Shown: piece by piece, positions 1 through 64,000 of the stretch | How the letters are laid out: each line of letters opens with the position of its first letter | Position numbering within the stretch: the first letter of the stretch is position 1 | From: Podarcis pityusensis | Lineage: Eukaryota | Assembly: GCA_964106645.2 (NCBI GenBank) | Contig: OZ067047.1 | Strand: one strand, 5' to 3' | Length of the DNA stretch: 64,000 nt | Notes under the pieces: model-generated | Told to the model about the DNA's origin: nothing | Database searches by the model: none | What the model saw: only the letters and a program-made list of their open reading frames with translations | Program-made: the position numbers and the translations under genes

Positions 1-1593
1 TAGTGGAATCAACCTTTAGCTTTCAATGAATGGCTTAGGAGCAGGCAGCAAGTGGAATCGGATTGATGCCCTTATGCTCACAAAAGGACCATGTAGCAGG
101 CGTTCTGCAGATTCCTTCACTCCCCTGAATTCCCTAGCATCTCTGAAAATCAGCTCCTGGGATTTCCTGCAGAGAGAAATCAGCAAAATATGCCTCCTTT
201 GCTAGTTGGTTAAAAGGAAGCATCCAAATGAATCACAAGCCCATGAACACCAAATGGATTCCTACCCAGAAAGTGGAATAACAAGCCACTCACATATCTA
301 ATCATCATGTTCCCATGTTGTCTGACTCCCTACCAGACTAGAAAATGAATTTATGGGCTTTGGACAAGATGCAGAAATGAGACTCTTCTGTCTCATCCAA
401 AGAAATCTGAAATCAATGTACTGCAATATTCACATTGCAGAATACAAAGCACCAGCAAAAGTAGTGCACTTAAGAGAACCACTTTGAAACAAAGCATGCC
501 CAAATCCAATTGTGTTCACTTGTCCACTATTTGCATGCAAAAAAAAAAATTATTGCTGGTGTATCTTATTTCATGATACGTCTCTCTGAAGCCATGCAGA
601 GTTTGAGCATGTAGCGACTGATTTACTGTGAATCATTTAATGTTGGGTGACAGCTGTTAGGCAGAGAGCTAACGTGGTACAGAAGTATCTGGAAATTGGG
701 GGGCAGGGAGAAGAAGAGACAGAATTCCTAATGCCCAGTTCTAATCCCCGTTTAGCTACAAAGCTCACAGGGTGAGCAAACCTGCTCAAACTTGGCGTGA
801 GAGTAAAATGCCCCTAAGTTCCTTGGACACAAACTGAAGACGTTAAAAACAATGATTCTCAAGGAATTGACGGGGGGGGGAACCTTTAACAGACAAGCAC
901 CCCAACTGAACCATTCTTGAAATGAAGATTAATCCTTAAACGAGGAAGGGTATATTTTCCTCACCCCAATTTGACCATGGCCAACAAATAACCCAAAAGC
1001 AATGTGAAGAGCTACTATTTAATGGGGAGAGAAGCTTAGGCCTTACTAGATTTCCATTGGTTAGTTTTAACCTTGTTGTAAAAAAAGTAAGCTATTATCC
1101 CAAAACAGCTTTCTCCAAGTGGGATATTGATTTTTACAGTCCAATACAAATATGTTCCTTAAGCGCAGGATATCTTTCAAAGGACATTTGCTCACAACCC
1201 ATATGGAAAATTGGTGCTATTAATACACTTCCATTATTTGCACGAACACACCATATATAGCCTGAAATTATTGCAGCTCTCAACTTTCGTGAACTGAAAC
1301 GTCTATTTAATTGCCTTCACTTGAAAGTCGTCTCGTCAGGCGTATCTAACACAGGATCAAAATACTCAGAAGATACCCAGGAATGGTTACTAGGCCTTTA
1401 CTCCCCCAAACAGAAAGCTTCCACTTAAGCTGCTGGGTGTATATCAAGACCCTATCAAAGAATCATAGAATTGTGGAGGGTCATGTAGTCCAAACCCCAG
1501 CAATGCAGGAAGATGCAGCTGTCCTATAGAAGGATCAAAGCTGCAACCTTGGCATGCTCTAACCAACTGAGCAGGTTGATCTAAAAAGCATTA

Positions 1594-1964
1594 AAATGTA
1601 AAGGGACCCTTGACCATTAGGTCCAGTCGTGACAGACTCTTGGGATTGCGGTGCTCGTCTCGCTTTATTGGCTGAGGGAGCTGGAGTACAGCTTCCGGGT
1701 CATGTGGCCAGCATGAGTAAGCATGACTAAGCTGCTTCTGGCGAACCAGAGCAGCGCACGGAAACGTTGTTTACCTTCCCGCCGGAGTGGTACCTATTTA
1801 TCTACTTGCACTTTGACGTGCTTTCGAACTGCTAGGTTGGCAGGAGCAGGAATCGAACAACGGGAGCTCACCCCGTCGCGGGGATTCAAACCACCGACCT
1901 TCTGATCGGCATGTCCTAGGCTCTGTGGTTTAACCCACAGTGCCACCTGTGCCCCCCCCCCCCC
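1594..1964 (-). mobile_element. Sauria (Squam1) SINE
   Basis: Family body with tRNA-like head and ACCTTT-type tail; TSD AAAAGCATTA at 1584-1593 and 1965-1974. Confidence 0.92.
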
Positions 1965-3174
1965 AAAAGCATTAGGGACATGAAATACTGAGAATACCAA
2001 AAGCTCTGCTTATCTAGCAATTGACGAATAAGGGCGTAACATACAGTGGTACCTCAGGTTACATACGCTTCGGGTTACATACGCTTCAGGTTACAGACTC
2101 TGCTAACCCAGGTTAAGAACTTTGCTTCAGGATAAGAACAGAAATCATGCTCCGGCAGCACCCACGCACGCACACACACACCAGTTATCAAAACCTGTTT
2201 ATGTGCAAGCTACTTTTGTGACCCTGTGGGAAGGCCAGTCGGCTGCTATTGCTCCTTCTTTTGTGCAAACTAGCTTGCAAGTTTCTGCTACTGCAGAAAA
2301 CCGAACCATAAAAAGAGCCAAAAATATAACACAATTTATTTGTGTGCGTCTGTGTATGTGAGAGAGTATGAATACGAGAGACTTATATGTACTTGTGATA
2401 CTAAAGTAACTGATCACGTTTATCATGCTCTCACTCCAAAACCACAAGTTCTGCCATACCCTATATGGTTGTGCTTTAACTGCTGGCACACAACCCAGTT
2501 CTAAACAGAGTAGGTTGTTTAAAGTTTGAAGCTGCAAGAATAGCATTTAGATTCCTGGCACTTGATTTACAGCAAAAGGCACAGCAGGTTACCCATCCAT
2601 TTACAATGGAATAAAGGGTTTTGTTTTGATGAAATATACTTTTCATACAGGCCCATGTGACCTTGTGTCATTTTGTAAAAAGAATGAGAAAACTTGGAAC
2701 TTGGTATGTAAAGAAATAATTTACCAGTTGGTATTTTGTTACTGGGGGAGAGAGAGAGAATGAACCTGGACTAGAACTCTGAAACTGTTTTCATCACATT
2801 TTACTAAGATTCAGGGTAGCAGACATTTTAAGATAGCGGTGTCTGAGAGAGACCTGCCCCCCGCAAACGAAGCAATGAATCCCCCATCCACTAAACCACA
2901 TTGGCTGAGGTGCAGCACAACACTTGAGACTTTCACAAGGATGTTTACTGACTTAGTACATTCACATCCTGCTTTTTCACCAGAGTCCTCAAAGCAGCTA
3001 ACATTTATGAAGTACAGAAGATAAACCAGGAGCCAAATGCTCGCAAAACAGAATAGCCAACATCTTTCCTTCCCACCACAGGAGGAGAGGGGAGCCGGTC
3101 TGACTGCAGCAGGGCCAGATGTTCTTCTATGTTATTCAATGAGACACCCTACTAACACTTCCATAGCACACTAA

Positions 3175-3443
3175 TAGGGCTGGGTGATATATTGATACAG
3201 TATATTGCTTGAAGTCCATATCATGATATCGGTTTCATAGTTTTTGACCTGGCCATATATTGCAAATCATGGGTGGGTGTTCATGCGCTATGAAAAAAAT
3301 CACAATGCAGGGAAAACCGTGAAGCCGGCCAATGCCTCCGCATAGCTCCACCCTTATTTCAGACATCGTGATATATCGGCATATCAAGATGTTTAAGCTG
3401 GAGATATATCGCAACACTGAAAACCAGGTATCGCCCAGCCCTG
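3175..3443. mobile_element. hAT MITE
   Basis: TIR TAGGGCTGGGTGATA / TATCGCCCAGCCCTG; 8-bp TSD CACACT(A/C)A. Confidence 0.85.
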
Positions 3444-3668
3444 CACACTCACCTGTTGCTTACAAAACCATACATGGTGCATCTCTAAGCAAGATCATCA
3501 ACTTCCCCTCTTGAGAGTCCCATGTTTCCTCAGACTACCACCCTGAAAACAACAGTGCTCATCTGAAACAATCCCTGTGATCATGCACAGATCCCGATAC
3601 AAGCTTTTCTTCTCTGCATAGTTGTTATGCAACTATGACTATGTCAACGTGCTCTAAATTGTATTCTA

Positions 3669-3899
3669 CAGTGGTACCTCTGGTTACATACTTAATTCGT
3701 TCCGGAGGTCCGTTCTTAACCTGAAACTGTTCTTAATCTGAAGCACCACTTTAGCTAATGGGGCCTCCGGTTGCAGCCGCGCAATTTCTGTTCTCATCCT
3801 GAAGCAAAGTTCTTAACCAGAGGTACTATTTCTGGGTTAGCAGAGTCTGTAACCTGAAGCGTATGGAACCTGAAGCATATGGAACCAGAGGTACCACTG
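3669..3899 (-). mobile_element. Tc1/mariner-type MITE
   Basis: TIR CAGTGGTACCTC, TA target duplication. Confidence 0.9.
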
Positions 3900-3920
3900 T
3901 ACAAGCTAAAACAGAAAATA

Positions 3921-4165
3921 CAGTGGTACCTGTATTACATACGCTTCAGGTTACATATGCTTCAGGTTACAGACTCTGCTAACCCAGAAATAGTACCTCT
4001 GGTTAAGAACTTTGCTTCAGGATGAGAACAGAAAACAGAAAACATGCTCCGGCAGCGCAGCAGCAGCAGGAAGCCCCATTAGCTAAAGTGGTGCTTCAGG
4101 TTAACAGTTTCAGGTTAAGAACTGACCTCTGGAACGAATTAAGTACTTAACCTGAGGTACCACTG
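3921..4165 (+). mobile_element. Tc1/mariner-type MITE (same family, opposite orientation)
   Basis: TIR CAGTGGTACCT, TA TSD; a truncated copy also lies at about 2044-2160. Confidence 0.9.
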
Positions 4166-5323
4166 TATTTTGGAAAATACAAAAGGGGCTGAAAAACGCT
4201 ACCTCTGCTCAAGTCATCGTGCACAGTGAGAACAATGCACCAATCCTGAGCTGAAATCGCTGTGTGTGATTCCTGCCTCATTTACCTGGGATTCTGATTT
4301 CCAGTAATCTTCTCCCTGTATCTGCTCTGGTACCAACCATGTGGTGTCTGGGTCACCCCCCACCCAAGGGCTGCATTACTTAGCCCCCACCTTGCTGCCA
4401 ACCTTGGGGTCCCTCTGCAATGCAGGGAGGATTAGAAATACTTTTAAATAAATTGTGGGGGGTAAAATATCAGCTTTAAATAGTATTTACAGGCACCAGC
4501 AGGAATGAAACCTGTATTGCCAAATAAGCAACAATTGGATGCATTTAACTCACCTTGAACGAAAAAGGATGCTCTTTGAACTACACTGGAAGAAAAACAA
4601 AACCACACTTGCGCGTGCACACACATTGCTTTTTGGACACAAGCCACTGGATCAGATTGTAAATAAACAAGTTATTCTACTAGCTCCGGAAAGAGGCCAT
4701 CAGGAAGCACAGCGAGAGTGGCTTTGTTCTTAAGAGTGCAGGGAATAATGTGCGTTGACTTTGTAATTCAAGGTTCAAACACTTTCTTCCTTTTTGAACA
4801 GCAGCTTCCCTGTTTGTAAGCTCAGGAAATCACAGTCACAGGGACATTTGCTGCTCCACCCATCCTTTAAGACAATTTTTAAGATTTCAAGGTAAAAATG
4901 CCATAAAGCTCACAATAGCACAACACTGTTCTGCCTTGAGTGGAATAATAAAAGAAGTCTTTTTTAAAAAAACAACAACAAGCACCCAATAACCATTTAT
5001 CAAGATTTGATAAAACAAGAATATTCTTTCCACCAATCAAAATAATCAGTCCTCAACAATATATCCAGATATACTGGTTTAAAGAACAGTGGAGTTTTAA
5101 ATATTAGTTTTTAATTTCTTTCCGTCATTATCTTTGCTTTGTGTCTTCTTACTATTTTTTTTTCTAAATCATAGGTGCTACTGCTCTTTTAGAAAGAATT
5201 TCAAATTAGATGTCAGCAACTTAGGTAGCAATCCTATGCACAAAAAGCTGGTGCAAAGTTACGCCAGATCCTAACCTGCTGCTCTGCCTAAGCCTGGCAG
5301 GGAGAAAATTAGCTTTTAAAATA

Positions 5324-5573
5324 CAATGGTACCTCTACTTATGCGCACCTCTGGTTACAGAATCTTCGGGATACACACGCGGCAAACCCGGAAGTATTTT
5401 TACAGGTTTCGCCACGCGCGCATGCGCAGAACCGCTCTACTGCACTGTGCGCATGCGCAGAACCGCTCTACCGTGCTGCGCACATGCGCAGAACAGGCAC
5501 CTCTGGTTGCGAAAACCTCAGGATCCGACTAGAGCTCCAGAACGGATCCTGTCTGCAACCAGAGGTACTACTG
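5324..5573. mobile_element. Tc1/mariner-type MITE with internal GCGCATGCGC repeats
   Basis: Imperfect TIR CAATGGTACCTCT / AGAGGTACTACTG, TA TSD. Confidence 0.85.
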
Positions 5574-6011
5574 TAGTGTTATATGCCAGATCATCAGGAC
5601 ACATGACTTAGGCTTAGGCTTAGCATCCAGCCTAGGTTCCTCCCTCTGGTCCCTCCCTGGGGACTTACCCTTGTCTTAGCTCAGCTGGCTGAGCCCCAGG
5701 TGAGATAGTTCTGTTCCATCTGATCTAGCATTCCATTGCATACATTGCCACTAGTGAACACTTTTGCACTAGGAAGTTCAATCTGATAATTGTGGTTAAC
5801 TCCAACACAGCATTAACATTTTCTCTCTACCAGCCATGGATCTTGACTCTGTACCTTGAGAGTGTTCCATTTTTAGCAAACAATTCCGAGCATGTCAGGA
5901 AGTGTGTGACCATTCTTAGCTCATCAGCTGAGAATTCCATTCATCCAGCCTTGTGTGCTCACTTCATATTATTCAACAGCACCTCAAAATCATAATGTGA
6001 TTTCAAAAATA

Positions 6012-6253
6012 CAGTGGTACCTCGGGTTACATATGCTTCAGATAACATATGCTTCAGGTTACACACTCCGCTAACCTAGAAATAGTGCTTCAGGTTAAGA
6101 ACTTTGCTTCAGGATAAGAACAGAAATTGGGTTCCGGCGGCGCGGCAGCAGCAGGAGGCCCCATTAGCTAAAGTGGTGCTTCAGGTTAAGAACAGTTTCA
6201 GGTTAAGTACGGACCTCCGGAATGAATTAAGTACTTAACCTGAGGTACCACTG
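6012..6253 (+). mobile_element. Tc1/mariner-type MITE
   Basis: Same family; TIRs and TA TSD intact. Confidence 0.9.
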
Positions 6254-6465
6254 TATAATCTACTTAGAAATCAGAATAAAAGTATGCTGTTGGAATTTTA
6301 AGGTCTTGGGACAGAAGCACCCAGAAAACATTACACACAACTTTTTTTATACCTCCAAGGACTATTGATTAATTTCCACATTCAGTTTATCCATCTCGGG
6401 GGAGGGACCAATGTAGAAGTTCACATTCACTCCTTCAATGGTAACACAAGAAGATTGTTCTATAC

Positions 6466-6601
6466 CAGGCATAGGCAAACTCGGCCCTCCAGATGTTTTG
6501 GGACTACAACTCCCATCATCCCTGACCACTGGTCCTGTTAGCTAGGAATGATGGGAGTTGTAATCCCAAAACATCTGGAGGGCCAAGTTTGCCTATGCCT
6601 G
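6466..6601. mobile_element. Palindromic hAT MITE
   Basis: 136-bp near-perfect inverted repeat; 8-bp TSD TT(C/T)TATAC. Confidence 0.9.
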
Positions 6602-7777
6602 TTTTATACTATTACCAAACACAATGTCATCCTTCTGTCTCATCACCAACACCCCCTAAACTAACCTTCCACTCTCCAGATGTGTCAGGCTACCATTTCA
6701 AGCATCTTGGACCAATGAGGATGCCAGTGTTTGAAATTAGTCAAGCGCCAGGCGCATTTTGCACCTGGCTATCAACCACTTGTGACCAAGTAAAGATGCC
6801 TGCACACCAGGATCGACCCTGACAACTTCCACTCTGCAGTTTTAAACTGAAATCTTAGGCGCAGTACTACGCCCAGAGCTCAGAAACCACTAGCTCTAAT
6901 GAAATTCCCTATCGCAAAATGTGCCAAGATTAGAACAATGGGCATTTTGAACCCTGCACTTGCCTATTGATAATGAAGCAATCCCATTGATAACATTATT
7001 TCTGAGCAGTAAAACATCTTCAGATTTAGTTGTACTATTAGGTTCTAATACACACCAGGGATCACAACTTTAAAAGAGCAGATATACCGGTACAATCAGA
7101 AAAGGGATTGTGTATAGAGAAAAAAATGCATTTTTAATCAAAACATAGAAAAAGTGCCGCAAGATCAAATGGAATGTAAACAGCATTCTGCCAAGCTTAA
7201 AACAATTACGGTACTGTGGATATCTCAGAGTGGAAATATGTAGAAGCACTAGTGATAGTAATTTTAGCACTTATACCAACATCAAGCATACGAAGTTATT
7301 CTCCTGAAAACTTTCCCAGCAGTCAAGAGTTCATTCTATATTTTAGCAAAAAAATACTTTTAAAAAAACCTTGCTAATGAATGATAATAATAATAATCAT
7401 GTTGATCAACAGCAACTTGACAAAATCCCAGTCCAAATCCTGATGAAGAGTCTGTCCCTAAAATTTACTTAGCTTCATATACTGAAAAGGTGCCACTTTG
7501 CCAACTATGACTATTGTAGTCATTTTTATATATATATATTTTTTAAAAAGGAACCTCTTTCTATGCAGCTTTAATCCAATGTGAGTCACTCATTTCTTAT
7601 TTCGAAAATGAACTTGCCTTCTCTATTTGGCTTCAAGTAAGAGTATTGTCCATAATCCTTAATTACAAATAATGGCAAGTGCCATCCTATTTTAGATCCT
7701 GTTCTTCCAATACACGAATTAGAGACATTACTTTGAAAAATGAAACAGGAGTTTGAAGCAGAAATTTCCACAGCAAT

Positions 7778-7898
7778 AGCTTTTTAAAGACACTGGAATT
7801 GTATTTTAATTGTCAGAACAAATCAAGGTGTTAAGAACATAAGATCTCTGCTGGATCTTATAGGCCAAAGGCCTATTCTAGTCCAGGATCCTGTTCTC
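7778..7898 (+). repeat. 121-bp local duplication, copy 1 (copy 2 at 9251-9371)
   Basis: Gap-free alignment by eye with a handful of substitutions. Confidence 0.9.
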
Positions 7899-7979
7899 TG
7901 TTTTTATTTTATTTTAATATGGTATGCTTTATCCATCCCGAAATGATACTGCAGTGTTTTTCTGTAGACAAAAATTGTG

Positions 7980-7997
7980 AACTGCTGAACTCAGGGT

Positions 7998-8011
<14 letters not shown>
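7980..8011. repeat. (CA)n microsatellite
   Basis: Read directly. Other microsatellites: (ATT/ATC)n 21710-21757, (GTTT)n 24269-24301, (TATC)n 32929-32997, (TTCC)n 43949-43995. Confidence 0.95.
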
Positions 8012-8034
<23 letters not shown>

Positions 8035-8244
8035 TTTAGGAACAGAACCACCCCCTGCACTACAAGCATAACCATTTAAAACTGACTGATAACATAGAGC
8101 AGCTCTAAAATGTATTATTTGTATAATTCCACTTAAAAAAAGGAAATTATTACTACTACTCCCACAGGCCAAGTCAAGATCTACAACTGTCACACAACTA
8201 GTTCTGCATGTATACAGTGTTGGAGCTTTTGTTTTTCTCTCTCT

Positions 8245-9092
8245 CTCTTTTTAAATAGTTTTTATTAAGAATTTCAACACCATAAATTATCAAAAACATA
8301 TCATCTTCATTCCCCCCCCCATTTTTTCCCACCCCTCACCCCAGACTTCCCTCAGCTCCTCTCTCCAGTTTTTCAACACATATTATTCTCTGCATATTAT
8401 AAAATTGTAAAAATCCTTAAATTGTCTATCTATTATGTTAACAATAATAAATTTGTGTATGTTTATTCAAAACCTGCCAAGGAATCCAAGTCATTTTATT
8501 GTTGTTTTTAAGTAATTTGTAAAAAGTTCCCATTCTTCTCTAAAGCCATAGTTGTCCTTATGCTATCAAGACTCTTGCTGCCATTGTCGCATACATAAAT
8601 AAGTTCTTTAATTTCCTTGGCAGGTATTTTCCTACAATCCCTAACAAGAATGCTTCTGGGTTTTTTTTACAAATGTTAGTTTAAACATTTTCTTCAACTC
8701 AGTATATATTATTTCCCAGAATGTTTTAATTTCTCTACATTCCCACCACATATGATAAAACGTCCCTTCTTTTTCTTTGCATTTCCAGCATACATTTGAC
8801 CCAGTTTTATGCATTCTTGCAATCTGTACTCATGTTATATACCATCTATACATCATTTTCATATAATTTTCTTTCAAAAGAGAGCAATCTGTAAATTTTA
8901 GATCTGTTTTCCACAATTTTTCCCAATCTTCAAATAGTATGTTATGACCTATATCTTGTGCCCATTTAATCATGACCGATTTCACCTCCTCATCTTTTGT
9001 TTCCCTTTCTAGCAGAATATTATATGCACCTTTCAGCAACTTCACTTTCCCTTCTATGACTTCCTTTTGAAATCGGAACTTTTGTTTCTCAA
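8245..9092 (-). mobile_element. L1/Tx1-clade LINE 3' fragment
   Basis: ORF2 C-terminus (WAQDIGHNI..WEKLWK..KENYMKMMYRWY, then a CWKC..HMWWEC knuckle); A-rich tail; frame disruptions. Confidence 0.85.
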
Positions 9093-9652
9093 TACAAATG
9101 AGCCCCAGGCAGTGTTGCAAACTCAGACATTCTCAACAGCAGTTTTGTGATATGGTGCAGCGATCTGCCATTCAAAGTCAACAACTGCACATGGAACAGA
9201 AACCTTAAATTATTTCTTCAGATGCCTGAATTCCAAAATCTCTGATAAGCAGCTTTTTAAAGACACCGGCATTGCATTTTAATTGTCTGAACAAATCAAG
9301 GTGTTAAGAACATAAGATCTCCGCTGGATCTTATAGGCCAAAGGCCTATTCTAGTCCAGGAACCTGTTCTCACCATGGCCAACCAGATGCCCACAAACAG
9401 AACACATGATTCCCAGCAACTTGGTATTTAGAGGCATGCTGCCTTGCCAGTAGAGGTGCCTGGTGTAACTGCCTATTCATATGCAATGCAATGAGCTCCA
9501 CTGGGATACCAAAACTTTCGTGATCTTATCTGAAACCCGGATTCAAATGGAGCTAAGGAGTTAAAAACCCCATAGGTGTAGCCCATGGGCCTTAGGTTGT
9601 CTACCCCTGGCCAAGATGCTATGCTTAAATATTTAAGCTTTTGCACCGTAAC

Positions 9653-10278
9653 TGTGCTGGGCCCGAGGGTTAACCCAAGCAACACGGTCCAGGTCTGGTC
9701 CCAAATCCAAGGATTCCACAAGGAGTCAGTCCAACAGGGCCAAGGCAGGAAACCAGGCTAGGTCAGGCACAGGGTAACAGGCAGGTTCCAGCAAGCAGCA
9801 ATGTTGCTCCCGCAACCTGGGGTGGGGTCCGGCAGCCTTTTATCTCTGACAGGGTAACGGCCAGTCCTGATCCCCCGGTGACTCACCTCCCTGTCTCGCT
9901 GAAAGGCGGGCACTCTTCCTGCGAGTACTCAGGTCTCTCCTTCTCTCAGACCTGAGTCTCTGCAGCTCGGGGGACGTTGGTGGGTTACTAGACCCAGAGG
10001 CCGCCTCAGCCTCTCCTGACCCAACTGGTAGTGGAGCAGCTGCACGTGATTGCCCAGCAGAGGGAAACGAGGTAATCCCCGCAACTGGAGCCAGGGCAGG
10101 CTCAGGCCACTGACTCGGCTCAGCTGGTGCTTGTTGCAGGGGAACCTGTGCAGACTGGGGCTCTTCAGAATCAGGCCTCAGACTCGGTTCAGATGCCGCC
10201 TGAGGCAAAGGAACCGGTGCGGACCGAGACTCCTCTGGTTCTGAGTCTGAGTCCGAGCCCGAGTCCCAGGCCATCACA
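9653..10278 (-). mobile_element. Solo LTR (probably Gypsy-type) in RASSF3 intron 1
   Basis: TGT...ACA termini; 5-bp TSD G(T/C)AAC; GC-rich; GATAAAAGG TATA-like box on the minus strand near 9840. Confidence 0.75.
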
Positions 10279-11877
10279 GCAACCAACTCCCCAAAGGGCT
10301 ACACGCAATGCAATACCGCACTAAATGTCCATACCAGGAAATCTGACACAATTCTTGGACAAAGATACAATTTCAATTAGTAAAAACACCCATAACTTGG
10401 ACAAGCACACTGGGTTACTTCAATTGTGGGATACCATATTATTAAATGTGAACCTACGCAGTATATAAGGATAGCATGTTGAAATGCTGAAAGCCCAAAT
10501 CCATGTGAAATGGGAGCGTAGCCATTATGACGGCATTCCTACACTCAAGACATAGATAGCCTCTTTTTTTTTTGTCAAATCTGAAAAAATAAACCAGTCT
10601 CAAGCTGCCTTAAATTGAGAATTATCTTTGTTTTAACTTCAGAAGACGAAGAGAAGGAAAGAGGGAGATGCCTCAGGAAATAAAACAGAAGGAAACATGC
10701 CAACCATATGCAGTGCCAACTCTGCAAGTACAACTAAAGTGCTAGCAGATGGGTGGAGAGACTTATATTTGCTGCTTCCTTTGACCTCATTGCCCATGTG
10801 CCCCTCCCCTTCTCCAAAGGGAAAATGCAGGCACGCAAACTGCAGGAGCGAGGCATGCTTGCTTATTTACTAAAAACAAATGAGCCCCTACAACTCCCTG
10901 CCTTCTGTGTACCTTAAGCAATACAAAAACAATTCACTGTATGTACTCAAAACAAGGCGATTATTTTTTTCATGAAACTAACAATCCACAACTTAAGTTT
11001 GCTGCTGCTGCTGGCCTGGGTAGGCGAGGAGCTAAGAGCCTATTTTGACTCAAATGTCTTTTCACTTGGCAACATGCTCAGAATGATTCAATGTGCGCTG
11101 CTGCCACTGTTCACCCTAGATGCCCCCTGCCAATCCCCCTTCAACAGATTTTGCACTGGTGTGTTGAACATGACCTATTATGTGACTGGCTCACTAGGTA
11201 TGGATCAAGTAGCCATACTCCTGATCGGGTGAGAACAAACCAAGTCTTTAATTATAAACGCTAGTTACCAAACCAATGCAAAGGTGTGTGCTTTTGTAAG
11301 CAGCTTTCAAATCTAATGAGGGCATAGATGACATACTTTGGGTTGCTTCACAAATACACAAGTGCCAATCCAGAGTTCAGCCCTGGATCAATCAGACTTC
11401 TACACTTTACACATTTCTGCTTTCTTTCTCCCCTTGCACACACTTTAAAAAAACAAAAACCCATGGAAAGCCCTTTGCCATTACACCCAAACCCACAAGC
11501 TGTGGTTTCCACAATCCCCTCCAAGCTGAAATCAAACTGTGGTTTCGAGGGGATGCACAATTCACAGCTTGTTGATTTGTATGCGAGACGACCTATGATT
11601 TCTATGAAAGCAAAAGTAGCTAACTGAAACAGAGACTACAACAGGAAGGAGAGGCAATATACAAGCAATTCCAACCATAGTACTGACCTTTACCAGGAAA
11701 CTCATCAGCTTTCTAAATGAGAAATCAATAGAAAAAACTTTAATGTCGACAAAAAACTCCACTCCAGATTTTCAGGAACTGAACCTCAAATGCAAGGTAA
11801 CAGGTTTCCCAGTACCCTGCAGCATTATTTCAGAAATGCAGCAACGCTCAAATATTTGTTCTAGAATCAGTGTTAGG

Positions 11878-12001
11878 AAATAGTGTGGTTTAGAGGTTAA
11901 AATGTTGGGCCAGGACCTGGAAAGCCAGGTTTCAAAACCCCACCCAGCCATGAAGCGACTGGGTGAACTTGATGACCAGTTACTGTCACTTAGGCCTAAC
12001 C

Positions 12002-12002
<1 letters not shown>
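11878..12002 (+). mobile_element. Squam3/MIR-like SINE fragment
   Basis: tRNA-like head plus ctgggtga.cttg..ccagt core; related copies at about 28636-28815 (+), 43998-44152 (+) and 60170-60315 (-). Confidence 0.65.
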
Positions 12003-12047
<45 letters not shown>

Positions 12048-12160
12048 TTATTATTTATACCCTGCCCATCTGGCTGGGTTTCCCCAGCCACTCTGGGCGG
12101 CCCCCAACTGAATATTAAAAACACAATACAGCATTAAACATTTAAAAACTTCCCAAAACA
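12003..12160 (-). mobile_element. L2 3' tip with (TAA)n tail
   Basis: Reverse complement of the 3' end seen at 56620-56735. Confidence 0.75.
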
Positions 12161-12242
12161 AAAAAGAGGGGTTATAAAAGTAATGAGGAAGCAGACGGTT
12201 CCACTGGTCTCAACATATTTAAGGAGAAGTATTATGCTCATA

Positions 12243-12593
12243 AGGGATGTGGGTGGCTCTGTGGTCTAAACCACAGAGCCTAGGGCTTGCCGATCAGAAG
12301 GTAGGCGGTTCGAATCCCCGTGACGGGGTGAGCTCCCGTTGCTCAGTCCCAGCTCCTGCCAACCTAGCAGTTTGAAAAGCACGTCAAAGTGCAAGTAGAT
12401 AAATAGGTACCACTCAGCGGGAAGATAAACGGCGTTTCCGTGCACTGCTCTGGTTCGCCAGAAGCGGCTTAGTCATGCTGGCCACATGACCGGGAAGCTG
12501 TACACCGGCTCCCTCAGCCAATAAAGCGAGACGAGCGCCGCAACCCCAGAGTCGGCCACGACCGGACCTAATGGTCAGGGGTTCCTTTACCTT
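12243..12593 (+). mobile_element. Sauria SINE
   Basis: Full length; TSD TATTATGCTCAT. Confidence 0.93.
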
Positions 12594-15570
12594 TATTATG
12601 CTCATGAATTCTAAGTTAATCAGTTTATTAGACCCCAGTTCCTGACCACATGAACAATCTGTGCCAAATACTAACTGTAGGGCTTAATAGATATTTATAA
12701 ACCAGTTTTGCAAGAGCTCAGAGCACTTCCAATATGGTACCACACTAAAGATAGGACACTAATCTCTTTATCACTCAGGTCAGGCACCAAAGAAAGTATA
12801 GAGTATCAGCATAGCTCACTCTGAAAAGCTCACTGTCATTTTGGTGGCCTAGGTCTTTTAGATTCTAAATGCTACATATGGGTTTAATCTGTTTTATAGT
12901 ACAGTATTTTCTGTTCCTAGTATTTCACATTGTTTTATGTGGTCTTCAAGTTTATTCTTGTTATTGTTTTTACTTTTTCTGCCAAATTAGACACTCAAGA
13001 AAGGCTTCTAACCTGAGAAGTATAATATACAGAAACCAAAATCCTCAGCTTTGAAGATTTTATAACGAACCACACAAAACTAAAGGCCACTGTACTTTCT
13101 CTGCATGACTAGTGGAGTATCAACATGTTTTAGTCAAAGTGGGAGTTCCAGCGATTGACACACAACTCTCTCCCACAGATGCATCAAATGCCAAGTTTAA
13201 AGGAATAGGAAAAGATCAGCTTAGTCCACAATTCTTAAAAAGAGAAATAATCTTCGGTAAAATCCACTTTGTCCCTCTCATATTTCTATTTGTTTCACCA
13301 GAATTCTGTGTTGCTAGTTCACAAAGCTTACACACCCATAGACTCCTTGTTCTTCCGCTGTGTCTCTGCCCCTGATCTTTCTTTCCTCCAACTTGGGCAC
13401 CCTCAACAACACCTGTTGTCCTCTTCGGTGATTCTACCCATTGCAGCCCAAAAGTTTGTCTTATGCCTGGAGCTTCCTCCAAGCAAACCTGCTTGGTGCT
13501 ACTTTTTTCTTCCAAATCACAGCTCACAGCCTGCTCTTGTCTTCAAAACCTTTGCCGTAATTCTTTAGTCCTCATCCCCAGCAGAAATGAACCCCATATT
13601 TGCAATTGCTAGCATTCATCCTCAGCTATTCTTCCTCTTTGCTTTTTCTACACTGCATTGCTTTGTTACCCTTGCTTCTTCCTATCAACCTCTTAACTTT
13701 CTTTCTGCCCTAGGGTAAATTCAGAATGTGAGCTGCTTCGGAGGATGGACCACTCTTGCTTATGTTACTCTATAGAACACTATGTACACTCAGGACACAT
13801 ACCACTTAAATGCAGTGTGTTGCTCATACTCCTTATCTGCCTATTCCTGCCCACTTTTTAATCACTGACTGTGTTTCTGAATCAGTGCCAGGAGTGGAGG
13901 CTGAACACTGCCCTGTTGACATCATTAAGGACTGCTGCAACATGTTGCCTGCAGCCATCTCCTAGCAACTATTAAGAGTCTCTAAATATTGAAAACCACT
14001 TGGGAATAGCCAAAGCCAATCTACATATTGAAATGACAAGGTTATCCTTACCTTAGGATGTATAAAGTCCAGGAATTAATACTAGCTGAATTCTTAACCG
14101 CTGCTGTCACCCTGATCCTCTCTGAAACTGCTGTTTCAAAACTTTTAACACAAAGTTTGGAAGAACCTTATTCCATTATCATTCCACTATGCAAAAGCTC
14201 TGGCACCCTGAGAGTCAGATGGCAACCCTGCAATTCTAACAAGATCACAGCCAACTCAGCTTAGTTTAACAGCTTTAAGAAATTAATAGCAAAATATTAA
14301 TGTCTACAGTATTAACAGAATATCAAAGCATCTAGAATACCACATTGTCGCCACTGCATTTTAAATCATGACATGCATTCTTGAAATTATTTTGAGAAGG
14401 AGAAAAAAATAACCTGCACATGATGACCCTAAAAAGAACCCTAGAGTTTATGGTGTCCAAAATTAAATGCAAAACTGCCTTATGAGAAGCACTTGCTCAT
14501 GCAGGTGATCCACACAACTGGATGTGTGTTTTTAAAAATGTACTATTTTTCCAACACGTTTAGAATAGTGTGCTAGCATCATATTTGTAAAACACTCCAT
14601 GCATGGAGTTTGGGGTAAAAGTCTTTTAAATGCTTTGGTTACTTGAAGGCCTTTTGCATGCCAATTCCCATTTAAATACAACTACCTGGGTCAGGTGCAT
14701 ATGGTGTTACAGAAATAAAGTGCAGCAATTTAAAAAACTATTTGTACAGTACTTTCTAACTATTAAAAATCCCTGGATATTGAAAACCACTTAGGAGCAG
14801 ACACAGACAACCTCCACATCATTATGAAGGGAAGATTATATCCCAATTAAGGCTCCGTTAGTGTGTTAAAAACAATTCAAATGATTATGATTGCCGGGTT
14901 GGGCTGAGAAGACGAGGCAAAAAATCCGTTACCTCCCAGGGAACTATAGGTTTTTTTCTATTTATGCGCTTTCCCAGAAATCCTACAACGGTTTGCACGA
15001 GAGCGGCGGCTGCAAGACCATGCGGTTTCAGGAATAACGCATGAGCAATCAGACTTCTCTTTTCCCCGGTCGCATCATGGGAGATCATTTTTTCCGCCGG
15101 GAGAAGTTCTGGCTCACGAGGAAGTGAATCTACTGAGAAAGCCCGCTTTTCATGCTCAAAGGTCGCAGCAACGCTGCTCGAGCTAGCCCAACGGCTGGAA
15201 TCCACACGTGCAGTTCCACCGAAAGTCTGGCGCGGGGGTGCGAAGAGAAACCTTGGGGATCCAGCCCCCCACCCCAATGCTTCTGCTTGCCTGGACTCTG
15301 CTCCCTCTGCGATCATCCGGAAGTGGCACCCGGCACCCTCCAGATCCCGCTGGGACTTGGGGACGGAACCGGGAAAGCGCCACGAGGGGCTCCCCAGAAA
15401 CTTAGGACTTAGTTTGGCGTGGGGCGCGGGGACAGAGAGCGAGCCTGGGAAGAACACGTGGGGTTGCAGCGGAAGGCGCGGCCTGCTGCGGGTCAGGCCA
15501 GGGCAAAGGCGCTCTTGCTCGGGACGGGGAGGATTCCCGCCCGGCGAAAGGAGGGGGGGGGCTCGCTTAC

Positions 15571-15681
15571 TTGCAGACTCGGCTTGGCTTTGGCGGGGCA
15601 GCTCCTGAAGAAGGAGGTGCGGGCGGTGAAGAAGAACTCCTCCGACTCGGACTCTTCCCAGCTGCTGTAGCCGCTGCTCAT
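15571..15681 (-). CDS. RASSF3: RASSF3 canonical first coding exon
   Basis: MSSGYSSWEESESEEFFFTARTSFFRSCPAKAKPSLQ matches the RASSF3 N-terminus (SSGYSS / FFTARTSFFR); 111 bp, phase-0 gtaagc donor; lies downstream of TBK1 on the same strand. I did not find exon 2 in the window. Confidence 0.95.
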
Positions 15682-15685
15682 GCTG

Positions 15686-15757
15686 CTAGTTCCCGTGGCG
15701 CGCCCTCCGTGCAGCAGCAGCAGCAGGGGGGCCCGGGCGTCCCTGCCGCCACCGCAT
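15686..15757 (-). promoter_or_regulatory. Candidate upstream ORF (23 aa) in the RASSF3 5' leader
   Basis: ATG...TAG encoding MRWRQGRPGPPAAAAARRARHGN; stop lies 4 nt before the main ATG; requires a TSS upstream of 15757. Confidence 0.45.
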
Positions 15758-16348
15758 GGAGACCCACCCGGCCGGAGCTCGGCGGCGGACAAGTCCCGTG
15801 GTCGCTGCGCGCCGCAGCCTGGCCGGCGGCGCACTGAGGCCGGCTCTCCTCTCGGACGCGCTTCCGCGGAGGCAGCGCCGCCTCCCGCCCGGCCAGCCAG
15901 CCAGCCAGCTAGCCGGGCCTTCCTCCCTCCTCCTCCCTTCCCCCGAGTGGCCGCGACTGGGCAGCTTCCCTGAGCCGCCACCTGCCTTGAAGCTGGGCGG
16001 GAGCTTCTGGCTCGCCTCCCTTTCCCCTCAGGAACTTGGCTCGCTCGCGCGCGCGCGGGGACTGCGCCCTCTCGCTCCCGCCTTGCAACAGGTGAGCCGG
16101 GAAAGACGAGGCCGCGCTTCTTCCTGCGGAGATCAGTTAGTGCTCCTCCCCAAGCGCCGTTTGGCTCCTGGGCACCTCGCCGCCAAAGTTTCGGCCCAGG
16201 CCGGCTGCATGAGCTAATATCCGTCGGAGATAGCGAGCGTTGATAGGCGCGCATTCTTGCAAAAGCGCTTCAAGGGTTGGCAAACGGCCCTCATTGTCAA
16301 GGGCACCTCCTTAGTTCCAGAAGAGCTCATCTCTTTTAAGAAACAAAA

Positions 16349-16437
16349 TAAAAAAAATCCTTCCAGTTGCTCCTTAGAGACCAACTAAGTTTGTTATTGG
16401 TGTGAGCTTTCGTGTGCATGCATACTTCTTCAGATAC
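16349..16437 (-). mobile_element. Penelope-like element terminal fragment with hammerhead motif
   Basis: GTATCTGAAGAAGTATGCATGCACACGAAAGCTCACACC...TTAGTTGGTCTCTAAGG; near-identical to the copy at 26517-26967. Confidence 0.75.
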
Positions 16438-16814
16438 TCTTTTTTAAGAGAACACGACGGGTGTCACTTAAATCTGGTCCGACGCACCTCTGGTTTTCTG
16501 AATGGCACCAAGCCTTGACAAGTATCAAAAGCTCACAGAAGAATACTGGTGTCAGAGCCTCAAAGGACCACACAGGTGTCAGCAAAGCGGGTGACACCTT
16601 TACATTTTAAAAGGTGATATATCATGGAGCTGGAGCAATCAAGACTGCAATCTCAGGCTCATTTTGGAGTAAGCTCCATGCAGACTTCCAAGTAAACATG
16701 CAAAAAAAAAGAAAGACCAGGCTGCACACTAGGTGCAATTTTAGTACACAAACTGGGAGTAGATGGTGAAAGGCAGATTAGAAATCCCCAAAAAATCAAT
16801 TATAAGTACTCATA

Positions 16815-17088
16815 AAAAAGGTAAAGGGACCCCTGACCATTAGGTCCAGTCGTGGCCGACTCTGGGGTTGCGGCGCTCATCTCGCTTTACTGGCCGAGGG
16901 AGCTGGCATACAGCTTCCGGGTCATGTGGCCAGCGTGACTAAGCCGCTTCTGGCGGACCAGGCAGGAGCAGGGACCGAGCAACGGGAGCTCACCCTGTCG
17001 CGGCGATTCGAACTGCCGACCTGATCAGCAAGTCCTATGCTCTGTGGTTTAACCCACCACCTGCGGTTTAACCCACCACCTGCGTCCC
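16815..17088 (-). mobile_element. Sauria SINE, internally deleted
   Basis: Central part missing relative to the other copies; short tandem duplication in the head; TSD TATAAGTAC(T/C)CATA. Confidence 0.9.
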
Positions 17089-18384
17089 TATAAGTACCCA
17101 TATCCTAATGTAAAAGGCACTATAGTCAACAGAACTAAACAGTGGGGCAGAACAGGTTCAGTCTATGGTATGTGTGTGTGTGTGTGTGCGCGCAAGCAGT
17201 TTTTAAAACCAGGTTATCCCACAAAACGGACAGTTAGTAAAGTTGTGGACATGGGAGTGCCTTATGGGATGGCGGGAAGCAAATTTCTCTTCAGATAAAA
17301 GACAATACTTCTGTAGCTATTTGTTGCCAAGTGGCAGAATCATAATACTCTGATCGTAAGCATGGTTATGCTGAAGTGAATCTGACTCTTTATTGGGTCT
17401 TTTAGTCTAGGTTTCCTGCAGATGAGGAGTTTGCCACCTGTACATTCCCTGGCACATTTTGAACATGGTTAAAAACACAATGCTGAAATAATACAGCAAA
17501 GTAATATAATCTGAGTCTTAAAAAAAAAGACAGCACAAACATGGTAGGCATTTTAAAAATGTTCAGTTATTAATTCCACAAAACCAAAGCAAGTATAAAT
17601 ATGTTCTAAAGTTGAGTTGCAAATAAAGTTCCATAGTCAGTGTTTCCATAACTCTGAATATCTAATTGCATGTTGTCGGGATGAAAAGGAAGGAGAAAGA
17701 ACAAAAACAGTTGTTACATGAACACTGTACTGTCTGGTTTGTAACAACTAATACCATGCTAAGATGCCTGAAGTTATATTGATTTAGTGTCTGTATTTGC
17801 ATTTTTTTAAAGCTACTGGCAAAACACTTAACTGCATCAACAAAGGAATGAGCATATACGAATCAATGCTTTGTGTTAGCTTTCTGCCAAATTTCACAGT
17901 AAAGCAGAGAATATCATCCTCTGTGTCCTCCTAGTACAAGTTATGCATAAGTACTTTTCAGGTGGACAGCATAGCACTTTTTTCTATTCACCACTGAGTT
18001 CCAAAGCATGCTCTTTATAAATTATGAGCCAGGCATGCAAATGAAGGTTGGCCTGCTGGCTGTAAAATTTTAATTGGACTTTGAATTATAGTGTGTGAGA
18101 CAGACAATATGCTTCACAGGGGCCTTATGCTTTGCTTATGGACAACAACCAGAATTGCTACTTGTTATTCCTTGAGCCTCTTGCTCTATAAGACAATGGC
18201 AAAATCACATTACAAAAGAAGAAAAGTAGCTTTCTTACACCCAAAACTGATGGGTCCTTTAGTAAAGTATCAGGAATGTAAATAGCCGTTCATTTGTGCT
18301 ATGAATTCCTTTTGTGAGGATAGGCTCCTTTTTGTAAGGAGGTTTTTAGGAAATGCAAGTCATTTTATTTCAGACCTAGGTTAA

Positions 18385-19159
18385 CTACACAACCTTGATG
18401 GCAGAAAGTGAGGAGGAATTAAAGAACCTTTTATTGAGGGTGAAAGAGGAGAGCGCAAAATATGGTCTGAAGCTCAACATCAAAAAAACGAAGATCATGG
18501 CCACTGGTCCCAGCACCTCCTGGCAAATAGAAGGGGAAGAAATGGAGGCAGTGAGAGATTTTACTTTCTTGGGCTCCATGATCACTGCAGATTGTGACAG
18601 CAGCCAAATTAAGAGACGCCTGCTTCTTGGGAGGAAAGCAATGACCAACCTCGACAGCATCTTAAAAAGTAGAGACATCACCTTGCCAACAAAGGTCCGT
18701 ATAGTAAAAGCTATGGTTTTCCCAGTAGTGATGTATGGAAGTGAGAGCTGGACCATAAAGAAGGCTGATTGCCGAAGAATTGATGCTTTTGAATTATGGT
18801 GCTGGAGGAGACTCTTGAGAGTCCCATGGACTGCAAGAAGATCAAACCTATCCATTCTTAAGGAAACCAGCCCTGAGTGCTCACTGGAAGGACAGATCCT
18901 GAAGCTGAGGCTCCAATACTTTGGCCACCTCATGAGAAGAGAAGACTCCCTGGAAAAGACCCTGATGTTGGGAAAGATGGAGGGCACAAGGAGAAGGGGA
19001 CGACAGAGGACGAGATGGTTGGATAGTGTCTTCGAAGCTACAAACATGAGTCTGACCAAACTGCGGGAGGCAGTGGAAGATAGAAATGCCTGGTGTGCTC
19101 TGGTCCATGGGGTCACGAAGAGTCGGACACGACTAAACGACTAAACAACAACAACAACA
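18385..19159 (+). mobile_element. BovB (RTE clade) LINE, 5'-truncated
   Basis: Open 249-aa frame MAESEEELKNLL...RRIDAFELWCWRRLLRVPWTARRSN...GVTKSRTRLND typical of BovB; (CAA)n tail; TSD AGGTTAA. Confidence 0.95.
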
Positions 19160-21224
19160 AGGTTAATTTTCCACAACTGCAACTCAGGCATACAGTAAAG
19201 CAGCGTTTGAACTAACGGCTACTGCAAAGTTATTTGAAAGGGTAACATGTATTGAATTTTTGACTTCCTCTTGCCTATTTATTTCCAAAGCCTCAAGTTA
19301 AATCTGGGAACTTCCCTTTCTCCCTGTGCACTTACTGAATCATTCCTATCAATTTCTTTGATTTTGTCTTTTTAAATTTTGTCTAAGGTAGTAATCCTAA
19401 CCTGCCCCCCCCCCCCCAATGTTGTTGGCTGGGGAGAGGTAAGATGTAGCGCTGTCTCTCTGCCAATGATGAGAAGCAGACACCCAAACTACTCCCTTGC
19501 AGGTGGGAAACATCACTGCTGGGTCTCCTCTATTGTTTCAGTGGCTTGAGGGTTTGGACCTGTAGGATCCAAAACATGGCTCCTCAGACCCCTCAGCAAT
19601 GCCAAATATGGCTAAAAACTGCCTCTCCACTTTCCTTTCTGATCAAATTTCATATGTGTCGTGGTGACTCAGATGCTCCTGTCTTTCCTTGCCCCAGTTC
19701 TGCCCATCTACTTATAAGTGGACCTGATCAGAACCTTTAGAATCACATTTCATCTTTAGAATAAAGATTCCTGTATGTTTTTACAGATAGCCAATCAAAA
19801 GCCAGTTTTTTCCAATGCACAAAATTAATGAAATGTTGTATCAGAAGACAAATAACATGGCAAAAATGGGAATTTAAAACACACCCTTAGACATCTAGTA
19901 GTGCTCTGTATTTACGGGAGTCCTGATGAATCACTTTGAACTGTAAATGTTTCAAGACGTTTTAGTTAATACTGTGAATGTTTGAGGGAAGGAAGTAGAA
20001 GGATAATTATCCGTCTAGGAAAAATGACTAACCATAGCATCTGGTGTTTTAAGATACAAATCAGCTGGCTTGGCAAGAGTGCAAAATGAGCCAGTGACTT
20101 CCAAAGGTATATGGATTATGTGTGACAATTCTAACAGATAACTGTAAGCAATTATAACAATTTAAATTTGTATTTACTATCGTCAGCATGTAAGCACATT
20201 ATTTTCTACATCTAACATCTCCAGGAACCACATGAAACTGAATACCTTTCTCTTCCTCTCTCTCTTAAACATATACTGTTTAGCATGGACATCACAGGCT
20301 TTAACTTGCAGTAAAATATAAGTTTATTCAAGATAGAATAAACCTTGATGTTGGCAGGTTTCAAAGACCATGAAGGGTAGCAGAATATATGTAGCAGGAT
20401 CTATAACTTAATTGTCAGGTTGAAGAGTTGCAAAGCTGGTGAACAGGGTTGGCTTTGAAGTGTTCACTTTCAAACTGACAGCTATTGTTTAGGTAAATAA
20501 ATGGGAAACAATTTTGAGAGAAGGCAGCAAAGTGGATTCAATCTGACAAAACCAAACTTGCTTAATTTGAGGAACTGCAGTGAATGGAGAAATGGGTGGT
20601 TTCCTCCCATCCACACTGTGCATGAGGCTGTTCTTGAAGAAGACCCAGAACTCTCAACTGTTCCAAAATATGGCAGCCAGAATACTGGCTGGGTTTCCAT
20701 TTAGAACTCACAGAACCCACAGAACTCTGGTTTTATATCTGTAAGCTGAGAGTGTGTGATAGAAGGAATGGCTAAAGTGGTCAAACCAGTCTCTGTTAAG
20801 TTAATGGCCCAAGCCAAGCCTGTTAAGCATCTTTTTTACATGTGTAAAGGTGAAATAAAGGTGTGTTGTCATAAAAGCAACTACCTAGCAATTCTTCCAG
20901 GAGGAGGCAGAAGGTCTCTTCCCCTCCCCTCACCTGGCTGGAAGCCAAGCCACCCTGGAAACAGGGAAACAATAGGCCAAAGCTATGCTTTTGAGGATTC
21001 TCCTAAGAACCTAACAGGAAAGCAAAATCTGTTGGAGTGTTAATGCTGTAAGAAGTCTTTGTATATACGTGTAATTAAGACAATATTTCAAAAAGACACC
21101 ACAGTGCCCAGAGACCTTCACCCCAGAGAAACCAAACCTGACGTAAGCGTTGGACCAGCTGAAGTCTTTCGCCACTCAGAGAATGGAGTGTGTGTAGCAG
21201 TGGGTGGATTTCAACATTGTACTA

Positions 21225-21461
21225 CAGTGGTACCTTGGTTCTTGAATGCAATCCGTTCCAGAAGTCCGTTCAACTTCCAAAACGTTCAAAAACCAAGGCG
21301 CAGCTTCCAATTGGCTGCAGCAGCTTCCTGCACTCAAGTGGAAGCCACGTCGGATGTTTGGCTTTCGAAAAACGTTCAAAAACCAGAACACTTCCGGGTT
21401 TTCGGCGTTCAGGAGGCAATTTGTTGGTCAACTAAGCCGTTCGAGAACCAAGGTTCCACTG
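21225..21461. mobile_element. Tc1/mariner-type MITE (second family)
   Basis: TIR CAGTGG(T/A)ACCTTGGTTCT, TA TSD. Confidence 0.88.
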
Positions 21462-21710
21462 TATTATAAGCATGCTGTCTGCACAAGCATATCAGCTTCC
21501 AAGCTTCAATGACCCCCTTCCAGTCCTCTCCCTCCTGCACTGTTTTTGGGGTTCTCCTTAATCTCCCAGAGTTAATTTCATGAGTCACGGGGAAGCGCAG
21601 TGGGAGGAGAGGTAGAAAAGTCCTGATGCAGTTCGTTAGGTGAACCCTGCCCAGCACTTTTAAACTGTTGTGAGCTATCCTGGGACCTCAAAGTATACGG
21701 CAGGTAAGAA

Positions 21711-21757
<47 letters not shown>

Positions 21758-23768
21758 GGCAACCTTAGCACCCAAGAAGATGATTATTGCCCGCATCAGA
21801 GGATACAGTGATATCCTCTCTCCTGCACTACTGGGAAGCCTTGAGAGACACATTCTTTCTAAGCTTCAAGACTTCCTCTTGTTCCCAGTCAGTTCCCAGG
21901 CCTTGTGCTTCCCTCACTCAAATTGGATTTTGGCACTCCTATGTAACAGTTTCCGATTACTGTGTTGATCTTGTTTGCCACAACTCCTTTTTCCTGTCTT
22001 GCAGACGGAGATCTCTGGCAGCTTACAGCAAATCAACCTAGGTTATGCTTTACTTGGCCTCTCCCTCCTTGTTTTCTGGTTCCCATGGTTACTGAAGCCA
22101 TATTCCCAGTGTCCAGAGCTTACTGGGTATGCTCATTAGTGTTTGAAACCATTTGCTGGCATCACAGTGCTGGCAAGTCTGAGTTTTAGATTCCCCGCCT
22201 CCCTGAATGAGGATTTCTTATGGAAGTCTTTTAATTGTTTTGTTGCACTGTTTTGGTTTTATTTGTAAGTTTGATTGCAATGTATTCACTGCATATTTTA
22301 AATTCCTCTAAGCCACTCTGAGTACTTTATGGCAGAAGATTTGGGTAAGACAAACACGTTTTAAATATATATCAATAGTAAACTTCTGGGTGCAGACCTC
22401 TGTATTAAGTCCTAAATCATTTTCCATTACCCAAAGGAAGTGCATTTATTCCAATAACCATATCAATTAGTAGAAGATTGCAAAGAAAACAAAGCTGTTT
22501 ACTGTACTTTTTTTAGAATGCTGATTACTCAACCTTTGCATCCTTTTAGTCTCATATTTAAGGATTAAACTGCATTTCCTTGTGATTACTTATCAGTAGA
22601 TAGTCATTCTGACTCTTCAATTGGTTTCTATGCTACAAAGCTGGAAGAAGGATGTCCAAGACACAAGCAATTTTGTGACACTTGACAACATCCTCAGGCT
22701 CCTGTGTCAAATCCTGACACGCACTTGCTCTAAAATCCCTGATCCTAATTATTTGGATCATCCTCCATCCAACACAGAGGCATGCTTAAGCCAATTGATT
22801 TCAAGGTACTTAAGCATGCCTACCTCTGTGTTCAATTCTCCCACCTGCGACATTCACATTATTTGTAACATGAATCAGCAATATTATTTCTTAAAAATAT
22901 TTGTGATAGCCCTGCAAAGTCTAACGTATCTCTGACAAGGTTGTAACCAAAGTTTTCAGTTTTACAGATAATAGATAAGGTTACAATGATGTTTAAATTG
23001 AACTTCACATTACCGCATCTAACCATCAAACTGATGTAAAAACAATGTTTCTGTTTTTGAAATTGCAGTAATCTTTGCTTAATCCCTTCCTGAATCAGTG
23101 GATATCAGTAAATGCATATCTAGTATTACATGTTAGCAATGGAGTTTGAATTCAGCAGGAGTGTGCTGAACAAGGTCATCCGAGTCATAAAAACACATGA
23201 AAACAAACAGAAACAGGTTTGACAACTTCTCTCTATTAAACAGAGTCTACTTCCTTGTGTAAGATCTGTGAGGATACAAACACCTTTGAAATAACATCTC
23301 CCCCTGCCATTTATTTTGACTTTTATACCAGCCGTTCTATGATAAATCATACACAAGGTAGCTTAGATATATGTCACAACAAATTAAATCCATCCTAAAT
23401 ATAAAACAGTAGTAATATAAAAGAGCATCAGAAAAGCATATTAGCAACCCACAATCTTGAAACTATAATCATAGACACTGAATAAAAATGCCTGATAAAA
23501 TAAAGAATGAAGAGATGATAAACATTCCCTCAAAACTGAATGCAAATTTCAAAGAAATTCATATGCCAGAGGATGATGCTTCCTCAGAAACCGTGGCCCA
23601 GGCTTTGAAGGCCTAAGCCAAGAAACCTGAATTGAGCCTTGAAAAACATTGGTAGTTGGAACAAAATTGACTTACTCTAGGCTTGTTATAATGTAGCCAT
23701 TATACAGGCTGTGCATTGATATGCAATCTTCCTTTCCTACATATTTATGTTTAACTCTTCCCTTCACA

Positions 23769-24113
23769 GGTGGCGCTGTGGGTTAAACCACAGAGGTTAG
23801 GACTTGCCGATCAGAAGGTCAGCAGTTTGAATCCCTGTGACGGGGTGAGCTCCCGTTGCTCGGTCCCTGCTCCTGCCAACCTAGCAGTTCGAAAGCACGT
23901 CAAAATGCAAGTAGATAAATAGGTACCGCTCCGGCGGGAAGGTAAATGGCGTTTCCGTGCGCTGCTCTGGTTCACCAGAAGCGGCTTAGTCATGCTGGCC
24001 ACATGACCCGGAAGCCATACGCCGGCTCCCTCGGCCAATAAAGCAAGATGAGTGCCGCAACCCCAGAGTCGTCCACGACTGGACCTAATGGTCAAGGGTC
24101 CTTTTACCTTTAC
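23769..24113 (+). mobile_element. Sauria SINE
   Basis: TSD CTTCCCTTCACA. Confidence 0.93.
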
Positions 24114-26540
24114 CTTCCCTTCACACTGCCAAATTAGGAAAGTAGATTAGAGCAATGAATCTGAATAAATCAATCATATGGTTCAAGATGTTTCATACTG
24201 TGAGAATTCCTGTGAAATGCAAACATTTATGTAGCGAGATGAATGTAAAAATACATAATTATGTAACTTTGTTTGTTTGTTTGTTTGTTTGTTTGTTTGT
24301 TGCATGATTCAAAGTATCTCTAGGAGATTTACTTACACAGTTAAAACAGCCCTCAAGTTTCACAATAATTAATTTTGTTCGTAAAAAGATCATGGCTCTA
24401 ACTTAGAAATATACTGTACACATATGACGGTTAAAGGAAACCTGCTCACTGACTCAAGGTACACTCATAGATGGCTTAGCTCCTAGTCACAGCAGCTGGC
24501 TACCTCAGATAAGCAATGCCCTTCCTCTGTCAGGGGAATCTATCCTAGCAACTGCTGACTCGACCCTGTCTGTTGGTTTGTCCTTGCCTAGAGATAATTC
24601 TTTCAATCATCTACAAACTGGGACCACTTTTGACCTGAGAGACAATCATCAAGTCTTCCCATAGCCTCTGACATCTGTTAGATGAAAATAGATAACCTAA
24701 TTTTATATTCAGCAATCTCTTTGCGTTAAGACAGATAGCAACAGGCCTGAAAAAAGTCTTCCTCTGTGATTGGCACACACAGAAAAGAATGCATGCAGCA
24801 GGAACCTCCCTTCCTATAAAATACTGGTCTGTTCTGTTGGAACCAATCTGACTTAAACATGTCACACATATTTATGTTTAGCTACATACCCTCCAACAAT
24901 CCTCAGACGAAAATAGGGACATTCTATTCTACATTAGTATCACTGCTGCCTCCCCCCTCTTTAAAAAATAATTTTTATTAAAGATTTTCTTGGTTTACAA
25001 AAGTATGTGCATTGTCTCTTTTTTCAGGTTGTAAAGTCTTTTCTACAGATCAGTTACAATTCCTATGAGACGTTAGTGCTGAGCACAATATAAGGATAGG
25101 GAAGAGAAGAGAAGGGAGGGGTGCTGCCCCCCTTTTTAAATATATGGAATTCCTGATGCCCAAGAATACCTAGTGCTTTGCTCTTACTCACTGGGCCATG
25201 GTGAGGAGCTTTTGCATAAAATGGCAGGTCATACATATTTTAATAAATAATAAATTCAATAAAAATAGGCATGTTCGAATGTAAAATCTTTTACATCTTC
25301 CAAAAGAGCTTGTGTTGGCAGAGCACCTTGAGAATGTGCCAAGAGTTTTTCCTCAATTGTTAGTTCTATTCCATGGCAGGAAGAATGGGATTATTTAGTG
25401 GTAAAAAATGCATCCTTCCTTAGCTTCCTTCTTTCCATAGTACAAATCCATAAACCTCTCTATAATAAATTCTATTCTAGTGAACTTTATTTGGTAGTGG
25501 AGTGAACTTAAAGGGGACTTTCCATCTCCTGCCCCACTCACTAATGGCATGTAAAATAAAATAAAAAGACTTGCAGCAATAAAAACACAACTATAATACT
25601 TTGTGGTTTAAATATAGCACCCCAAACGTGGAATCTCAGCATGCCTGCAAGCACCAAGAGAATTCCAGCCTGTTATTGCACTGCAATTGCAATTTGATTC
25701 CCAGCATCTGTCTTGAAACAAGCGACTCGACGTGAAGAGGGAGCCATCAGAAAATCAGACCAGTAAGGTCTCTATGAAAGAGAGAAGCTCCATTCTTTTT
25801 CCTGTTCAAGCTTGCGTGAATGTCAAATAATGTCAGCAAGATTGACTATCACTGCCCCTGCCCAATTTATAATATTGGAATGTAAAATATGTAATTACAA
25901 AAGACTGAGATGTAATGTTTGAAAAAAATATCCACATCAATCCAATGGTGTGGCCATCATCACAGATACCTAAATTGGACCCTCCCCACCCAACTTTCAC
26001 CTCAGAGGCAACTGAAGGACCATCTTTTTCCAAAGAGAGTGGAGAAGAAGCGGTAACAGAGTTTTTTAAATAAACAAATTATGTTTTTCATTCTGTGGTA
26101 ACTTTAAAAAATATATATATGTTTATTGTTCTAATAATCTTAAGTAAACAACTTTTAAAATCCACCAGAAAGTGGTATATAAATATTGTGAATAAGTCAA
26201 TAAACTGATCAGATAATGAATATGTCAACTGTTGGCTGGTTGGAACACATGGCTCAGATTCCTACTTTACTCCCATAAAAGGATGAGGGGCAGAGAACAA
26301 AAAGGCTGAAAAGATAGCCATCAAATGGAAAATCAATACAAGCAAAGAGCATCTTCAAAAGAGAAAGCTTCAAGAGCCAAGTGCGGAAAAAGAATCAGAT
26401 TGTAATCCTCCTTTCAAGTGCTTATTTTCAGCAGGGATGTATGTGTCTGTGTGAGAACCTCAGCAGGCAAAACGAAATACTCTGAAGGTGTTTCTCAGCT
26501 CACATTTGTCAACATTAAAAATTTGTCCAGTAGCACCTTA

Positions 26541-26892
26541 TGTAAAGGACCCCTGACCATTATTAGGTCCAGTCGTGACTGACTCTGGGGTTGCGGCGCT
26601 CATCTTGCTTTATTGGACGAGGGAGCCGGCGTACAGCTTCCGGGTCATGTGGCCAGCATGACTAAACTGCTTCTGGTGAACCAGAGCAGCACACAGAAAC
26701 GCCGTTTACCTTCCCGCTGGAGCGGTACCTATTTATCTACTTGCACTTTTTACGTGCTTTCGAACTGCTAGGTTGGCAGGAGCAGGGACCGAGCAATGGG
26801 AGCTCACCCCATCGCGGGGATTCGAACTGCCAACCTTCTGATCGGCAAGTCCTAGGCTCTGTGGTTTAACCCACAGTGCCACCCATGTCCCT
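26541..26892 (-). mobile_element. Sauria SINE nested in a Penelope fragment
   Basis: Flanked by the duplicated CAGTAGCACCTT of the host element. Confidence 0.92.
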
Positions 26893-26929
26893 ACAGTAGC
26901 ACCTTAGAGACCAACTAAGTTTGTTCTGT

Positions 26930-26967
26930 GTACAAGCTTTCGTGTGCATGCACACTTCTTCAGATAC
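26930..26967 (-). ncRNA. Minimal type I hammerhead ribozyme motif
   Basis: GUAU-CUGAAGA-A-GUGUG CAUG CACAC-GAAA-GC-UU-GUAC: catalytic core boxes present, stems I and II pair. Confidence 0.65.
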
Positions 26968-28064
26968 CTTTGCCAACATTGTTATCCAGTATTTTCCCCA
27001 AACTTGGTCATGGATGCACTCCATTCGAACTGCACATTTGAAGTGTGTTGAACAGCTAAGAAGAAAATGGAAATGTACTGTAAATACAGGGCAGATATGC
27101 TATACTGGAAACTGAAGCAGCTGGCTAAATACGCCTACAAGTCTTACAGTGAATTTACCTTTTCTGATAAAATCAAACATGTCAGTTTCATGCTGCAAGG
27201 GGTAACTACTTGGCAAGTGATGAAAATAAAAAGCAGGCATTTATTAAGGAGCATGGAGCTGGCACAGCAAAAAAAAAAAGTGGATTTACAGTACTGCCTC
27301 TCCACCTTCTGCTGTGTCAGGTGCAAGTGTCAGGGCTGTGGATGTGATGGCTGGAACAAAACCGCTCACTGCTCCTCAGGCACAATATGGTTGTTCTCTT
27401 AGGTGGTACTTCTGTGCATGCCTCTGGGAGGAAATACAACTGGTCACACTAGGAAATGTCACAGATCTGCTACTATCTTTATAATTTTATATAGCCTCAC
27501 TGTTTACATTTCGCCGTGTGCGTGTGCACGCATATAACACTTGTCAAATGGATAAATTGAGTTCTAGACCAGAAATACGTCCACCACAATAATCCATTCA
27601 CCCTGAAGGTGCCACAAAACCCTTTGCTGCCATTACTACTACAGACTGATACAACTACAGTACTGTACCCTTCTGGAATATATTAACTAATAGCCACTCT
27701 CTGTGTTTCAACATGCAGCACATGTTCTAAAAAGAGGAAGGAAACTCTTAGATGTGGAGGCTTTTAATTGTTTTGAGTGCAGATGGTTTGGATCAGACCA
27801 AATCAACAAAGCTCAAGGTCAATGCCTGTAGCTTGAGAAGCATGTAAGTTAAGCTTGTTTATACTCTCTTCTGGGCTATCCTTTTCACCCATATATTACT
27901 CCATTAACTTTGCAGAGGCTTGTCACAATCACAGCAGGTAGAACGCAAACTGTGCACTGCCAAAGCTACTTTGTTTTGAACTTCTGCTTCAGGATCTCTT
28001 CTGCTCCTTACCATACAGTTGAAATAACCAAATTTAATGTCCGTGGGCCACATTCAGTTACCCT

Positions 28065-28452
28065 GGGACACGGGTGGCGCTGTGGTCTAAACCACTGAGC
28101 CTCTTGGGCTTGCCAATCAGAAGGTTGCCGGTTCAAATCCCTACGACGGAGTGAGCTCCCATTGCGCTGTCCCAGCTTCTGCCAACCTAGCAGTTCGAAA
28201 GCACGCCAGTACAAATAGATAAATAGGTACCACTGTGGCAGGAAGGTAAACAGCGTTTCTGTGCGCTCTGGCTTCTGTCACAGTGTCCCGTTGCACCAGA
28301 AGCGGTTTAGTCATGCTGGCCACATGACCCGGAAAGCTGTCTGTGGACAAACACCGGCTCCCTTGGCCTGAAAGCAAGATGAGCGCTGCACCCCATAGTC
28401 GCCTTTGACTGGACTTAACCGTCCAGGGGTCCTTTACCTTTTACCTTTTACC
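28065..28452 (+). mobile_element. Sauria SINE (longer subfamily)
   Basis: Shares diagnostic segments with the copy at 51433-51813; repeated ACCTTTT tail. Confidence 0.9.
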
Positions 28453-29874
28453 TTACCCAGGTGCACTTGTGGAAGCCAGAACAAAAACTCACACTAGTGT
28501 AATGGGGCTTCCCCCCTCTTTCCACCCCAATGCCTCCCCCAAATCAGCTTTGGAAAACCCCCAGAACAGCAGGGAAGGAGAGGGGAGATGGTTCTATCTG
28601 TCAAGTGGAAATACTTGCACTGACAGAACAATCTGAGTGTTGGACCAGGTCCTGCGAGAGCGGGGTTCAAATCCCCACTCAGCCAGTTGGGCCAGTCACC
28701 ATCTCTAAGACTAACCTACCTCACAGGGGTGTTGTGAGGATGAAACAGAGAGAACCAGGTATACCACCTTGAGATCCTTGGAAGATAAAGGCAGGATATA
28801 AATGTATTAAATAATAAAATTAAAATGATGTTGGATTCCACCCTATCTCCTGGTATTCCACTCAATATCCAAAGTGAGCTTGGCTAGGCTAACAATATGT
28901 TTAGCACTAGGTGTAGCTAGTCAGCTAGATGTTGTTGGTTTAGTCTAGGATTGCCACCTGACAGCCTGATACATAATACTGAAATGTGCTCTAAACTTCC
29001 AGGGGCAGTGAAAAGTCCTAGGTCCATACTGAATTTCCCGTGAAGTGGGGAGAGGACTTTTTACTGTCCCTAAAATTTAGGAGTCTGGATGGAGAACCAC
29101 CTGGGAGACTTGTGCTACCTTAAGTTCCAACACAGAAGAAAGTCAAGGAGGGAAGTATTTGACATTATACCTATATTTTTGATGAATAATCCCCCTGAAA
29201 GGCATGTGAAAAGTGACACATCTAGTTGCCTGGAAATTCCCTTAAGCAGCTGTGTCAAATGTTTGACATGCAATATTAAGCCAAGTAAGGGTTCAACTGC
29301 CTGAAGCCCTTAGCTTTGATTAAAGATCTTGCTTATAGTGGTTTCTGTTGGTTAAGAGGGAAGTTGTCGCTACAAGCAGGTTTGTGTATTCACCTCCAGA
29401 GTTAATTCTACCTCTTATTTAGCTCAGTGTAATTATGACACGGGATGCTGATCCTAAAACTCTTTCAGCAGCTGCCTTACCCGAGAGCTTCTCGTAATTA
29501 TATCACAAACCAAAGTGCAAGAGCGAAGTCACATACAGAATAATCACGGTGATAACTGCATAAATAACAAAGGAAAGCATTGTCAATGTTGTGTATTTGA
29601 TGCCTTCGACTATAGGCTTAGAGTAAGACATGCCACATCTTTTGTTTTTTTAAAATCTGAAGTCTGGACATGGTGTTCTGCAAAACTAAGTGCTGAATCG
29701 CACTGCATAACAGACAATCACAGCACCTGTGACTCTCTGGCACACGTCCACTGTGTTTCCTCACATATATAGAGAGTTGCTTCACACATTTACACTTTAT
29801 GGCACAGGAAGGGAACCTGTGTCTCGTCATATGTTGTTGGGCTACAATTCTGATCATCACCTGACTACCGCCTG

Positions 29875-30008
29875 TGCTGGTTAGCACAGTTGGTTAGAGC
29901 ATGGTGCTGATAACACCAAGGTTGCAGGTTCAATCCTTGTATGGGACACCTGCATATTCCTGCATTGCAGGGGGCTGGACTCGATGATCCCTCAGGGTCC
30001 CTTCCAAC
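29875..30008 (+). mobile_element. tRNA-Ile-derived SINE with CR1-like 3' part (Squam2-like)
   Basis: Head resembles tRNA-Ile (A and B boxes), followed by gggtcccttccaac typical of CR1 3' ends; a degraded minus-strand copy lies at about 1460-1572. Confidence 0.75.
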
Positions 30009-31234
30009 ATTTATTATATATACTATACATCTAGAGCAGTACCATACCACTTTAAATATCTGCGTTTCCCCCCAATGAATCCTGGGAACGGTGGTTTGTT
30101 AAGGAGCTGCGGATCTCCTAAAAATTCACAGCACACAATCTACAGCTTCCAGGATGCTCTGGGGGAAGCCCTAGCTGTGACATGACACTGCTTTAAATAT
30201 ATAATGCAGATGGGGCCAATGTCAAGAGGACCACAGCTTTCCCAAGCCTACTCTATGTGGCTCAATGCATGTTGCTCACACAGCAAGCACATCTATCATA
30301 CAAACTATGAAATAATCTCCAACATGGAACAGCCATACAAAGGTCCGAGGAGATTCTGTCATCGCAGCACATTTAAGTTTAGTGATGCAAAGCAGTCTGC
30401 AAAGGAATAAATTTCCAAAACAAAATATGAGGGCATTTTCACAAAAAGGGCAATTGGAGAAAGAGTGTCACAGGGAGATAATTGCTGGAAGTAGCAGCTA
30501 TAATGAACATACCAGATCTAATTATAAAGAGCTGTTGCTAAAAACAGTTCCTTTCTTTTGCCAACCTTTGGGATTTGATAAACCCCAAAACGACAGCCAT
30601 CTTGTGGTGGGAAACAATCACTGCCTGCAGAACAGATTTCAGGGACAATGGATCTGTGTATCTGATAGCAACTGGACTGGCCCATAGTCAGAGATCTTGT
30701 GGTGGTAAGTGTTGGGAGCGAGAGGGCTAATAACAGACGTGTAAATCAAATGCTGAAAAACCGAAACCTAAATACAAGTAGCAGTAATGATTAGACCGCA
30801 TTACTATATGAAGTACATTACACATTTTAAAGTAAATGCCTAGTCCTTGAAAAACATTTCAGTGCCATTTGCACTCACCATCCAGAAGTAAGCAGGGTTA
30901 TCAATTACTGAGAAATTAAACATAATACTGCAGCATGCTTTTGCCATATTCCCCCCCCCCCCAGCACCTGCTAAAATCTTTTTTCTTTAGGCAAGGATAC
31001 CCAGACATGTTATTTTATATGTACATTTGTTTTAAAACAGGTGCAAGGGTTAGGAAATATTTAAATATTAAAGCAGAATACTCAGGAAACAGACCTAGAT
31101 TATGATGATAATTAAAAAGCATTTCTTTTAAATATCCCAGAGGGGACCAGGGGCCCCTTCACCCATTTCTCCATAGATAATCCTTGATTTAGAATTATTG
31201 TTACTTGTTTGATTTAAATACAAGAATGCATGTA

Positions 31235-31485
31235 CAGTTGTATCTCAGAAGTTGAACGGAATCCGTTCCGGAAGTCCGTTCGACTTCCAAAACGTTTGGA
31301 AACCAAGGCGCGGCTTCTGATTGGCTGCAGGAAGATCCTGCAGCCAATCAGAAGCCACAGAACCCACGTTGAACATTCGGGTTCCAAAGAACGTTCGCAA
31401 ACCGGAACACTCACTTCCGGGTTTGTGGCACTCAGGAGCCAAAATGTTCAGCTCGCAAGGTGCTCGACTTCTGAGGTACGACTAG
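31235..31485. mobile_element. Tc1/mariner-type MITE (second family)
   Basis: Body shared with the 21225, 55624 and 57235 copies; internal palindrome. Confidence 0.85.
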
Positions 31486-32054
31486 TATTTACTCAGCAGC
31501 AATATTCAGTGGGGCTTACTCTCAGGGAAGTGGACATAGGATTGCAGATTTATCTACATACTGGACGGGACACACGTGGCTGTAGCTGGAGAGATTTTCT
31601 ATCTATTTTTGAAACGCAGTACAGTAGTTAAGATTCTAGCAAGAACTGCAGACGTGTTAAGGGAAATGCAAGTGCAACACAGAGTGGGGAATTATCAGGA
31701 AACGTTCCTTTTGCACAAGCTGCTGTAACCTAACCTATTAGACTCTTTCCATAAAATGCTGACAATGGGATGGGCAGATGCCAACAATTCTTAAGGCCTC
31801 AATGGGGCATGGAAAGCCAAGCTCAACTTTCTCCAAATCGTCCAGGCCAGCTGTCAGCAAACCCATCCTTCTGGGTATGGAAAGGAAAGCAAGATCTGCT
31901 TTCAGAATGCTGGCTGTCAGCATGAGAGGAAAGCATCCATCTCCAAATTCTGGCTACAATAGATGTTTCGCTTAAGAGATGACATTTTTATTACCTATTA
32001 AAGCATTTATATCCTGATTTTCAGTCCAGGGACCCTCATAGCAACTTAAAGATA

Positions 32055-32396
32055 AGGGTAAAGGGACCCCTGACCATTAGGTCCAGTCATGGCCGACTCT
32101 GGGGTTGCGGCGCTCATCTTGCTTTACTGGCCAAGGGAGCCGGTATACAGCTTCCGGATCATGTGGCCAGCATGACTAAGCTGCTTCTGGCGAACCAGAG
32201 CAGCACACAGAAACCTTCCTGCCGGAGTGGTACCTATTTATCTACCTGCACTTTGATGTGCTTTCAAACTGCTAGGTTGGCAGGAGCAGGGACCAAGCAA
32301 CAGGAGCTCACCCCGTCACGGGGATTCAAACCGCCAACCTTCTGATCAGCAAGTCCTAGGCTCTGTGGTTTAACCCACAGCGCCACCCGCATCCCT
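32055..32396 (-). mobile_element. Sauria SINE
   Basis: Similar to the other copies; small internal deletion. Confidence 0.9.
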
Positions 32397-32936
32397 TACA
32401 GACTTACTTATAGCGACTTACTTATTTCTAAATCATCCTAAGCAGTGGGGAAAAGTAGAACTGTATGTCCTTTTGGTTGCAAGAAAGAAGGAATTAACCT
32501 GGGGGGGGGGGGGTAGAAAAAGAGGTTTTCAAAGAGCAACCAAATTTGAGACTGTAAAGTGAAGAAACCAAGTCGTATGAGGCATATGTTTTGGGGTATG
32601 TATGAGGAATATCCAGACCTACTTCAGCACTATCTGTGACAGCTCACATATACAGAGTTTTTTCTCCAACAAGTCAGCCCTAATACCTTAGGCTCCAAAA
32701 ATGTATTGTGAAAGAAAAAGGCATCTTCCCTATTCCCACTCCCTTTCCTTGTATCTAGTGTGGAATGAATGATCAGCACCTGTTACAGTGGGTCAAAAAA
32801 ACCACATTGGCAAACTTTCCCTAACGGGTTCCCAACAGCTGCTAAGCTGACAAGCACAGTATCCAAACAATGACCTCAGCACAGAGCAAAATGTTAATTT
32901 CCCACAAATCATACTTTTCAACAAGCAATATCTATC

Positions 32937-32974
<38 letters not shown>

Positions 32975-33259
32975 ATCTATCATCTATCATCTATCTATTT
33001 TAAGGTGCTCCTACTCATTCCGTGGGTGAAAATAATCTCTTCTATTTATAATACTTGGATAATGCAAAAACATATGAACATTTCAAAATGTGGGTCCCTC
33101 AGCACATGTTCAGACTCCGGTCTTACTCTAAAATAGTTCATAAACACCAAAACCTTCTCAAGAAAACAGTTCTTTAGCATAGCTTCAACACATAAATCCT
33201 TAGAGATTATAAAGGCCCTCCAGAACAGTGGTTTTCTGCAGGCGTATTCTTCAACATAA

Positions 33260-33616
33260 GGGACGCGGCTGGCACTGTGGGTTAAACCACAGAGCCTAGG
33301 ACTTGCCGATCAGAAGGTTGGCAGTTCGAATCCCTGCGATGGAGTGAGCTCCCGTTTCTCGGTCCCTGCTCCTGCCAACCTAGCAGTTTGAAAGCAACGT
33401 CAAAGTGCAAGTAGATAAATAGGTACCGCTCCTGCGGGAAGGTAAACAGTGTTTCCGTGCGCTGCTCTGGTTTGCCAGAAGCGGCTTAGTCATGCTGGCC
33501 ACATGACCCGGAAGCTGTATGCCAGCTCCCTCGGCCAATAAAGCGAGATGAGCACCGCAACCCCAGAGTCGGTCACGACTGGACCTAATGGTCAGGGGTC
33601 CCTCTACCTTTACCTT
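33260..33616 (+). mobile_element. Sauria SINE
   Basis: TSD TATTCT(T/C)CAACAT. Confidence 0.93.
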
Positions 33617-35853
33617 TATTCTCCAACATGTCCTTGACACAATAATAATGCATCAGTTGTGGATTTATACTGGACTGGCCATACATACGTCATTCCATTC
33701 TATTAATTGTTCAATGATGTTTCCCCAACGTTACCTGCATTATTGTGGAACGAAACCTCACTGGAACATTTTTTGTGGTATGAAAGGATTTGGGTTTCAG
33801 CAGGAAGCTAGGGGACATACACCGATTAGAGAAATGAAGCAATTTTCCTACCCCATAACTTTTGCAGGCACAAACAGTACAGAAAACTGGATCGTGATAC
33901 CATCATGAGCACAAATAATCAAGAATGCAAAACGAAAAGGCTCTCTAGAGGTGACCAGAATGGTGTCATCTTGCCTTTCATTGACAGCTGTTTGCTAATG
34001 AAATGCCCAGATTGTGTCCATTCTGAGTGTCCTAGAAAATGCATTTTGTACAATGACGCTTGAGGTCTATCCATGATGGATGATCAGGAAGACACACCAT
34101 TGTTCTTATGCTATGGTAATACCATACTGTCGTGCCATCATTGCAGACAGTGTACAGTCACCTGAGTCCATTCTACAGAGGCACAAAAATTGCACCTGCC
34201 ATGTCAAAACTTCTAACTGACTCTTCTAGGAAACCTGAGCCTTTTTTCAGCAGGGGATGAGCGTGGGTGCCTTTGAAATGTATATTCATGTGAAAGGAGG
34301 ACTTTAGAAGGGTGGGTTTTGCAAGAAGAAGCAGCTGAAGGAGAGAACTATGCAATAAGCTATTTTAAGATGCACCAGGAAAGCTTATAATAGCCAGATA
34401 CATTGTCTATTCATACATAGACCATGTACAGAATATTAATATTATACATCTAAGGCCAAAAAAAGATGGATATCTTCATGGAACATATCATTGGTATTCT
34501 TCAGTTTCAATTACTCAGTGACACTACATATTTTAGCTGCAGTTTCATGCTAAATGATACATAATAAGAATGCATGACAAAAGCGTAAGAAGCTTTTCTT
34601 TAAAAAAAATGCATTAGTAATTCCTTAGTGGCCAGTGTGGCACGTTTTAAGAAGACATTATTATTTGGTAAGTTAATAAGAAAGGCCTTCCATTTGTATG
34701 GCACAATTCACCCTAATTATTTGACAGCATTCCAGCTCTGCCCAAAGCCATGCCCATAAGTTTATTCCCAGCTGTTAATGGCTCTATTGAGTGCATACAA
34801 GCCAGAGCAGGGACAGAAGAGAGAGACGGCTTTCACCCGCCACAGAACAAGGCCAAACCACATGAAATGTAGCATTTGTGCATTGTGCACAGCTCACACC
34901 CTTTAGCATTTTCATGCGGGGGAAACCCCACACGTATTATAAATAAAACCTTTGAATGATGGTAGTGGGAAATTTGGAATGTAAATACAAGCTGAATTTA
35001 TAATGAATTTAGGCAGCATAGCTCTAGGACTGTGCCATGCTTGTCTGGGGACCAATCATAATTCATGCAATATTAGAAGTTCATCTGAACATTTTAGCAC
35101 ATTGATTTGCTTCGGTCTGCGTGACAAAAAATAAAAACAATACACATCCCAGCATAAAACTCAGGAGAATTTGGGGCACCTAATGCTGCTCTAGTGACTG
35201 AAGGGAAGCAACTATGGCTTTTATGAGTAGCCTGGTTGGGAGATCATTAGAAGATCTGCAATATTATATTTTTAATATATTAGAAAGTTGGCCCAGGTTG
35301 GATACAAAATGAAAAAACTGCACAAAGATGAATGGCTCTTGAGTTGAGATGATGTTGCAGTTGAGACAAAATCCGTTTAAAAGTTTTTTTAAAGGATAAC
35401 ATACCTCTTGATTTGGGGAAATACAACATAGTGGTTAAATATTTTGAATTTGGTATTTGAAAGTGTCTTGTGATTGTTGCAAAAAACCAAACCAAACAAC
35501 ACTAACGATTTGTCCTTTGTAGTTAGGTACAACTAGCAGAGTTTGAAAAATCACAAATGTACCTCTACCCTTCTGCGCAGGAAAATCAAACATGACTGGT
35601 AAGTTTCTAGCTTTCTCTTTATCAGCTGGGTCAACTTTTCTCTGTTCTATGGGAAACAGATTGACTTCTTTCTGTGTTATATGTACCTTAAATGTTTTCT
35701 TTAAGGTATTAATGCCCAATTTGTTGACACATGATCATCTGTATTCACCTAAGAACACAACCTCTAAACCGTGGGTCCCTATGACTCCCTTATAGAAGCC
35801 CTGTTTGATTTGAAGGCAGGTGCCCTTTATGATATGAGAATAAAATTCATTAC

Positions 35854-35963
35854 CTGCCCATCATCAGTGTCATATACGGAGCCGCATTCCATCAGTTTTC
35901 CATTCTGCGTATAGTCCAGATGTACCAAGTCTTGACAGTGAGAACGGCATGTGTATTTGCAAT
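35854..35963 (-). CDS. RASSF3: Putative upstream RASSF3 exon encoding the degenerate second half of a C1 domain
   Basis: tttcag|AT TGC AAA TAC ACA TGC CGT ... GGG CAG|gtaatg; (D)CKYTCRSHCQDLVHLDYTQNGKLMECGSVYDTDDGQ resembles RASSF1A CKFTCHYRCRALVCLDC and RASSF5 CKFTCHPECRSLIQLDC; phase 1->0, as in those paralogous exons. Confidence 0.8.
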
Positions 35964-36442
35964 CTGAAACATAAAAGGCATGGCACAATTTAGATAACAT
36001 ATCAGTGCTATTCATGTTGCTTTGAATTCATATAATTGTCAACATTCCTATCCTGAACAGCAGCCTGTGCTCTGATTCTGAAGAGTGAGGGGCAGCCAAT
36101 TATGTTGGACCAGTAACACTAGACACAGAAAAGCCTTAACCAGCCTAGGCCCCAGCATCATAATTAAGCCAGTGCCAAATCCTATTAGATTGGGGACCCT
36201 TTACCCAGAAACCCTTGAATTGGGTTTGCATCCTTAGAGTCCTCATCCCTTGAAGAACCAGCTCTCTTCATGCTATGGACCCACAGCCTCATGTTGTCTG
36301 GTCAGCATAGGTGATAAGTTTGGAGGGAGTAGTCTAAGACGAGGAGGAATGTTAGGCTCCAAGCCAGAGACTTGCCCCTTGAAGGCCTTCTGCTCCTCAA
36401 GGAAGAGGCATAGAACTGGTTCTGGAGGCATAAAAGTATTTA

Positions 36443-36765
36443 CAGTGGTGCCTCGCAAGACGAAATTAATCCGTTCCGCGAGTCTCTTCGTCTTGCGGTT
36501 TTTTCGTCTTGCGAAGCACGGCTATTAGCGGCTTAGCGGCTATTAGTGGCTTAGCGACTATTAACGGCTTAGCGGCTTAGCGGCTATTAATGGCTTAGCG
36601 GTTTTAAGAAAAAGGAAACAAACTCGCAAGAACTCGCAAGACGTTTCGTCTTGCGAAGCAAGCCCATAGGGAAATTCGTCTTGCGGAACGACTCAAAAAA
36701 CGGAAAACTCTTTCGTCTAGCGAGTTTTTCGTCTTGCGAGGCATTCGTCTTGCGGGGCACCACTG
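36443..36765. mobile_element. Tc1/mariner-type MITE with internal minisatellite
   Basis: TIR CAGTGGTGCC(T/C)CGCAAGACGAA; GCGGCTTA / GCGGCTATTA repeats; CpG-rich, so probably young. Confidence 0.85.
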
Positions 36766-38996
36766 AAGTCCAGTCCTAGACTGTGTGGGAGCACTTAGCT
36801 CACTTCGAGCTTTCTATGGTGCTGAAAGGACCAGTCTACCTTACGCCCCATGGTCCTCTTGTTAAGGTCAGGATAGGACAATAATGCAACCTTATGATTA
36901 CAGTTACTGTAGTTTGACAAAAAATTGGGGTCTTTCCAGAGGCTTGTGCCTGTAAATAAATTGTTGTGGTGGACCCAGACGCCATTCTTGCAGGCAATGT
37001 GTCAGTTACCAATATAAGTTTTCTTGTGATCTGAAGTTGCTGGGAGGGAATAGGAACAATAAAGGTAAGCTAGAGGCAGCCTTGAAAGTTTCAAGGCATT
37101 TTATAAGGAAAATACCAAGAGGTTTGAGGCATGGACATTTGGCTCAACGGAAGTGGGCTGTTTTAAATATTATGGCAAGAAGGATATAGACTAGGCCACA
37201 ACCAAATTGAAACTCCCAGTCATGTGGAAACTGAAAATCATGCTGAGGCTGCCCAACCTGAGGAAAAGAAAAGCCCTTTAGGACAGTGACTTTTTGAAGC
37301 AGTAGAAATACACCAGCCTATATGTGTGGCCTTCATTGTTGCCTGGGGCAGAGCAAGATCACAAACACTGTAATGATAGCTGGAGATTGTGAATAACCAT
37401 TGTAAGGCATCCCATTTATTTTGTATTCATTTATTTTTATCATTTGAGCTGACATGTTTTGGGAAGTCAAATTAGAAAGCTGTGATTTGGTTAAACAATA
37501 TGCAAAGACAGGGTGGCTAATCACGTTAGGAAACTAGTGTTGCTATGGCTGTTTTTATTCTCACCATCAATCTCAATCTGAGTATCTTTGAAGTTGTTCA
37601 CATAAGAGGCTAATAATTTCTTCCTTTTAAAGAGCACTGTGCCTTTTGGGGGGGGGGGAATGAGGGGCTGATAATCATATATTGATAAAAGGTCTGTGGG
37701 TGCCAGTACAAAATGGCTGCCATGGGCGGCAAAAATAGCAAAGCCAGTACTCCATATGACTGCTGTCATAAAAAACACCCTAGAAACACAACTTAAAAAA
37801 ACAAAAACCCAACTTGTATAAGTCCAATTTATGCTTTGTGTTTAAAGTTTCAGTAGTTGTCTTCCACTGTGTTTACTGGCAAATTTTCTCTGTCAAATAA
37901 ATTCACACCAGTGATGGAAATCTTAGATACAGGTGGGCTACAAAAATGGCTACGACAGACTGGAAAAGTTCTACCATATGCCTCTGAATCAAATAAGGGC
38001 CAAACCACATGTTACATTAAATTCATTGTGTGGTATTGTTTGCTACTATTTATTTCCATTTTAAATAGCAAGTGGGGAGCAATCAGGGTTGAACTGGGAG
38101 CTACATTAAGAGTCTTTGCAGTCCCAATAACCCCCACCCCACCCTCCGCTGCTGCTTGTCTTGGCAATTGCAGCTGGGCCCTGAGAGTGGGAACAATGCA
38201 CAGTTAGTGATGCAGGTATTCTTCTATCCCCATTCCCATTTGTTAGGAGCTTGAGCAAGTCTACAGTGTTTTTGCCAGGATGAGGAAAGGCAGCAAAGTG
38301 TATTTGATGAAGCTATAAGAAGGCAGAGAGTGAACAAAGTACACATTGCAGGACCTACATTGTATAGGCCTGTACTAGAACCACAGAGACCATAAAGCTG
38401 AGAAAAAGATAGCTGTGTGTGAAAGCCTTTAAAGAATTATTCTTCCCACTCCTAGAGTACTTATCAATCTAATACAAAAATTATTTGCTTCTGAAATCAA
38501 GCTTTGTCCAGTCTTAATTTCTCATTCTTCTTTTCCTGATAACATCTGAAAGATGCTGATCTGGAGAATAGCACTGGCTCATGATGGTGCCACTAAAAAT
38601 TTACCAAATATTTATAAAGGCATTCTGATCAGATTGAAGTCTTCCCTCAGCAATTCAGCTGGCGCTGCACATAACAAATCAGTTCGCTATTTATTTACAG
38701 TATTGGTTTGTTTCTAAAAACACATCTGAAAAATACATGAGAAATAGATACAAAACAATATTTTAAGCTTTCCATTTTCAAACGATGAAGGGCTGCATGA
38801 TAAAACATTACTTTCGATTCTGCCCTAGGGCAAATTAAATTTGTCTTATTTATATATATAAAAAATTAGAATCCAAGGAGAACTAGCATAACGCTTGCAG
38901 CTGAAAAACATACAAATTACTTGCGGTCATGGTAGTTCCTTATATTCTGCCTGCAGCAACAGTGTGATCCTTTCACGGTGTTAAGTTGCCACCTAC

Positions 38997-39063
38997 CTGC
39001 TCTCTGCTTTTTCTTCACCTCAAGCTTGATTTTGCTGGATAGTTTGTATATGGCTGTTCCCAT
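38997..39063 (-). CDS. RASSF3: Candidate alternative first coding exon of a long RASSF3 isoform
   Basis: GTG ATG G Kozak context; MGTAIYKLSSKIKLEVKKKQRA plus 1 nt; CAG|gtaggt donor; phase 1 fits the 35963 exon. Confidence 0.6.
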
Positions 39064-40264
39064 CACAGAGCATCTACAAGGCTGCGTAGGCAAGCAGATT
39101 AACAGATGCTCTACAAGCAGACGCAGATAATTGAGCTGTGCTGGATCTCATAAAACAACCAGGCTGCTGCTGCTCAAGAGAAGTTTCCATATTCTGCCAG
39201 ACTTATTTTTCAGCCTTTGTAGCCCTACACGCTGAAACCTTGATTTGAATTAGCTGATTTGACTTCCAAATAAACATTTGTAAATGGAGGCTAAAGTCTG
39301 CACAGAACCAAAACAGGGATAAGCACGTCGGATTTGGTATGGGCAGTGCCCCTTTCTTATATCTCTCTTGAATAAATTTTCATTTGAAGCCATGTTATAT
39401 CTGCCGCTCAGCTAGACAACTCTGTGCCCCAACAATCATGAAGTGCGGATGGAAGGCTTTGCCGCCTTCACAAAACATGTGACTGGTGCTGTAATTTCTG
39501 GCTAGGCTTGTCAATGGTTGGAGCAGACAAAAGGGGTGCCTAGATTCAGTCACATATTTCACAATCAATCATATTCGGCAATGCAGGCAGTTTGGTAGTG
39601 TGAGTATGGTGCCAATGACCCACACACACTGACCCTTTGTGAGTGACCCTCAAACCATCATCTTGCATGCCCAGGATCCAATCTAGAAGGATGATCAACG
39701 CACCTGTATTTGAAATGTGCAGTCTGAACTTCTGCACATTTACTCAGAAGCAATTCACACTGATGTCAGTAAGATTTACTTACACACACATACACACATA
39801 TGCATGCATTGGTTGCAGCCTTACAATGCAACCCTATACATGCTTAATCAGAAGTAAGGCCCACTGTTTCAATGGGGCAAATTTTTAGGCAAGTGAAGAT
39901 AGCACTGCAGCCTTGAATGGGATTTGTCTCTCAAGAAAACTCAGAGATGACGAAATTGAGAATCGCAAAAGAATCTATTATGCCAGCTTTCAGTTTCTAC
40001 AGTATAGGAATGCCTTCAGATTCAGATGCGAACATTTTTTTCTGGTTAGAAAAAGTAAAGTGAGATTATAATATTCCATTGGGAAAAATGTATTTGCATA
40101 TGAATGTATACAGTTTTGTATTTGGGGGGGATTTTAAAATATCTATTTAGAATACAGAATGTCTCTTTAGGATCTGGATTCTAGAATATCTCATCTTTTT
40201 AATGATTTGAAATTTACCTGTGATAAACTGGCAGGACAACGGGGAGGAGGAGGAAGAGTATCCC

Positions 40265-40813
40265 TGTGTGTGGTGTAGCCGGGACTGGGACACACAGGGA
40301 CACAAGCTGGGAATGGGGAAGGAGAGGTTGGTGTAGGAAGTACTCACAGGTGATGGAGGATGACAAGGAGATGGGGGTCCAGTGCACAGGAACCAGAGCA
40401 GCAGGATCCACCACCAGAGGGGCCCCTATCTCCACAAACATGGCATGCTCTGAGGCGTAGGGAGCAGTGGGACAGAAGCTTTAGGAGGCTAGGGCAGGCA
40501 AGGGCCCACAACCCAGCTCCCTAGCTGGCCACTAGCTCAGGGAGGAGGTGTGTGATTCTTCAGCTGGAGTAGACTCAGGACAGGTGAGGGACACCTGCCT
40601 CATCAAGCCCAGATGCTGCAATCTGCATGCAAAGTACCAAAAGGAAGCAGAGATGAGGTGCTGTGTCTGCTCAACTGCCCATGTTGATGGACCTCAGCTT
40701 GGATGCTCCCGGACCACTATGGACTGTGCTTTGGACTGTGGATATGTGGATTGACCCTGGACTGGAGACTTGACAAACTGACTTGCCGCCAGGTAGGCCA
40801 GGGCTTGACGACA
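40265..40813 (+). mobile_element. Degraded solo LTR
   Basis: GC/purine-rich block with TGT...ACA ends, organised like the 9653 LTR; no clean TSD. Confidence 0.45.
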
Positions 40814-42334
40814 TTACCTAATAATACTATCTGATACTGTTTTTGCCTACATAATCTCTACCACCCCTGTTTTTTACGTCTCTTACTCCATGCTGGGCTC
40901 CTTTACAAGCCGCAGCATATAAATTCAGTACATGACTAATGATGATGATGGTAACAACAGCAATAATAACATGCTATGTTACCAGTAGGATATTCTAGTA
41001 GGAATGGGGAAAACCTTTCAAATTTGCTCTGTGGAGTTTTATCCCAGTTCTGTTGTGTCGCTGACTTATTCCATAGCTGCAGACACCTCCCTTTTCTACG
41101 TCTTTAGGGGGGCGAAACACAGAAAATGTCCAATAAAGAAAACTAATGAATCTTGCAGGTATGTAATTTCTTGACAGGGAGCTGGGGATATGATTGGAAA
41201 ACAGGCATCAGTAAACTGCTGTTTACCCCCCTCTAAGAGTGAGCTGGTGAAATAGAGCCTTATATCACTTACATTTTCTATCACAAATTCAATAACGTTT
41301 ATGCATCTTGCATGAAGTCGAAAGCATTGAACAGGCCATTTTGTCAAATGGGAGTTGCCAAATTAAGGCAGAATTCTCATTGCTCCATATTTCCCTGTAT
41401 GTGCTTGAATCAGACTTGTGGTGAAGTTCTGGTCAAATAGGTTTTGAAAGCTTGGCACATTTTGGATTGTCTCAGATATCACTCTGCTTTGGGTTTTAGT
41501 ATATTTACTTCAGTGATTATTTACTGACCCCTAGTGCTGAGTGTACAACATCACAACAACAAAGCGGCATCCCTTGCTTGATTCTGTTTATTAAAATGGG
41601 TCTGAAGCACGTCTTAGACTGGCAATCGGATTTAACAGGTTTGCTAAAATAATTTATTTCCCATGTGACTCTTAGGAGATATAAAGCCCCAATGGTCTCT
41701 GTGAAACCTGCAGTATTCCTGTAAACAAAATAAATTGCAAGGGTAAACACAGACACACAATTGTGATTAAAATGTCCAGGTTCAGAACTGTCAGCCAGCC
41801 CCAAACCTGAGTCCTCTGACACTATATCTCTAGATAACAAAACAGGGAAAGGGCTCAGAGCTGGGAAAGAAAAAGAGGGTACACTGTCCCCCCTCTCCTC
41901 AATATCTCCCTGGCCTCCAGAGACCTGAACAGCACTTCAAGGCTTGCAGCTATCTGGAGACCTGGAACAAGAATATCCACTGGATGGGGGAGACACTGTA
42001 ACATTGCAGGTCCTACTTGCGTTGACTGTGTTCAGAGCAACAAACAGAAAAGCTAGATAGAAAAATACTGCATCGGCGCAGTCTTGGAAAAATGTTCATG
42101 TCTGCTTAGGAAGAGAATCTCACACTGAAGGTAGCCTCTCACTTTGACACTTCAGATTTTCTCTCTGAAAGGTGGCAATTAACACATTTCTAGTTGGGTT
42201 TCTTAGTGGAAAAGAGCTCTGGGACTGCGCCACAGTGGCGTGTTTTGCAGAAGCACTGTCAGAAATGGATGTTGTCTCATTGGCCACTGTGAGAACAGGA
42301 CGCTGGACTGGGTGGGACATGGGCCTGAGGCATG

Positions 42335-42585
42335 CCCAGATACTGACGTCCAACTCTGAGGGCCTCCCCTCACTGTGAGGTGTGAAGCTACAGGGAATCA
42401 GGCAGAGAGCCTTCTCGATAGTGATGCCTGCCCTGTGGAATGCCCTCCCAGCAGATGTCAAAAAGATAACTATTTGACTTTTAGAAGATATCTGAAGTCA
42501 GCCCTGTTCAGGGATTTTTTAATGTTTTACTGCTATTTTAATATTTTTTTGGGAGCCACCTAGAGTGGTTGGGGCAGCCCAGTCA
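42335..42585 (+). mobile_element. L2 LINE 3' fragment
   Basis: Same family as 56322-56735. Confidence 0.8.
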
Positions 42586-42734
42586 TCATCATCATAAACA
42601 ACTTAGGGTGTGGCATAATACTTCATACATAAAGTGCCATTTCATAGTGGGAGAAATTGCTTGACACTGTGGGCAGGAGGGGAGAAGATGTGAATCCAGT
42701 AAATTCTTAAACTCTGGTGACAAACAACTTGGTT

Positions 42735-43685
42735 TTTCCATTTCATCAGAATCAGGAGAGGCTGCGAAAGTGTTGGACCACTGTCTGGAAGAAGTGATGG
42801 GCTGGACAGGGGGCAAGACACTGAGGCTGAATCCTGATAAAATGGAGGTGTTGTGAATGGGCTGTTCCCATGTCCAGGAATTAGGTGGACCTGTTCTGGG
42901 AGAGGTTGCTGAAGGAATAGGTTTGTAGTTTGGGAGTAATCCTGGATTCTAACTTGTCACCACAGTCTCAAGTGGCTTCTGTGACTAGGAATATTTTGCC
43001 ATTCCTGGACTAGGATAGCCTGGCCTCACTTGTCTGTGCTCTGGTGACCTCCTGCCTGGATTGCTGCAATGCAATCTCCCTGGGGCTGCCCTTTAAGATG
43101 GTCCAGAGGCTGGAGCTAGAACACAATGCAGCTGCTAGACAGATAAGTGGATCAGCCTGATAGAAGCATGTATCACTGGTCCTGAAAGCACTGCAGTGGC
43201 TGCCAGGGAGCTACCACAAATCAAAGTGCTATTACTAGCATGCAAAGCCTAAAATGGCTTGAGACCCTAAAAGAGTGCCTTCCCCAATATCAACCATCTC
43301 AGGCTCTACGATTGCCATGGGAGGCCCTGTTGGTGCAACTGCTGGTGGTGTCCCTTCGTTGGCATTAACCCAAGACAGGGCCTTCTTGGTGGCTGCTCCC
43401 CATTTTTGGAATCCTGCCCCCCTCGGTACAGGGCACCTGTACTTTTCTTTATGAACTTTCAGAAAGAATTTGAAAACATTCCCGTTTACCCAGGCATTTG
43501 ATGACTGAGCCTTTCTGCTCCTGCAACCTTGAAATTGCTAGCTGTGAAAGTATGGCGTCGTTTGTGAATGTTTTGAATACATCGCTGTGCTATTTTTAAT
43601 TGTTCTTGCTTTAATGCTGATGTGTTTCCCACTCTGGGCTCCTTTGGGAGGAAAGGCTTGATATACGTTTAATACATAAATAAAT
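42735..43685 (+). mobile_element. Older degraded L2 LINE fragment
   Basis: Remnant ORF2 motifs (LRLNPDKMEVL; LDCCNA..LGLP; RAFLVAAP) with stops and frameshifts. Confidence 0.75.
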
Positions 43686-44152
43686 GGGTTTTCTAAAATT
43701 ATTAACCACGTGTAAAACATGGTGAGGAAGGCATTTCTCTCCTTCTCTCATGATAGCACCTGGGGTCACCTGACGGTAGGTTCAGGACAGGCTATGTTGA
43801 CCAAATGCATAATGAATGATATTGACTCGCAAAAGATGTGGTGGTAGCCATAAACTTAGATGGATCAAGTAAAGGATTAGGCAAACTCGGGAATGGCCAT
43901 TGCTTGTAGAAGCAACGTATCCCTGGTTCCAAGATGTTGGAAGATATCTTCCTTCCTTCCTTCCTTCCTTCCTTCCTTCCTTCCTTCCTTCCTTCTCCGC
44001 TCCTCCACATGCAGCTGCTGGGTGACCTTGGGCCAGTCACACTTCTTTGAAGTCTCTCAGCCCCACTCACCTCACAGAGTGTTTGTTGTGGGGGAGGAAG
44101 GGAAAGGAGAATGTTAGCTGCTTTGAGACTCCTGGAGGGGAGTGAAAGGCGG

Positions 44153-44302
44153 NNNNNNNNNNNNNNNNNNNNNNNNNNNNNNNNNNNNNNNNNNNNNNNN
44201 NNNNNNNNNNNNNNNNNNNNNNNNNNNNNNNNNNNNNNNNNNNNNNNNNNNNNNNNNNNNNNNNNNNNNNNNNNNNNNNNNNNNNNNNNNNNNNNNNNNN
44301 NN
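44153..44302. other. Assembly gap (150 N)
   Basis: Run of N; true length unknown. Confidence 1.
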
Positions 44303-44960
44303 TGCCATATGAAGCTGAATGCTAGAGCAGATGGCCTTAATCCACCAAAGCAATATTTTAAGAATATATCTCAAAAGAATGCATATGATCAGAATTCAGA
44401 CAGGAGCACGATGGGCCCATGTACCCACTGCTGCTTGGCACAAGTGTTCCCTAAAGAACAGCTTTCAAGTCTTCATTCAAACTCAATGAGGAGCTCTTCT
44501 CTTTCTCTGTCTCTGCCATAAGTGAAGCAGCAGCTTCAGACATCTTGTAAATAGTATATCTTTTTGCCCAGGCTTTCCCTAATCCATAAGATCAGTCCAT
44601 TTTTCTCTGTATAAATTTGCTGAACCCGTTTTTTAAATATGCTTCCATACTTTACTGTTGTATTTTTGTTTTAATGAAATTGTTACGGTGTTCATGTAGT
44701 ACACTGCTTAGATTTTAAAAAAATATTAAGCTGTTTATTATCTATCTACCAATGGAGATGTGCTGGTTCGAAGAGAAGAGTAAAAATCTTAGTAGGCCTG
44801 CTCAGACCCTTAGATGTGCTTCAAGCAACTTGACACAGACTAATTTATTTCTGCTACAACACTCATCACAAAACTGCGGGAGAAAGGGTTTTAGTTTTGT
44901 TAAGAGAACATGACTTCTCAATTTAAGTTCATTGCAGAGAAGAGGAAAAGATAAACTTAC

Positions 44961-45081
44961 CAGAAGATGTGCAAAGAAGCTTGATTTTTCTCCTCCTTGG
45001 GCTACCCAGTGATTTGGGGAACCAATAAAAAAACTGTGCTATCCTTCTAATTGTTTTGTTGAAGTCGTTTCTTATTGCCAT
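44961..45081 (-). CDS. RASSF3: Candidate distal first coding exon of a long RASSF3 isoform
   Basis: GCT ATG G Kozak context; MAIRNDFNKTIRRIAQFFYWFPKSLGSPRRRKIKLLCTSS plus 1 nt; consensus G|gtaagt donor; phase 1; a further in-frame ATG at 45165. Confidence 0.55.
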
Positions 45082-47086
45082 AGCTAAAGTCAGCCGACTG
45101 CTCTTGAGGTAACTGCACAGAAGTGCAGGAAGGAAGGAAAAAGCCTCAAATACCCACAACCCCATAAGATCGCCGTGAATAGAACCTCAGCCAGCATGTC
45201 TCAAGGCCACCTGTTGGTCCTAAATCCTCTCATCTACATTTAGTAAACTAGAGATCTCTATCTTTATATTCAGTCACATTACTATAACCAAACTGTATGG
45301 TGGTACAGTGAGAGGAATTCATCAGTATCTTTACAAAAATGCTGTTTAAAAAACCATTTCCTGTAGTATTTTTCTCAGGTTATATATGATCCCAACATTA
45401 AACAGGTGTTTTCCTTACAGAAATCCGTTAATCAAATCAACAGAGCATTCTTCCCACAATCTTATGAAGTGGGTGATGAATTATAAAGATACCTTGATAT
45501 TGTTACTATTTAGAATGAGGTGCTCTGTTACTAACATGTTTATTTGAAAATAAATCCTTTTCTGATTCTAAACTGTACTGCCAGGATCTATGCTAAAGTT
45601 TCCAATATGCAGTCTTAGGCTCAGTCTCTAACAAATCACTTTTGCTGACACTGAAATCCAACAAATGAATAAAATATATACAGTAGTGGCTTACTTTTGG
45701 CACCTCAAAATGAAAGTCTATAAATAAATGACATGCTTTTATATATAGATAAGAATGATGAATCTGTGCAACCGTGATGCTTATATTTTCATTGTGCTTT
45801 TAGATAATTACACTATTCTCATTAAACAAAACAGTGTCCAATTGAAAAGGATGCCCATATTTTTTACATTTGCTGCTGTTTAGAGTTTATTGCCTCCAGC
45901 TATCTCGTTTAAGTTGACATTTTCTTGGCTAAATCCAGACACAACAGCACACAAAACGTTATAGGAACAAAGATGTTGCATCAAAATTGTAAAATGACTT
46001 AAAAGCATTTGTGTAACACAGTGCATAGTACTGATGTTTCAGGAGATATTTATGTTTCACTCCTCCATACTAAAACATGTAAGATATTTAGACCCCCACT
46101 TTCAGATATTTTTAACTTACTGCCTTTTTCCAGTCTGAATCTTGATAGATTGTATTTCCTGCGTCAATGTGTCCTAGAAGATAAAGCAAACATTTCCACA
46201 GATATTCTTTTGTCTGTGTCTGTTTGAATATAAGAGACAGATATCCAACAGAAAAACTGTTTCCTAGTTTTCACTATATTGCATGGAAGCCAGAAGGAAT
46301 GTCGGAGCAAAGTATTTTAATGCAACTGGGAAGCCAAGGACCACTGAAAACATAATAAAAGTTAGGGTGTTTTGTATCTCAACAGCTAGATTGTTTATTA
46401 AACTCATAAACTTCTTAGAATCCCATCATGATTTAAGATGCTGAGTATGTCCCATAATACCCTGAGTGATGTATCTTCATGTGTTGTTTATTCAATTAAG
46501 ATTTTAATTCTTGGCTAGATCCATACTCTACACACTGTGAAAGCAGGATAATAGACTTGATGGGTCTTTAGTCTTATCTAGAAAAGGTGTCTTCTTATAT
46601 TTTAAATTCATTATTTTAAATTAAAAATGAAATGTACACCTTTTTTAAAAATACTTTTTCAGTGATAACTTAAAACACTGGCTATCCCTTTGTTTCTTTG
46701 CAGAATATTGGAAACACAAAGGACTGGAATTTCTATGATGGAATTGGAGAGTTTAAAAATGTAGGATGTGGCAACGTTCAGGCGAACTTGTTCCCAAGAC
46801 TTGTTAGGGACAAACGCTAGTTTCAGTCATATTGTAGCTGCGAGACTAAGATAAAGAACAAGTATCAGAAAATGGAATGCAGTTTGGTTGTTTTATTTTC
46901 TAGGTCACTTCTGTGTTTTCTTCACTCCTCACTTTCCTCTGTGGCCCTCTAGTCTTGTGCCATGCTCCCCCCATTTAAGTGATTTTCACCTGTGGAATAT
47001 CCTGGGCCCCCCCAGGGAGCCACGTGGCCCTCAGTTGAGAAACGCTGCCCTACCAGATGCATGGTTTTATTATTTGTGGTGACCTA

Positions 47087-47429
47087 AGTGGGTGGCGCTG
47101 TGGGTTAAACCATAGAGCCTAGGGCTTGCTGATCAGAAGGTCGGCAGTTTGAATCCCTGTGACAGGGTGAGCTCCCGTTGCTCGGTCCCTGCTCCTGCCA
47201 ACCTAGCAGTTCGAAAGCACATCAAAGTGCAAGTAAATAGGTTACGCTCTGGCAGGAAGGTAAACGGCGTTTCCATGCGCTGCTTTGGTTCGCCAGAAGC
47301 GGCTTAGTCATGCTGGCCACATGACCCGGAAGCTGTACGCCAGCTCCCTCGGCCAATAAAGCGAGATGAGCGCTGCAACCCCAGTGTCGTCCGCGACTGG
47401 ACCTAACGGTCAGGGGTCCATTTACCTTT
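47087..47429 (+). mobile_element. Sauria SINE
   Basis: Similar to the other copies. Confidence 0.9.
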
Positions 47430-47959
47430 AAGCCATATTTTGGTGTGGGGCCCCGCTTACATTGAAATTTCCGCCTTCATATTTGACCATTGTTGGTAAG
47501 CACAGGAATGCCTGACTGGGCCTTGCACCCAAAGAAAGCCCTAGACTGTATGGGATCTCATGCAATCCTGTAGAGGACACTCTCCTGAACACGAGTGCAT
47601 GATATGTGGTGGTACAAAGCAATATTGGAGTGGGCAACCCCAGTTCCACCCACCCCCATATTTTGGCTATTGCTGATCTGCATAAATGTGTTTCATAGTG
47701 CCATGTGCCAGCTCTAGGCCAGGTGAGATTTCAATGGCATCTTGTAGAGGACATTTTCATGGTTGTATCGGTGTATGATTTGTGGTGGAAATAGCCATAT
47801 TTTGCAGTGGCCACCTTCAGTTACCTGTTTTTTTTAAAAAATGGTTGCATGATGTAATCACATATTTATGAGCATTTCACAAGCATGTTGTTGACTGAAG
47901 AAAATTACCGTTGGGCTCAAAGGAGTGTGTCCTCTGATCATGGAGATATATATCATGTA

Positions 47960-48315
47960 AAAGGTAAAGGTAAAGGGACTCCTGACCATTAGGTCCAGTC
48001 GCGGACGACTCTGGGGTTGCGGCGCTCATCTCGCTTTATTGGTCGAGGGAGCCGGCATACAGCTTCCAGGTCATGTGGCCAGCATGACTAAGCCGCTTCT
48101 GGCGAACCAGAGCAGCGCACGGAAACGTCGTTTACCTTCACGCCAGAGCGGTACCTATTTATCTACTTGCACTTTGACGTGCTTTCAAACTGCTAGGTGG
48201 GCAGGAGCAGGGACCGAGCAGCGGGAGCTCACGCGTCGCAGAAATTTGAACCGCTGACCTTCTGATCAGCAAGCCCCAGGCTCTGTGGTTTAGACCACAG
48301 GGCCACCTGCATCCC
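47960..48315 (-). mobile_element. Sauria SINE
   Basis: TSD TATATATCATGTA. Confidence 0.93.
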
Positions 48316-51032
48316 TATATATCATGTAGGGTATCCCAAATATTATTTTGCAATTCAGAGACATACTTTACTTCGGAGTTCAGAACATATTAACTTTTCT
48401 TCTTTTTTCAGTGTTTCAAACTTTCAACCAAATAAGGAACTGGGAACTAGCAACCAACTTCAGCGTCCTGCTCATACCTTGTTGTTTTTTTAATTATTTC
48501 TTTCAACCCATTATCTTTCACACACTCTTAACAATGTTCTATAACACTGTGAGTATCCAGTCTTGAAGTCCAATGATGTACATTGCTTACGTACCAAGAT
48601 CAGCAATTCCTCATATCAAGGACAATGAATTAGAAGTGTGAAAAGAGATTTATTTCTCATGCTGCTGCCTAACTTGTGGTACATTGATTTGAAGAGAATT
48701 TTCGCAAGACCCACAGCCGCTGCCGATAGAGTTACTATACAGACTAAGAATGGTAGAGTTCCCTCTACAAATTAATATGAAAGCACAATGCAAAATATTG
48801 AACACTACAAAAAAGCAAGCTGGTATATGTCATATTGTTTACAACTTATCTTAATAATTTACATGGAGGAAGGGGGAACAGGACCTTTTTTCTCTTGAGT
48901 GCTGCGTACCCTGTAATGTAATCTGTTGGGGGCTGTAAGCAGGGGCAGAGACAAAAGCAATGTAGATTAATCCAGAATAGACTGTACTGCTTCAATTTTC
49001 ACCATGGCTACCACGGATTAGAATTCTCAGTCCTATAAAGGTGTCCTCAGAAATAAGCCCCTCTGGGTTATTTGGGGTTATTTTTTATTTTAGTATAGGA
49101 GACTAATATAGGTAATTTGAAAAGCAAGTAAAAGTAATTCCTTTCTTATTTTAGTGTGCCATATGCACATAAACATATACGATAGAAAGCTATCAATTTG
49201 TTCTTGGGCAGCTGAGAGAACCCCCCCCCAAAAAAAAAGCCCAGAAGAAAAGCTTAAAAAAAGTATTTTAATCAAATAAAACACTGCCCCTCACCGTTAT
49301 TCTGAAACTTCATAGAAAGACAGCAAAATCCTTTAAAATAAAATAAAATGAAACTAATAGAAAGGAAGGAACTCTGAAGGGATGGGAGAATGTGGCAGAA
49401 GTGCCTTCAGCAACATAAAAGCTGTCATCCATGATTTACACTATTTGTTTAAAACTGGTTTCAGTATATGGAAGAAAAATCGACCCTTCTCCAATTCCTC
49501 CCTTCAAAAATTATGTTATAGAGTAAACAGGATTATGCAAAATGATGATTCTGTAAAACAGAAAACGATAGCATAAAGTAAACACGTTACAGAAATATAA
49601 TCTCAACATTTCAGAATAGACATTTACATACAATAAGGCAGCAAAGTTTCACATAGATTTACTACCTATGATTTCCGTAGTCCTTCCAACTAGGTTATTG
49701 GAAACTTGGTAATGAAAATAAGAGCTGCAACAGTGAAATAATATTTCTTTATCCATTTGAGACTATGTAGAGACGGGTGATTTTTATTTGTATTTTGGCA
49801 TGTCAGAATGGAGGAGACAGAAGGTAGAGTTGATTAGAAATTTGATTAAAAGAAACGAAGGCCTCAACCCACAGAAATCTAGAATAGTCTCAGATCAATT
49901 GGGTCTCTCCTAGAACTTATCCAGAATACTCTGGCTTAGAACAACAGCCTTACTTTCTAGACACGTTGGAAAATAAGTTCCACTAAAGTCAGTAAGACTG
50001 AATTAGACTGGTTTTGTATGTGTGCATGTCTGTTGAATTAAAAAAATTTAAAACACAGTGTAAGGAAGGTAGCAGAAGCTCACTTCTCTACTACCTCCTC
50101 CCCATGATAGCTTATCAAATGCTGAACTAAATTTTGGGCCTCTGTGCTGAATGAGGTTGATGAGCTGTAAGGAAGATTCCCCAAAACTGGGCCAAGGCAC
50201 TTTCAGTGAGTGAGGAAAGTGCCAACTCTTCAGGGATCCCCTTTTCCAAGGCAACTGCGTAAACACCTGTGCCAATGTTTTACCTCAGTGTCAAACGCTT
50301 CACAATAGCTTTAATAAAAAAAGGAAAGAATTCTCCTACTTTAGTAGAACTGACAAAGATTAGAAACCAGTATATGGGCCACACCAGGCTCAATGTTTAG
50401 CATGTAAGAAAGTAAATGCTACTTTTGAAATTGTATGGTGTTTGGTTTTTTTTTTAAATGCCAGTAAGAATTAATAACAAGGTTCACTGATTTTGAGACA
50501 CACTCTATGCTAGCGAACATGTTACAGCTTTTCCGTCACCTGTTGATTTAGCAAATAGAAGATTCAATTTGTATGTGCTTTTAAATCCCAAACTGGCAGA
50601 TTATACATACTCAAACTGAACATGATTACAAACTCAAAAATATTTCCTTCACCATTAGTTAAGAGAGATACTTTTTCAAGAGGTAATCATACTTTTCCCT
50701 GTCTCTTTTTTTGTACTTTGTAAGAGACATCTGCTCACAATGAAAGACAGCAGGAAACAATTTCAGAGGATCATAAATGAGGTACTGTGCATTCAGGTGA
50801 CTTAAGGGGAAGCCCAATTTCCTTGACAAAAATGAAGTAGGGTTTTTCCAAGACCAGTTTCTCTAGCAACATTCACAAGTAAACAGGCAAGGACAGCATT
50901 TGAAGCAATTGCATTGTGTCGATGTGCTCATCACAATATGCAGCCGTCATTATTTCACACGGAGGAAAGTTCTGATGTTACTCCAAATGTTAAGACCACT
51001 TGTAACGTTACCAAAAGAAATATACTTTCTAT

Positions 51033-51057
51033 TATATACATTATGTACATATTTACA
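51033..51057 (-). promoter_or_regulatory. Three tandem Pumilio response elements in the TBK1 3'UTR
   Basis: Minus strand reads TGTAAATA TGTACATA A TGTATATA; each matches UGUANAUA. Confidence 0.6.
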
Positions 51058-51061
51058 TGCT

Positions 51062-51067
51062 TTTATT
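51062..51067 (-). terminator. Candidate proximal poly(A) signal of TBK1 (AATAAA)
   Basis: AATAAA on the minus strand about 95 nt after the stop codon; usage unknown. Confidence 0.4.
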
Positions 51068-51162
51068 AAATACTGAGGGGGAATGCCAAGTTCAGAAAAC
51101 TCTTTCAATGGATATACGCTCTTTCTGTGCAAATTCAGATTGTGTTGTGGTAAATTGTCCAG

Positions 51163-51214
51163 CTAAATACAATCCACATTCCTTGGGCCACCATCCATCG
51201 TCAAAGCACCAAAC
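51163..51214 (-). CDS. TBK1: TBK1 last coding exon with stop codon
   Basis: FGALTMDGGPRNVDCI-TAG; tttag acceptor; 52 coding bp. Confidence 0.96.
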
Positions 51215-51432
51215 CTAAACAAAAAAACACAATCATAGCATTTAATGCTGTCTCTGGTACACAGTATTGAGTGATTGTGCTGCAGTGCAGTGGAATGAAC
51301 TCATTCTGTTGATTTCTATGGGATCAGAGTTCAACTGACTTAGCTGGATCAAGCCCACTGGCTTGAATCGAACAAGTCTTTAAGACGCACCACAAGGAGT
51401 GCACCTGGAAGTACAAAATGAGTTTTTTTTTT

Positions 51433-51813
51433 AAAAAAAGGTAAAGGACCCCTGGATGGTTAAGTCCAGTCAAAGGCGACTATGGGGTTGTGGCGCTCAT
51501 CTTGCTTTCAGGCCGAGGGAGCCAATGTTTGTCCACAGACAGCTTTCCAGGTCATGTGGCCAGCATGACTAAACAGCTTCTGGTGCAATGGAACACTGTG
51601 ACGGAAACCAGAGTGCACAGAAACGCCGTTTACCTTCCTGCCACAGAAGTACCTATTTATCTACTTGCGCTGGTGTGCTTTCGAACTGCTAGGTTGGCAG
51701 GAGCTGGGACCAAGCAACAGGAGCTCACCCTGTTGTGGGGATTCGAACTGCCGACTTTCCGATTGGCAAGCCCAAGAGGCTCAGTGGTTTAGACCACAGC
51801 ACCACCCACGTTG
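51433..51813 (-). mobile_element. Sauria SINE (longer subfamily) in the last TBK1 intron
   Basis: Family body; 16-bp direct repeat CACCACAAGGAGTGCA at 51388-51403 and 51819-51834. Confidence 0.9.
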
Positions 51814-52161
51814 CCTTTCACCACAAGGAGTGCATTTGTGTGAGTACAGTGGAAGGGTCCACTGTGTCGGTCATTCCTAACTCTCCTTCCTGGTGGGATG
51901 CCAATTACATGGGAAACACTCAAGCGACCAGCGTCTCTGCACAGAATTCACACGTGCGCCTCTGCAGGGTGGGAAAGCACCATGCAGAAGTGGCTCCTTT
52001 GCTTCTGGTTGCACACAAGACGCCACTTCAAAGCATGGATCTTCTGCAAGCCGTGGGCCAACCCTCTTCAGGTGCACAAGAAATTCTCAAAAGAGATGCA
52101 CAGCTACGTGTTCACCGTATATGCTTGCTGCCAAACTAAGTTCCTTAAAACCCCCACTTAC

Positions 52162-52233
52162 CTTTCCAAAAGGTGATTATTCTCGGCTAATTCTTTAACG
52201 ACACCTTCCATTTCTTCTTTCAGTTTCTTCATG
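52162..52233 (-). CDS. TBK1: TBK1 coding exon (exon 20 equivalent, adaptor-binding coiled coil)
   Basis: [24 protein letters not shown]; cag / gtaagt; 72 bp. Confidence 0.97.
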
Positions 52234-52480
52234 CTGAAAGTTTAAAAGAAAGAAAGAAAAGAAATGCACAGTGCTTAATTCTCAGTTAAAAATCTTTCTA
52301 AAACTACTGGCTATTTCTTTAATGTAAGGAAACTGGAAGTGAAACAGATTTTTCAAAAAGACACCCAAACTGTGTATAATGACTATTTAAAGAGGACGAC
52401 TATTTAAAGAGGAACTTTCAGCTCGGCTCACTGACTACTAGGCTCTTCCAGGGTTCTAAATCACATGAGGAGCCTACATG

Positions 52481-53045
52481 CAGGGAGGATAAAAATCAAT
52501 GATTTTTAAAGTGGTTTTTAAAAAAATAAATCAATTTTTTAAAATGTAAATTGGATTTTTAAAATAAAATACTTTTGGAGGGAAAATCTTTGTAAAGATA
52601 GTTTTCTATTTAAGTTACATTATAGTCCAAAGGCTATTCATCAGGAAATAAGGATTTCTTTTAAGTTTTTAATGTGTGCTAAAACTCAGTCTAAGTTTTT
52701 TTTTTTAATTGTTTAACCACATCAGTTAACAAACATAGATATATATGCTATAATGTTATTGTTATTAAGGAAATGATTATTTTCCTCCTTCCAATAAAGT
52801 ACAGCAGAAAAGTTGTCCAAATATAAACAGTTAACTTATTAAACCTCACAATATTTCCATAATTATCTGTCTATATGTATTTCTAATTGTATAACCAAAT
52901 CAGTAATTTTTGATATAACTGAAAAAACTACTCTGGAAATTTATTATTACAAAAATAAAACCTTCATCTGGTTGTAAATATTAATATAATACCAGCAAGA
53001 ATGGGTCTTTCTGTTAAAAAAATGATTTAAATCAAATCCACCCTG
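52481..53045. mobile_element. AT-rich hAT non-autonomous element
   Basis: TIR CAGGGAGGAT / ATCCACCCTG with subterminal AAATCAA / TGATTT repeats. Confidence 0.75.
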
Positions 53046-53050
53046 CCAAC

Positions 53051-53444
53051 TGTTAGTATTTCATGCAGTCGATGCTGCAGATGTAACTGGTGTGAATAAC
53101 ACGCCTGTCTGAGAAGACTGTGGGAACGGAAGACAGCCTTATCTCTCTTCCTCTGTATGTACTTTGTAATGTACTTTCATTTTTGTCGTTCTCTCGGAAC
53201 TGGAGAGAACAGATACCATTATGCTGTAGTCAGTATATAGCATGTAAATAAGTCGTAGATTAGATCTACGATGTCTCACTCTTCTTACTGTGTTATGCCA
53301 GAAGATTAGTGTGCATATATCAAGCTGATATATGTTGCTGGAGCGCCCTGGAGAAGGAGGGAGATGTCTTTTCCAGTGCTGGACACATCAGAGGACGCTT
53401 GGAATTCCATGGGCTTGCAGGCGGCCCCGGGGTGTTTTCCAACA
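53051..53444 (+). mobile_element. Probable solo LTR
   Basis: TGTT...AACA termini and LTR-like composition; TSD not cleanly resolved. Confidence 0.5.
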
Positions 53445-53729
53445 CTGCTTACAGGAGTAGGAAAGGCTCCCCATGGCAGATGTTTGGAGAAGAGGGAGAG
53501 GAAGGAAACAACTGCCCTTGTCCCTACTCTACTTTATGCGATTCTTACTCCATGAAGGATTTTAAAAAACACACCAAATAGGGCTAGTGATGGCAGCACC
53601 ATAAGAACAGCTGACACAAGAATAAGAAACACAAATGTTGCATGGCAATACTGTTTCTAGAACTATGCCATCTTGGTCCTCCAGATGTTGCTTGACCACT
53701 AGTACCTTCAGCCTCAGCCAGCATGTGCA

Positions 53730-54066
53730 TGTTGAATGGTCTCTTTAAATGTGAAGGTTCATTATTGTGTATGTCTTTAAGGGCCAGAGCAAATAACGAG
53801 ACCCAGTTTTACAGCTGTGAAACAGTATAGCAGGTGCTGCTAAGTTGTGTTAATTAAGCTGTGTCAGCAATTGGGTATAGTATATAAAGAGCAGCACCTA
53901 ACTCTCTCAGTACCCCGGGGGATGGGTGGGTCATGCTTGTTGATATATTTAATGTAAAAGGAGTTTTTGTTATTAAAACCTTGTTAAAGTTATTTTTGAG
54001 TTCCTTGTAATGCGTGGTCTCCCCAGCAAGCTTTCTGCAGCACAACTAAACTGCAAATAGCCAACA
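53730..54066 (+). mobile_element. Solo LTR inserted in a hAT MITE
   Basis: TGTTG...CAACA termini; perfect 5-bp TSD GTGCA; TATATAAA and ATTAAA signals; MITE halves at about 53660-53724 and 54072-54133. Confidence 0.85.
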
Positions 54067-54331
54067 GTGCAATGGTCAGGGATGATGGGAGTTGGACTAC
54101 AACATCTGGAAGGGCACAGATTAGCCACCCCTGGGTTAAAAAAACAACTAATAAAGCTTGGTGTCAACATTCAAATGTGACTATGCCCAGAGTGGCTGGG
54201 GCAATCCAATCATATGGGTGGGGTTCAAATAATAAAAAAATAACAATCTTAACAAAAGCTTGGCATTTTTAAGTAGTTCTGTGAAAAGCAGGTTAAAAAG
54301 CATTGCATTCATCCAGGTGAGAAATTCTTAC

Positions 54332-54438
54332 CCAAGAGTCATTTCTACCAAAGTGTTTGAACTTGGATAAACTGGGTTAATTGTATGTTTGATCCCACCG
54401 GAAGCCGCAAACATCTTATGGGGTAAATTTTCTTGTAA
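54332..54438 (-). CDS. TBK1: TBK1 coding exon (exon 19 equivalent)
   Basis: [36 protein letters not shown]; cag / gtaaga; 107 bp. Confidence 0.96.
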
Positions 54439-55078
54439 CTGTAATAAAATACACAAAGCCCATCTTAATAAGAAAAAAACAGGAGACATATTTCTAATAA
54501 ATACTCACTGGATTCAAGGGATGACATTTGGTACCCAAGAGTTGAAAAGAGCATGAGCTCTTGCTCCCAAGAGACTTAAGAAGACCAACTGCGCCTCCCC
54601 CTTCACCCCACCTTGACTAACAGTGCTACCCTGACAGCACCGCGGGACCCTCATTAGTCAGTTCCTGAAGTCTGTAGTTGCATAACTCTATTTAGTAAGT
54701 TTTCCAGATGTATAGTAAGTCTAATGTTAACAAAACAGAATTTATGGAACTGTGAAGATTGCACTAAAAAGGAGTTCTATTAGCTGGCTATCTAAACTGG
54801 GAAGGTATTTAGGCACAAAAATAACATATCATAAGGATTACCTATACAATGTTAATTTTCCTCTTGTTCTCGAAGCTTTTTTTAAAGATCTAAAGAATTG
54901 GGAAGTTTTGGGCATTCTGGTTATCAAAGAGAGTGAATTGTTCTGGACTCTGTGGCAAATAAATCCTCTCTAGCTTTTCAATGCTCCACTGGTGGACTTA
55001 ATAAAAAGGGGGGGAGGGACAATGTTTTTTTGGAAAGAGATCTTATATGTTAGGGATGGGAGGCCTGTGGCCCTAGAG

Positions 55079-55216
55079 CAGCCTTTCTCAACCTGTGGGT
55101 CCCCACATGTTGTTGAATTACAACTCCCATCACCCCTAGCTAGCAAGGCCAGAGCTCAGGGATGATGGGAGTTGTAGTCCAACAACATCTGGGGACCCAC
55201 AGGTTGAGAACCACTG
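55079..55216. mobile_element. Palindromic hAT MITE
   Basis: Perfect 8-bp TSD CCCTAGAG. Confidence 0.9.
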
Positions 55217-55623
55217 CCCTAGAGCCTAATTTCAATGAACTCCAAGCAATCTTCCCCCTGTCCACAGATGATCAAAGCTGGCAGCAGAAATTGCTTGGTA
55301 CATCTGGAATGGAGTCAATCTTTTCTAAATTGAAATGTTTATGATAACTGTTCTCTTCCTTAATACATTTCTCACAGTAAGACAACCACTGAGCTCTAGT
55401 AATTTTATATTGCAATCCTATGCACACTTACCCGGGAGCAAGCTCCACTGTACTCCATAGGGCTAATTCTGAATAAGCATGCATAGGATTACAGTGTTAA
55501 TGGAGCAATGTTGGGAGACCTTGTGTATGCAATAAAATTTAAGGGGAAAATCTGTGCAGGTTATTACGAATTTCTGCAAAGCACTTATTCCTCTTTTGAC
55601 TATCCCTCTTTAAAATACTGATA

Positions 55624-55872
55624 CAGTCTTATCTTGGAAGTCAAACGGAATCCATTCCGGAAGTCCATTCAACTTTCATAATGTTTGGAAACCAAAGTGC
55701 GGCTTCTGATTGGCTGCAGGAAGCTCCTGCAGCCAATCGGAAGCCATGGAAGCCACGTCGGACATTTGGCTTCCAAAAATAGTTTGCAAACAGGAAGTCA
55801 CTTCTGGGTTTGCGGCATTCGGGAGCCAAAACGTTAAGAGAACTAAACTGTTTGAAAACCAAGGTATGACTG
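55624..55872. mobile_element. Tc1/mariner-type MITE (second family), 20 nt from a TBK1 exon end
   Basis: Degenerate TIRs, TA TSD. Confidence 0.85.
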
Positions 55873-55892
55873 TAATTAAGGAGAACACTTAC

Positions 55893-55989
55893 ATCATTTA
55901 CATAGTCCTGATATTTCGACACCTCTTCCTCAATATCGAAGCAGAGTTTTCTGAGATTCATTAGCTGTTTTCTTAAAAGAAGCATCTTC
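55893..55989 (-). CDS. TBK1: TBK1 coding exon (exon 18 equivalent)
   Basis: [32 protein letters not shown]; cag / gtaagt; 97 bp. Confidence 0.95.
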
Positions 55990-56085
55990 CTGAAAAGGAA
56001 AACCAGTTTTAAAATCATGTTTTTGTGTCACTATGACTTGCTCTTGTAGAGAGAGTCCAATGATACACAAAACAAAAAATCTTGC

Positions 56086-56187
56086 CTCATCCAGTCCTCT
56101 GCCTTGTCAAAGAAAACTTCGTACTTGGTGACGCATTCTTCCTTGAACAAGGTCATGGCTTTTGTAGCATGTAGAAAAAGCTTCTGC
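56086..56187 (-). CDS. TBK1: TBK1 coding exon (exon 17 equivalent), ends at a GC donor
   Basis: [34 protein letters not shown]; cag acceptor; the in-frame join to the next exon uses AG|gcaaga; 102 bp. Confidence 0.92.
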
Positions 56188-56321
56188 CTGCAGCACAGAA
56201 ATAAGAACCATACTGTCATATTGCTCCCAAATATTCCATTCCTCACAATCCTGGACCTTAAAAACAGTATCTCTGCACTCCAAAGAGGGAGAACGTTGTA
56301 GAAAGAGTACACAGTAAAGCA

Positions 56322-56735
56322 CACAATTCAAAATGTTGGTGCTGACCTTTAAAGCCCTAAATGGCCTTGGTCCAGTGTACCTGAAGGAGTGTCTCCACCC
56401 CATTGTTTTGCCCAGACACTGAGGTCCAGCGCCAAGGGCCTTCTGGCGGTTCCCTCACTGCGAGAAGTGAGGTTACAGGGAACCAGGCAGAGGGCCTTCT
56501 CGGTAGTGGCACCCGTCCTGTGGAACGCCCTCCCATCAGATGTCAAGGAAATAAACAACTATCTGACTTTTAGAAGACATTTGAAGGCAGCCCTATTTAG
56601 GGAAATTTTCAATGTTTGATGTTTTATCGTGTTTTTAATATTCTGTTGGGAGCCACCCAGAGTAGCTGAGGAAACCCAGCCAGATAGGCGGAGTATAAAT
56701 AAATAAATAATAATAATTATTATTATTATTATTAT
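56322..56735 (+). mobile_element. L2 LINE 3' end
   Basis: [36 protein letters not shown]; (TAA)n tail. Confidence 0.88.
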
Positions 56736-56856
56736 AGTAGAGGAATCCCACATATAGAAAATCACACATTGTTTTTTTTATTTTGTCATTTTGTGTCCAC
56801 TGGTGGGATGCTGGACCTCACCCAAAATATTTATAGAATTTTAAAAAGAGACTTAC

Positions 56857-56896
56857 TTGTCGAATTTGTGGATTTGTTCCTCGTTATATGGAAGTC
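56857..56896 (-). CDS. TBK1: TBK1 coding exon (exon 16 equivalent)
   Basis: LPYNEEQIHKFD; tag / gtaagt; 40 bp. Confidence 0.95.
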
Positions 56897-57234
56897 CTAA
56901 AGAAAATAAATGAATAAAATGAAATCGGATAGCAAAAGTAATGCTCAGGGGGTTGTGAAGCTTTTTGGGTTCTAGGGCACACGGGCAAATTGGAGAAGCT
57001 GTCTGTGTGTGGACACAAGGACCCCAATGAGTCCTACTGCCTACAGAAGAATGATTATTTCAAGCCAAACGTCAGTGGGGGGGAGGGAAGGAGACCCAGT
57101 GAGAAACAGGGAGGACCTGCATGGGAACAAATGAGCCTCTGGGCAGCACAGTGGCAGATCAGAATTGCTTTCTCTACTCACCGTTTGAAACACAAATTGA
57201 TTTTATAATCGATGACCCCCCATCAAGTCAAATA

Positions 57235-57443
57235 CAGTCGTACCTTGGATCCCAAATGCCACAAACCCAGAAGTGAGTGTTCCGGTTTGCGAACATTCTT
57301 TGGAACCCAAATGTCTGACGGGGCTTCCGATTGGATGCAGGAGCTTCCTGCAGCCAATGAGAAGCAGCGCTTTTGTTCCTGAACATTTTGGAAGTCAAAG
57401 AGACTTCCGGGACAAATTCTGTTCAACTTCCAAGGTACGACTG
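57235..57443. mobile_element. Tc1/mariner-type MITE (second family)
   Basis: TIR CAGTCGTACCTTGGA, TA TSD. Confidence 0.87.
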
Positions 57444-57492
57444 TACACATATACTTAGCCATGATCATTTTAACTTTGAACATTATTATTAC

Positions 57493-57645
57493 CAGGGCTT
57501 TTTTCTAAAAAAAAAAAAAAATGTTTAAGGGTACTCTCATTTTCCTACTCATATTGAAATACTGCCCTTCAATGAGGCCAAACTTAGATTCACGAAATGT
57601 TTAGGGGTATGTGTACCCATGTGGCCCTCCAGGAAAAAAGCACTG
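57493..57645. mobile_element. hAT MITE
   Basis: TIR CAG(G/T)GCTTTTTTC; 8-bp TSD (A/G)TTATTAC. Confidence 0.8.
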
Positions 57646-57877
57646 GTTATTACTATTACTTATTATTACTATTATTTTAATTTATTACCCACCCTTCACC
57701 CTAAGCCTAAAGTATGACAATTTAAAATAAACGCAACATTAAAAACAGTTTACAATCACAACTTACAGTCACAAAAAATAGGATGGGTCTTAAAAAATAT
57801 ACACCTCAGGTGGTAAAGAGGCAAATCTGCAGTACCTCATAATTTAACTCAGCTAAATATAAACTAAAATTACTTAC

Positions 57878-57954
57878 GGCGTTCTGCTTTGTCTTTTTTG
57901 AACTGATAATAAATTTCTGTAATGGAACTCAGTAGGACTTGCAACCTTTCTGGG
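57878..57954 (-). CDS. TBK1: TBK1 coding exon (exon 15 equivalent)
   Basis: PERLQVLLSSITEIYYQFKKDKAER; tag / gtaagt; 77 bp. Confidence 0.96.
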
Positions 57955-58056
57955 CTAGGAGAGAAAAAGTAAAGATATAAATCATTTAACACATGCCAGT
58001 ATGCATGAACTTGAAAACGAAGCACAGTAAGAACTTTACGTGGAAATGCCACTCAC

Positions 58057-58178
58057 TTTCTGTCTTTCGGGTGCGTGCCTTCCTGGTTGGTCCAGCCATC
58101 AGACAGCAGGCCATTCGGACAGAGTTTGCTTTTGATATCCTGAAGACTGCTCTCTATTGTTCCCCGCGAACTTGAAAG
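58057..58178 (-). CDS. TBK1: TBK1 coding exon (exon 14 equivalent)
   Basis: [40 protein letters not shown]; cag / gtgagt; 122 bp. Confidence 0.96.
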
Positions 58179-58244
58179 CTGAACGAATGCAAGAAATTCA
58201 GCTTTACCCAGCAAAAATTTGCTGAAAGCTGAGTTTTGGAACAT

Positions 58245-58753
58245 ATATAGAAAGAAACCTTTTTATCTTTTATAAATATAAGATAAAAGATTGTTTATGT
58301 ATGCAACAACTGTGGCAAGAATTCTTTTAGCCCCAAAATGGAAACAACAAGAAGTACCAATGAAATAAGAGTGGCAGATGAAGATGATGGACTTTGCAGA
58401 ACTGGCAAAGCTGACAGGAAAAATCCGAAACCAGCATGATCAAATATTCCAAAAGGACTGGAGTAAATTTAGACAATATTTGAAAGATTATTGCAAGCAA
58501 TTAACATCACTAGCAGGGTTGTCTGAAGACTTGTAATGAGAAATTTTCTACCTTTATTTATTTAAATTTTGAGTCATTTTGTAATGAGTGCAATTAGAAT
58601 TGGAAAACGTACAAAATGCAATGATATAAAGGTTAATTTTGAAAGCCATGAGGCAGGAGGGAAGGAAGTCAATAGGCTCTAAAGAGCCAGGGCAGTAAAG
58701 TGGATAATGATGATGTGAATGTATATAATTAAATGGAAAATAAATAATAAAAA
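58245..58753 (+). mobile_element. L1/Tx1-clade LINE 3' end
   Basis: Reads LFMYATTVARILLAPKWKQQEVP; A-rich tail; related to the 8245 element. Confidence 0.75.
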
Positions 58754-58990
58754 AGTGGAACCTTGGGTTGCGAACGTGATCCATGCGGGAGGCACGTTCA
58801 CAACCCGCAGCGCCGCGTCTGCACAAGTGCATGATGCGATTTGGCGCTTCTGCGCATGCGCAAAGAACGATTTGGCGCTTCTGCACATGCACCGAAACCC
58901 AGAAGTAACCCGTTCCGGAACTTCTGGGTTCGGTGCGTCCGTAACCCAAAAACGCGCAACCCACAGCGATCGCAACCTGAGGTATGACTG
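58754..58990. mobile_element. Tc1/mariner-type MITE
   Basis: Degenerate TIRs; related to the 5324 element. Confidence 0.75.
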
Positions 58991-59771
58991 TATATATAGA
59001 AAGAAAGAAACCCTGGTTACTTTAGAATAGCTGAAAATGTCTCAATGACAGAAAATTGGCCAGAAACCTGCAACACCTCATAATAGCAGCAAGCCAAGCC
59101 ACATTTCCTAGAATTTACAGACGTCCACCTTAACATACTTTAAGCATCCTTGCATTGGAGGAAAGAGAGACTTTCTACTGGCTGCCAAGAATCTGTGCTT
59201 ACAGGCAACATCCCTACATTGCTGTCACTGTAAATATACACAAAACACCACTGACACAAAAATAGAAAGTCAACTACATTGAAAGAGATCTTTTTATTTT
59301 TGCTTTTAGGGTGTGCAATAAACTTTACTGGAATATTTCACTAGCACATTAATGCTCAACACCTGTATTAGTTTGATTTCCCTGCAGTGCTGTTGTGCAA
59401 CTGGTTCAGCATCACATTTGGGGGACGTGTTTCTTCATGCGAACACCCATGCATGTGAACAAAGCATGGCTCGCTATTCTCCCCACAAGAATTCTGCCGT
59501 ATGCCACTTCTACACACACACACAAATATCAAGCCAGAAATTTGAGCGATTTCCCCACGACTGTTCACATCTCTCCACATCCAAATTGGAAAGAAATAAC
59601 ACATACACTAAATAGATTCATATGAAGAAAATACCATCAGCTAATGAACATGCTCAACAAACATGCTAAAAAAAAAGTGGTTTTCCTTTACAGGAAAACA
59701 CTAAACATACCAGGAATTTGCAGTACACCCTTATTTCAAGTACTGTAATGCTGCAATGTTAATATGCTTAC

Positions 59772-59850
59772 CCGTAACAGCTTGGAGTGTATGTCTGAAA
59801 TTTCATCCACTTCTGACGGTGCCAGGTTGTTTTGATACATATTTTGATAT
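59772..59850 (-). CDS. TBK1: TBK1 coding exon (exon 13 equivalent)
   Basis: YQNMYQNNLAPSEVDEISDIHSKLLR; cag / gtaagc; 79 bp. Confidence 0.93.
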
Positions 59851-60444
59851 CTGTTCGCCAGAAGACAAGACACACAAAGTCAACCTACGTACAACAGCCC
59901 ACAGATCTGTTTAGCATGATCAAATAATTGTTAACAATAAAAATAAAAAACCCTATTTGGTGATATGCCAAAATAAAATAAAAACAATTATTCTGGATCC
60001 AACAGAACAGTACATCCACAAACACCTGAAATAGGGAGACCTGGGTATACAATTGAGCACTAAATGTGCGTGGAGATATTTCTGTAGACCTTGAAAGCAG
60101 TTTTGCTGAAGGCTAGTTAAAAGTAGTTTATGTAGTTAACCTACATTTTAGGGTAACAAAAATTATTTTATTTATGTTTTATATTTATACCCCACCTTTC
60201 TTCCAAGGAGCTCAAGCTGCCATACATGCTTTGCCCACCCCCCCGTATCCCTACAACAACCTTGCGAGGTAGGTTAGATTAAGTGACTGTCCAAAATCAG
60301 CCAGTGAGCAGGGTGGAGGCATTCTGTAGCAAATGCCCATCATTGTTCAACAAGACTAAGACTGGATATTATCCAGTGACATGAGAAATGCAGACCTTCA
60401 CAGCATGCAGCATTCGTTCTAAAAAAGAGCATTTATATACTCAC

Positions 60445-60546
60445 ATTTCCCCAGCTTTTTCTATGTTTCTGTTGCAAAATTCCAGCTTGATAACCACCTC
60501 TGTCTTTTTGTGTAACGTTTCATTGTAATCCTCTTTGATTATTTCG
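60445..60546 (-). CDS. TBK1: TBK1 coding exon (exon 12 equivalent)
   Basis: [33 protein letters not shown]; tag / gtgagt; 102 bp. Confidence 0.95.
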
Positions 60547-60726
60547 CTAGAATGAAGACCAACTGTGTCAGCACAGATATGAAAAATACCGGATATGCTA
60601 GCCGCGTGCTACAATAGAAAACGTCTGCTCTATATAAAAATTGACACACTCCCACCAACCCATGGAAAATAAATATGCATCGCTCAACTTCTTGTTGGTT
60701 GTCTTATCTGTTTTTATATGTTATTA

Positions 60727-60930
60727 CAGTGGTACGTTTCAAACGCCGGAAACCCGGAAGTAAATGCTTCCGTTTTCAAACACGCCTCGGAAGTCAAACG
60801 GCTTCCGCTGAGGTTTTTTCAATTTTCTCTATTGAATTTGCAGGCTGCCCTTTGCGCCTCAGTTTTTGAACGTTTCGGAAGTCGAGCGGTCTTCCAGAAT
60901 GGATTACATTTGAAAACTGAGGTAGCCCTG
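60727..60930. mobile_element. Tc1/mariner-type MITE
   Basis: TA-flanked, with degenerate CAGTGGTAC termini. Confidence 0.7.
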
Positions 60931-61407
60931 TATATTGTAAATCATTTCAGTATGCCTCATAGGAAATGATTCATAAATGAAGTAAGTGATAAGTAATGAA
61001 CATCAACTTATTCCTGAAAAGGTTCTATATTCTAAGAACAGGTGGTGACCATTTTTGGCACGATTGCCGACCTGCAGGTCCTTTTGGACCCAGGAGAGGG
61101 CAGAACGGAGACAGAATGGGGCATAATGGGGCAGGGCGTGGTCTGCTGGTACGCAGGGGAGCCGGGAACGGAACCTCCATGCAAAATGGCAGCTGCATGT
61201 AAACAAAGGCCACAATTCTAAGTACTTTTAATCGGGCGATAGTCCTCTTCTGAGTAAACAAGCTTAGAACGCCATCATCCTGCATACAAGAATTGCATTT
61301 GTAGATGGAATTTGATGATTAACAGAAACTTAAGTTAATAGTTTACTGCAAGGAACAGGAAAGCCTGTCACGCTGTAACTACCTCCTATGCAGCACCAAA
61401 GGATACA

Positions 61408-61877
61408 CCGTATTTTTCGCTCCATAAGACACACTTTTTTCCTCCTAAAAATAAGGGGAAATGTCCGTGCGTCTTATGGAGCGAATGTGTGGTCGATCGC
61501 TGGCTCCCTTTCTGGCCCTGCCCCCTTGCCCAGGACTCCATTGTTGAATGTTCTGTAGACAGAGGCTGTTTGTTTCCCCAGCAACATGTGACTGGCTGAT
61601 TAGATTATCTGTCTGGAAACTGTAGAAACGGCTCCCTTTCCTTTCCTAAAGAAGCTGCAGAACCGTGAATTGAACCCCATAAAAACAGGATTTTTTCCAT
61701 TGCAAAGTAAGCTCAACCACTTTGAGCTGATCCTCAAAAAAGGGGGCTTTTCCCCTTTGCAAAAGAAGCTGCACAACTGTGAGCTGATCCCCCCGAAAAC
61801 AGGGCTTTCCCCCTATCCTCCTCTAAAAGCTAGGTGTGTCTTATGGTCAGGTGTGTCTTATGCAGCAAAAAATACAG
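61408..61877. mobile_element. pogo/Tigger-like non-autonomous DNA transposon
   Basis: Imperfect TIR CCGTATTTTTCGCTCCATAAGACACAC / GTGTGTCTTATGCAGCAAAAAATACAG. Confidence 0.8.
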
Positions 61878-62049
61878 TAATTCTATTACAGCTCAGGTTT
61901 GTCTATAGCTGGATGTGCATGGCAGTTGTTGGGCAGAGATCTCTCTGGGGCTTTCCACCTTTGTAACTGGCACTTGGAATACCCGGGGTCAGTAAGTGCC
62001 AGAGAAATGAATCACTCTGCCCGATCAAGCAAATCACAGCGCCACTTAC

Positions 62050-62141
62050 ATTAACCATCTGATTCCCTTCCGCATCAGTTCCTGGTACAGCAGTAAAGCA
62101 TGGGCAACTCTGCAGGCGTAACAAACAACCCCTGTAACTGC
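62050..62141 (-). CDS. TBK1: TBK1 coding exon (exon 11 equivalent, scaffold/dimerisation domain)
   Basis: [30 protein letters not shown]; cag / gtaagt; 92 bp. Confidence 0.96.
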
Positions 62142-62624
62142 CTGGAAGACCAAAGAAAGGTGTGAGCAGCATACACTACAGTTTGTCACAAGCAAACAGA
62201 CTGTGATAAAACTGTAGGAGTAAAAGAAGCATATTTTTAGGAAGCTAAATCATGAAAAGGCAGGTGGGAATACTGAGCAACATACTTATCACCAAGACAG
62301 AATTAAAGTTTGAGGTTTCTAAACTTTAGTTTTACAGTTTGGACTTCCTAGACATCTGTGAGGTGCAAAAGGAGCACATACTCTTTAGATATTTTGGGAT
62401 ATTGGGCTGGGACAAAGGGTAACAAAGGCAGCAAGGAACTCAAGATACTACCTGGTAGGCAGGATACTGTATATTAAAGTTGGGGTAGAATATTTGGGCT
62501 GAAGGGGAGACTCCATCTAGAACAGGGGCTTATCGGGTGTTCTGCCATATCCAAGTTCAGTACCAATACATGTATTTCCCTTCTAGGAAATGGTTCCATG
62601 ACACAATTATGAAGAGATACTCAC

Positions 62625-62683
62625 TTTTGCCATGCTTGCATCAGTATCTAAGTCATAACGTTGATGGACCTTTGGAAGCAGAA
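62625..62683 (-). CDS. TBK1: TBK1 coding exon (exon 10 equivalent)
   Basis: LLPKVHQRYDLDTDASMAK; tag acceptor, gtgagt donor; 59 bp. Confidence 0.95.
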
Positions 62684-63010
62684 CTAGAACAGAAGTATTT
62701 TTTTAAAAATAAGCAAATAGTACTCAAACAAATGCAGAATATAAAAGAAAAATTATAATTAGGATTGCTTTATTTCTTACAATTTCCATTCCACCCTTCC
62801 TCACATGATTTTCCAGGACAGCAAACCAATTACTTGCTCACAGTTTTTAAAAAAGTAACTTATCTGGTCACATAGGGGGCTGATGTTCGAAACAGGATCC
62901 AACAAAGTAACGTGTTTAAAATAATAATAATAAAATCAAGTAATAACAATTCAGTTCAAATAAGTCAGCCATTAAAAAAGAAAAGAAAAAAACAAGAGAC
63001 TCCATCATAC

Positions 63011-63207
63011 TTTCGTCATAGAGTAATCCTGTGATTTTCACAGGCTCCCTGCTCACGACGATTATGGGATTTTCTTCAGTGGTTCTGGGGAAAGATTGTG
63101 CCAATCTGCTGGGCTCTAGGACTAAACGCCGGCCTTCATATATCAGTTCTTGATTAACTGAAGCTATTTTTGTCTGTTTGTATACCAAATCATGAAACAT
63201 GGCAGCA
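63011..63207 (-). CDS. TBK1: TBK1 coding exon (exon 9 equivalent, ubiquitin-like domain)
   Basis: [54 protein letters not shown]...; cag acceptor, gtatga donor; 197 bp; phase continuous with the previous exon. Confidence 0.96.
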
Positions 63208-63389
63208 CTGTTTAAAAAGAAGAAGCAAAAATACGTTTTAAAAATGGCTCCTAATGCAGTAATAAAGACAGAGTGAAAGGAGAAAGAATTCAGAGTTAAT
63301 AAGCAAAACTGTTCTATTCAGAGGAAACCTGATCCTATCAGTTTGAAATGTCACGTAAGAATAAAGATATGAAAATGCTGAAATACTTA

Positions 63390-63599
<210 letters not shown>

Positions 63600-64000
63600 T
63601 TAATTCTGAGTAAGTACGACATTCCTTCTTTTCCTTCTGCCCACTCTTGAATCTGCTGGTTTTTGTGTATGTATAACAGCACTGCCAACAGCATAAAACT
63701 CTCTAGGCTGCCTTGCCTAGGATCCGACTGGTCAATGATTACTCATATCCTCTATGAAGCAGGGAAGACATTACCCACTGAGATATTTCCTCAACGCTTG
63801 CTAGGTAAAGATCATCTAATTAATCAGTATTTTGTACAGTGCGAAGGGTGTCAACTATTTTTTGTTAGTGGTGGGACAGTTGGTGGCAGCAACAAGAGAG
63901 ACGTTTGCTGAACACATGCCCATCATACTATATTATACTGCAGGATTCATGCATGAAATGCATTTGCACCTATACTGCAACAGAATATTCTTCACTTGGG

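Follow-up and report, generated by a model that had tools for sequence, protein, structure and literature searches.

What keeps half of a zinc-binding domain in a gene when its other half is nowhere to be found? The question is raised by one exon of RASSF3, the gene of a growth-control adaptor, in Podarcis pityusensis, which lies in a window of 64,000 nucleotides (the whole stretch of DNA analysed, C10:47616001-47680000 of a 1.5-Gb genome). This exon encodes the second half of a C1 domain followed by a linker, and it carries other residues at two of the positions where a C1 domain has zinc ligands. We ask here what these residues replace, whether the first half of the domain is still present, which products could use the exon, and how the same exon has fared in other vertebrates.

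The gene and its surroundings

The identity of the gene is clear from several sides. A 40-residue query from the exon matched both candidate proteins (2/2), each of them named RASSF3 (Podarcis muralis and Pogona), and the four core exons of the gene are found just left of the window (C10:47615164-47610856), intact and matching P. raffonei RASSF3 at 93-100%. The RA and Nore1-SARAH domains score above cut-off in the P. raffonei protein, and the RA-SARAH exons follow downstream in frame here. We are dealing with an ortholog and not a paralog, as two more distant paralogs sit on C2 and C6; both (one RASSF1-like, one RASSF5-like) retain whole C1 motifs in the lizard genome. The upstream neighbour, on the same strand, is TBK1, with coiled-coil exons (TBK1_CCD1) mapped down to 55893, and we take synteny of RASSF3 with TBK1 to be the usual arrangement. 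What we take to be the TBK1 C-terminus reads as follows:

51214-51163, minus strand: last coding exon of TBK1, read from the sequence; its stop ends at 51163 and an AATAAA stands at 51067-51062

Two probable repeats were also seen. An open frame of 254 codons (18380-19144, plus strand) presumably resembles the 3' end of a LINE reverse transcriptase, and a CpG-rich element built of short tandem units (36250-36760), 300 bases upstream of the acceptor of the shared exon, is likely a non-autonomous DNA transposon.

A C1 half with two ligands of eight

A C1 domain holds six Cys and two His ligands, in order, for two zinc sites. The first and last Cys encoded by the exon studied here belong to one site, and its His and middle Cys to the other. 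The exon and its two altered positions are:

35963-35854, minus strand: shared second exon of RASSF3, 110 nt, completing a phase-1 codon and ending in phase 0
35946-35944, minus strand: CGT (Arg) at the His ligand, placed by alignment to C1 structures and to full-C1 RASSF3
35913-35911, minus strand: TAT (Tyr) at the terminal Cys ligand, placed in the same way

Reading along the minus strand, a pyrimidine tract and an AG acceptor precede 35963, a GT donor follows 35854, and with the phase-1 G the exon translates to DCKYTCRSHCQDLVHLDYTQNGKLMECGSVYDTDDGQ. Its descent from a C1 domain is supported by its alignment to the second half of full-C1 RASSF3, at 67-71% identity, and to the second exons of the paralogs. 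Ligand positions were placed on the NORE1/RASSF5 C1 structures 1RFH and 2FNF, to which the exon alone is a weak match (E 0.17-0.23); full-C1 RASSF3 of Sceloporus matches the same two structures at E 3e-13, and its His and last Cys columns are those occupied by the CGT and TAT codons here. The structures and the full-C1 alignment thus confirm what a sequence-only reading of this DNA had proposed, namely Arg and Tyr at the C1 His and terminal Cys. According to that reading the ancestral codons would have been CAT and TGT; the comparison made here is between proteins.

With the first-half exon absent (see below), His replaced by Arg and Cys by Tyr, two ligands of eight are left, their order being checked by the 2FNF/1RFH alignment. 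Each zinc site would then keep a single ligand of four, so that no C1 fold should be able to form. The earlier view that the domain was dismantled while its frame and splice sites were kept therefore stands (AG/GT, 110 nt, in frame, 2/8 ligands). Pfam tells a similar story: no family was found for the shared exon, and C1_1 was found in none of the six beta or gamma proteins scanned (isoforms described below), among them the Podarcis beta isoforms. The same family passes its cut-off in five of the six alpha proteins scanned (Sceloporus, turtle, chicken, falcon and frog), that of a shark scoring 25.6 against a cut-off of 26.5.

An assembly error at these codons, which reads were expected to expose if it existed, is ruled out: in the contigs of 4/4 read sets, which carry three species labels, no difference is listed for CGT or for TAT. 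These four are drawn from 24 listed runs (two from one organism in two studies, one each from two others); one may be the source of the assembly itself, contigs hide rare alleles, and two of the four sets each carry one further difference without an assigned position. Among three further runs, the sole change listed in the shared exon is synonymous (35917, in one run).

The two replacements do not share a history. RASSF3 of P. muralis and of P. raffonei is identical to the window at 35/38 exon residues, and in both species Tyr stands at the terminal Cys position while the His ligand is retained. Ligand decay has therefore been stepwise, with two losses and not one event. From these sequences, Cys to Tyr would be the older change, common to Podarcis, and His to Arg a later one marking a subclade that spans three species labels.

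The first half of the domain is absent from the assembly

In relatives with a full C1 domain, the other four ligands are encoded by a first exon that we call alpha. By analogy with the paralogs, this exon would lie 5' of the gene's other first exons or between them, which defines where it should be sought:

35964-51100, minus strand: interval expected to hold the alpha exon, its 5' boundary set by the last coding exon of TBK1; no match, and no relic above noise

The sequence-only reading had reported no intact first-half exon between 35964 and TBK1. Profile and scan bear this out for the C1 half, although the interval does hold two intact first exons, beta and gamma, that had been overlooked. 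A profile built from 36 RASSF3 alpha segments reached at most 6.8 bits (on the wrong strand) in the window plus 30 kb of flank, while the paralog first exons, as controls, gave 52.7 and 29.4 bits. In a frameshift-tolerant scan of 35964-51100 the top score was 31.4, inside the noise of 15 shuffles (25.2-35.3); here the paralog controls scored 89.5 and 51.3, and the plus strand 37.8. An FCDECC look-alike at about 44873-44856 (minus strand), just inside the intron past beta, was rejected as a chance match, its score of 31.4 falling within the shuffles and below the plus strand. Searches of the whole genome agreed: none of the 122 Pfam C1_1 matches listed is at the RASSF3 locus, and neither turtle and Sceloporus proteins, nor the Sceloporus first-half segment, nor a codon pattern retrieved a RASSF3 alpha exon. 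These alpha queries did recover the paralog first exons, with only the best candidates scored, and each query saw only one paralog, so that their sensitivity is limited.

Hiding places are few. The stretch at 44153-44302, a gap in the earlier note, which had named it as a place where an intact alpha exon might lie, is made up of real sequence in the assembly: 150 bases of 3- and 4-base repeats that lack CpG and encode neither Cys nor His in any of the three minus frames; an alpha exon hidden there is ruled out by this content. The stretch adjoins a SINE-like repeat with at least 17 other copies, themselves preceded by GAA-type runs. No assembly gap is left between TBK1 and the shared exon. The first exons of both paralogs are CpG-island exons, and both islands are assembled; across 35964-51100 there is no CpG island except a SINE-like repeat near 47000.

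Other first exons and a predicted in-frame bridge

Three further first exons of RASSF3 were located in the window:

45081-44961, minus strand: first exon beta, coding part (MAIRNDFNKTIRRIAQFFYWFPK...), 40 aa, phase-1 donor G/GTAAGT
39063-38997, minus strand: first exon gamma (MGTAIYKLSSKIKLEVKKKQRA), net charge +6; encodes Gly2 and a basic patch; phase-1 donor G/GTAGGT
15681-15571, minus strand: first exon of the short textbook isoform (MSSGYSS...), phase-0 donor, bypassing the shared exon, in a CpG island at about 15000-16250

Beta, which has an additional in-frame ATG at 45165, is predicted to form a basic amphipathic helix (net charge +9, hydrophobic moment 0.88). An AlphaFold2 model of the P. 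muralis beta isoform, of low confidence (26 sequences, mean pLDDT 37), places a helix at 3-18, in agreement with the moment calculation in this one respect, and we give it no weight. The exon scores 88 bits on the beta profile and matches the beginning of P. muralis isoform X2 at 40/40 residues, and NCBI models join it to the shared exon in both P. muralis and P. raffonei. Its orthologs were found in carp, amphibians, turtles, squamates, birds, a marsupial and placentals including human. Gamma scores 43 bits on its own profile, with 18/22 residues identical to Sceloporus X3 and 12/22 to chimaera. Gly2 is present in the window and in 8/8 distinct gamma segments aligned, a count that is not independent because the search pattern demanded Gly2; position 6 is Tyr in the window and in six of these eight segments, and Cys in two, both from teleosts. 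Myristoylation follows a rule that asks for a small residue at position 6. Gamma thus has the Gly2 but not the small residue expected for N-myristoylation, and it is possible, at most, that the isoform is myristoylated. There was no gamma isoform among the lacertid records retrieved, and gamma may be unannotated in Podarcis.

The phase-1 ends of beta and gamma and the phase-0 start of exon 3 make the shared exon their predicted in-frame bridge to RA-SARAH. Neither N-terminus is recent. Their orthologs reach back to carp and chimaera (and are also seen in gar, amphibians, turtles and Sceloporus), and several of the taxa that have them also retain the full-C1 isoform, Sceloporus being annotated with all four starts (alpha, beta, gamma and short). 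Beta and gamma therefore predate the loss of alpha, and the earlier suggestion that the exon had become a linker for new N-termini fails on the word new. Their profiles found nothing in 21.8 kb at the RASSF1-like paralog or in 2 kb at the RASSF5-like first exon. A representative search with the beta exon returned seven matches, five of them clear beta exons read into the intron and two unrelated, with none beyond the family; an Atlas search with the gamma N-terminus gave no usable match.

Two annotated isoforms of other species deserve mention. In Rhinopithecus roxellana, the beta N-terminus is joined directly to exon 3 and the shared exon is skipped. In P. muralis, a long open frame across the CpG island of the short form, corresponding to 16254-15571 (minus strand) in the window, is annotated as an isoform of 428-434 aa; our frame aligns to it only with gaps and scrambled stretches, and it is thus probably noncoding upstream of the usual start.

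Ligand state across jawed vertebrates

The shared exon is carried by 123 of 282 stored proteins, a redundant collection and not a census (the best 120 of 987 matches, a region search with nine matches, and 22 cluster look-ups, some in part). The records retrieved from crocodilians, geckos, monotremes, the tuatara and most snakes and marsupials are annotated isoforms without the exon, and hence go unscored. Alpha, recognised by a first exon with H-x-F...WCDxCC...C, is present in 43 proteins, from sharks, a ray, sturgeon, paddlefish, carps, frogs, turtles, birds and Sceloporus undulatus.

Aligning orthologs, which had been proposed as the way to date the losses, showed, besides the Tyr common to Podarcis and the later Arg, that all four exon ligands are kept in 43/43 alpha proteins. 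They are also kept in 10/10 gamma proteins and in 96/97 proteins outside therians and Podarcis, the exception being Candoia. Taken singly, the His ligand is found in 96/97 of the non-therian, non-Podarcis proteins and in P. muralis and P. raffonei. The terminal Cys is replaced by Tyr in 3/3 Podarcis RefSeq and 21/21 placental proteins, and is Cys in 97/97 others and in the sugar glider; because this marsupial keeps it, the change to Tyr occurred separately in placentals and in Podarcis. In therians the first Cys is replaced by Gly (23/23) and the His is mostly kept, meerkat and marmoset having lost it as well.

Non-intact exons come only from therians, Podarcis and Candoia, for none of which did the retrieved records include an alpha isoform; the independent losses behind this pattern are two or three only. 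The records retrieved for P. muralis and P. raffonei are without alpha, and those for Lacerta agilis, Zootoca and P. lilfordi hold only isoforms without the shared exon. Anolis, Elgaria, Pogona and Naja have intact ligands, yet no alpha isoform among the records retrieved, so that a missing alpha annotation is weak evidence.

Two further observations belong to this survey. In the boa Candoia aspera the shared exon shows His to Asp and Tyr to Cys, while Naja is intact; this may be a third decay, in boas, separate from the others. Birds, which keep the full C1, have LGC-RRNGK past the last ligand, a more basic exit than in other reptiles.

Apparent constraint on the remaining half

Not every residue of the orphan half seems to have been free to change. 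Cys5 and Cys9 are invariant in 123/123 proteins and in the window; Cys5 is not a zinc ligand in the C1 scheme. His14 is kept in 26/26 therian and Podarcis proteins but is variable among fishes and frogs, and Tyr often takes the place of His8. Across 11 placental genera, invariant columns number 15 among the first 21 and 3 among the last 20 (Fisher p 4e-4, with columns and species non-independent), and pairwise identity is 0.88 for the C1 half, 0.58 for the rest of the exon and 0.87 for the beta exon. Such a contrast suggests continuing constraint, be it on the protein or on splicing signals, and the two invariant cysteines might have a second use, for example in a different Cys/His site.

Discussion

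We consider it very probable that the RASSF3 shared exon of this lacertid is what remains of a C1 domain whose alpha exon is absent, likely by deletion, that it has been kept likely through beta and gamma, and that its ligands, no longer under selection in all likelihood, were lost one by one. This explanation builds on what can be observed directly, that is the sequence, the absence of alpha from the assembly, the reading frames and the taxon pattern of annotated proteins: ligand state tracks alpha; beta and gamma are intact and in frame; and the downstream exons are intact as well. Deletion of alpha, splicing in P. pityusensis, relaxed selection and membrane targeting are what we infer from them. 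In the scenario we favour, ancestral jawed vertebrates would have had four starts: alpha, leading to the full C1-RA-SARAH protein; beta and gamma, each leading to a short basic N-terminus, half a C1 and RA-SARAH; and the short form, bypassing the exon. Alpha would then have been deleted in the lineage, the shared exon likely surviving as a predicted part of the beta and gamma transcripts. Selection on its zinc ligands was then likely relaxed, and they would have changed from Cys to Tyr first, and later from His to Arg in a subclade. The RASSF3 adaptor could thereafter be steered to membranes by the beta helix, or by the Gly2 and polybasic tail of gamma, in place of the C1. Therian mammals would have taken the same route separately.

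Pure relaxation fails to explain the contrast between the first 21 and last 20 columns in placentals, and it is here that a second role for the half domain has to be weighed. Its Cys-x3-Cys-x4-His could serve as S-acylation sites near membrane-binding N-termini or as half a metal site; we regard this as unlikely, although the invariance of Cys5 and Cys9 in all 123 proteins, the His14 of every therian and Podarcis protein, and a placental C1 half that is 88% identical when the remaining exon is 58% all speak in its favour. However, His14 varies in fishes and frogs, His8 is often Tyr, the columns and species counted are not independent, and constraint from a splice enhancer near the acceptor could mimic the signal. 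That a half metal site is completed by a partner or by a SARAH-linked dimer seems just as unlikely, and such repurposing would add to the best explanation and not replace it. Going further, RASSF3 would be by origin a Hippo adaptor with a C1 domain and four promoters, and the Cys-x3-Cys(-x4-His) might have been kept after the separate losses of alpha in mammals and wall lizards as a lipidation or half-metal site which, together with the basic helix, would place an unstudied RASSF3 isoform, encoded in humans too, on membranes, for example those of mitochondria, where MIRO is bound by the RASSF3 RA domain; this is a quite unlikely extension.

Could the exon instead be a dying relic, unspliced in this lineage, with frame and splice sites persisting only because little time has passed? 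Over its 38 residues it differs at three positions from P. muralis and likewise at three from P. raffonei, versus none or one in the 40 residues of beta; this would be in line with a relic, as would the Lacerta and Zootoca records retrieved without the exon. But beta and gamma are intact and need the exon for their frame, NCBI models of two Podarcis species include it, and the one change listed among three further runs (35917) is synonymous, which makes a relic very unlikely. We find it highly improbable, finally, that alpha is real and was dropped by the assembly, the lizard C1 being then crippled or variant. GC-rich first exons are often missed in assemblies, and in both paralogs the alpha exon lies in a CpG island; alpha is also unannotated in many squamates with intact ligands, and our genome searches score the best candidates only, the Sceloporus query missing one of the two paralog exons. 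Yet the sequence from TBK1 to the exon is gapless, the islands of both paralogs and of the RASSF3 short form were assembled, P. muralis and P. raffonei records also lack alpha, and two fixed ligand losses fit its absence. Deletion of alpha, with beta and gamma holding the shared exon, thus remains the explanation we retain.

There is nothing unusual in the mechanism, the loss of one alternative exon followed by relaxed selection, and public annotation already contains the isoforms. The locus nevertheless offers a clean and datable case of an intron-split domain that decays ligand by ligand while its exon is held by other isoforms. Mammals and wall lizards have lost the full C1 separately, with the same Cys to Tyr change in placentals and in Podarcis. 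Annotated full-C1 RASSF3 ranges from sharks to birds, with one lizard among its holders; reviews, in the portions available, list C1 only for RASSF1A and RASSF5A, and for RASSF3 a single functional form. Our results also draw attention to a human isoform that is annotated but, it seems, unstudied, and whose basic amphipathic N-terminus is conserved.

Comparison with known systems

In the sections available of the papers cited here, RASSF1, RASSF3 and RASSF5 are grouped together (bioRxiv 10.1101/2020.02.05.923433), C1 domains are named for RASSF1A and RASSF5A, with an intramolecular contact between C1 and RA (PMC3337673), a cysteine change in the RASSF1A C1 abolishes microtubule localisation (PMC3371342), and RASSF3 is a 238-aa protein of five exons like RASSF1C and NORE1B (PMC2586335), the only form of it that these texts describe. 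The RA domain of RASSF3 is described as binding MIRO1/2, RASSF3 alone being cytosolic, with no isoform specified in the text consulted (PMC11316025). A literature search, mainly of openly accessible main texts, returned no description of a C1-bearing RASSF3, of beta or gamma, or of the human beta isoform.

RASSF1 is the closest parallel in architecture. Like RASSF3, RASSF1A/1B/1C have a C1 split over a first and a shared second exon, and a short isoform without C1; human RASSF1B joins another first exon (1-beta) to the C1-half exon, as far as the available text goes (PMC2586335). The two genes differ in that RASSF1B is reported in the same text to encode RA and SARAH only, whereas beta and gamma of RASSF3 have conserved coding N-termini that run through the half C1; and RASSF1 keeps its full-C1 exon, also in the lizard, whereas RASSF3 is here without it. 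The C1 of RASSF5/NORE1A (1RFH, 2FNF) aligns ligand for ligand with full-C1 RASSF3 of Sceloporus, with the same exon break. As four first-half ligands are missing in our window and two more are replaced, the reported C1-RA contact could not form.

Within RASSF3 itself, the full-C1 proteins of Sceloporus, birds, turtles, frogs, fishes and sharks have the orthologous exon and the same beta, gamma and short isoforms, and differ from the lizard studied here in keeping alpha and all four ligands. Nearest in state is the human RASSF3 isoform of 284/299 aa (XP_047284667.1, UniRef100_A0A1B0GUG6), in which a beta N-terminus is followed by the orphan half with the same terminal Cys to Tyr change. Human and other mammalian RASSF3 have in addition replaced the first Cys by Gly and have mostly kept the His, whereas in the Podarcis window it is the His that has given way, to Arg.

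What the first reader, a model, noticed from the sequence alone, without database searches (positions are those of the whole stretch)
35854..35963. Hidden RASSF3 exon encoding half of a C1 domain: a RASSF1A/NORE1A-like long isoform
Seen: a 110-bp minus-strand segment with tttcag acceptor and CAG|gtaatg donor, open in phase 1->0, encoding (D)CKYTCRSHCQDLVHLDYTQNGKLMECGSVYDTDDGQ, 20 kb upstream of the canonical RASSF3 first exon. Known: RASSF1 and RASSF5 each have a long C1-bearing isoform (RASSF1A, NORE1A) from a distal promoter and a short isoform (RASSF1C, NORE1B/RAPL) from a proximal one. Their second exon starts in phase 1 with CKFTCH..C..L..LDC and ends in phase 0. RASSF3 is normally described as lacking C1, and its canonical exon 1 here also ends in phase 0. 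Inference: this is the RASSF3 paralogue of that exon; it would splice in frame to the shared exon 2, skipping 15681-15571, so the gene starts within about 6 kb of the TBK1 stop and the interval is not intergenic. Novelty caveat: I recall poorly characterised 5'-extended human RASSF3 transcript models, which I could not check.
Basis: partly seen in the sequence, partly recalled or inferred. Interest (0 to 1): 0.9.

Follow-up and report, generated by a model that had tools for sequence, protein, structure and literature searches.

The report
RASSF3 exon orphaned from C1 partner
This is a real, ancient exon of the tumour-suppressor-family gene RASSF3 that completes a zinc-binding C1 domain in sharks, frogs, turtles, birds and some lizards; this wall lizard has deleted the other half of the domain, so the exon now links two short conserved positively charged leader peptides to the core protein.

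Summary
The exon (35963-35854, minus, phase 1 to 0) is real but not hidden: RefSeq already models it in Podarcis muralis and P. raffonei, spliced to the shared RASSF3 exons. It corresponds to RASSF1A/NORE1A exon 2 and is conserved from sharks to mammals. Full C1-bearing RASSF3 models exist in shark, sturgeon, frogs, turtles, birds, Sceloporus and Rhineura, against the literature I found. This lizard cannot make that isoform: the first exon with the other four zinc ligands is deleted with about 11 kb (same in gapless P. raffonei), and two of the exon's four ligands are changed (H>R, C>Y). Two other conserved phase-1 first exons remain: MAIR (45081-44961, dN/dS about 0.1, 6.1 kb from the TBK1 stop) and MGTA (39063-38997). 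Best reading: alternative promoters give RASSF3 interchangeable N-termini; here the exon is an in-frame linker for basic, probably membrane-targeting leaders (inferred). The C1 first exon is also lost in Anolis sagrei and broken in Candoia. The scan noted a similar first-exon battery on another piece of this genome (s1-722527, unchecked).

The parts
35854..35963 (-). Internal coding exon, counterpart of RASSF1A exon 2-alpha-beta; second half of a C1 domain; ligand positions C,H,C,C read C,R,C,Y here; phase 1 to 0
44961..45081 (-). Coding part of alternative first exon 'MAIR' (40 codons + 1 base, donor G|gtaagt, phase 1); net charge +9, amphipathic helix in residues about 2-21; 5' end not determined
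   Evidence: used in RefSeq models of P. muralis and P. raffonei
38997..39063 (-). Coding part of alternative first exon 'MGTA' (22 codons + 1 base, donor G|gtaggt, phase 1); Gly2 plus polybasic stretch, net +6
   Evidence: modelled in gar, salamander, Sceloporus, pig, marmot, fruit bat; identical in P. raffonei
15571..15681 (-). Canonical short-isoform first exon (RASSF1C/NORE1B type), phase 0, in CpG island about 14750-16500
46505..48554 (.). Junction interval of the deletion that removed the C1 first exon (1-alpha) and about 11 kb relative to Sceloporus; holds two repeat copies (47957-48316, 47074-47430)
51163..51214 (-). Last coding exon and stop of TBK1 (upstream neighbour, synteny marker)

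Best explanation
RASSF3 ancestrally has the RASSF1/RASSF5 two-promoter plan plus extra first exons. Three upstream first exons, all ending in phase 1 (1-alpha with the first half of C1, MAIR, MGTA), splice to this exon, which joins the shared RA-SARAH exons in phase 0 and skips the proximal short-form exon (shown from genomic anatomy and database models). In Podarcis exon 1-alpha was deleted (shown). Both zinc sites of a C1 domain take two ligands from each exon (established C1 structure, own knowledge), so no C1 fold can form, and the remaining ligands are drifting (C>Y in all three Podarcis sequences, H>R here). The exon persists as an in-frame linker that attaches the MAIR leader (basic amphipathic helix) or the MGTA leader (Gly2 plus polybasic, possibly myristoylated) to the GTPase- and MST1/2-binding core. 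Most likely function: direct membrane or organelle targeting of RASSF3 without the C1-RA autoinhibition described for NORE1A (inferred, about 0.5 on its own).
For: Exon order and identical splice phases in gull, Sceloporus, Rhineura, Candoia, Elgaria, P. raffonei, window. RefSeq models join MAIR, this exon and shared exon 2 in two Podarcis species. A 1-alpha profile scores 82, 73 and 36 bits in Rhineura, Sceloporus and Candoia and at most 7 bits in the window. Sceloporus 6,809-18,267 has no counterpart in the window, and gapless P. raffonei is colinear at 95-97%. MAIR dN/dS 0.06-0.13 for window against other taxa, MGTA 0.13-0.41, this exon 0.35-0.52. Ligands invariant in every 1-alpha-bearing model; changed only in Podarcis, Candoia and therian mammals. 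MAIR hydrophobic moment 0.57-0.63 in 8 taxa from newt to cat, shuffle p 0.044. NORE1A C1 occludes its RA domain (PMC3337673); short RASSF3 is cytosolic unless recruited by MIRO (PMC11316025).
Against: Window versus P. raffonei shows 4 amino-acid-changing and 0 silent differences in the exon, 3.6%, like intron background of 1.7-4.3%, which fits either a relaxed linker or early decay. Anolis sagrei lacks 1-alpha but keeps all four ligands, so ligand loss is not strictly coupled. MGTA has Tyr at position 6, off the usual myristoylation consensus, and its helix moment is not above shuffles (p 0.17). Structure predictions were uninformative (pLDDT 38 and 45).
Confidence: 0.72

Rival explanations
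1. One reading: this lizard makes a C1-bearing RASSF1A/NORE1A-like RASSF3 isoform.
For: Such isoforms are modelled in shark, sturgeon, frogs, turtles, birds, Sceloporus and Rhineura; Rhineura's matches Nore1 C1 at E 4e-14.
Against: Exon 1-alpha is absent between TBK1 and MAIR, where it lies in the other species; that interval has no gap; P. raffonei agrees. Two ligands are changed. The 150-N gap lies downstream of MAIR, not where 1-alpha sits.
Confidence: 0.03
2. The exon is turning into a pseudoexon in this species after loss of 1-alpha and is no longer used.
For: Divergence from P. raffonei equals intron background and is all amino-acid changing; two ligands lost.
Against: Frame, length and both splice sites are intact and identical to P. 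raffonei. MAIR and MGTA end in phase 1 and need this exon to reach the phase-0 shared exon in frame, and they stay under purifying selection.
Confidence: 0.1
3. The transcripts exist but work like RASSF1B: upstream exons are mostly leaders and translation starts at the Met inside this exon or later, giving a nearly core-only protein.
For: Models starting at that internal Met exist for Pogona and birds (230-231 aa); RASSF1B uses a different 5' exon with exon 2-alpha-beta and encodes only RA and SARAH (PMC2586335).
Against: MAIR and MGTA reading frames are conserved at protein level from fish or amphibians to mammals, with low dN/dS and a G at +4 of both ATGs.
Confidence: 0.1
4. The upstream exons form a separate small gene or truncated product ('RASSF5-like' models) that ends before the RA domain.
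For: Rhineura, gull and alligator models end shortly after this exon.
Against: Many models in other species run through to RA and SARAH with C-termini identical to the short isoform; the short models look like split annotation at the same TBK1-RASSF3 locus.
Confidence: 0.05

Closest known systems
RASSF1A (exon 1-alpha + 2-alpha-beta) and RASSF5/NORE1A long isoforms
   Same: Split C1 domain with the intron before the fifth ligand, phase 1 to 0 second exon, distal CpG promoter, short isoform from a proximal promoter; true for RASSF3 of shark, frogs, turtles, birds, Sceloporus, Rhineura.
   Different: In this lizard the C1 first exon is deleted and ligands are changed; RASSF3 has two further coding first exons (MAIR, MGTA) not described for RASSF1 or RASSF5 in the review read (PMC2586335).
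RASSF1B (exon 1-beta + 2-alpha-beta)
   Same: An alternative first exon splices onto the half-C1 exon.
   Different: RASSF1B encodes only RA and SARAH; MAIR and MGTA are conserved coding exons.
RefSeq/Ensembl automated RASSF3 isoform models (XP_028601627 P. muralis X2, XP_053261039 P. raffonei X1, XP_042324379/81 Sceloporus)
   Same: Same exon and same junctions; the exon is already annotated.
   Different: Predictions without description; the window allele has a further ligand change (H>R); the loss pattern of 1-alpha is not noted there.
Canonical RASSF3 (238-255 aa, RASSF1C/NORE1B-like)
   Same: Shares RA and SARAH exons.
   Different: Literature states its N-terminus has no similarity to RASSF1A or NORE1A (PMC2586335); the long forms do.

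Membership tests
RASSF1A/NORE1A-type C1-bearing long isoform (this genome) | Distal first exon encoding C1 ligands 1-4, in a CpG island | tested here: not met
   No tblastn or profile hit, deletion against Sceloporus and Rhineura, same in P. raffonei; met in Rhineura, Sceloporus, gull
RASSF1A/NORE1A-type C1-bearing long isoform (this genome) | Second exon, phase 1 to 0, homologous to the C1 second half | tested here: met
RASSF1A/NORE1A-type C1-bearing long isoform (this genome) | All zinc ligands intact, Pfam C1_1 at gathering score | tested here: not met
   C,R,C,Y in the window; no C1_1 hit on the P. muralis model; Rhineura 26.9, Sceloporus 27.0, falcon 32.2 bits pass the 26.5 cut-off
RASSF1A/NORE1A-type C1-bearing long isoform (this genome) | In-frame join to shared RA and SARAH exons, skipping the proximal first exon | tested here: met
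   Phases match in P. raffonei locus; database models share 213-214 identical C-terminal residues with the short form; not shown by reads
RASSF1A/NORE1A-type C1-bearing long isoform (this genome) | Transcript and protein expressed | not testable with these tools
RASSF3 orthologue | TBK1 - RASSF3 - sulfatase (GNS-type) synteny and short-form first exon | tested here: met
N-myristoylated plus polybasic membrane anchor (MGTA leader) | Gly2, small residue at position 6, basic cluster | tested here: inconclusive
   Gly2 invariant and net +5 to +6, but Tyr at position 6 in gar and tetrapods, Cys in two teleosts
Amphipathic lipid-binding or organelle-targeting helix (MAIR leader) | High hydrophobic moment with positive charge, conserved | tested here: inconclusive
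   Moment 0.57-0.63, net +7 to +11 in 8 taxa, shuffle p 0.044; binding or import not tested

The most novel reading that the evidence does not exclude
RASSF3 carries a 400-million-year-old set of interchangeable N-terminal modules (full C1, amphipathic MAIR, lipid-anchor MGTA, short form) that send one RA-SARAH Hippo adaptor to different membranes; the C1 module was lost repeatedly (Podarcis, Anolis sagrei, Candoia, probably therian mammals) while MAIR and MGTA were kept, so mammals have two unstudied membrane-targeted RASSF3 isoforms and all functional work so far used only the cytosolic one.
Probability: 0.4. Interest if true: 0.62.

Novelty: new variant of a known kind. Interest (0 to 1): 0.45.

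Why it matters
It corrects the usual statement that RASSF3 has only a RASSF1C-like form: the C1-bearing architecture appears ancestral to RASSF1, 3 and 5. It points to two conserved coding first exons, present also in non-human mammal models, that may set where RASSF3 couples small GTPases (MIRO, REM, RASD) to MST1/2. It also gives a replicated natural case of a split domain decaying after one exon is lost. The exon itself is already in automated annotation, which limits the novelty.

Tried and rejected
Pfam scan of the 36-aa peptide: nothing at E up to 10. Motif scan for a C1 first half in the window: none. AlphaFold models of the MAIR-type and C1-type alignments: pLDDT 38 and 45, not used, no fold search run. 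Third homologue search returned only 7 proteins and did not widen squamate sampling. Turtle locus too long to fetch; Elgaria 1-alpha status unknown because the locus stops 10 kb upstream of MAIR. Assembly drop-out of a GC-rich exon: rejected by the colinear gapless P. raffonei assembly. Exon 1-alpha hidden in the N gap 44153-44302: rejected by exon order; the gap was not filled or looked up. Strict coupling of 1-alpha loss and ligand loss: rejected by Anolis sagrei.

Full report
Observation. The canonical first exon is at 15681-15571, phase 0, in a CpG island. The motif occurs once in the window against about 6e-6 by chance. The peptide alone finds no Pfam family, but its two best PDB hits are the Nore1 C1 structures, and the alignment shows His replaced by Arg and the last Cys by Tyr. 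The TBK1 stop is at 51165-51163, 15.2 kb away. Shared exon 2 is beyond the window.

Organism. The canonical exon matches Podarcis muralis RASSF3 fully, and the window is 95-97% identical to P. raffonei. The exon differs from both species' models, so the window is a Podarcis that I did not identify further.

The exon is already annotated. RefSeq P. muralis isoform X2 and P. raffonei X1 begin with a first exon whose coding part is at window 45081-44961 (MAIR), continue through this exon and join shared exon 2, skipping the canonical first exon. Long and short models of one species share 207-215 identical C-terminal residues in seven of eight pairs. The TBK1 - RASSF3 - sulfatase order identifies the loci as RASSF3.

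Four N-termini. Across jawed vertebrates the models fall into four types. (1) Full C1, in shark, sturgeon, paddlefish, frogs, turtles, birds, Sceloporus and Rhineura; Rhineura, Sceloporus and falcon pass the Pfam C1_1 cut-off and Rhineura matches Nore1 C1 at E 4e-14. (2) MAIR, in amphibians, squamates, birds, a marsupial and placental mammals, with a similar leader in a teleost. (3) MGTA, in gar, teleosts, amphibians, alligator, Sceloporus, pig, marmot and fruit bat; the window copy is 39063-38997. (4) The short form. In gull and Sceloporus the order is TBK1, 1-alpha, MAIR, MGTA, this exon, short-form exon; Rhineura and Candoia agree over the parts fetched. All three upstream exons end in phase 1 with GT donors.

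Loss of the C1 first exon. A profile of 1-alpha finds it in Rhineura, Sceloporus and Candoia but not in the window, P. raffonei or Anolis sagrei. Sceloporus 6,809-18,267 has no counterpart in the window; the flanks map to 48554 and about 46500-46370, with two repeat copies between. P. raffonei is gapless and colinear, so this is a real deletion. Anolis sagrei has its own deletion. Candoia keeps the exon with an in-frame stop at codon 43 and a ligand change. No mammalian model seen carries C1, but I could not fetch a mammalian locus, so loss there is not shown.

Ligands and selection. The four ligands in this exon are invariant wherever 1-alpha is intact. They are changed in Podarcis (C>Y; H>R in the window only), Candoia (H>D), a marsupial (first C>G) and placental mammals (C>G and C>Y). 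Anolis keeps all four, so the coupling is loose. Pairwise dN/dS for the exon is 0.18-0.38 among other squamates and 0.35-0.52 for the window; MAIR gives 0.06-0.13 and MGTA 0.13-0.41 for the window. These are short sequences and no significance test was made. Against P. raffonei the exon has four differences, all amino-acid changing (3.6%, introns 1.7-4.3%, other coding exons 0-1.9%), with frame and splice sites unchanged.

Mechanism. Shown: anatomy, phases, conservation, deletion, ligand changes. From established C1 structure (own knowledge): each zinc site takes two ligands from each exon, so half a domain cannot complete either site. Inferred: MAIR and MGTA need this exon to reach the phase-0 shared exon in frame, which explains why it is kept while its residues drift. 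Inferred, about even odds: MAIR (net +9, helix moment 0.58, shuffle p 0.044) and MGTA (Gly2, net +6, but Tyr6) target the protein to membranes. Short RASSF3 is cytosolic until MIRO recruits it to mitochondria (PMC11316025), and in NORE1A the C1 domain occludes the RA domain (PMC3337673), so C1-less leaders would give a localised adaptor without that brake.

Known and new. The review PMC2586335 says the RASSF3 N-terminus has no similarity to RASSF1A or NORE1A and describes RASSF1B as an alternative 5' exon on exon 2-alpha-beta. RASSF1, 3 and 5 form one subgroup (10.1101/2020.02.05.923433). Six searches found no description of the long RASSF3 forms, within an open-access library only. The exon is known to annotation pipelines; the four-module plan and the repeated loss of 1-alpha seem undescribed. 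This lizard's isoform is not a member of the C1-bearing class, although it uses the same promoter and splicing plan.

Limits and rules followed. The N gap was not filled or looked up. The window's spliced model was searched exon by exon by reference; the joined search was left out, and only database proteins were aligned or folded whole. One human entry appeared (P0178); I did not read, compare or search it. Primate entries and unnamed mammal-like proteins (P0205, P0207, P0210, displayed before their origin was considered, and unnamed Logan entries) were left out of the comparisons of this exon. A Naja model that fuses the exon to a retroviral gag-like frame was not pursued. Structure models were too poor to use.

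Verdict. Real exon, real long RASSF3 isoforms, already in automated annotation; no C1 domain in this lizard; interest 0.45.

Noticed in passing
L007:1195-10001 (Anolis sagrei): Independent deletion of RASSF3 exon 1-alpha in a gapless interval, with all four ligands of the downstream exon still intact.
   Followed up: partly
L004:3188-3515 (Candoia aspera): Exon 1-alpha is retained in a CpG island with its donor but has an in-frame stop at codon 43 and a Cys>Arg ligand change.
   Followed up: partly
L002:10001-33316 and L003:10001-64866: RefSeq 'RASSF5-like' genes in Rhineura and gulls are the 5' exons of RASSF3 annotated as a separate gene.
   Followed up: partly
window 35878-35872: An in-frame GT 86 nt into the exon (weak context) could act as a cryptic phase-0 donor shortening the linker by 8 codons; not present in P. 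raffonei.
   Followed up: no
window 15682-16254: The frame upstream of the canonical first exon stays open for 191 codons through the CpG island; P. muralis RefSeq X1 (428 aa) uses it, probably an over-extended model.
   Followed up: no
window 45082-45165: An in-frame upstream ATG extends MAIR by 28 codons in the P. raffonei model; other species start at MAIR, some mammal models carry a different 15-residue extension.
   Followed up: no
P0200/P0217 (Naja naja): A gene model fuses this exon to a retroviral gag p30-like frame; left alone.
   Followed up: no
window 27699-27991, 31627-31942, 25210-25759, 19820-20073: Non-coding blocks between the exon and the canonical promoter conserved with Elgaria; 27699-27823 and 25598-25725 also with gull; candidate enhancers.
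   Followed up: no
window 18395-19144: Fragment that reads like a retrotransposon reverse-transcriptase C-terminus (RTE/BovB-like, from memory); several SINE-like repeats elsewhere in the window.
   Followed up: no

Follow-up and report, generated by a model that had tools for sequence, protein, structure and literature searches.

RASSF3 is an adaptor for growth-control kinases, and its relatives RASSF1 and RASSF5 use alternative starts. It is described as a protein of 238 residues that has no C1 zinc finger and is cytosolic unless MIRO recruits it. The accessible text of a 2007 review (PMC2586335) names only RASSF3A, 3B and 3C, and the accessible part of a 2020 preprint draws C1 solely in RASSF1 and RASSF5. 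In the accessible sections of PMC11316025, the interactors of RASSF3 include MST1/2, and human RASSF3, when tagged and on its own, stays in the cytosol until MIRO recruits and relocates it, so that a targeting leader built into the protein would change its place of action.

The window, meaning the whole stretch of 64,000 nucleotides of Podarcis pityusensis DNA analysed here (G000:C10:47616001-47680000), carries RASSF3 on its minus strand, with exons 92-100% identical to those of Podarcis muralis RASSF3. The four exons encoding the RA and SARAH domains are located just beyond the low end of the window (97-100% identity to P. muralis RASSF3). The upstream limit of the gene is its neighbour TBK1, which lies on the same strand with its stop at 51163 and PF18394 matches at G000:C10:47671893-47678675; the TBK1 3' exons (51163..56189, minus strand) belong to a gene that continues to higher coordinates, its 3' part spanning 51163-64000 (-), with a likely CpG-island promoter about 13 kb past the window end. 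The canonical short first exon, of RASSF3A type (15571..15681, minus strand), lies in a CpG island, has a phase-0 donor and is homologous to the RASSF1C/NORE1B start. A long GC-rich open frame (15493-16269, minus strand) lies upstream of this exon and in frame with it, and P. muralis models use the equivalent frame to give proteins of 428-434 residues, which is probably a CpG-island artefact. The Thr-Trp-Thr-Ser-Ser extension found there in other squamates is without a Met in this lizard. Between this exon and TBK1 lies a shared exon of 110 nt (35854..35963, minus strand), which encodes the second half of a C1 zinc finger with two of its four zinc ligands changed, and which ends in phase 0, as the canonical short first exon does. 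The window also contains a retrotransposon-like reading-frame fragment (18380-19144, plus strand) and many 300-nt short interspersed repeat copies (e.g. 47960-48320 and 51440-51800), which we take to be of the RTE-type and Sauria SINE families.

The coding part of an MG-type alternative first exon was located at 38997..39063 on the minus strand, on the basis of sequence and homology. This exon, MGTAIYKLSSKIKLEVKKKQRA (67 nt), holds 22 codons plus 1 nt and encodes a 22-residue leader of net charge +6. The preliminary description had claimed a 67-nt exon with an ATG in strong context and a frame-keeping splice to 35963, and each element was found: the ATG at 39063 is flanked by G at positions -3 and +4, a phase-1 donor (CAG/GTAGGT) follows 38997, and a TTTCAG acceptor precedes 35963, where the 110-nt exon is phase-1 compatible and open. 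Start codon, open frame and a donor in phase with the next exon are thus all present. When the 8,997-nt intron was crudely filtered for a Kozak ATG followed by an open frame and a phase-1 donor, two places were returned, the second of which contains an in-frame stop, leaving one valid place of the two. Use of the segment as an internal cassette exon was considered, with acceptors read by eye and phase 1 taken from the second alternative first exon described below; it was rejected because both nearby upstream AG acceptors lead to a stop within three codons.

All MG homologues are database gene models: Sceloporus and Pelodiscus were obtained from cluster look-ups, the chimaera, gar, teleosts, newt and frog from a profile search, and the orca from a further look-up. 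The leader was found in at least 13 other species (chimaera, gar, six teleosts, newt, frog, turtle, fence lizard and orca), and in 13 of 13 proteins of 13 species, among 410 collected proteins, it stands directly before the C1-half exon; 11 of the 13 models start at the leader Met and two (frog, eel) extend upstream in frame. The window leader is 82% identical to that of Sceloporus isoform X3 (XP_042324381.1, P0005), which starts MGMAIYKLSSKTKLGVKKKQIA, and 77% identical to that of Pelodiscus isoform X2 (XP_025044042.1, P0040), which starts MGIAIYKLSSKIKFQVKKTQTA; isoform X2 of Orcinus, the orca (XP_049549939.1, P0259), starts MGTAIYKLWGKVNFQVKKTHIP. A profile of the 13 leaders, built with the window left out, scored 39.5 bits at the MG exon and at most 6.0 bits elsewhere in 264 kb on both strands. 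Against the 410 collected proteins the same profile gave 13 matches at 38.8-51.8 bits, the next match scoring 4.1 bits, and no further member. Seven positions (M1, G2, K7, L8, K11, V16 and K17) are invariant in all 14 sequences including the window; M1, G2, K7 and L8 were part of the pattern used to select leaders, hence also the presence of Gly2 in 14/14, whereas K11, V16 and K17 were not. Net charge ranges from +4 to +6 in the 14 leaders, residue 18 is Lys or Arg in 13 of them, and Q15 is kept in 12.

The start codon, donor and phase, whose absence from other reptiles had been put forward as one ground for dismissing the exon, are conserved, and Met, Gly2, length and junction are kept far beyond reptiles, so that this half of the objection falls and the claim of an alternative first exon of RASSF3 holds. 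The chimaera and tetrapod lineages separated more than 400 million years ago. In gene models from across the jawed vertebrates, RASSF3 has an alternative first coding exon to which the 67-nt segment corresponds, and the segment is very likely a real RASSF3 exon. No MG model was seen in birds, crocodilians, marsupials or primates among the best 120 of 1025 matches (with up to 15 listed members per cluster), nor did the profile match any of 150 library representatives, many of them apparently non-vertebrate RASSF proteins. A ray model (Hemitrygon, P0137) has a five-residue start before the C1 half that resembles the tail of the MG leader, possibly because this exon has been modelled incompletely there. 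The MG leader, predicted by RefSeq in other species, is apparently an undescribed alternative N-terminus of RASSF3: no description of it, or of the MAIR isoform presented below, was found in a literature search whose coverage excluded most subscription papers, and the accessible text of PMC12858966, PMC12313994, PMC5370449 and PMC2940729 holds nothing on RASSF3 isoforms.

A second leader, which the preliminary description had missed, is encoded by a MAIR-type alternative first exon (44961..45081, minus strand; 40 codons plus 1 nt, net charge +9) that has a phase-1 donor and is spliced from 45081-44961 to 35963 in phase 1. It is 100% identical to the start of P. muralis isoform X2 (XP_028601627.2), and an in-frame ATG at 45165, upstream of the MAIR start, is used by a P. 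raffonei model. Homologues were found in a mormyrid fish, amphibians, turtles, birds and placental mammals, including human XP_047284667.1 (A0A1B0GUG6). Like the MG leader it is basic and amphipathic, and it forms a strongly amphipathic predicted helix (helical moment 0.88, a value not compared with shuffles). In mammals, MAIR may matter more than MG as a targeting leader. As judged from gene models, MG and MAIR are two ancient leaders within the intron dividing the C1 zinc finger into halves, and Sceloporus has all four isoforms (C1, MAIR, MG and short). In this genome, a MAIR-like exon also lies between the two C1 halves of RASSF5 (G000:C6:39636778, minus strand), with a score of 19 bits from a profile that included two RASSF5-like rows (P0278 and P0281), which suggests that the MAIR leader predates the RASSF3/RASSF5 duplication. 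In the cobra Naja naja, the models P0009 and P0014 fuse the shared exon to a retroviral Gag-like frame, likely through an intron insertion or mis-annotation.

Full-C1 isoforms of RASSF3 were found in sharks, ray-finned fish, frogs, turtles, birds, Sceloporus and the amphisbaenian Rhineura, with Pfam C1_1 above its cut-off in two of these proteins (P0007 and P0011). The MG and MAIR isoforms gave no Pfam C1_1 match; RA and SARAH were matched on the orthologous MG isoform. In the window, the expected place of the first-half exon of C1 is the stretch that separates the TBK1 stop from the MAIR exon (45166..51162, minus strand), a gap-free interval (0 N in 44303-56200) in which neither such an exon nor a CpG island was found. 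An orthologue profile of this exon reached at most 10 bits in 264 kb, versus 71 bits for the left-out Sceloporus sequence, and a broader profile reached 5.2 bits at RASSF3, versus 35.8 at RASSF5 and 38.6 at RASSF1 in the same genome. Genome-wide, two protein searches for it returned only paralogues and other C1-like matches, one motif search returned 0 matches, and another returned 14, all of at most 18 bits versus 71 for the left-out orthologue. A complete C1 of RASSF3 (both halves, eight zinc ligands) was accordingly not found in this genome.

The shared exon itself has lost two ligands, His being replaced by Arg (CGT) and the last Cys by Tyr (TAT). The His-to-Arg codon (35946-35944, minus strand) is absent from the P. 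muralis and P. raffonei proteins and may be a species difference, an allele or an error. Among 125 surveyed RASSF3 proteins containing the shared exon, all 40 with the first half of C1 keep the three surveyed ligand positions, and the last Cys is Tyr in three Podarcis and 27 placental entries, none of which has the first half. These entries should be read as two lineages and not as 30 events, and first-half absence in mammals was judged from protein models only. In placental mammals the first Cys encoded by the shared exon is changed as well. It is possible that the missing first-half exon reflects an assembly error, but the same Cys-to-Tyr change occurs in two other Podarcis species and no C1 isoform was found among the lacertid models examined; both observations agree with a true loss of the C1 option in this lizard.

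The preliminary description had suggested that the MG leader could replace C1 as membrane anchor. As worded this does not stand: in Sceloporus the MG leader coexists with a full-C1 isoform (P0005 versus P0007), so the leader did not evolve to replace C1. Comparison of gene models indicates an option that runs in parallel with C1 instead of standing in for it, although C1 is gone in this lizard.

The MG exon might be ancient but silent, or degenerating along with what is left of C1, in this lizard. This would fit a shared exon with two ligand changes (His to Arg being absent in the P. muralis and P. raffonei proteins), the absence of the MG type from all ten Podarcis, Lacerta and Zootoca models examined (0/10), and the RNA search: no contig with the 38997-35963 junction, and none over the shared exon, was found in four of twelve possibly-RNA runs, none of which is on record as RNA. 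Low-depth unspliced contigs cover 38949-39240, 39060-39308 and 39224-39617; as they may be DNA or pre-mRNA, they speak neither for nor against use of the exon. Decay is nevertheless improbable, since no damage is seen in the ATG context, the frame, the donor or any of the seven invariant residues, and the MAIR-type models of two Podarcis species still use the shared exon.

A TATA box follows the consensus TATAWAWR and stands about 30 nt before the start site. The claimed TATA element is indeed present as a word, TATAAGAAAG at 39361-39352 (39352..39361, minus strand), but it departs from the consensus by one mismatch (G at the sixth position) and its promoter role is unsupported, because a start 30 nt behind it would leave the transcript with four upstream ATGs, one of them overlapping the main start out of frame. 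The pattern TATA[AT][AG][AT][AG] has 45 matches on the minus strand of the window, which amounts to a chance of about 25% for any 400 nt; for the exact word TATAAGA, with five occurrences, the chance is about 3%. The last of the three unspliced contigs spans the TATA-like word. One could suppose that the MG exon serves merely as an extra promoter giving tissue or stage specificity, its peptide being a frame-keeping spacer; RASSF1 and RASSF5 do use alternative starts, according to the accessible text of PMC2586335, and the leader region is predicted to be disordered. We regard this as unlikely: between chimaera and orca, seven of the leader's first 18 residues never change and their spacing is fixed, whereas these proteins differ freely in the adjacent linker that follows the C1 half.

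The reading that we favour assigns a function to the peptide. An internal promoter would start the transcript at the MG exon, and splicing to 35963 and from there to the four exons of RA and SARAH would give a protein of about 272 residues; the gene would thus choose among four starts (C1, MAIR helix, MG leader and short), this lizard having no C1 option. As neither zinc site can be completed, the leader and the orphan C1 half are probably disordered. Lys7, Lys11, Lys17 and the basic residue 18, interleaved with hydrophobic residues 5, 6, 8, 12 and 16, would bind anionic lipids, and myristoylation of Gly2 would add a further anchor, the outcome being a pool of RASSF3 at the membrane that does not need a GTPase. 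From the conserved basic and hydrophobic residues it appears on balance probable that the MG leader gives RASSF3 a short basic N-terminus that targets it to acidic membranes.

Structure prediction gives no ordered leader. With an 84-row alignment, AlphaFold assigned pLDDT below 50 to residues 1-67, a region for which the leader had only 13 rows, and folded RA-SARAH with a mean of 74; with the 13-row alignment alone, pLDDT was 38 and the model was unusable. Proteins of the ARF/ARL type carry an N-terminal amphipathic helix. Such a helix was rejected for the MG leader, its helical moment (0.50) not exceeding that of shuffles (p 0.47; p <0.05 in 1/14 leaders). The idea of a nuclear localisation signal was set aside, the basic tail differing between species.

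The periodicity of the leader feeds another interpretation, in which it binds protein and not lipid: residues 11-17 would adopt a beta-strand, and this strand would either dock on another protein, such as one associated with microtubules or an organelle, or pair with the orphan, cysteine-rich half of C1. The beta-periodicity moment exceeds that of shuffles (p <0.05) in 7 of the 14 leaders, including the window (0.87, p 0.016), as against 1/14 for the helix moment, although these are related sequences and not independent. K11, V16 and K17 are invariant outside the selection pattern, Q15 in 12/14 is more specific than charge would need, and the accessible part of PMC11316025 gives MAP1B, MAP1S and VAPA/B as known RASSF3 partners. 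A strand, however, needs no invariant Gly right after the initiator; AlphaFold shows no ordered strand or hairpin at the leader (on a shallow alignment), and the partner is hypothetical. We hold protein binding to be a rather doubtful account, and retain membrane targeting as the working reading.

An anchor of Src type consists of a myristoyl group plus a polybasic cluster. Myristoylation of this type had been raised in the preliminary description, which called it uncertain in view of the Tyr at residue 6. Gly2, Lys7 (K7 in 14/14) and the downstream basic cluster are present, but residue 6 is unfavourable, which leaves myristoylation doubtful for the Tyr6 form: this residue is Tyr in the window and seven others, Phe in one, Cys in five teleosts and Ser or Thr in 0/14, so that the window leader has no small residue (Ser/Thr, also Ala/Gly/Cys/Asn) there. 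N-myristoyltransferases (NMTs) favour GXXXS(K/R) according to the accessible text of PMC8689648, and Lys7 forms a specific salt bridge to NMT1 Asp471 in that of PMC7048800. In a hand count of the HeLa myristoylation sites of PMC10696250 (supplement 2), none of 75 has an aromatic residue 6. Nineteen of the 75 lack Ser/Thr6; Lys or Arg is found at position 7 in 11 of these 19, versus 16 of the 56 with Ser/Thr6, and residue 3 of the 19 is Asn, Gln or Ala in 16 and Thr, Ile or Met in none. One HeLa site, P2RX5, is Cys6-Lys7, as in the five teleost leaders, and the mouse site Samm50 combines Thr3 with Ala6-Arg7, one Thr3 case in the mouse table. A PROSITE-type rule is passed by 5 of the 14 leaders, all teleost, and failed by the window. 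Gly2 is one of seven invariant positions, so that conservation does not single out lipidation. Judging from these residues, we would put Gly2 myristoylation of the Tyr6 form at somewhat less than an even prospect, and that of the teleost Cys6 forms higher. If the Tyr6 leader were myristoylated, the substrate rules of NMT would be widened.

RASSF3 has two conserved basic leaders, of which MAIR is annotated in human and MG was seen in species up to a whale; the place where the protein meets MST1/2 and MIRO may thus be set by uncharacterised isoforms, and an N-terminal tag would mask or block any RASSF3 leader. This lizard offers a natural C1 deletion that parallels the one in mammals, a parallel that would explain the C1-less look of human RASSF3. 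A broader and tentative scenario, which we think rather unlikely as a whole, would make RASSF3 ancestrally C1-bearing, like RASSF1A and NORE1A, with a switchable N-terminus (C1, amphipathic helix, MG leader or short); MG would be a myristoylated anchor with a non-canonical Tyr6-Lys7 signal, present since the first jawed vertebrates and probably overlooked in humans, placing a Hippo-kinase/MIRO adaptor on membranes without a GTPase, and C1 would have been lost twice (in placentals and in wall lizards), each loss being followed by the same Cys-to-Tyr change.

Compared with known systems, human RASSF3A (the 238-residue form of the 2007 review) is a product of the same gene, its short exon being located here at 15681-15571; it is drawn without C1, whereas non-mammalian RASSF3 has a full-C1 isoform. 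The RASSF3 isoforms predicted by RefSeq in Sceloporus, Pelodiscus and Orcinus share with the window the same leader (21-23 residues) and the same junction with the C1 half. They differ in being unnamed predictions, in that the lacertid models examined are without the leader, and in that Sceloporus keeps the C1 first-half exon, which this genome is without. The Src-type anchor, whose myristoyl plus polybasic principle is stated in the accessible text of PMC2940729, resembles the MG leader in Gly2, Lys7 and a basic cluster within 20 residues; it differs at residue 6, which is Tyr, Cys or Phe in all 14 leaders and never Ser or Thr, and in that lipidation of the MG leader is only proposed here. 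Among the paralogues of this genome, the stretches scanned for RASSF5 (120 kb) and RASSF1 (50 kb) yielded nothing like the MG exon, with best scores of 4.8 and 3.1 bits, and RASSF5 has the MAIR-like exon. RASSF1A/1C and the RASSF5 forms NORE1A/NORE1B are organised like RASSF3, with one RA-SARAH body, exchangeable N-termini and a C1 split by the same intron. Starts of the RASSF1C/NORE1B type, however, bypass the whole C1 region, whereas the MG and MAIR leaders of RASSF3 splice into the second half of C1.
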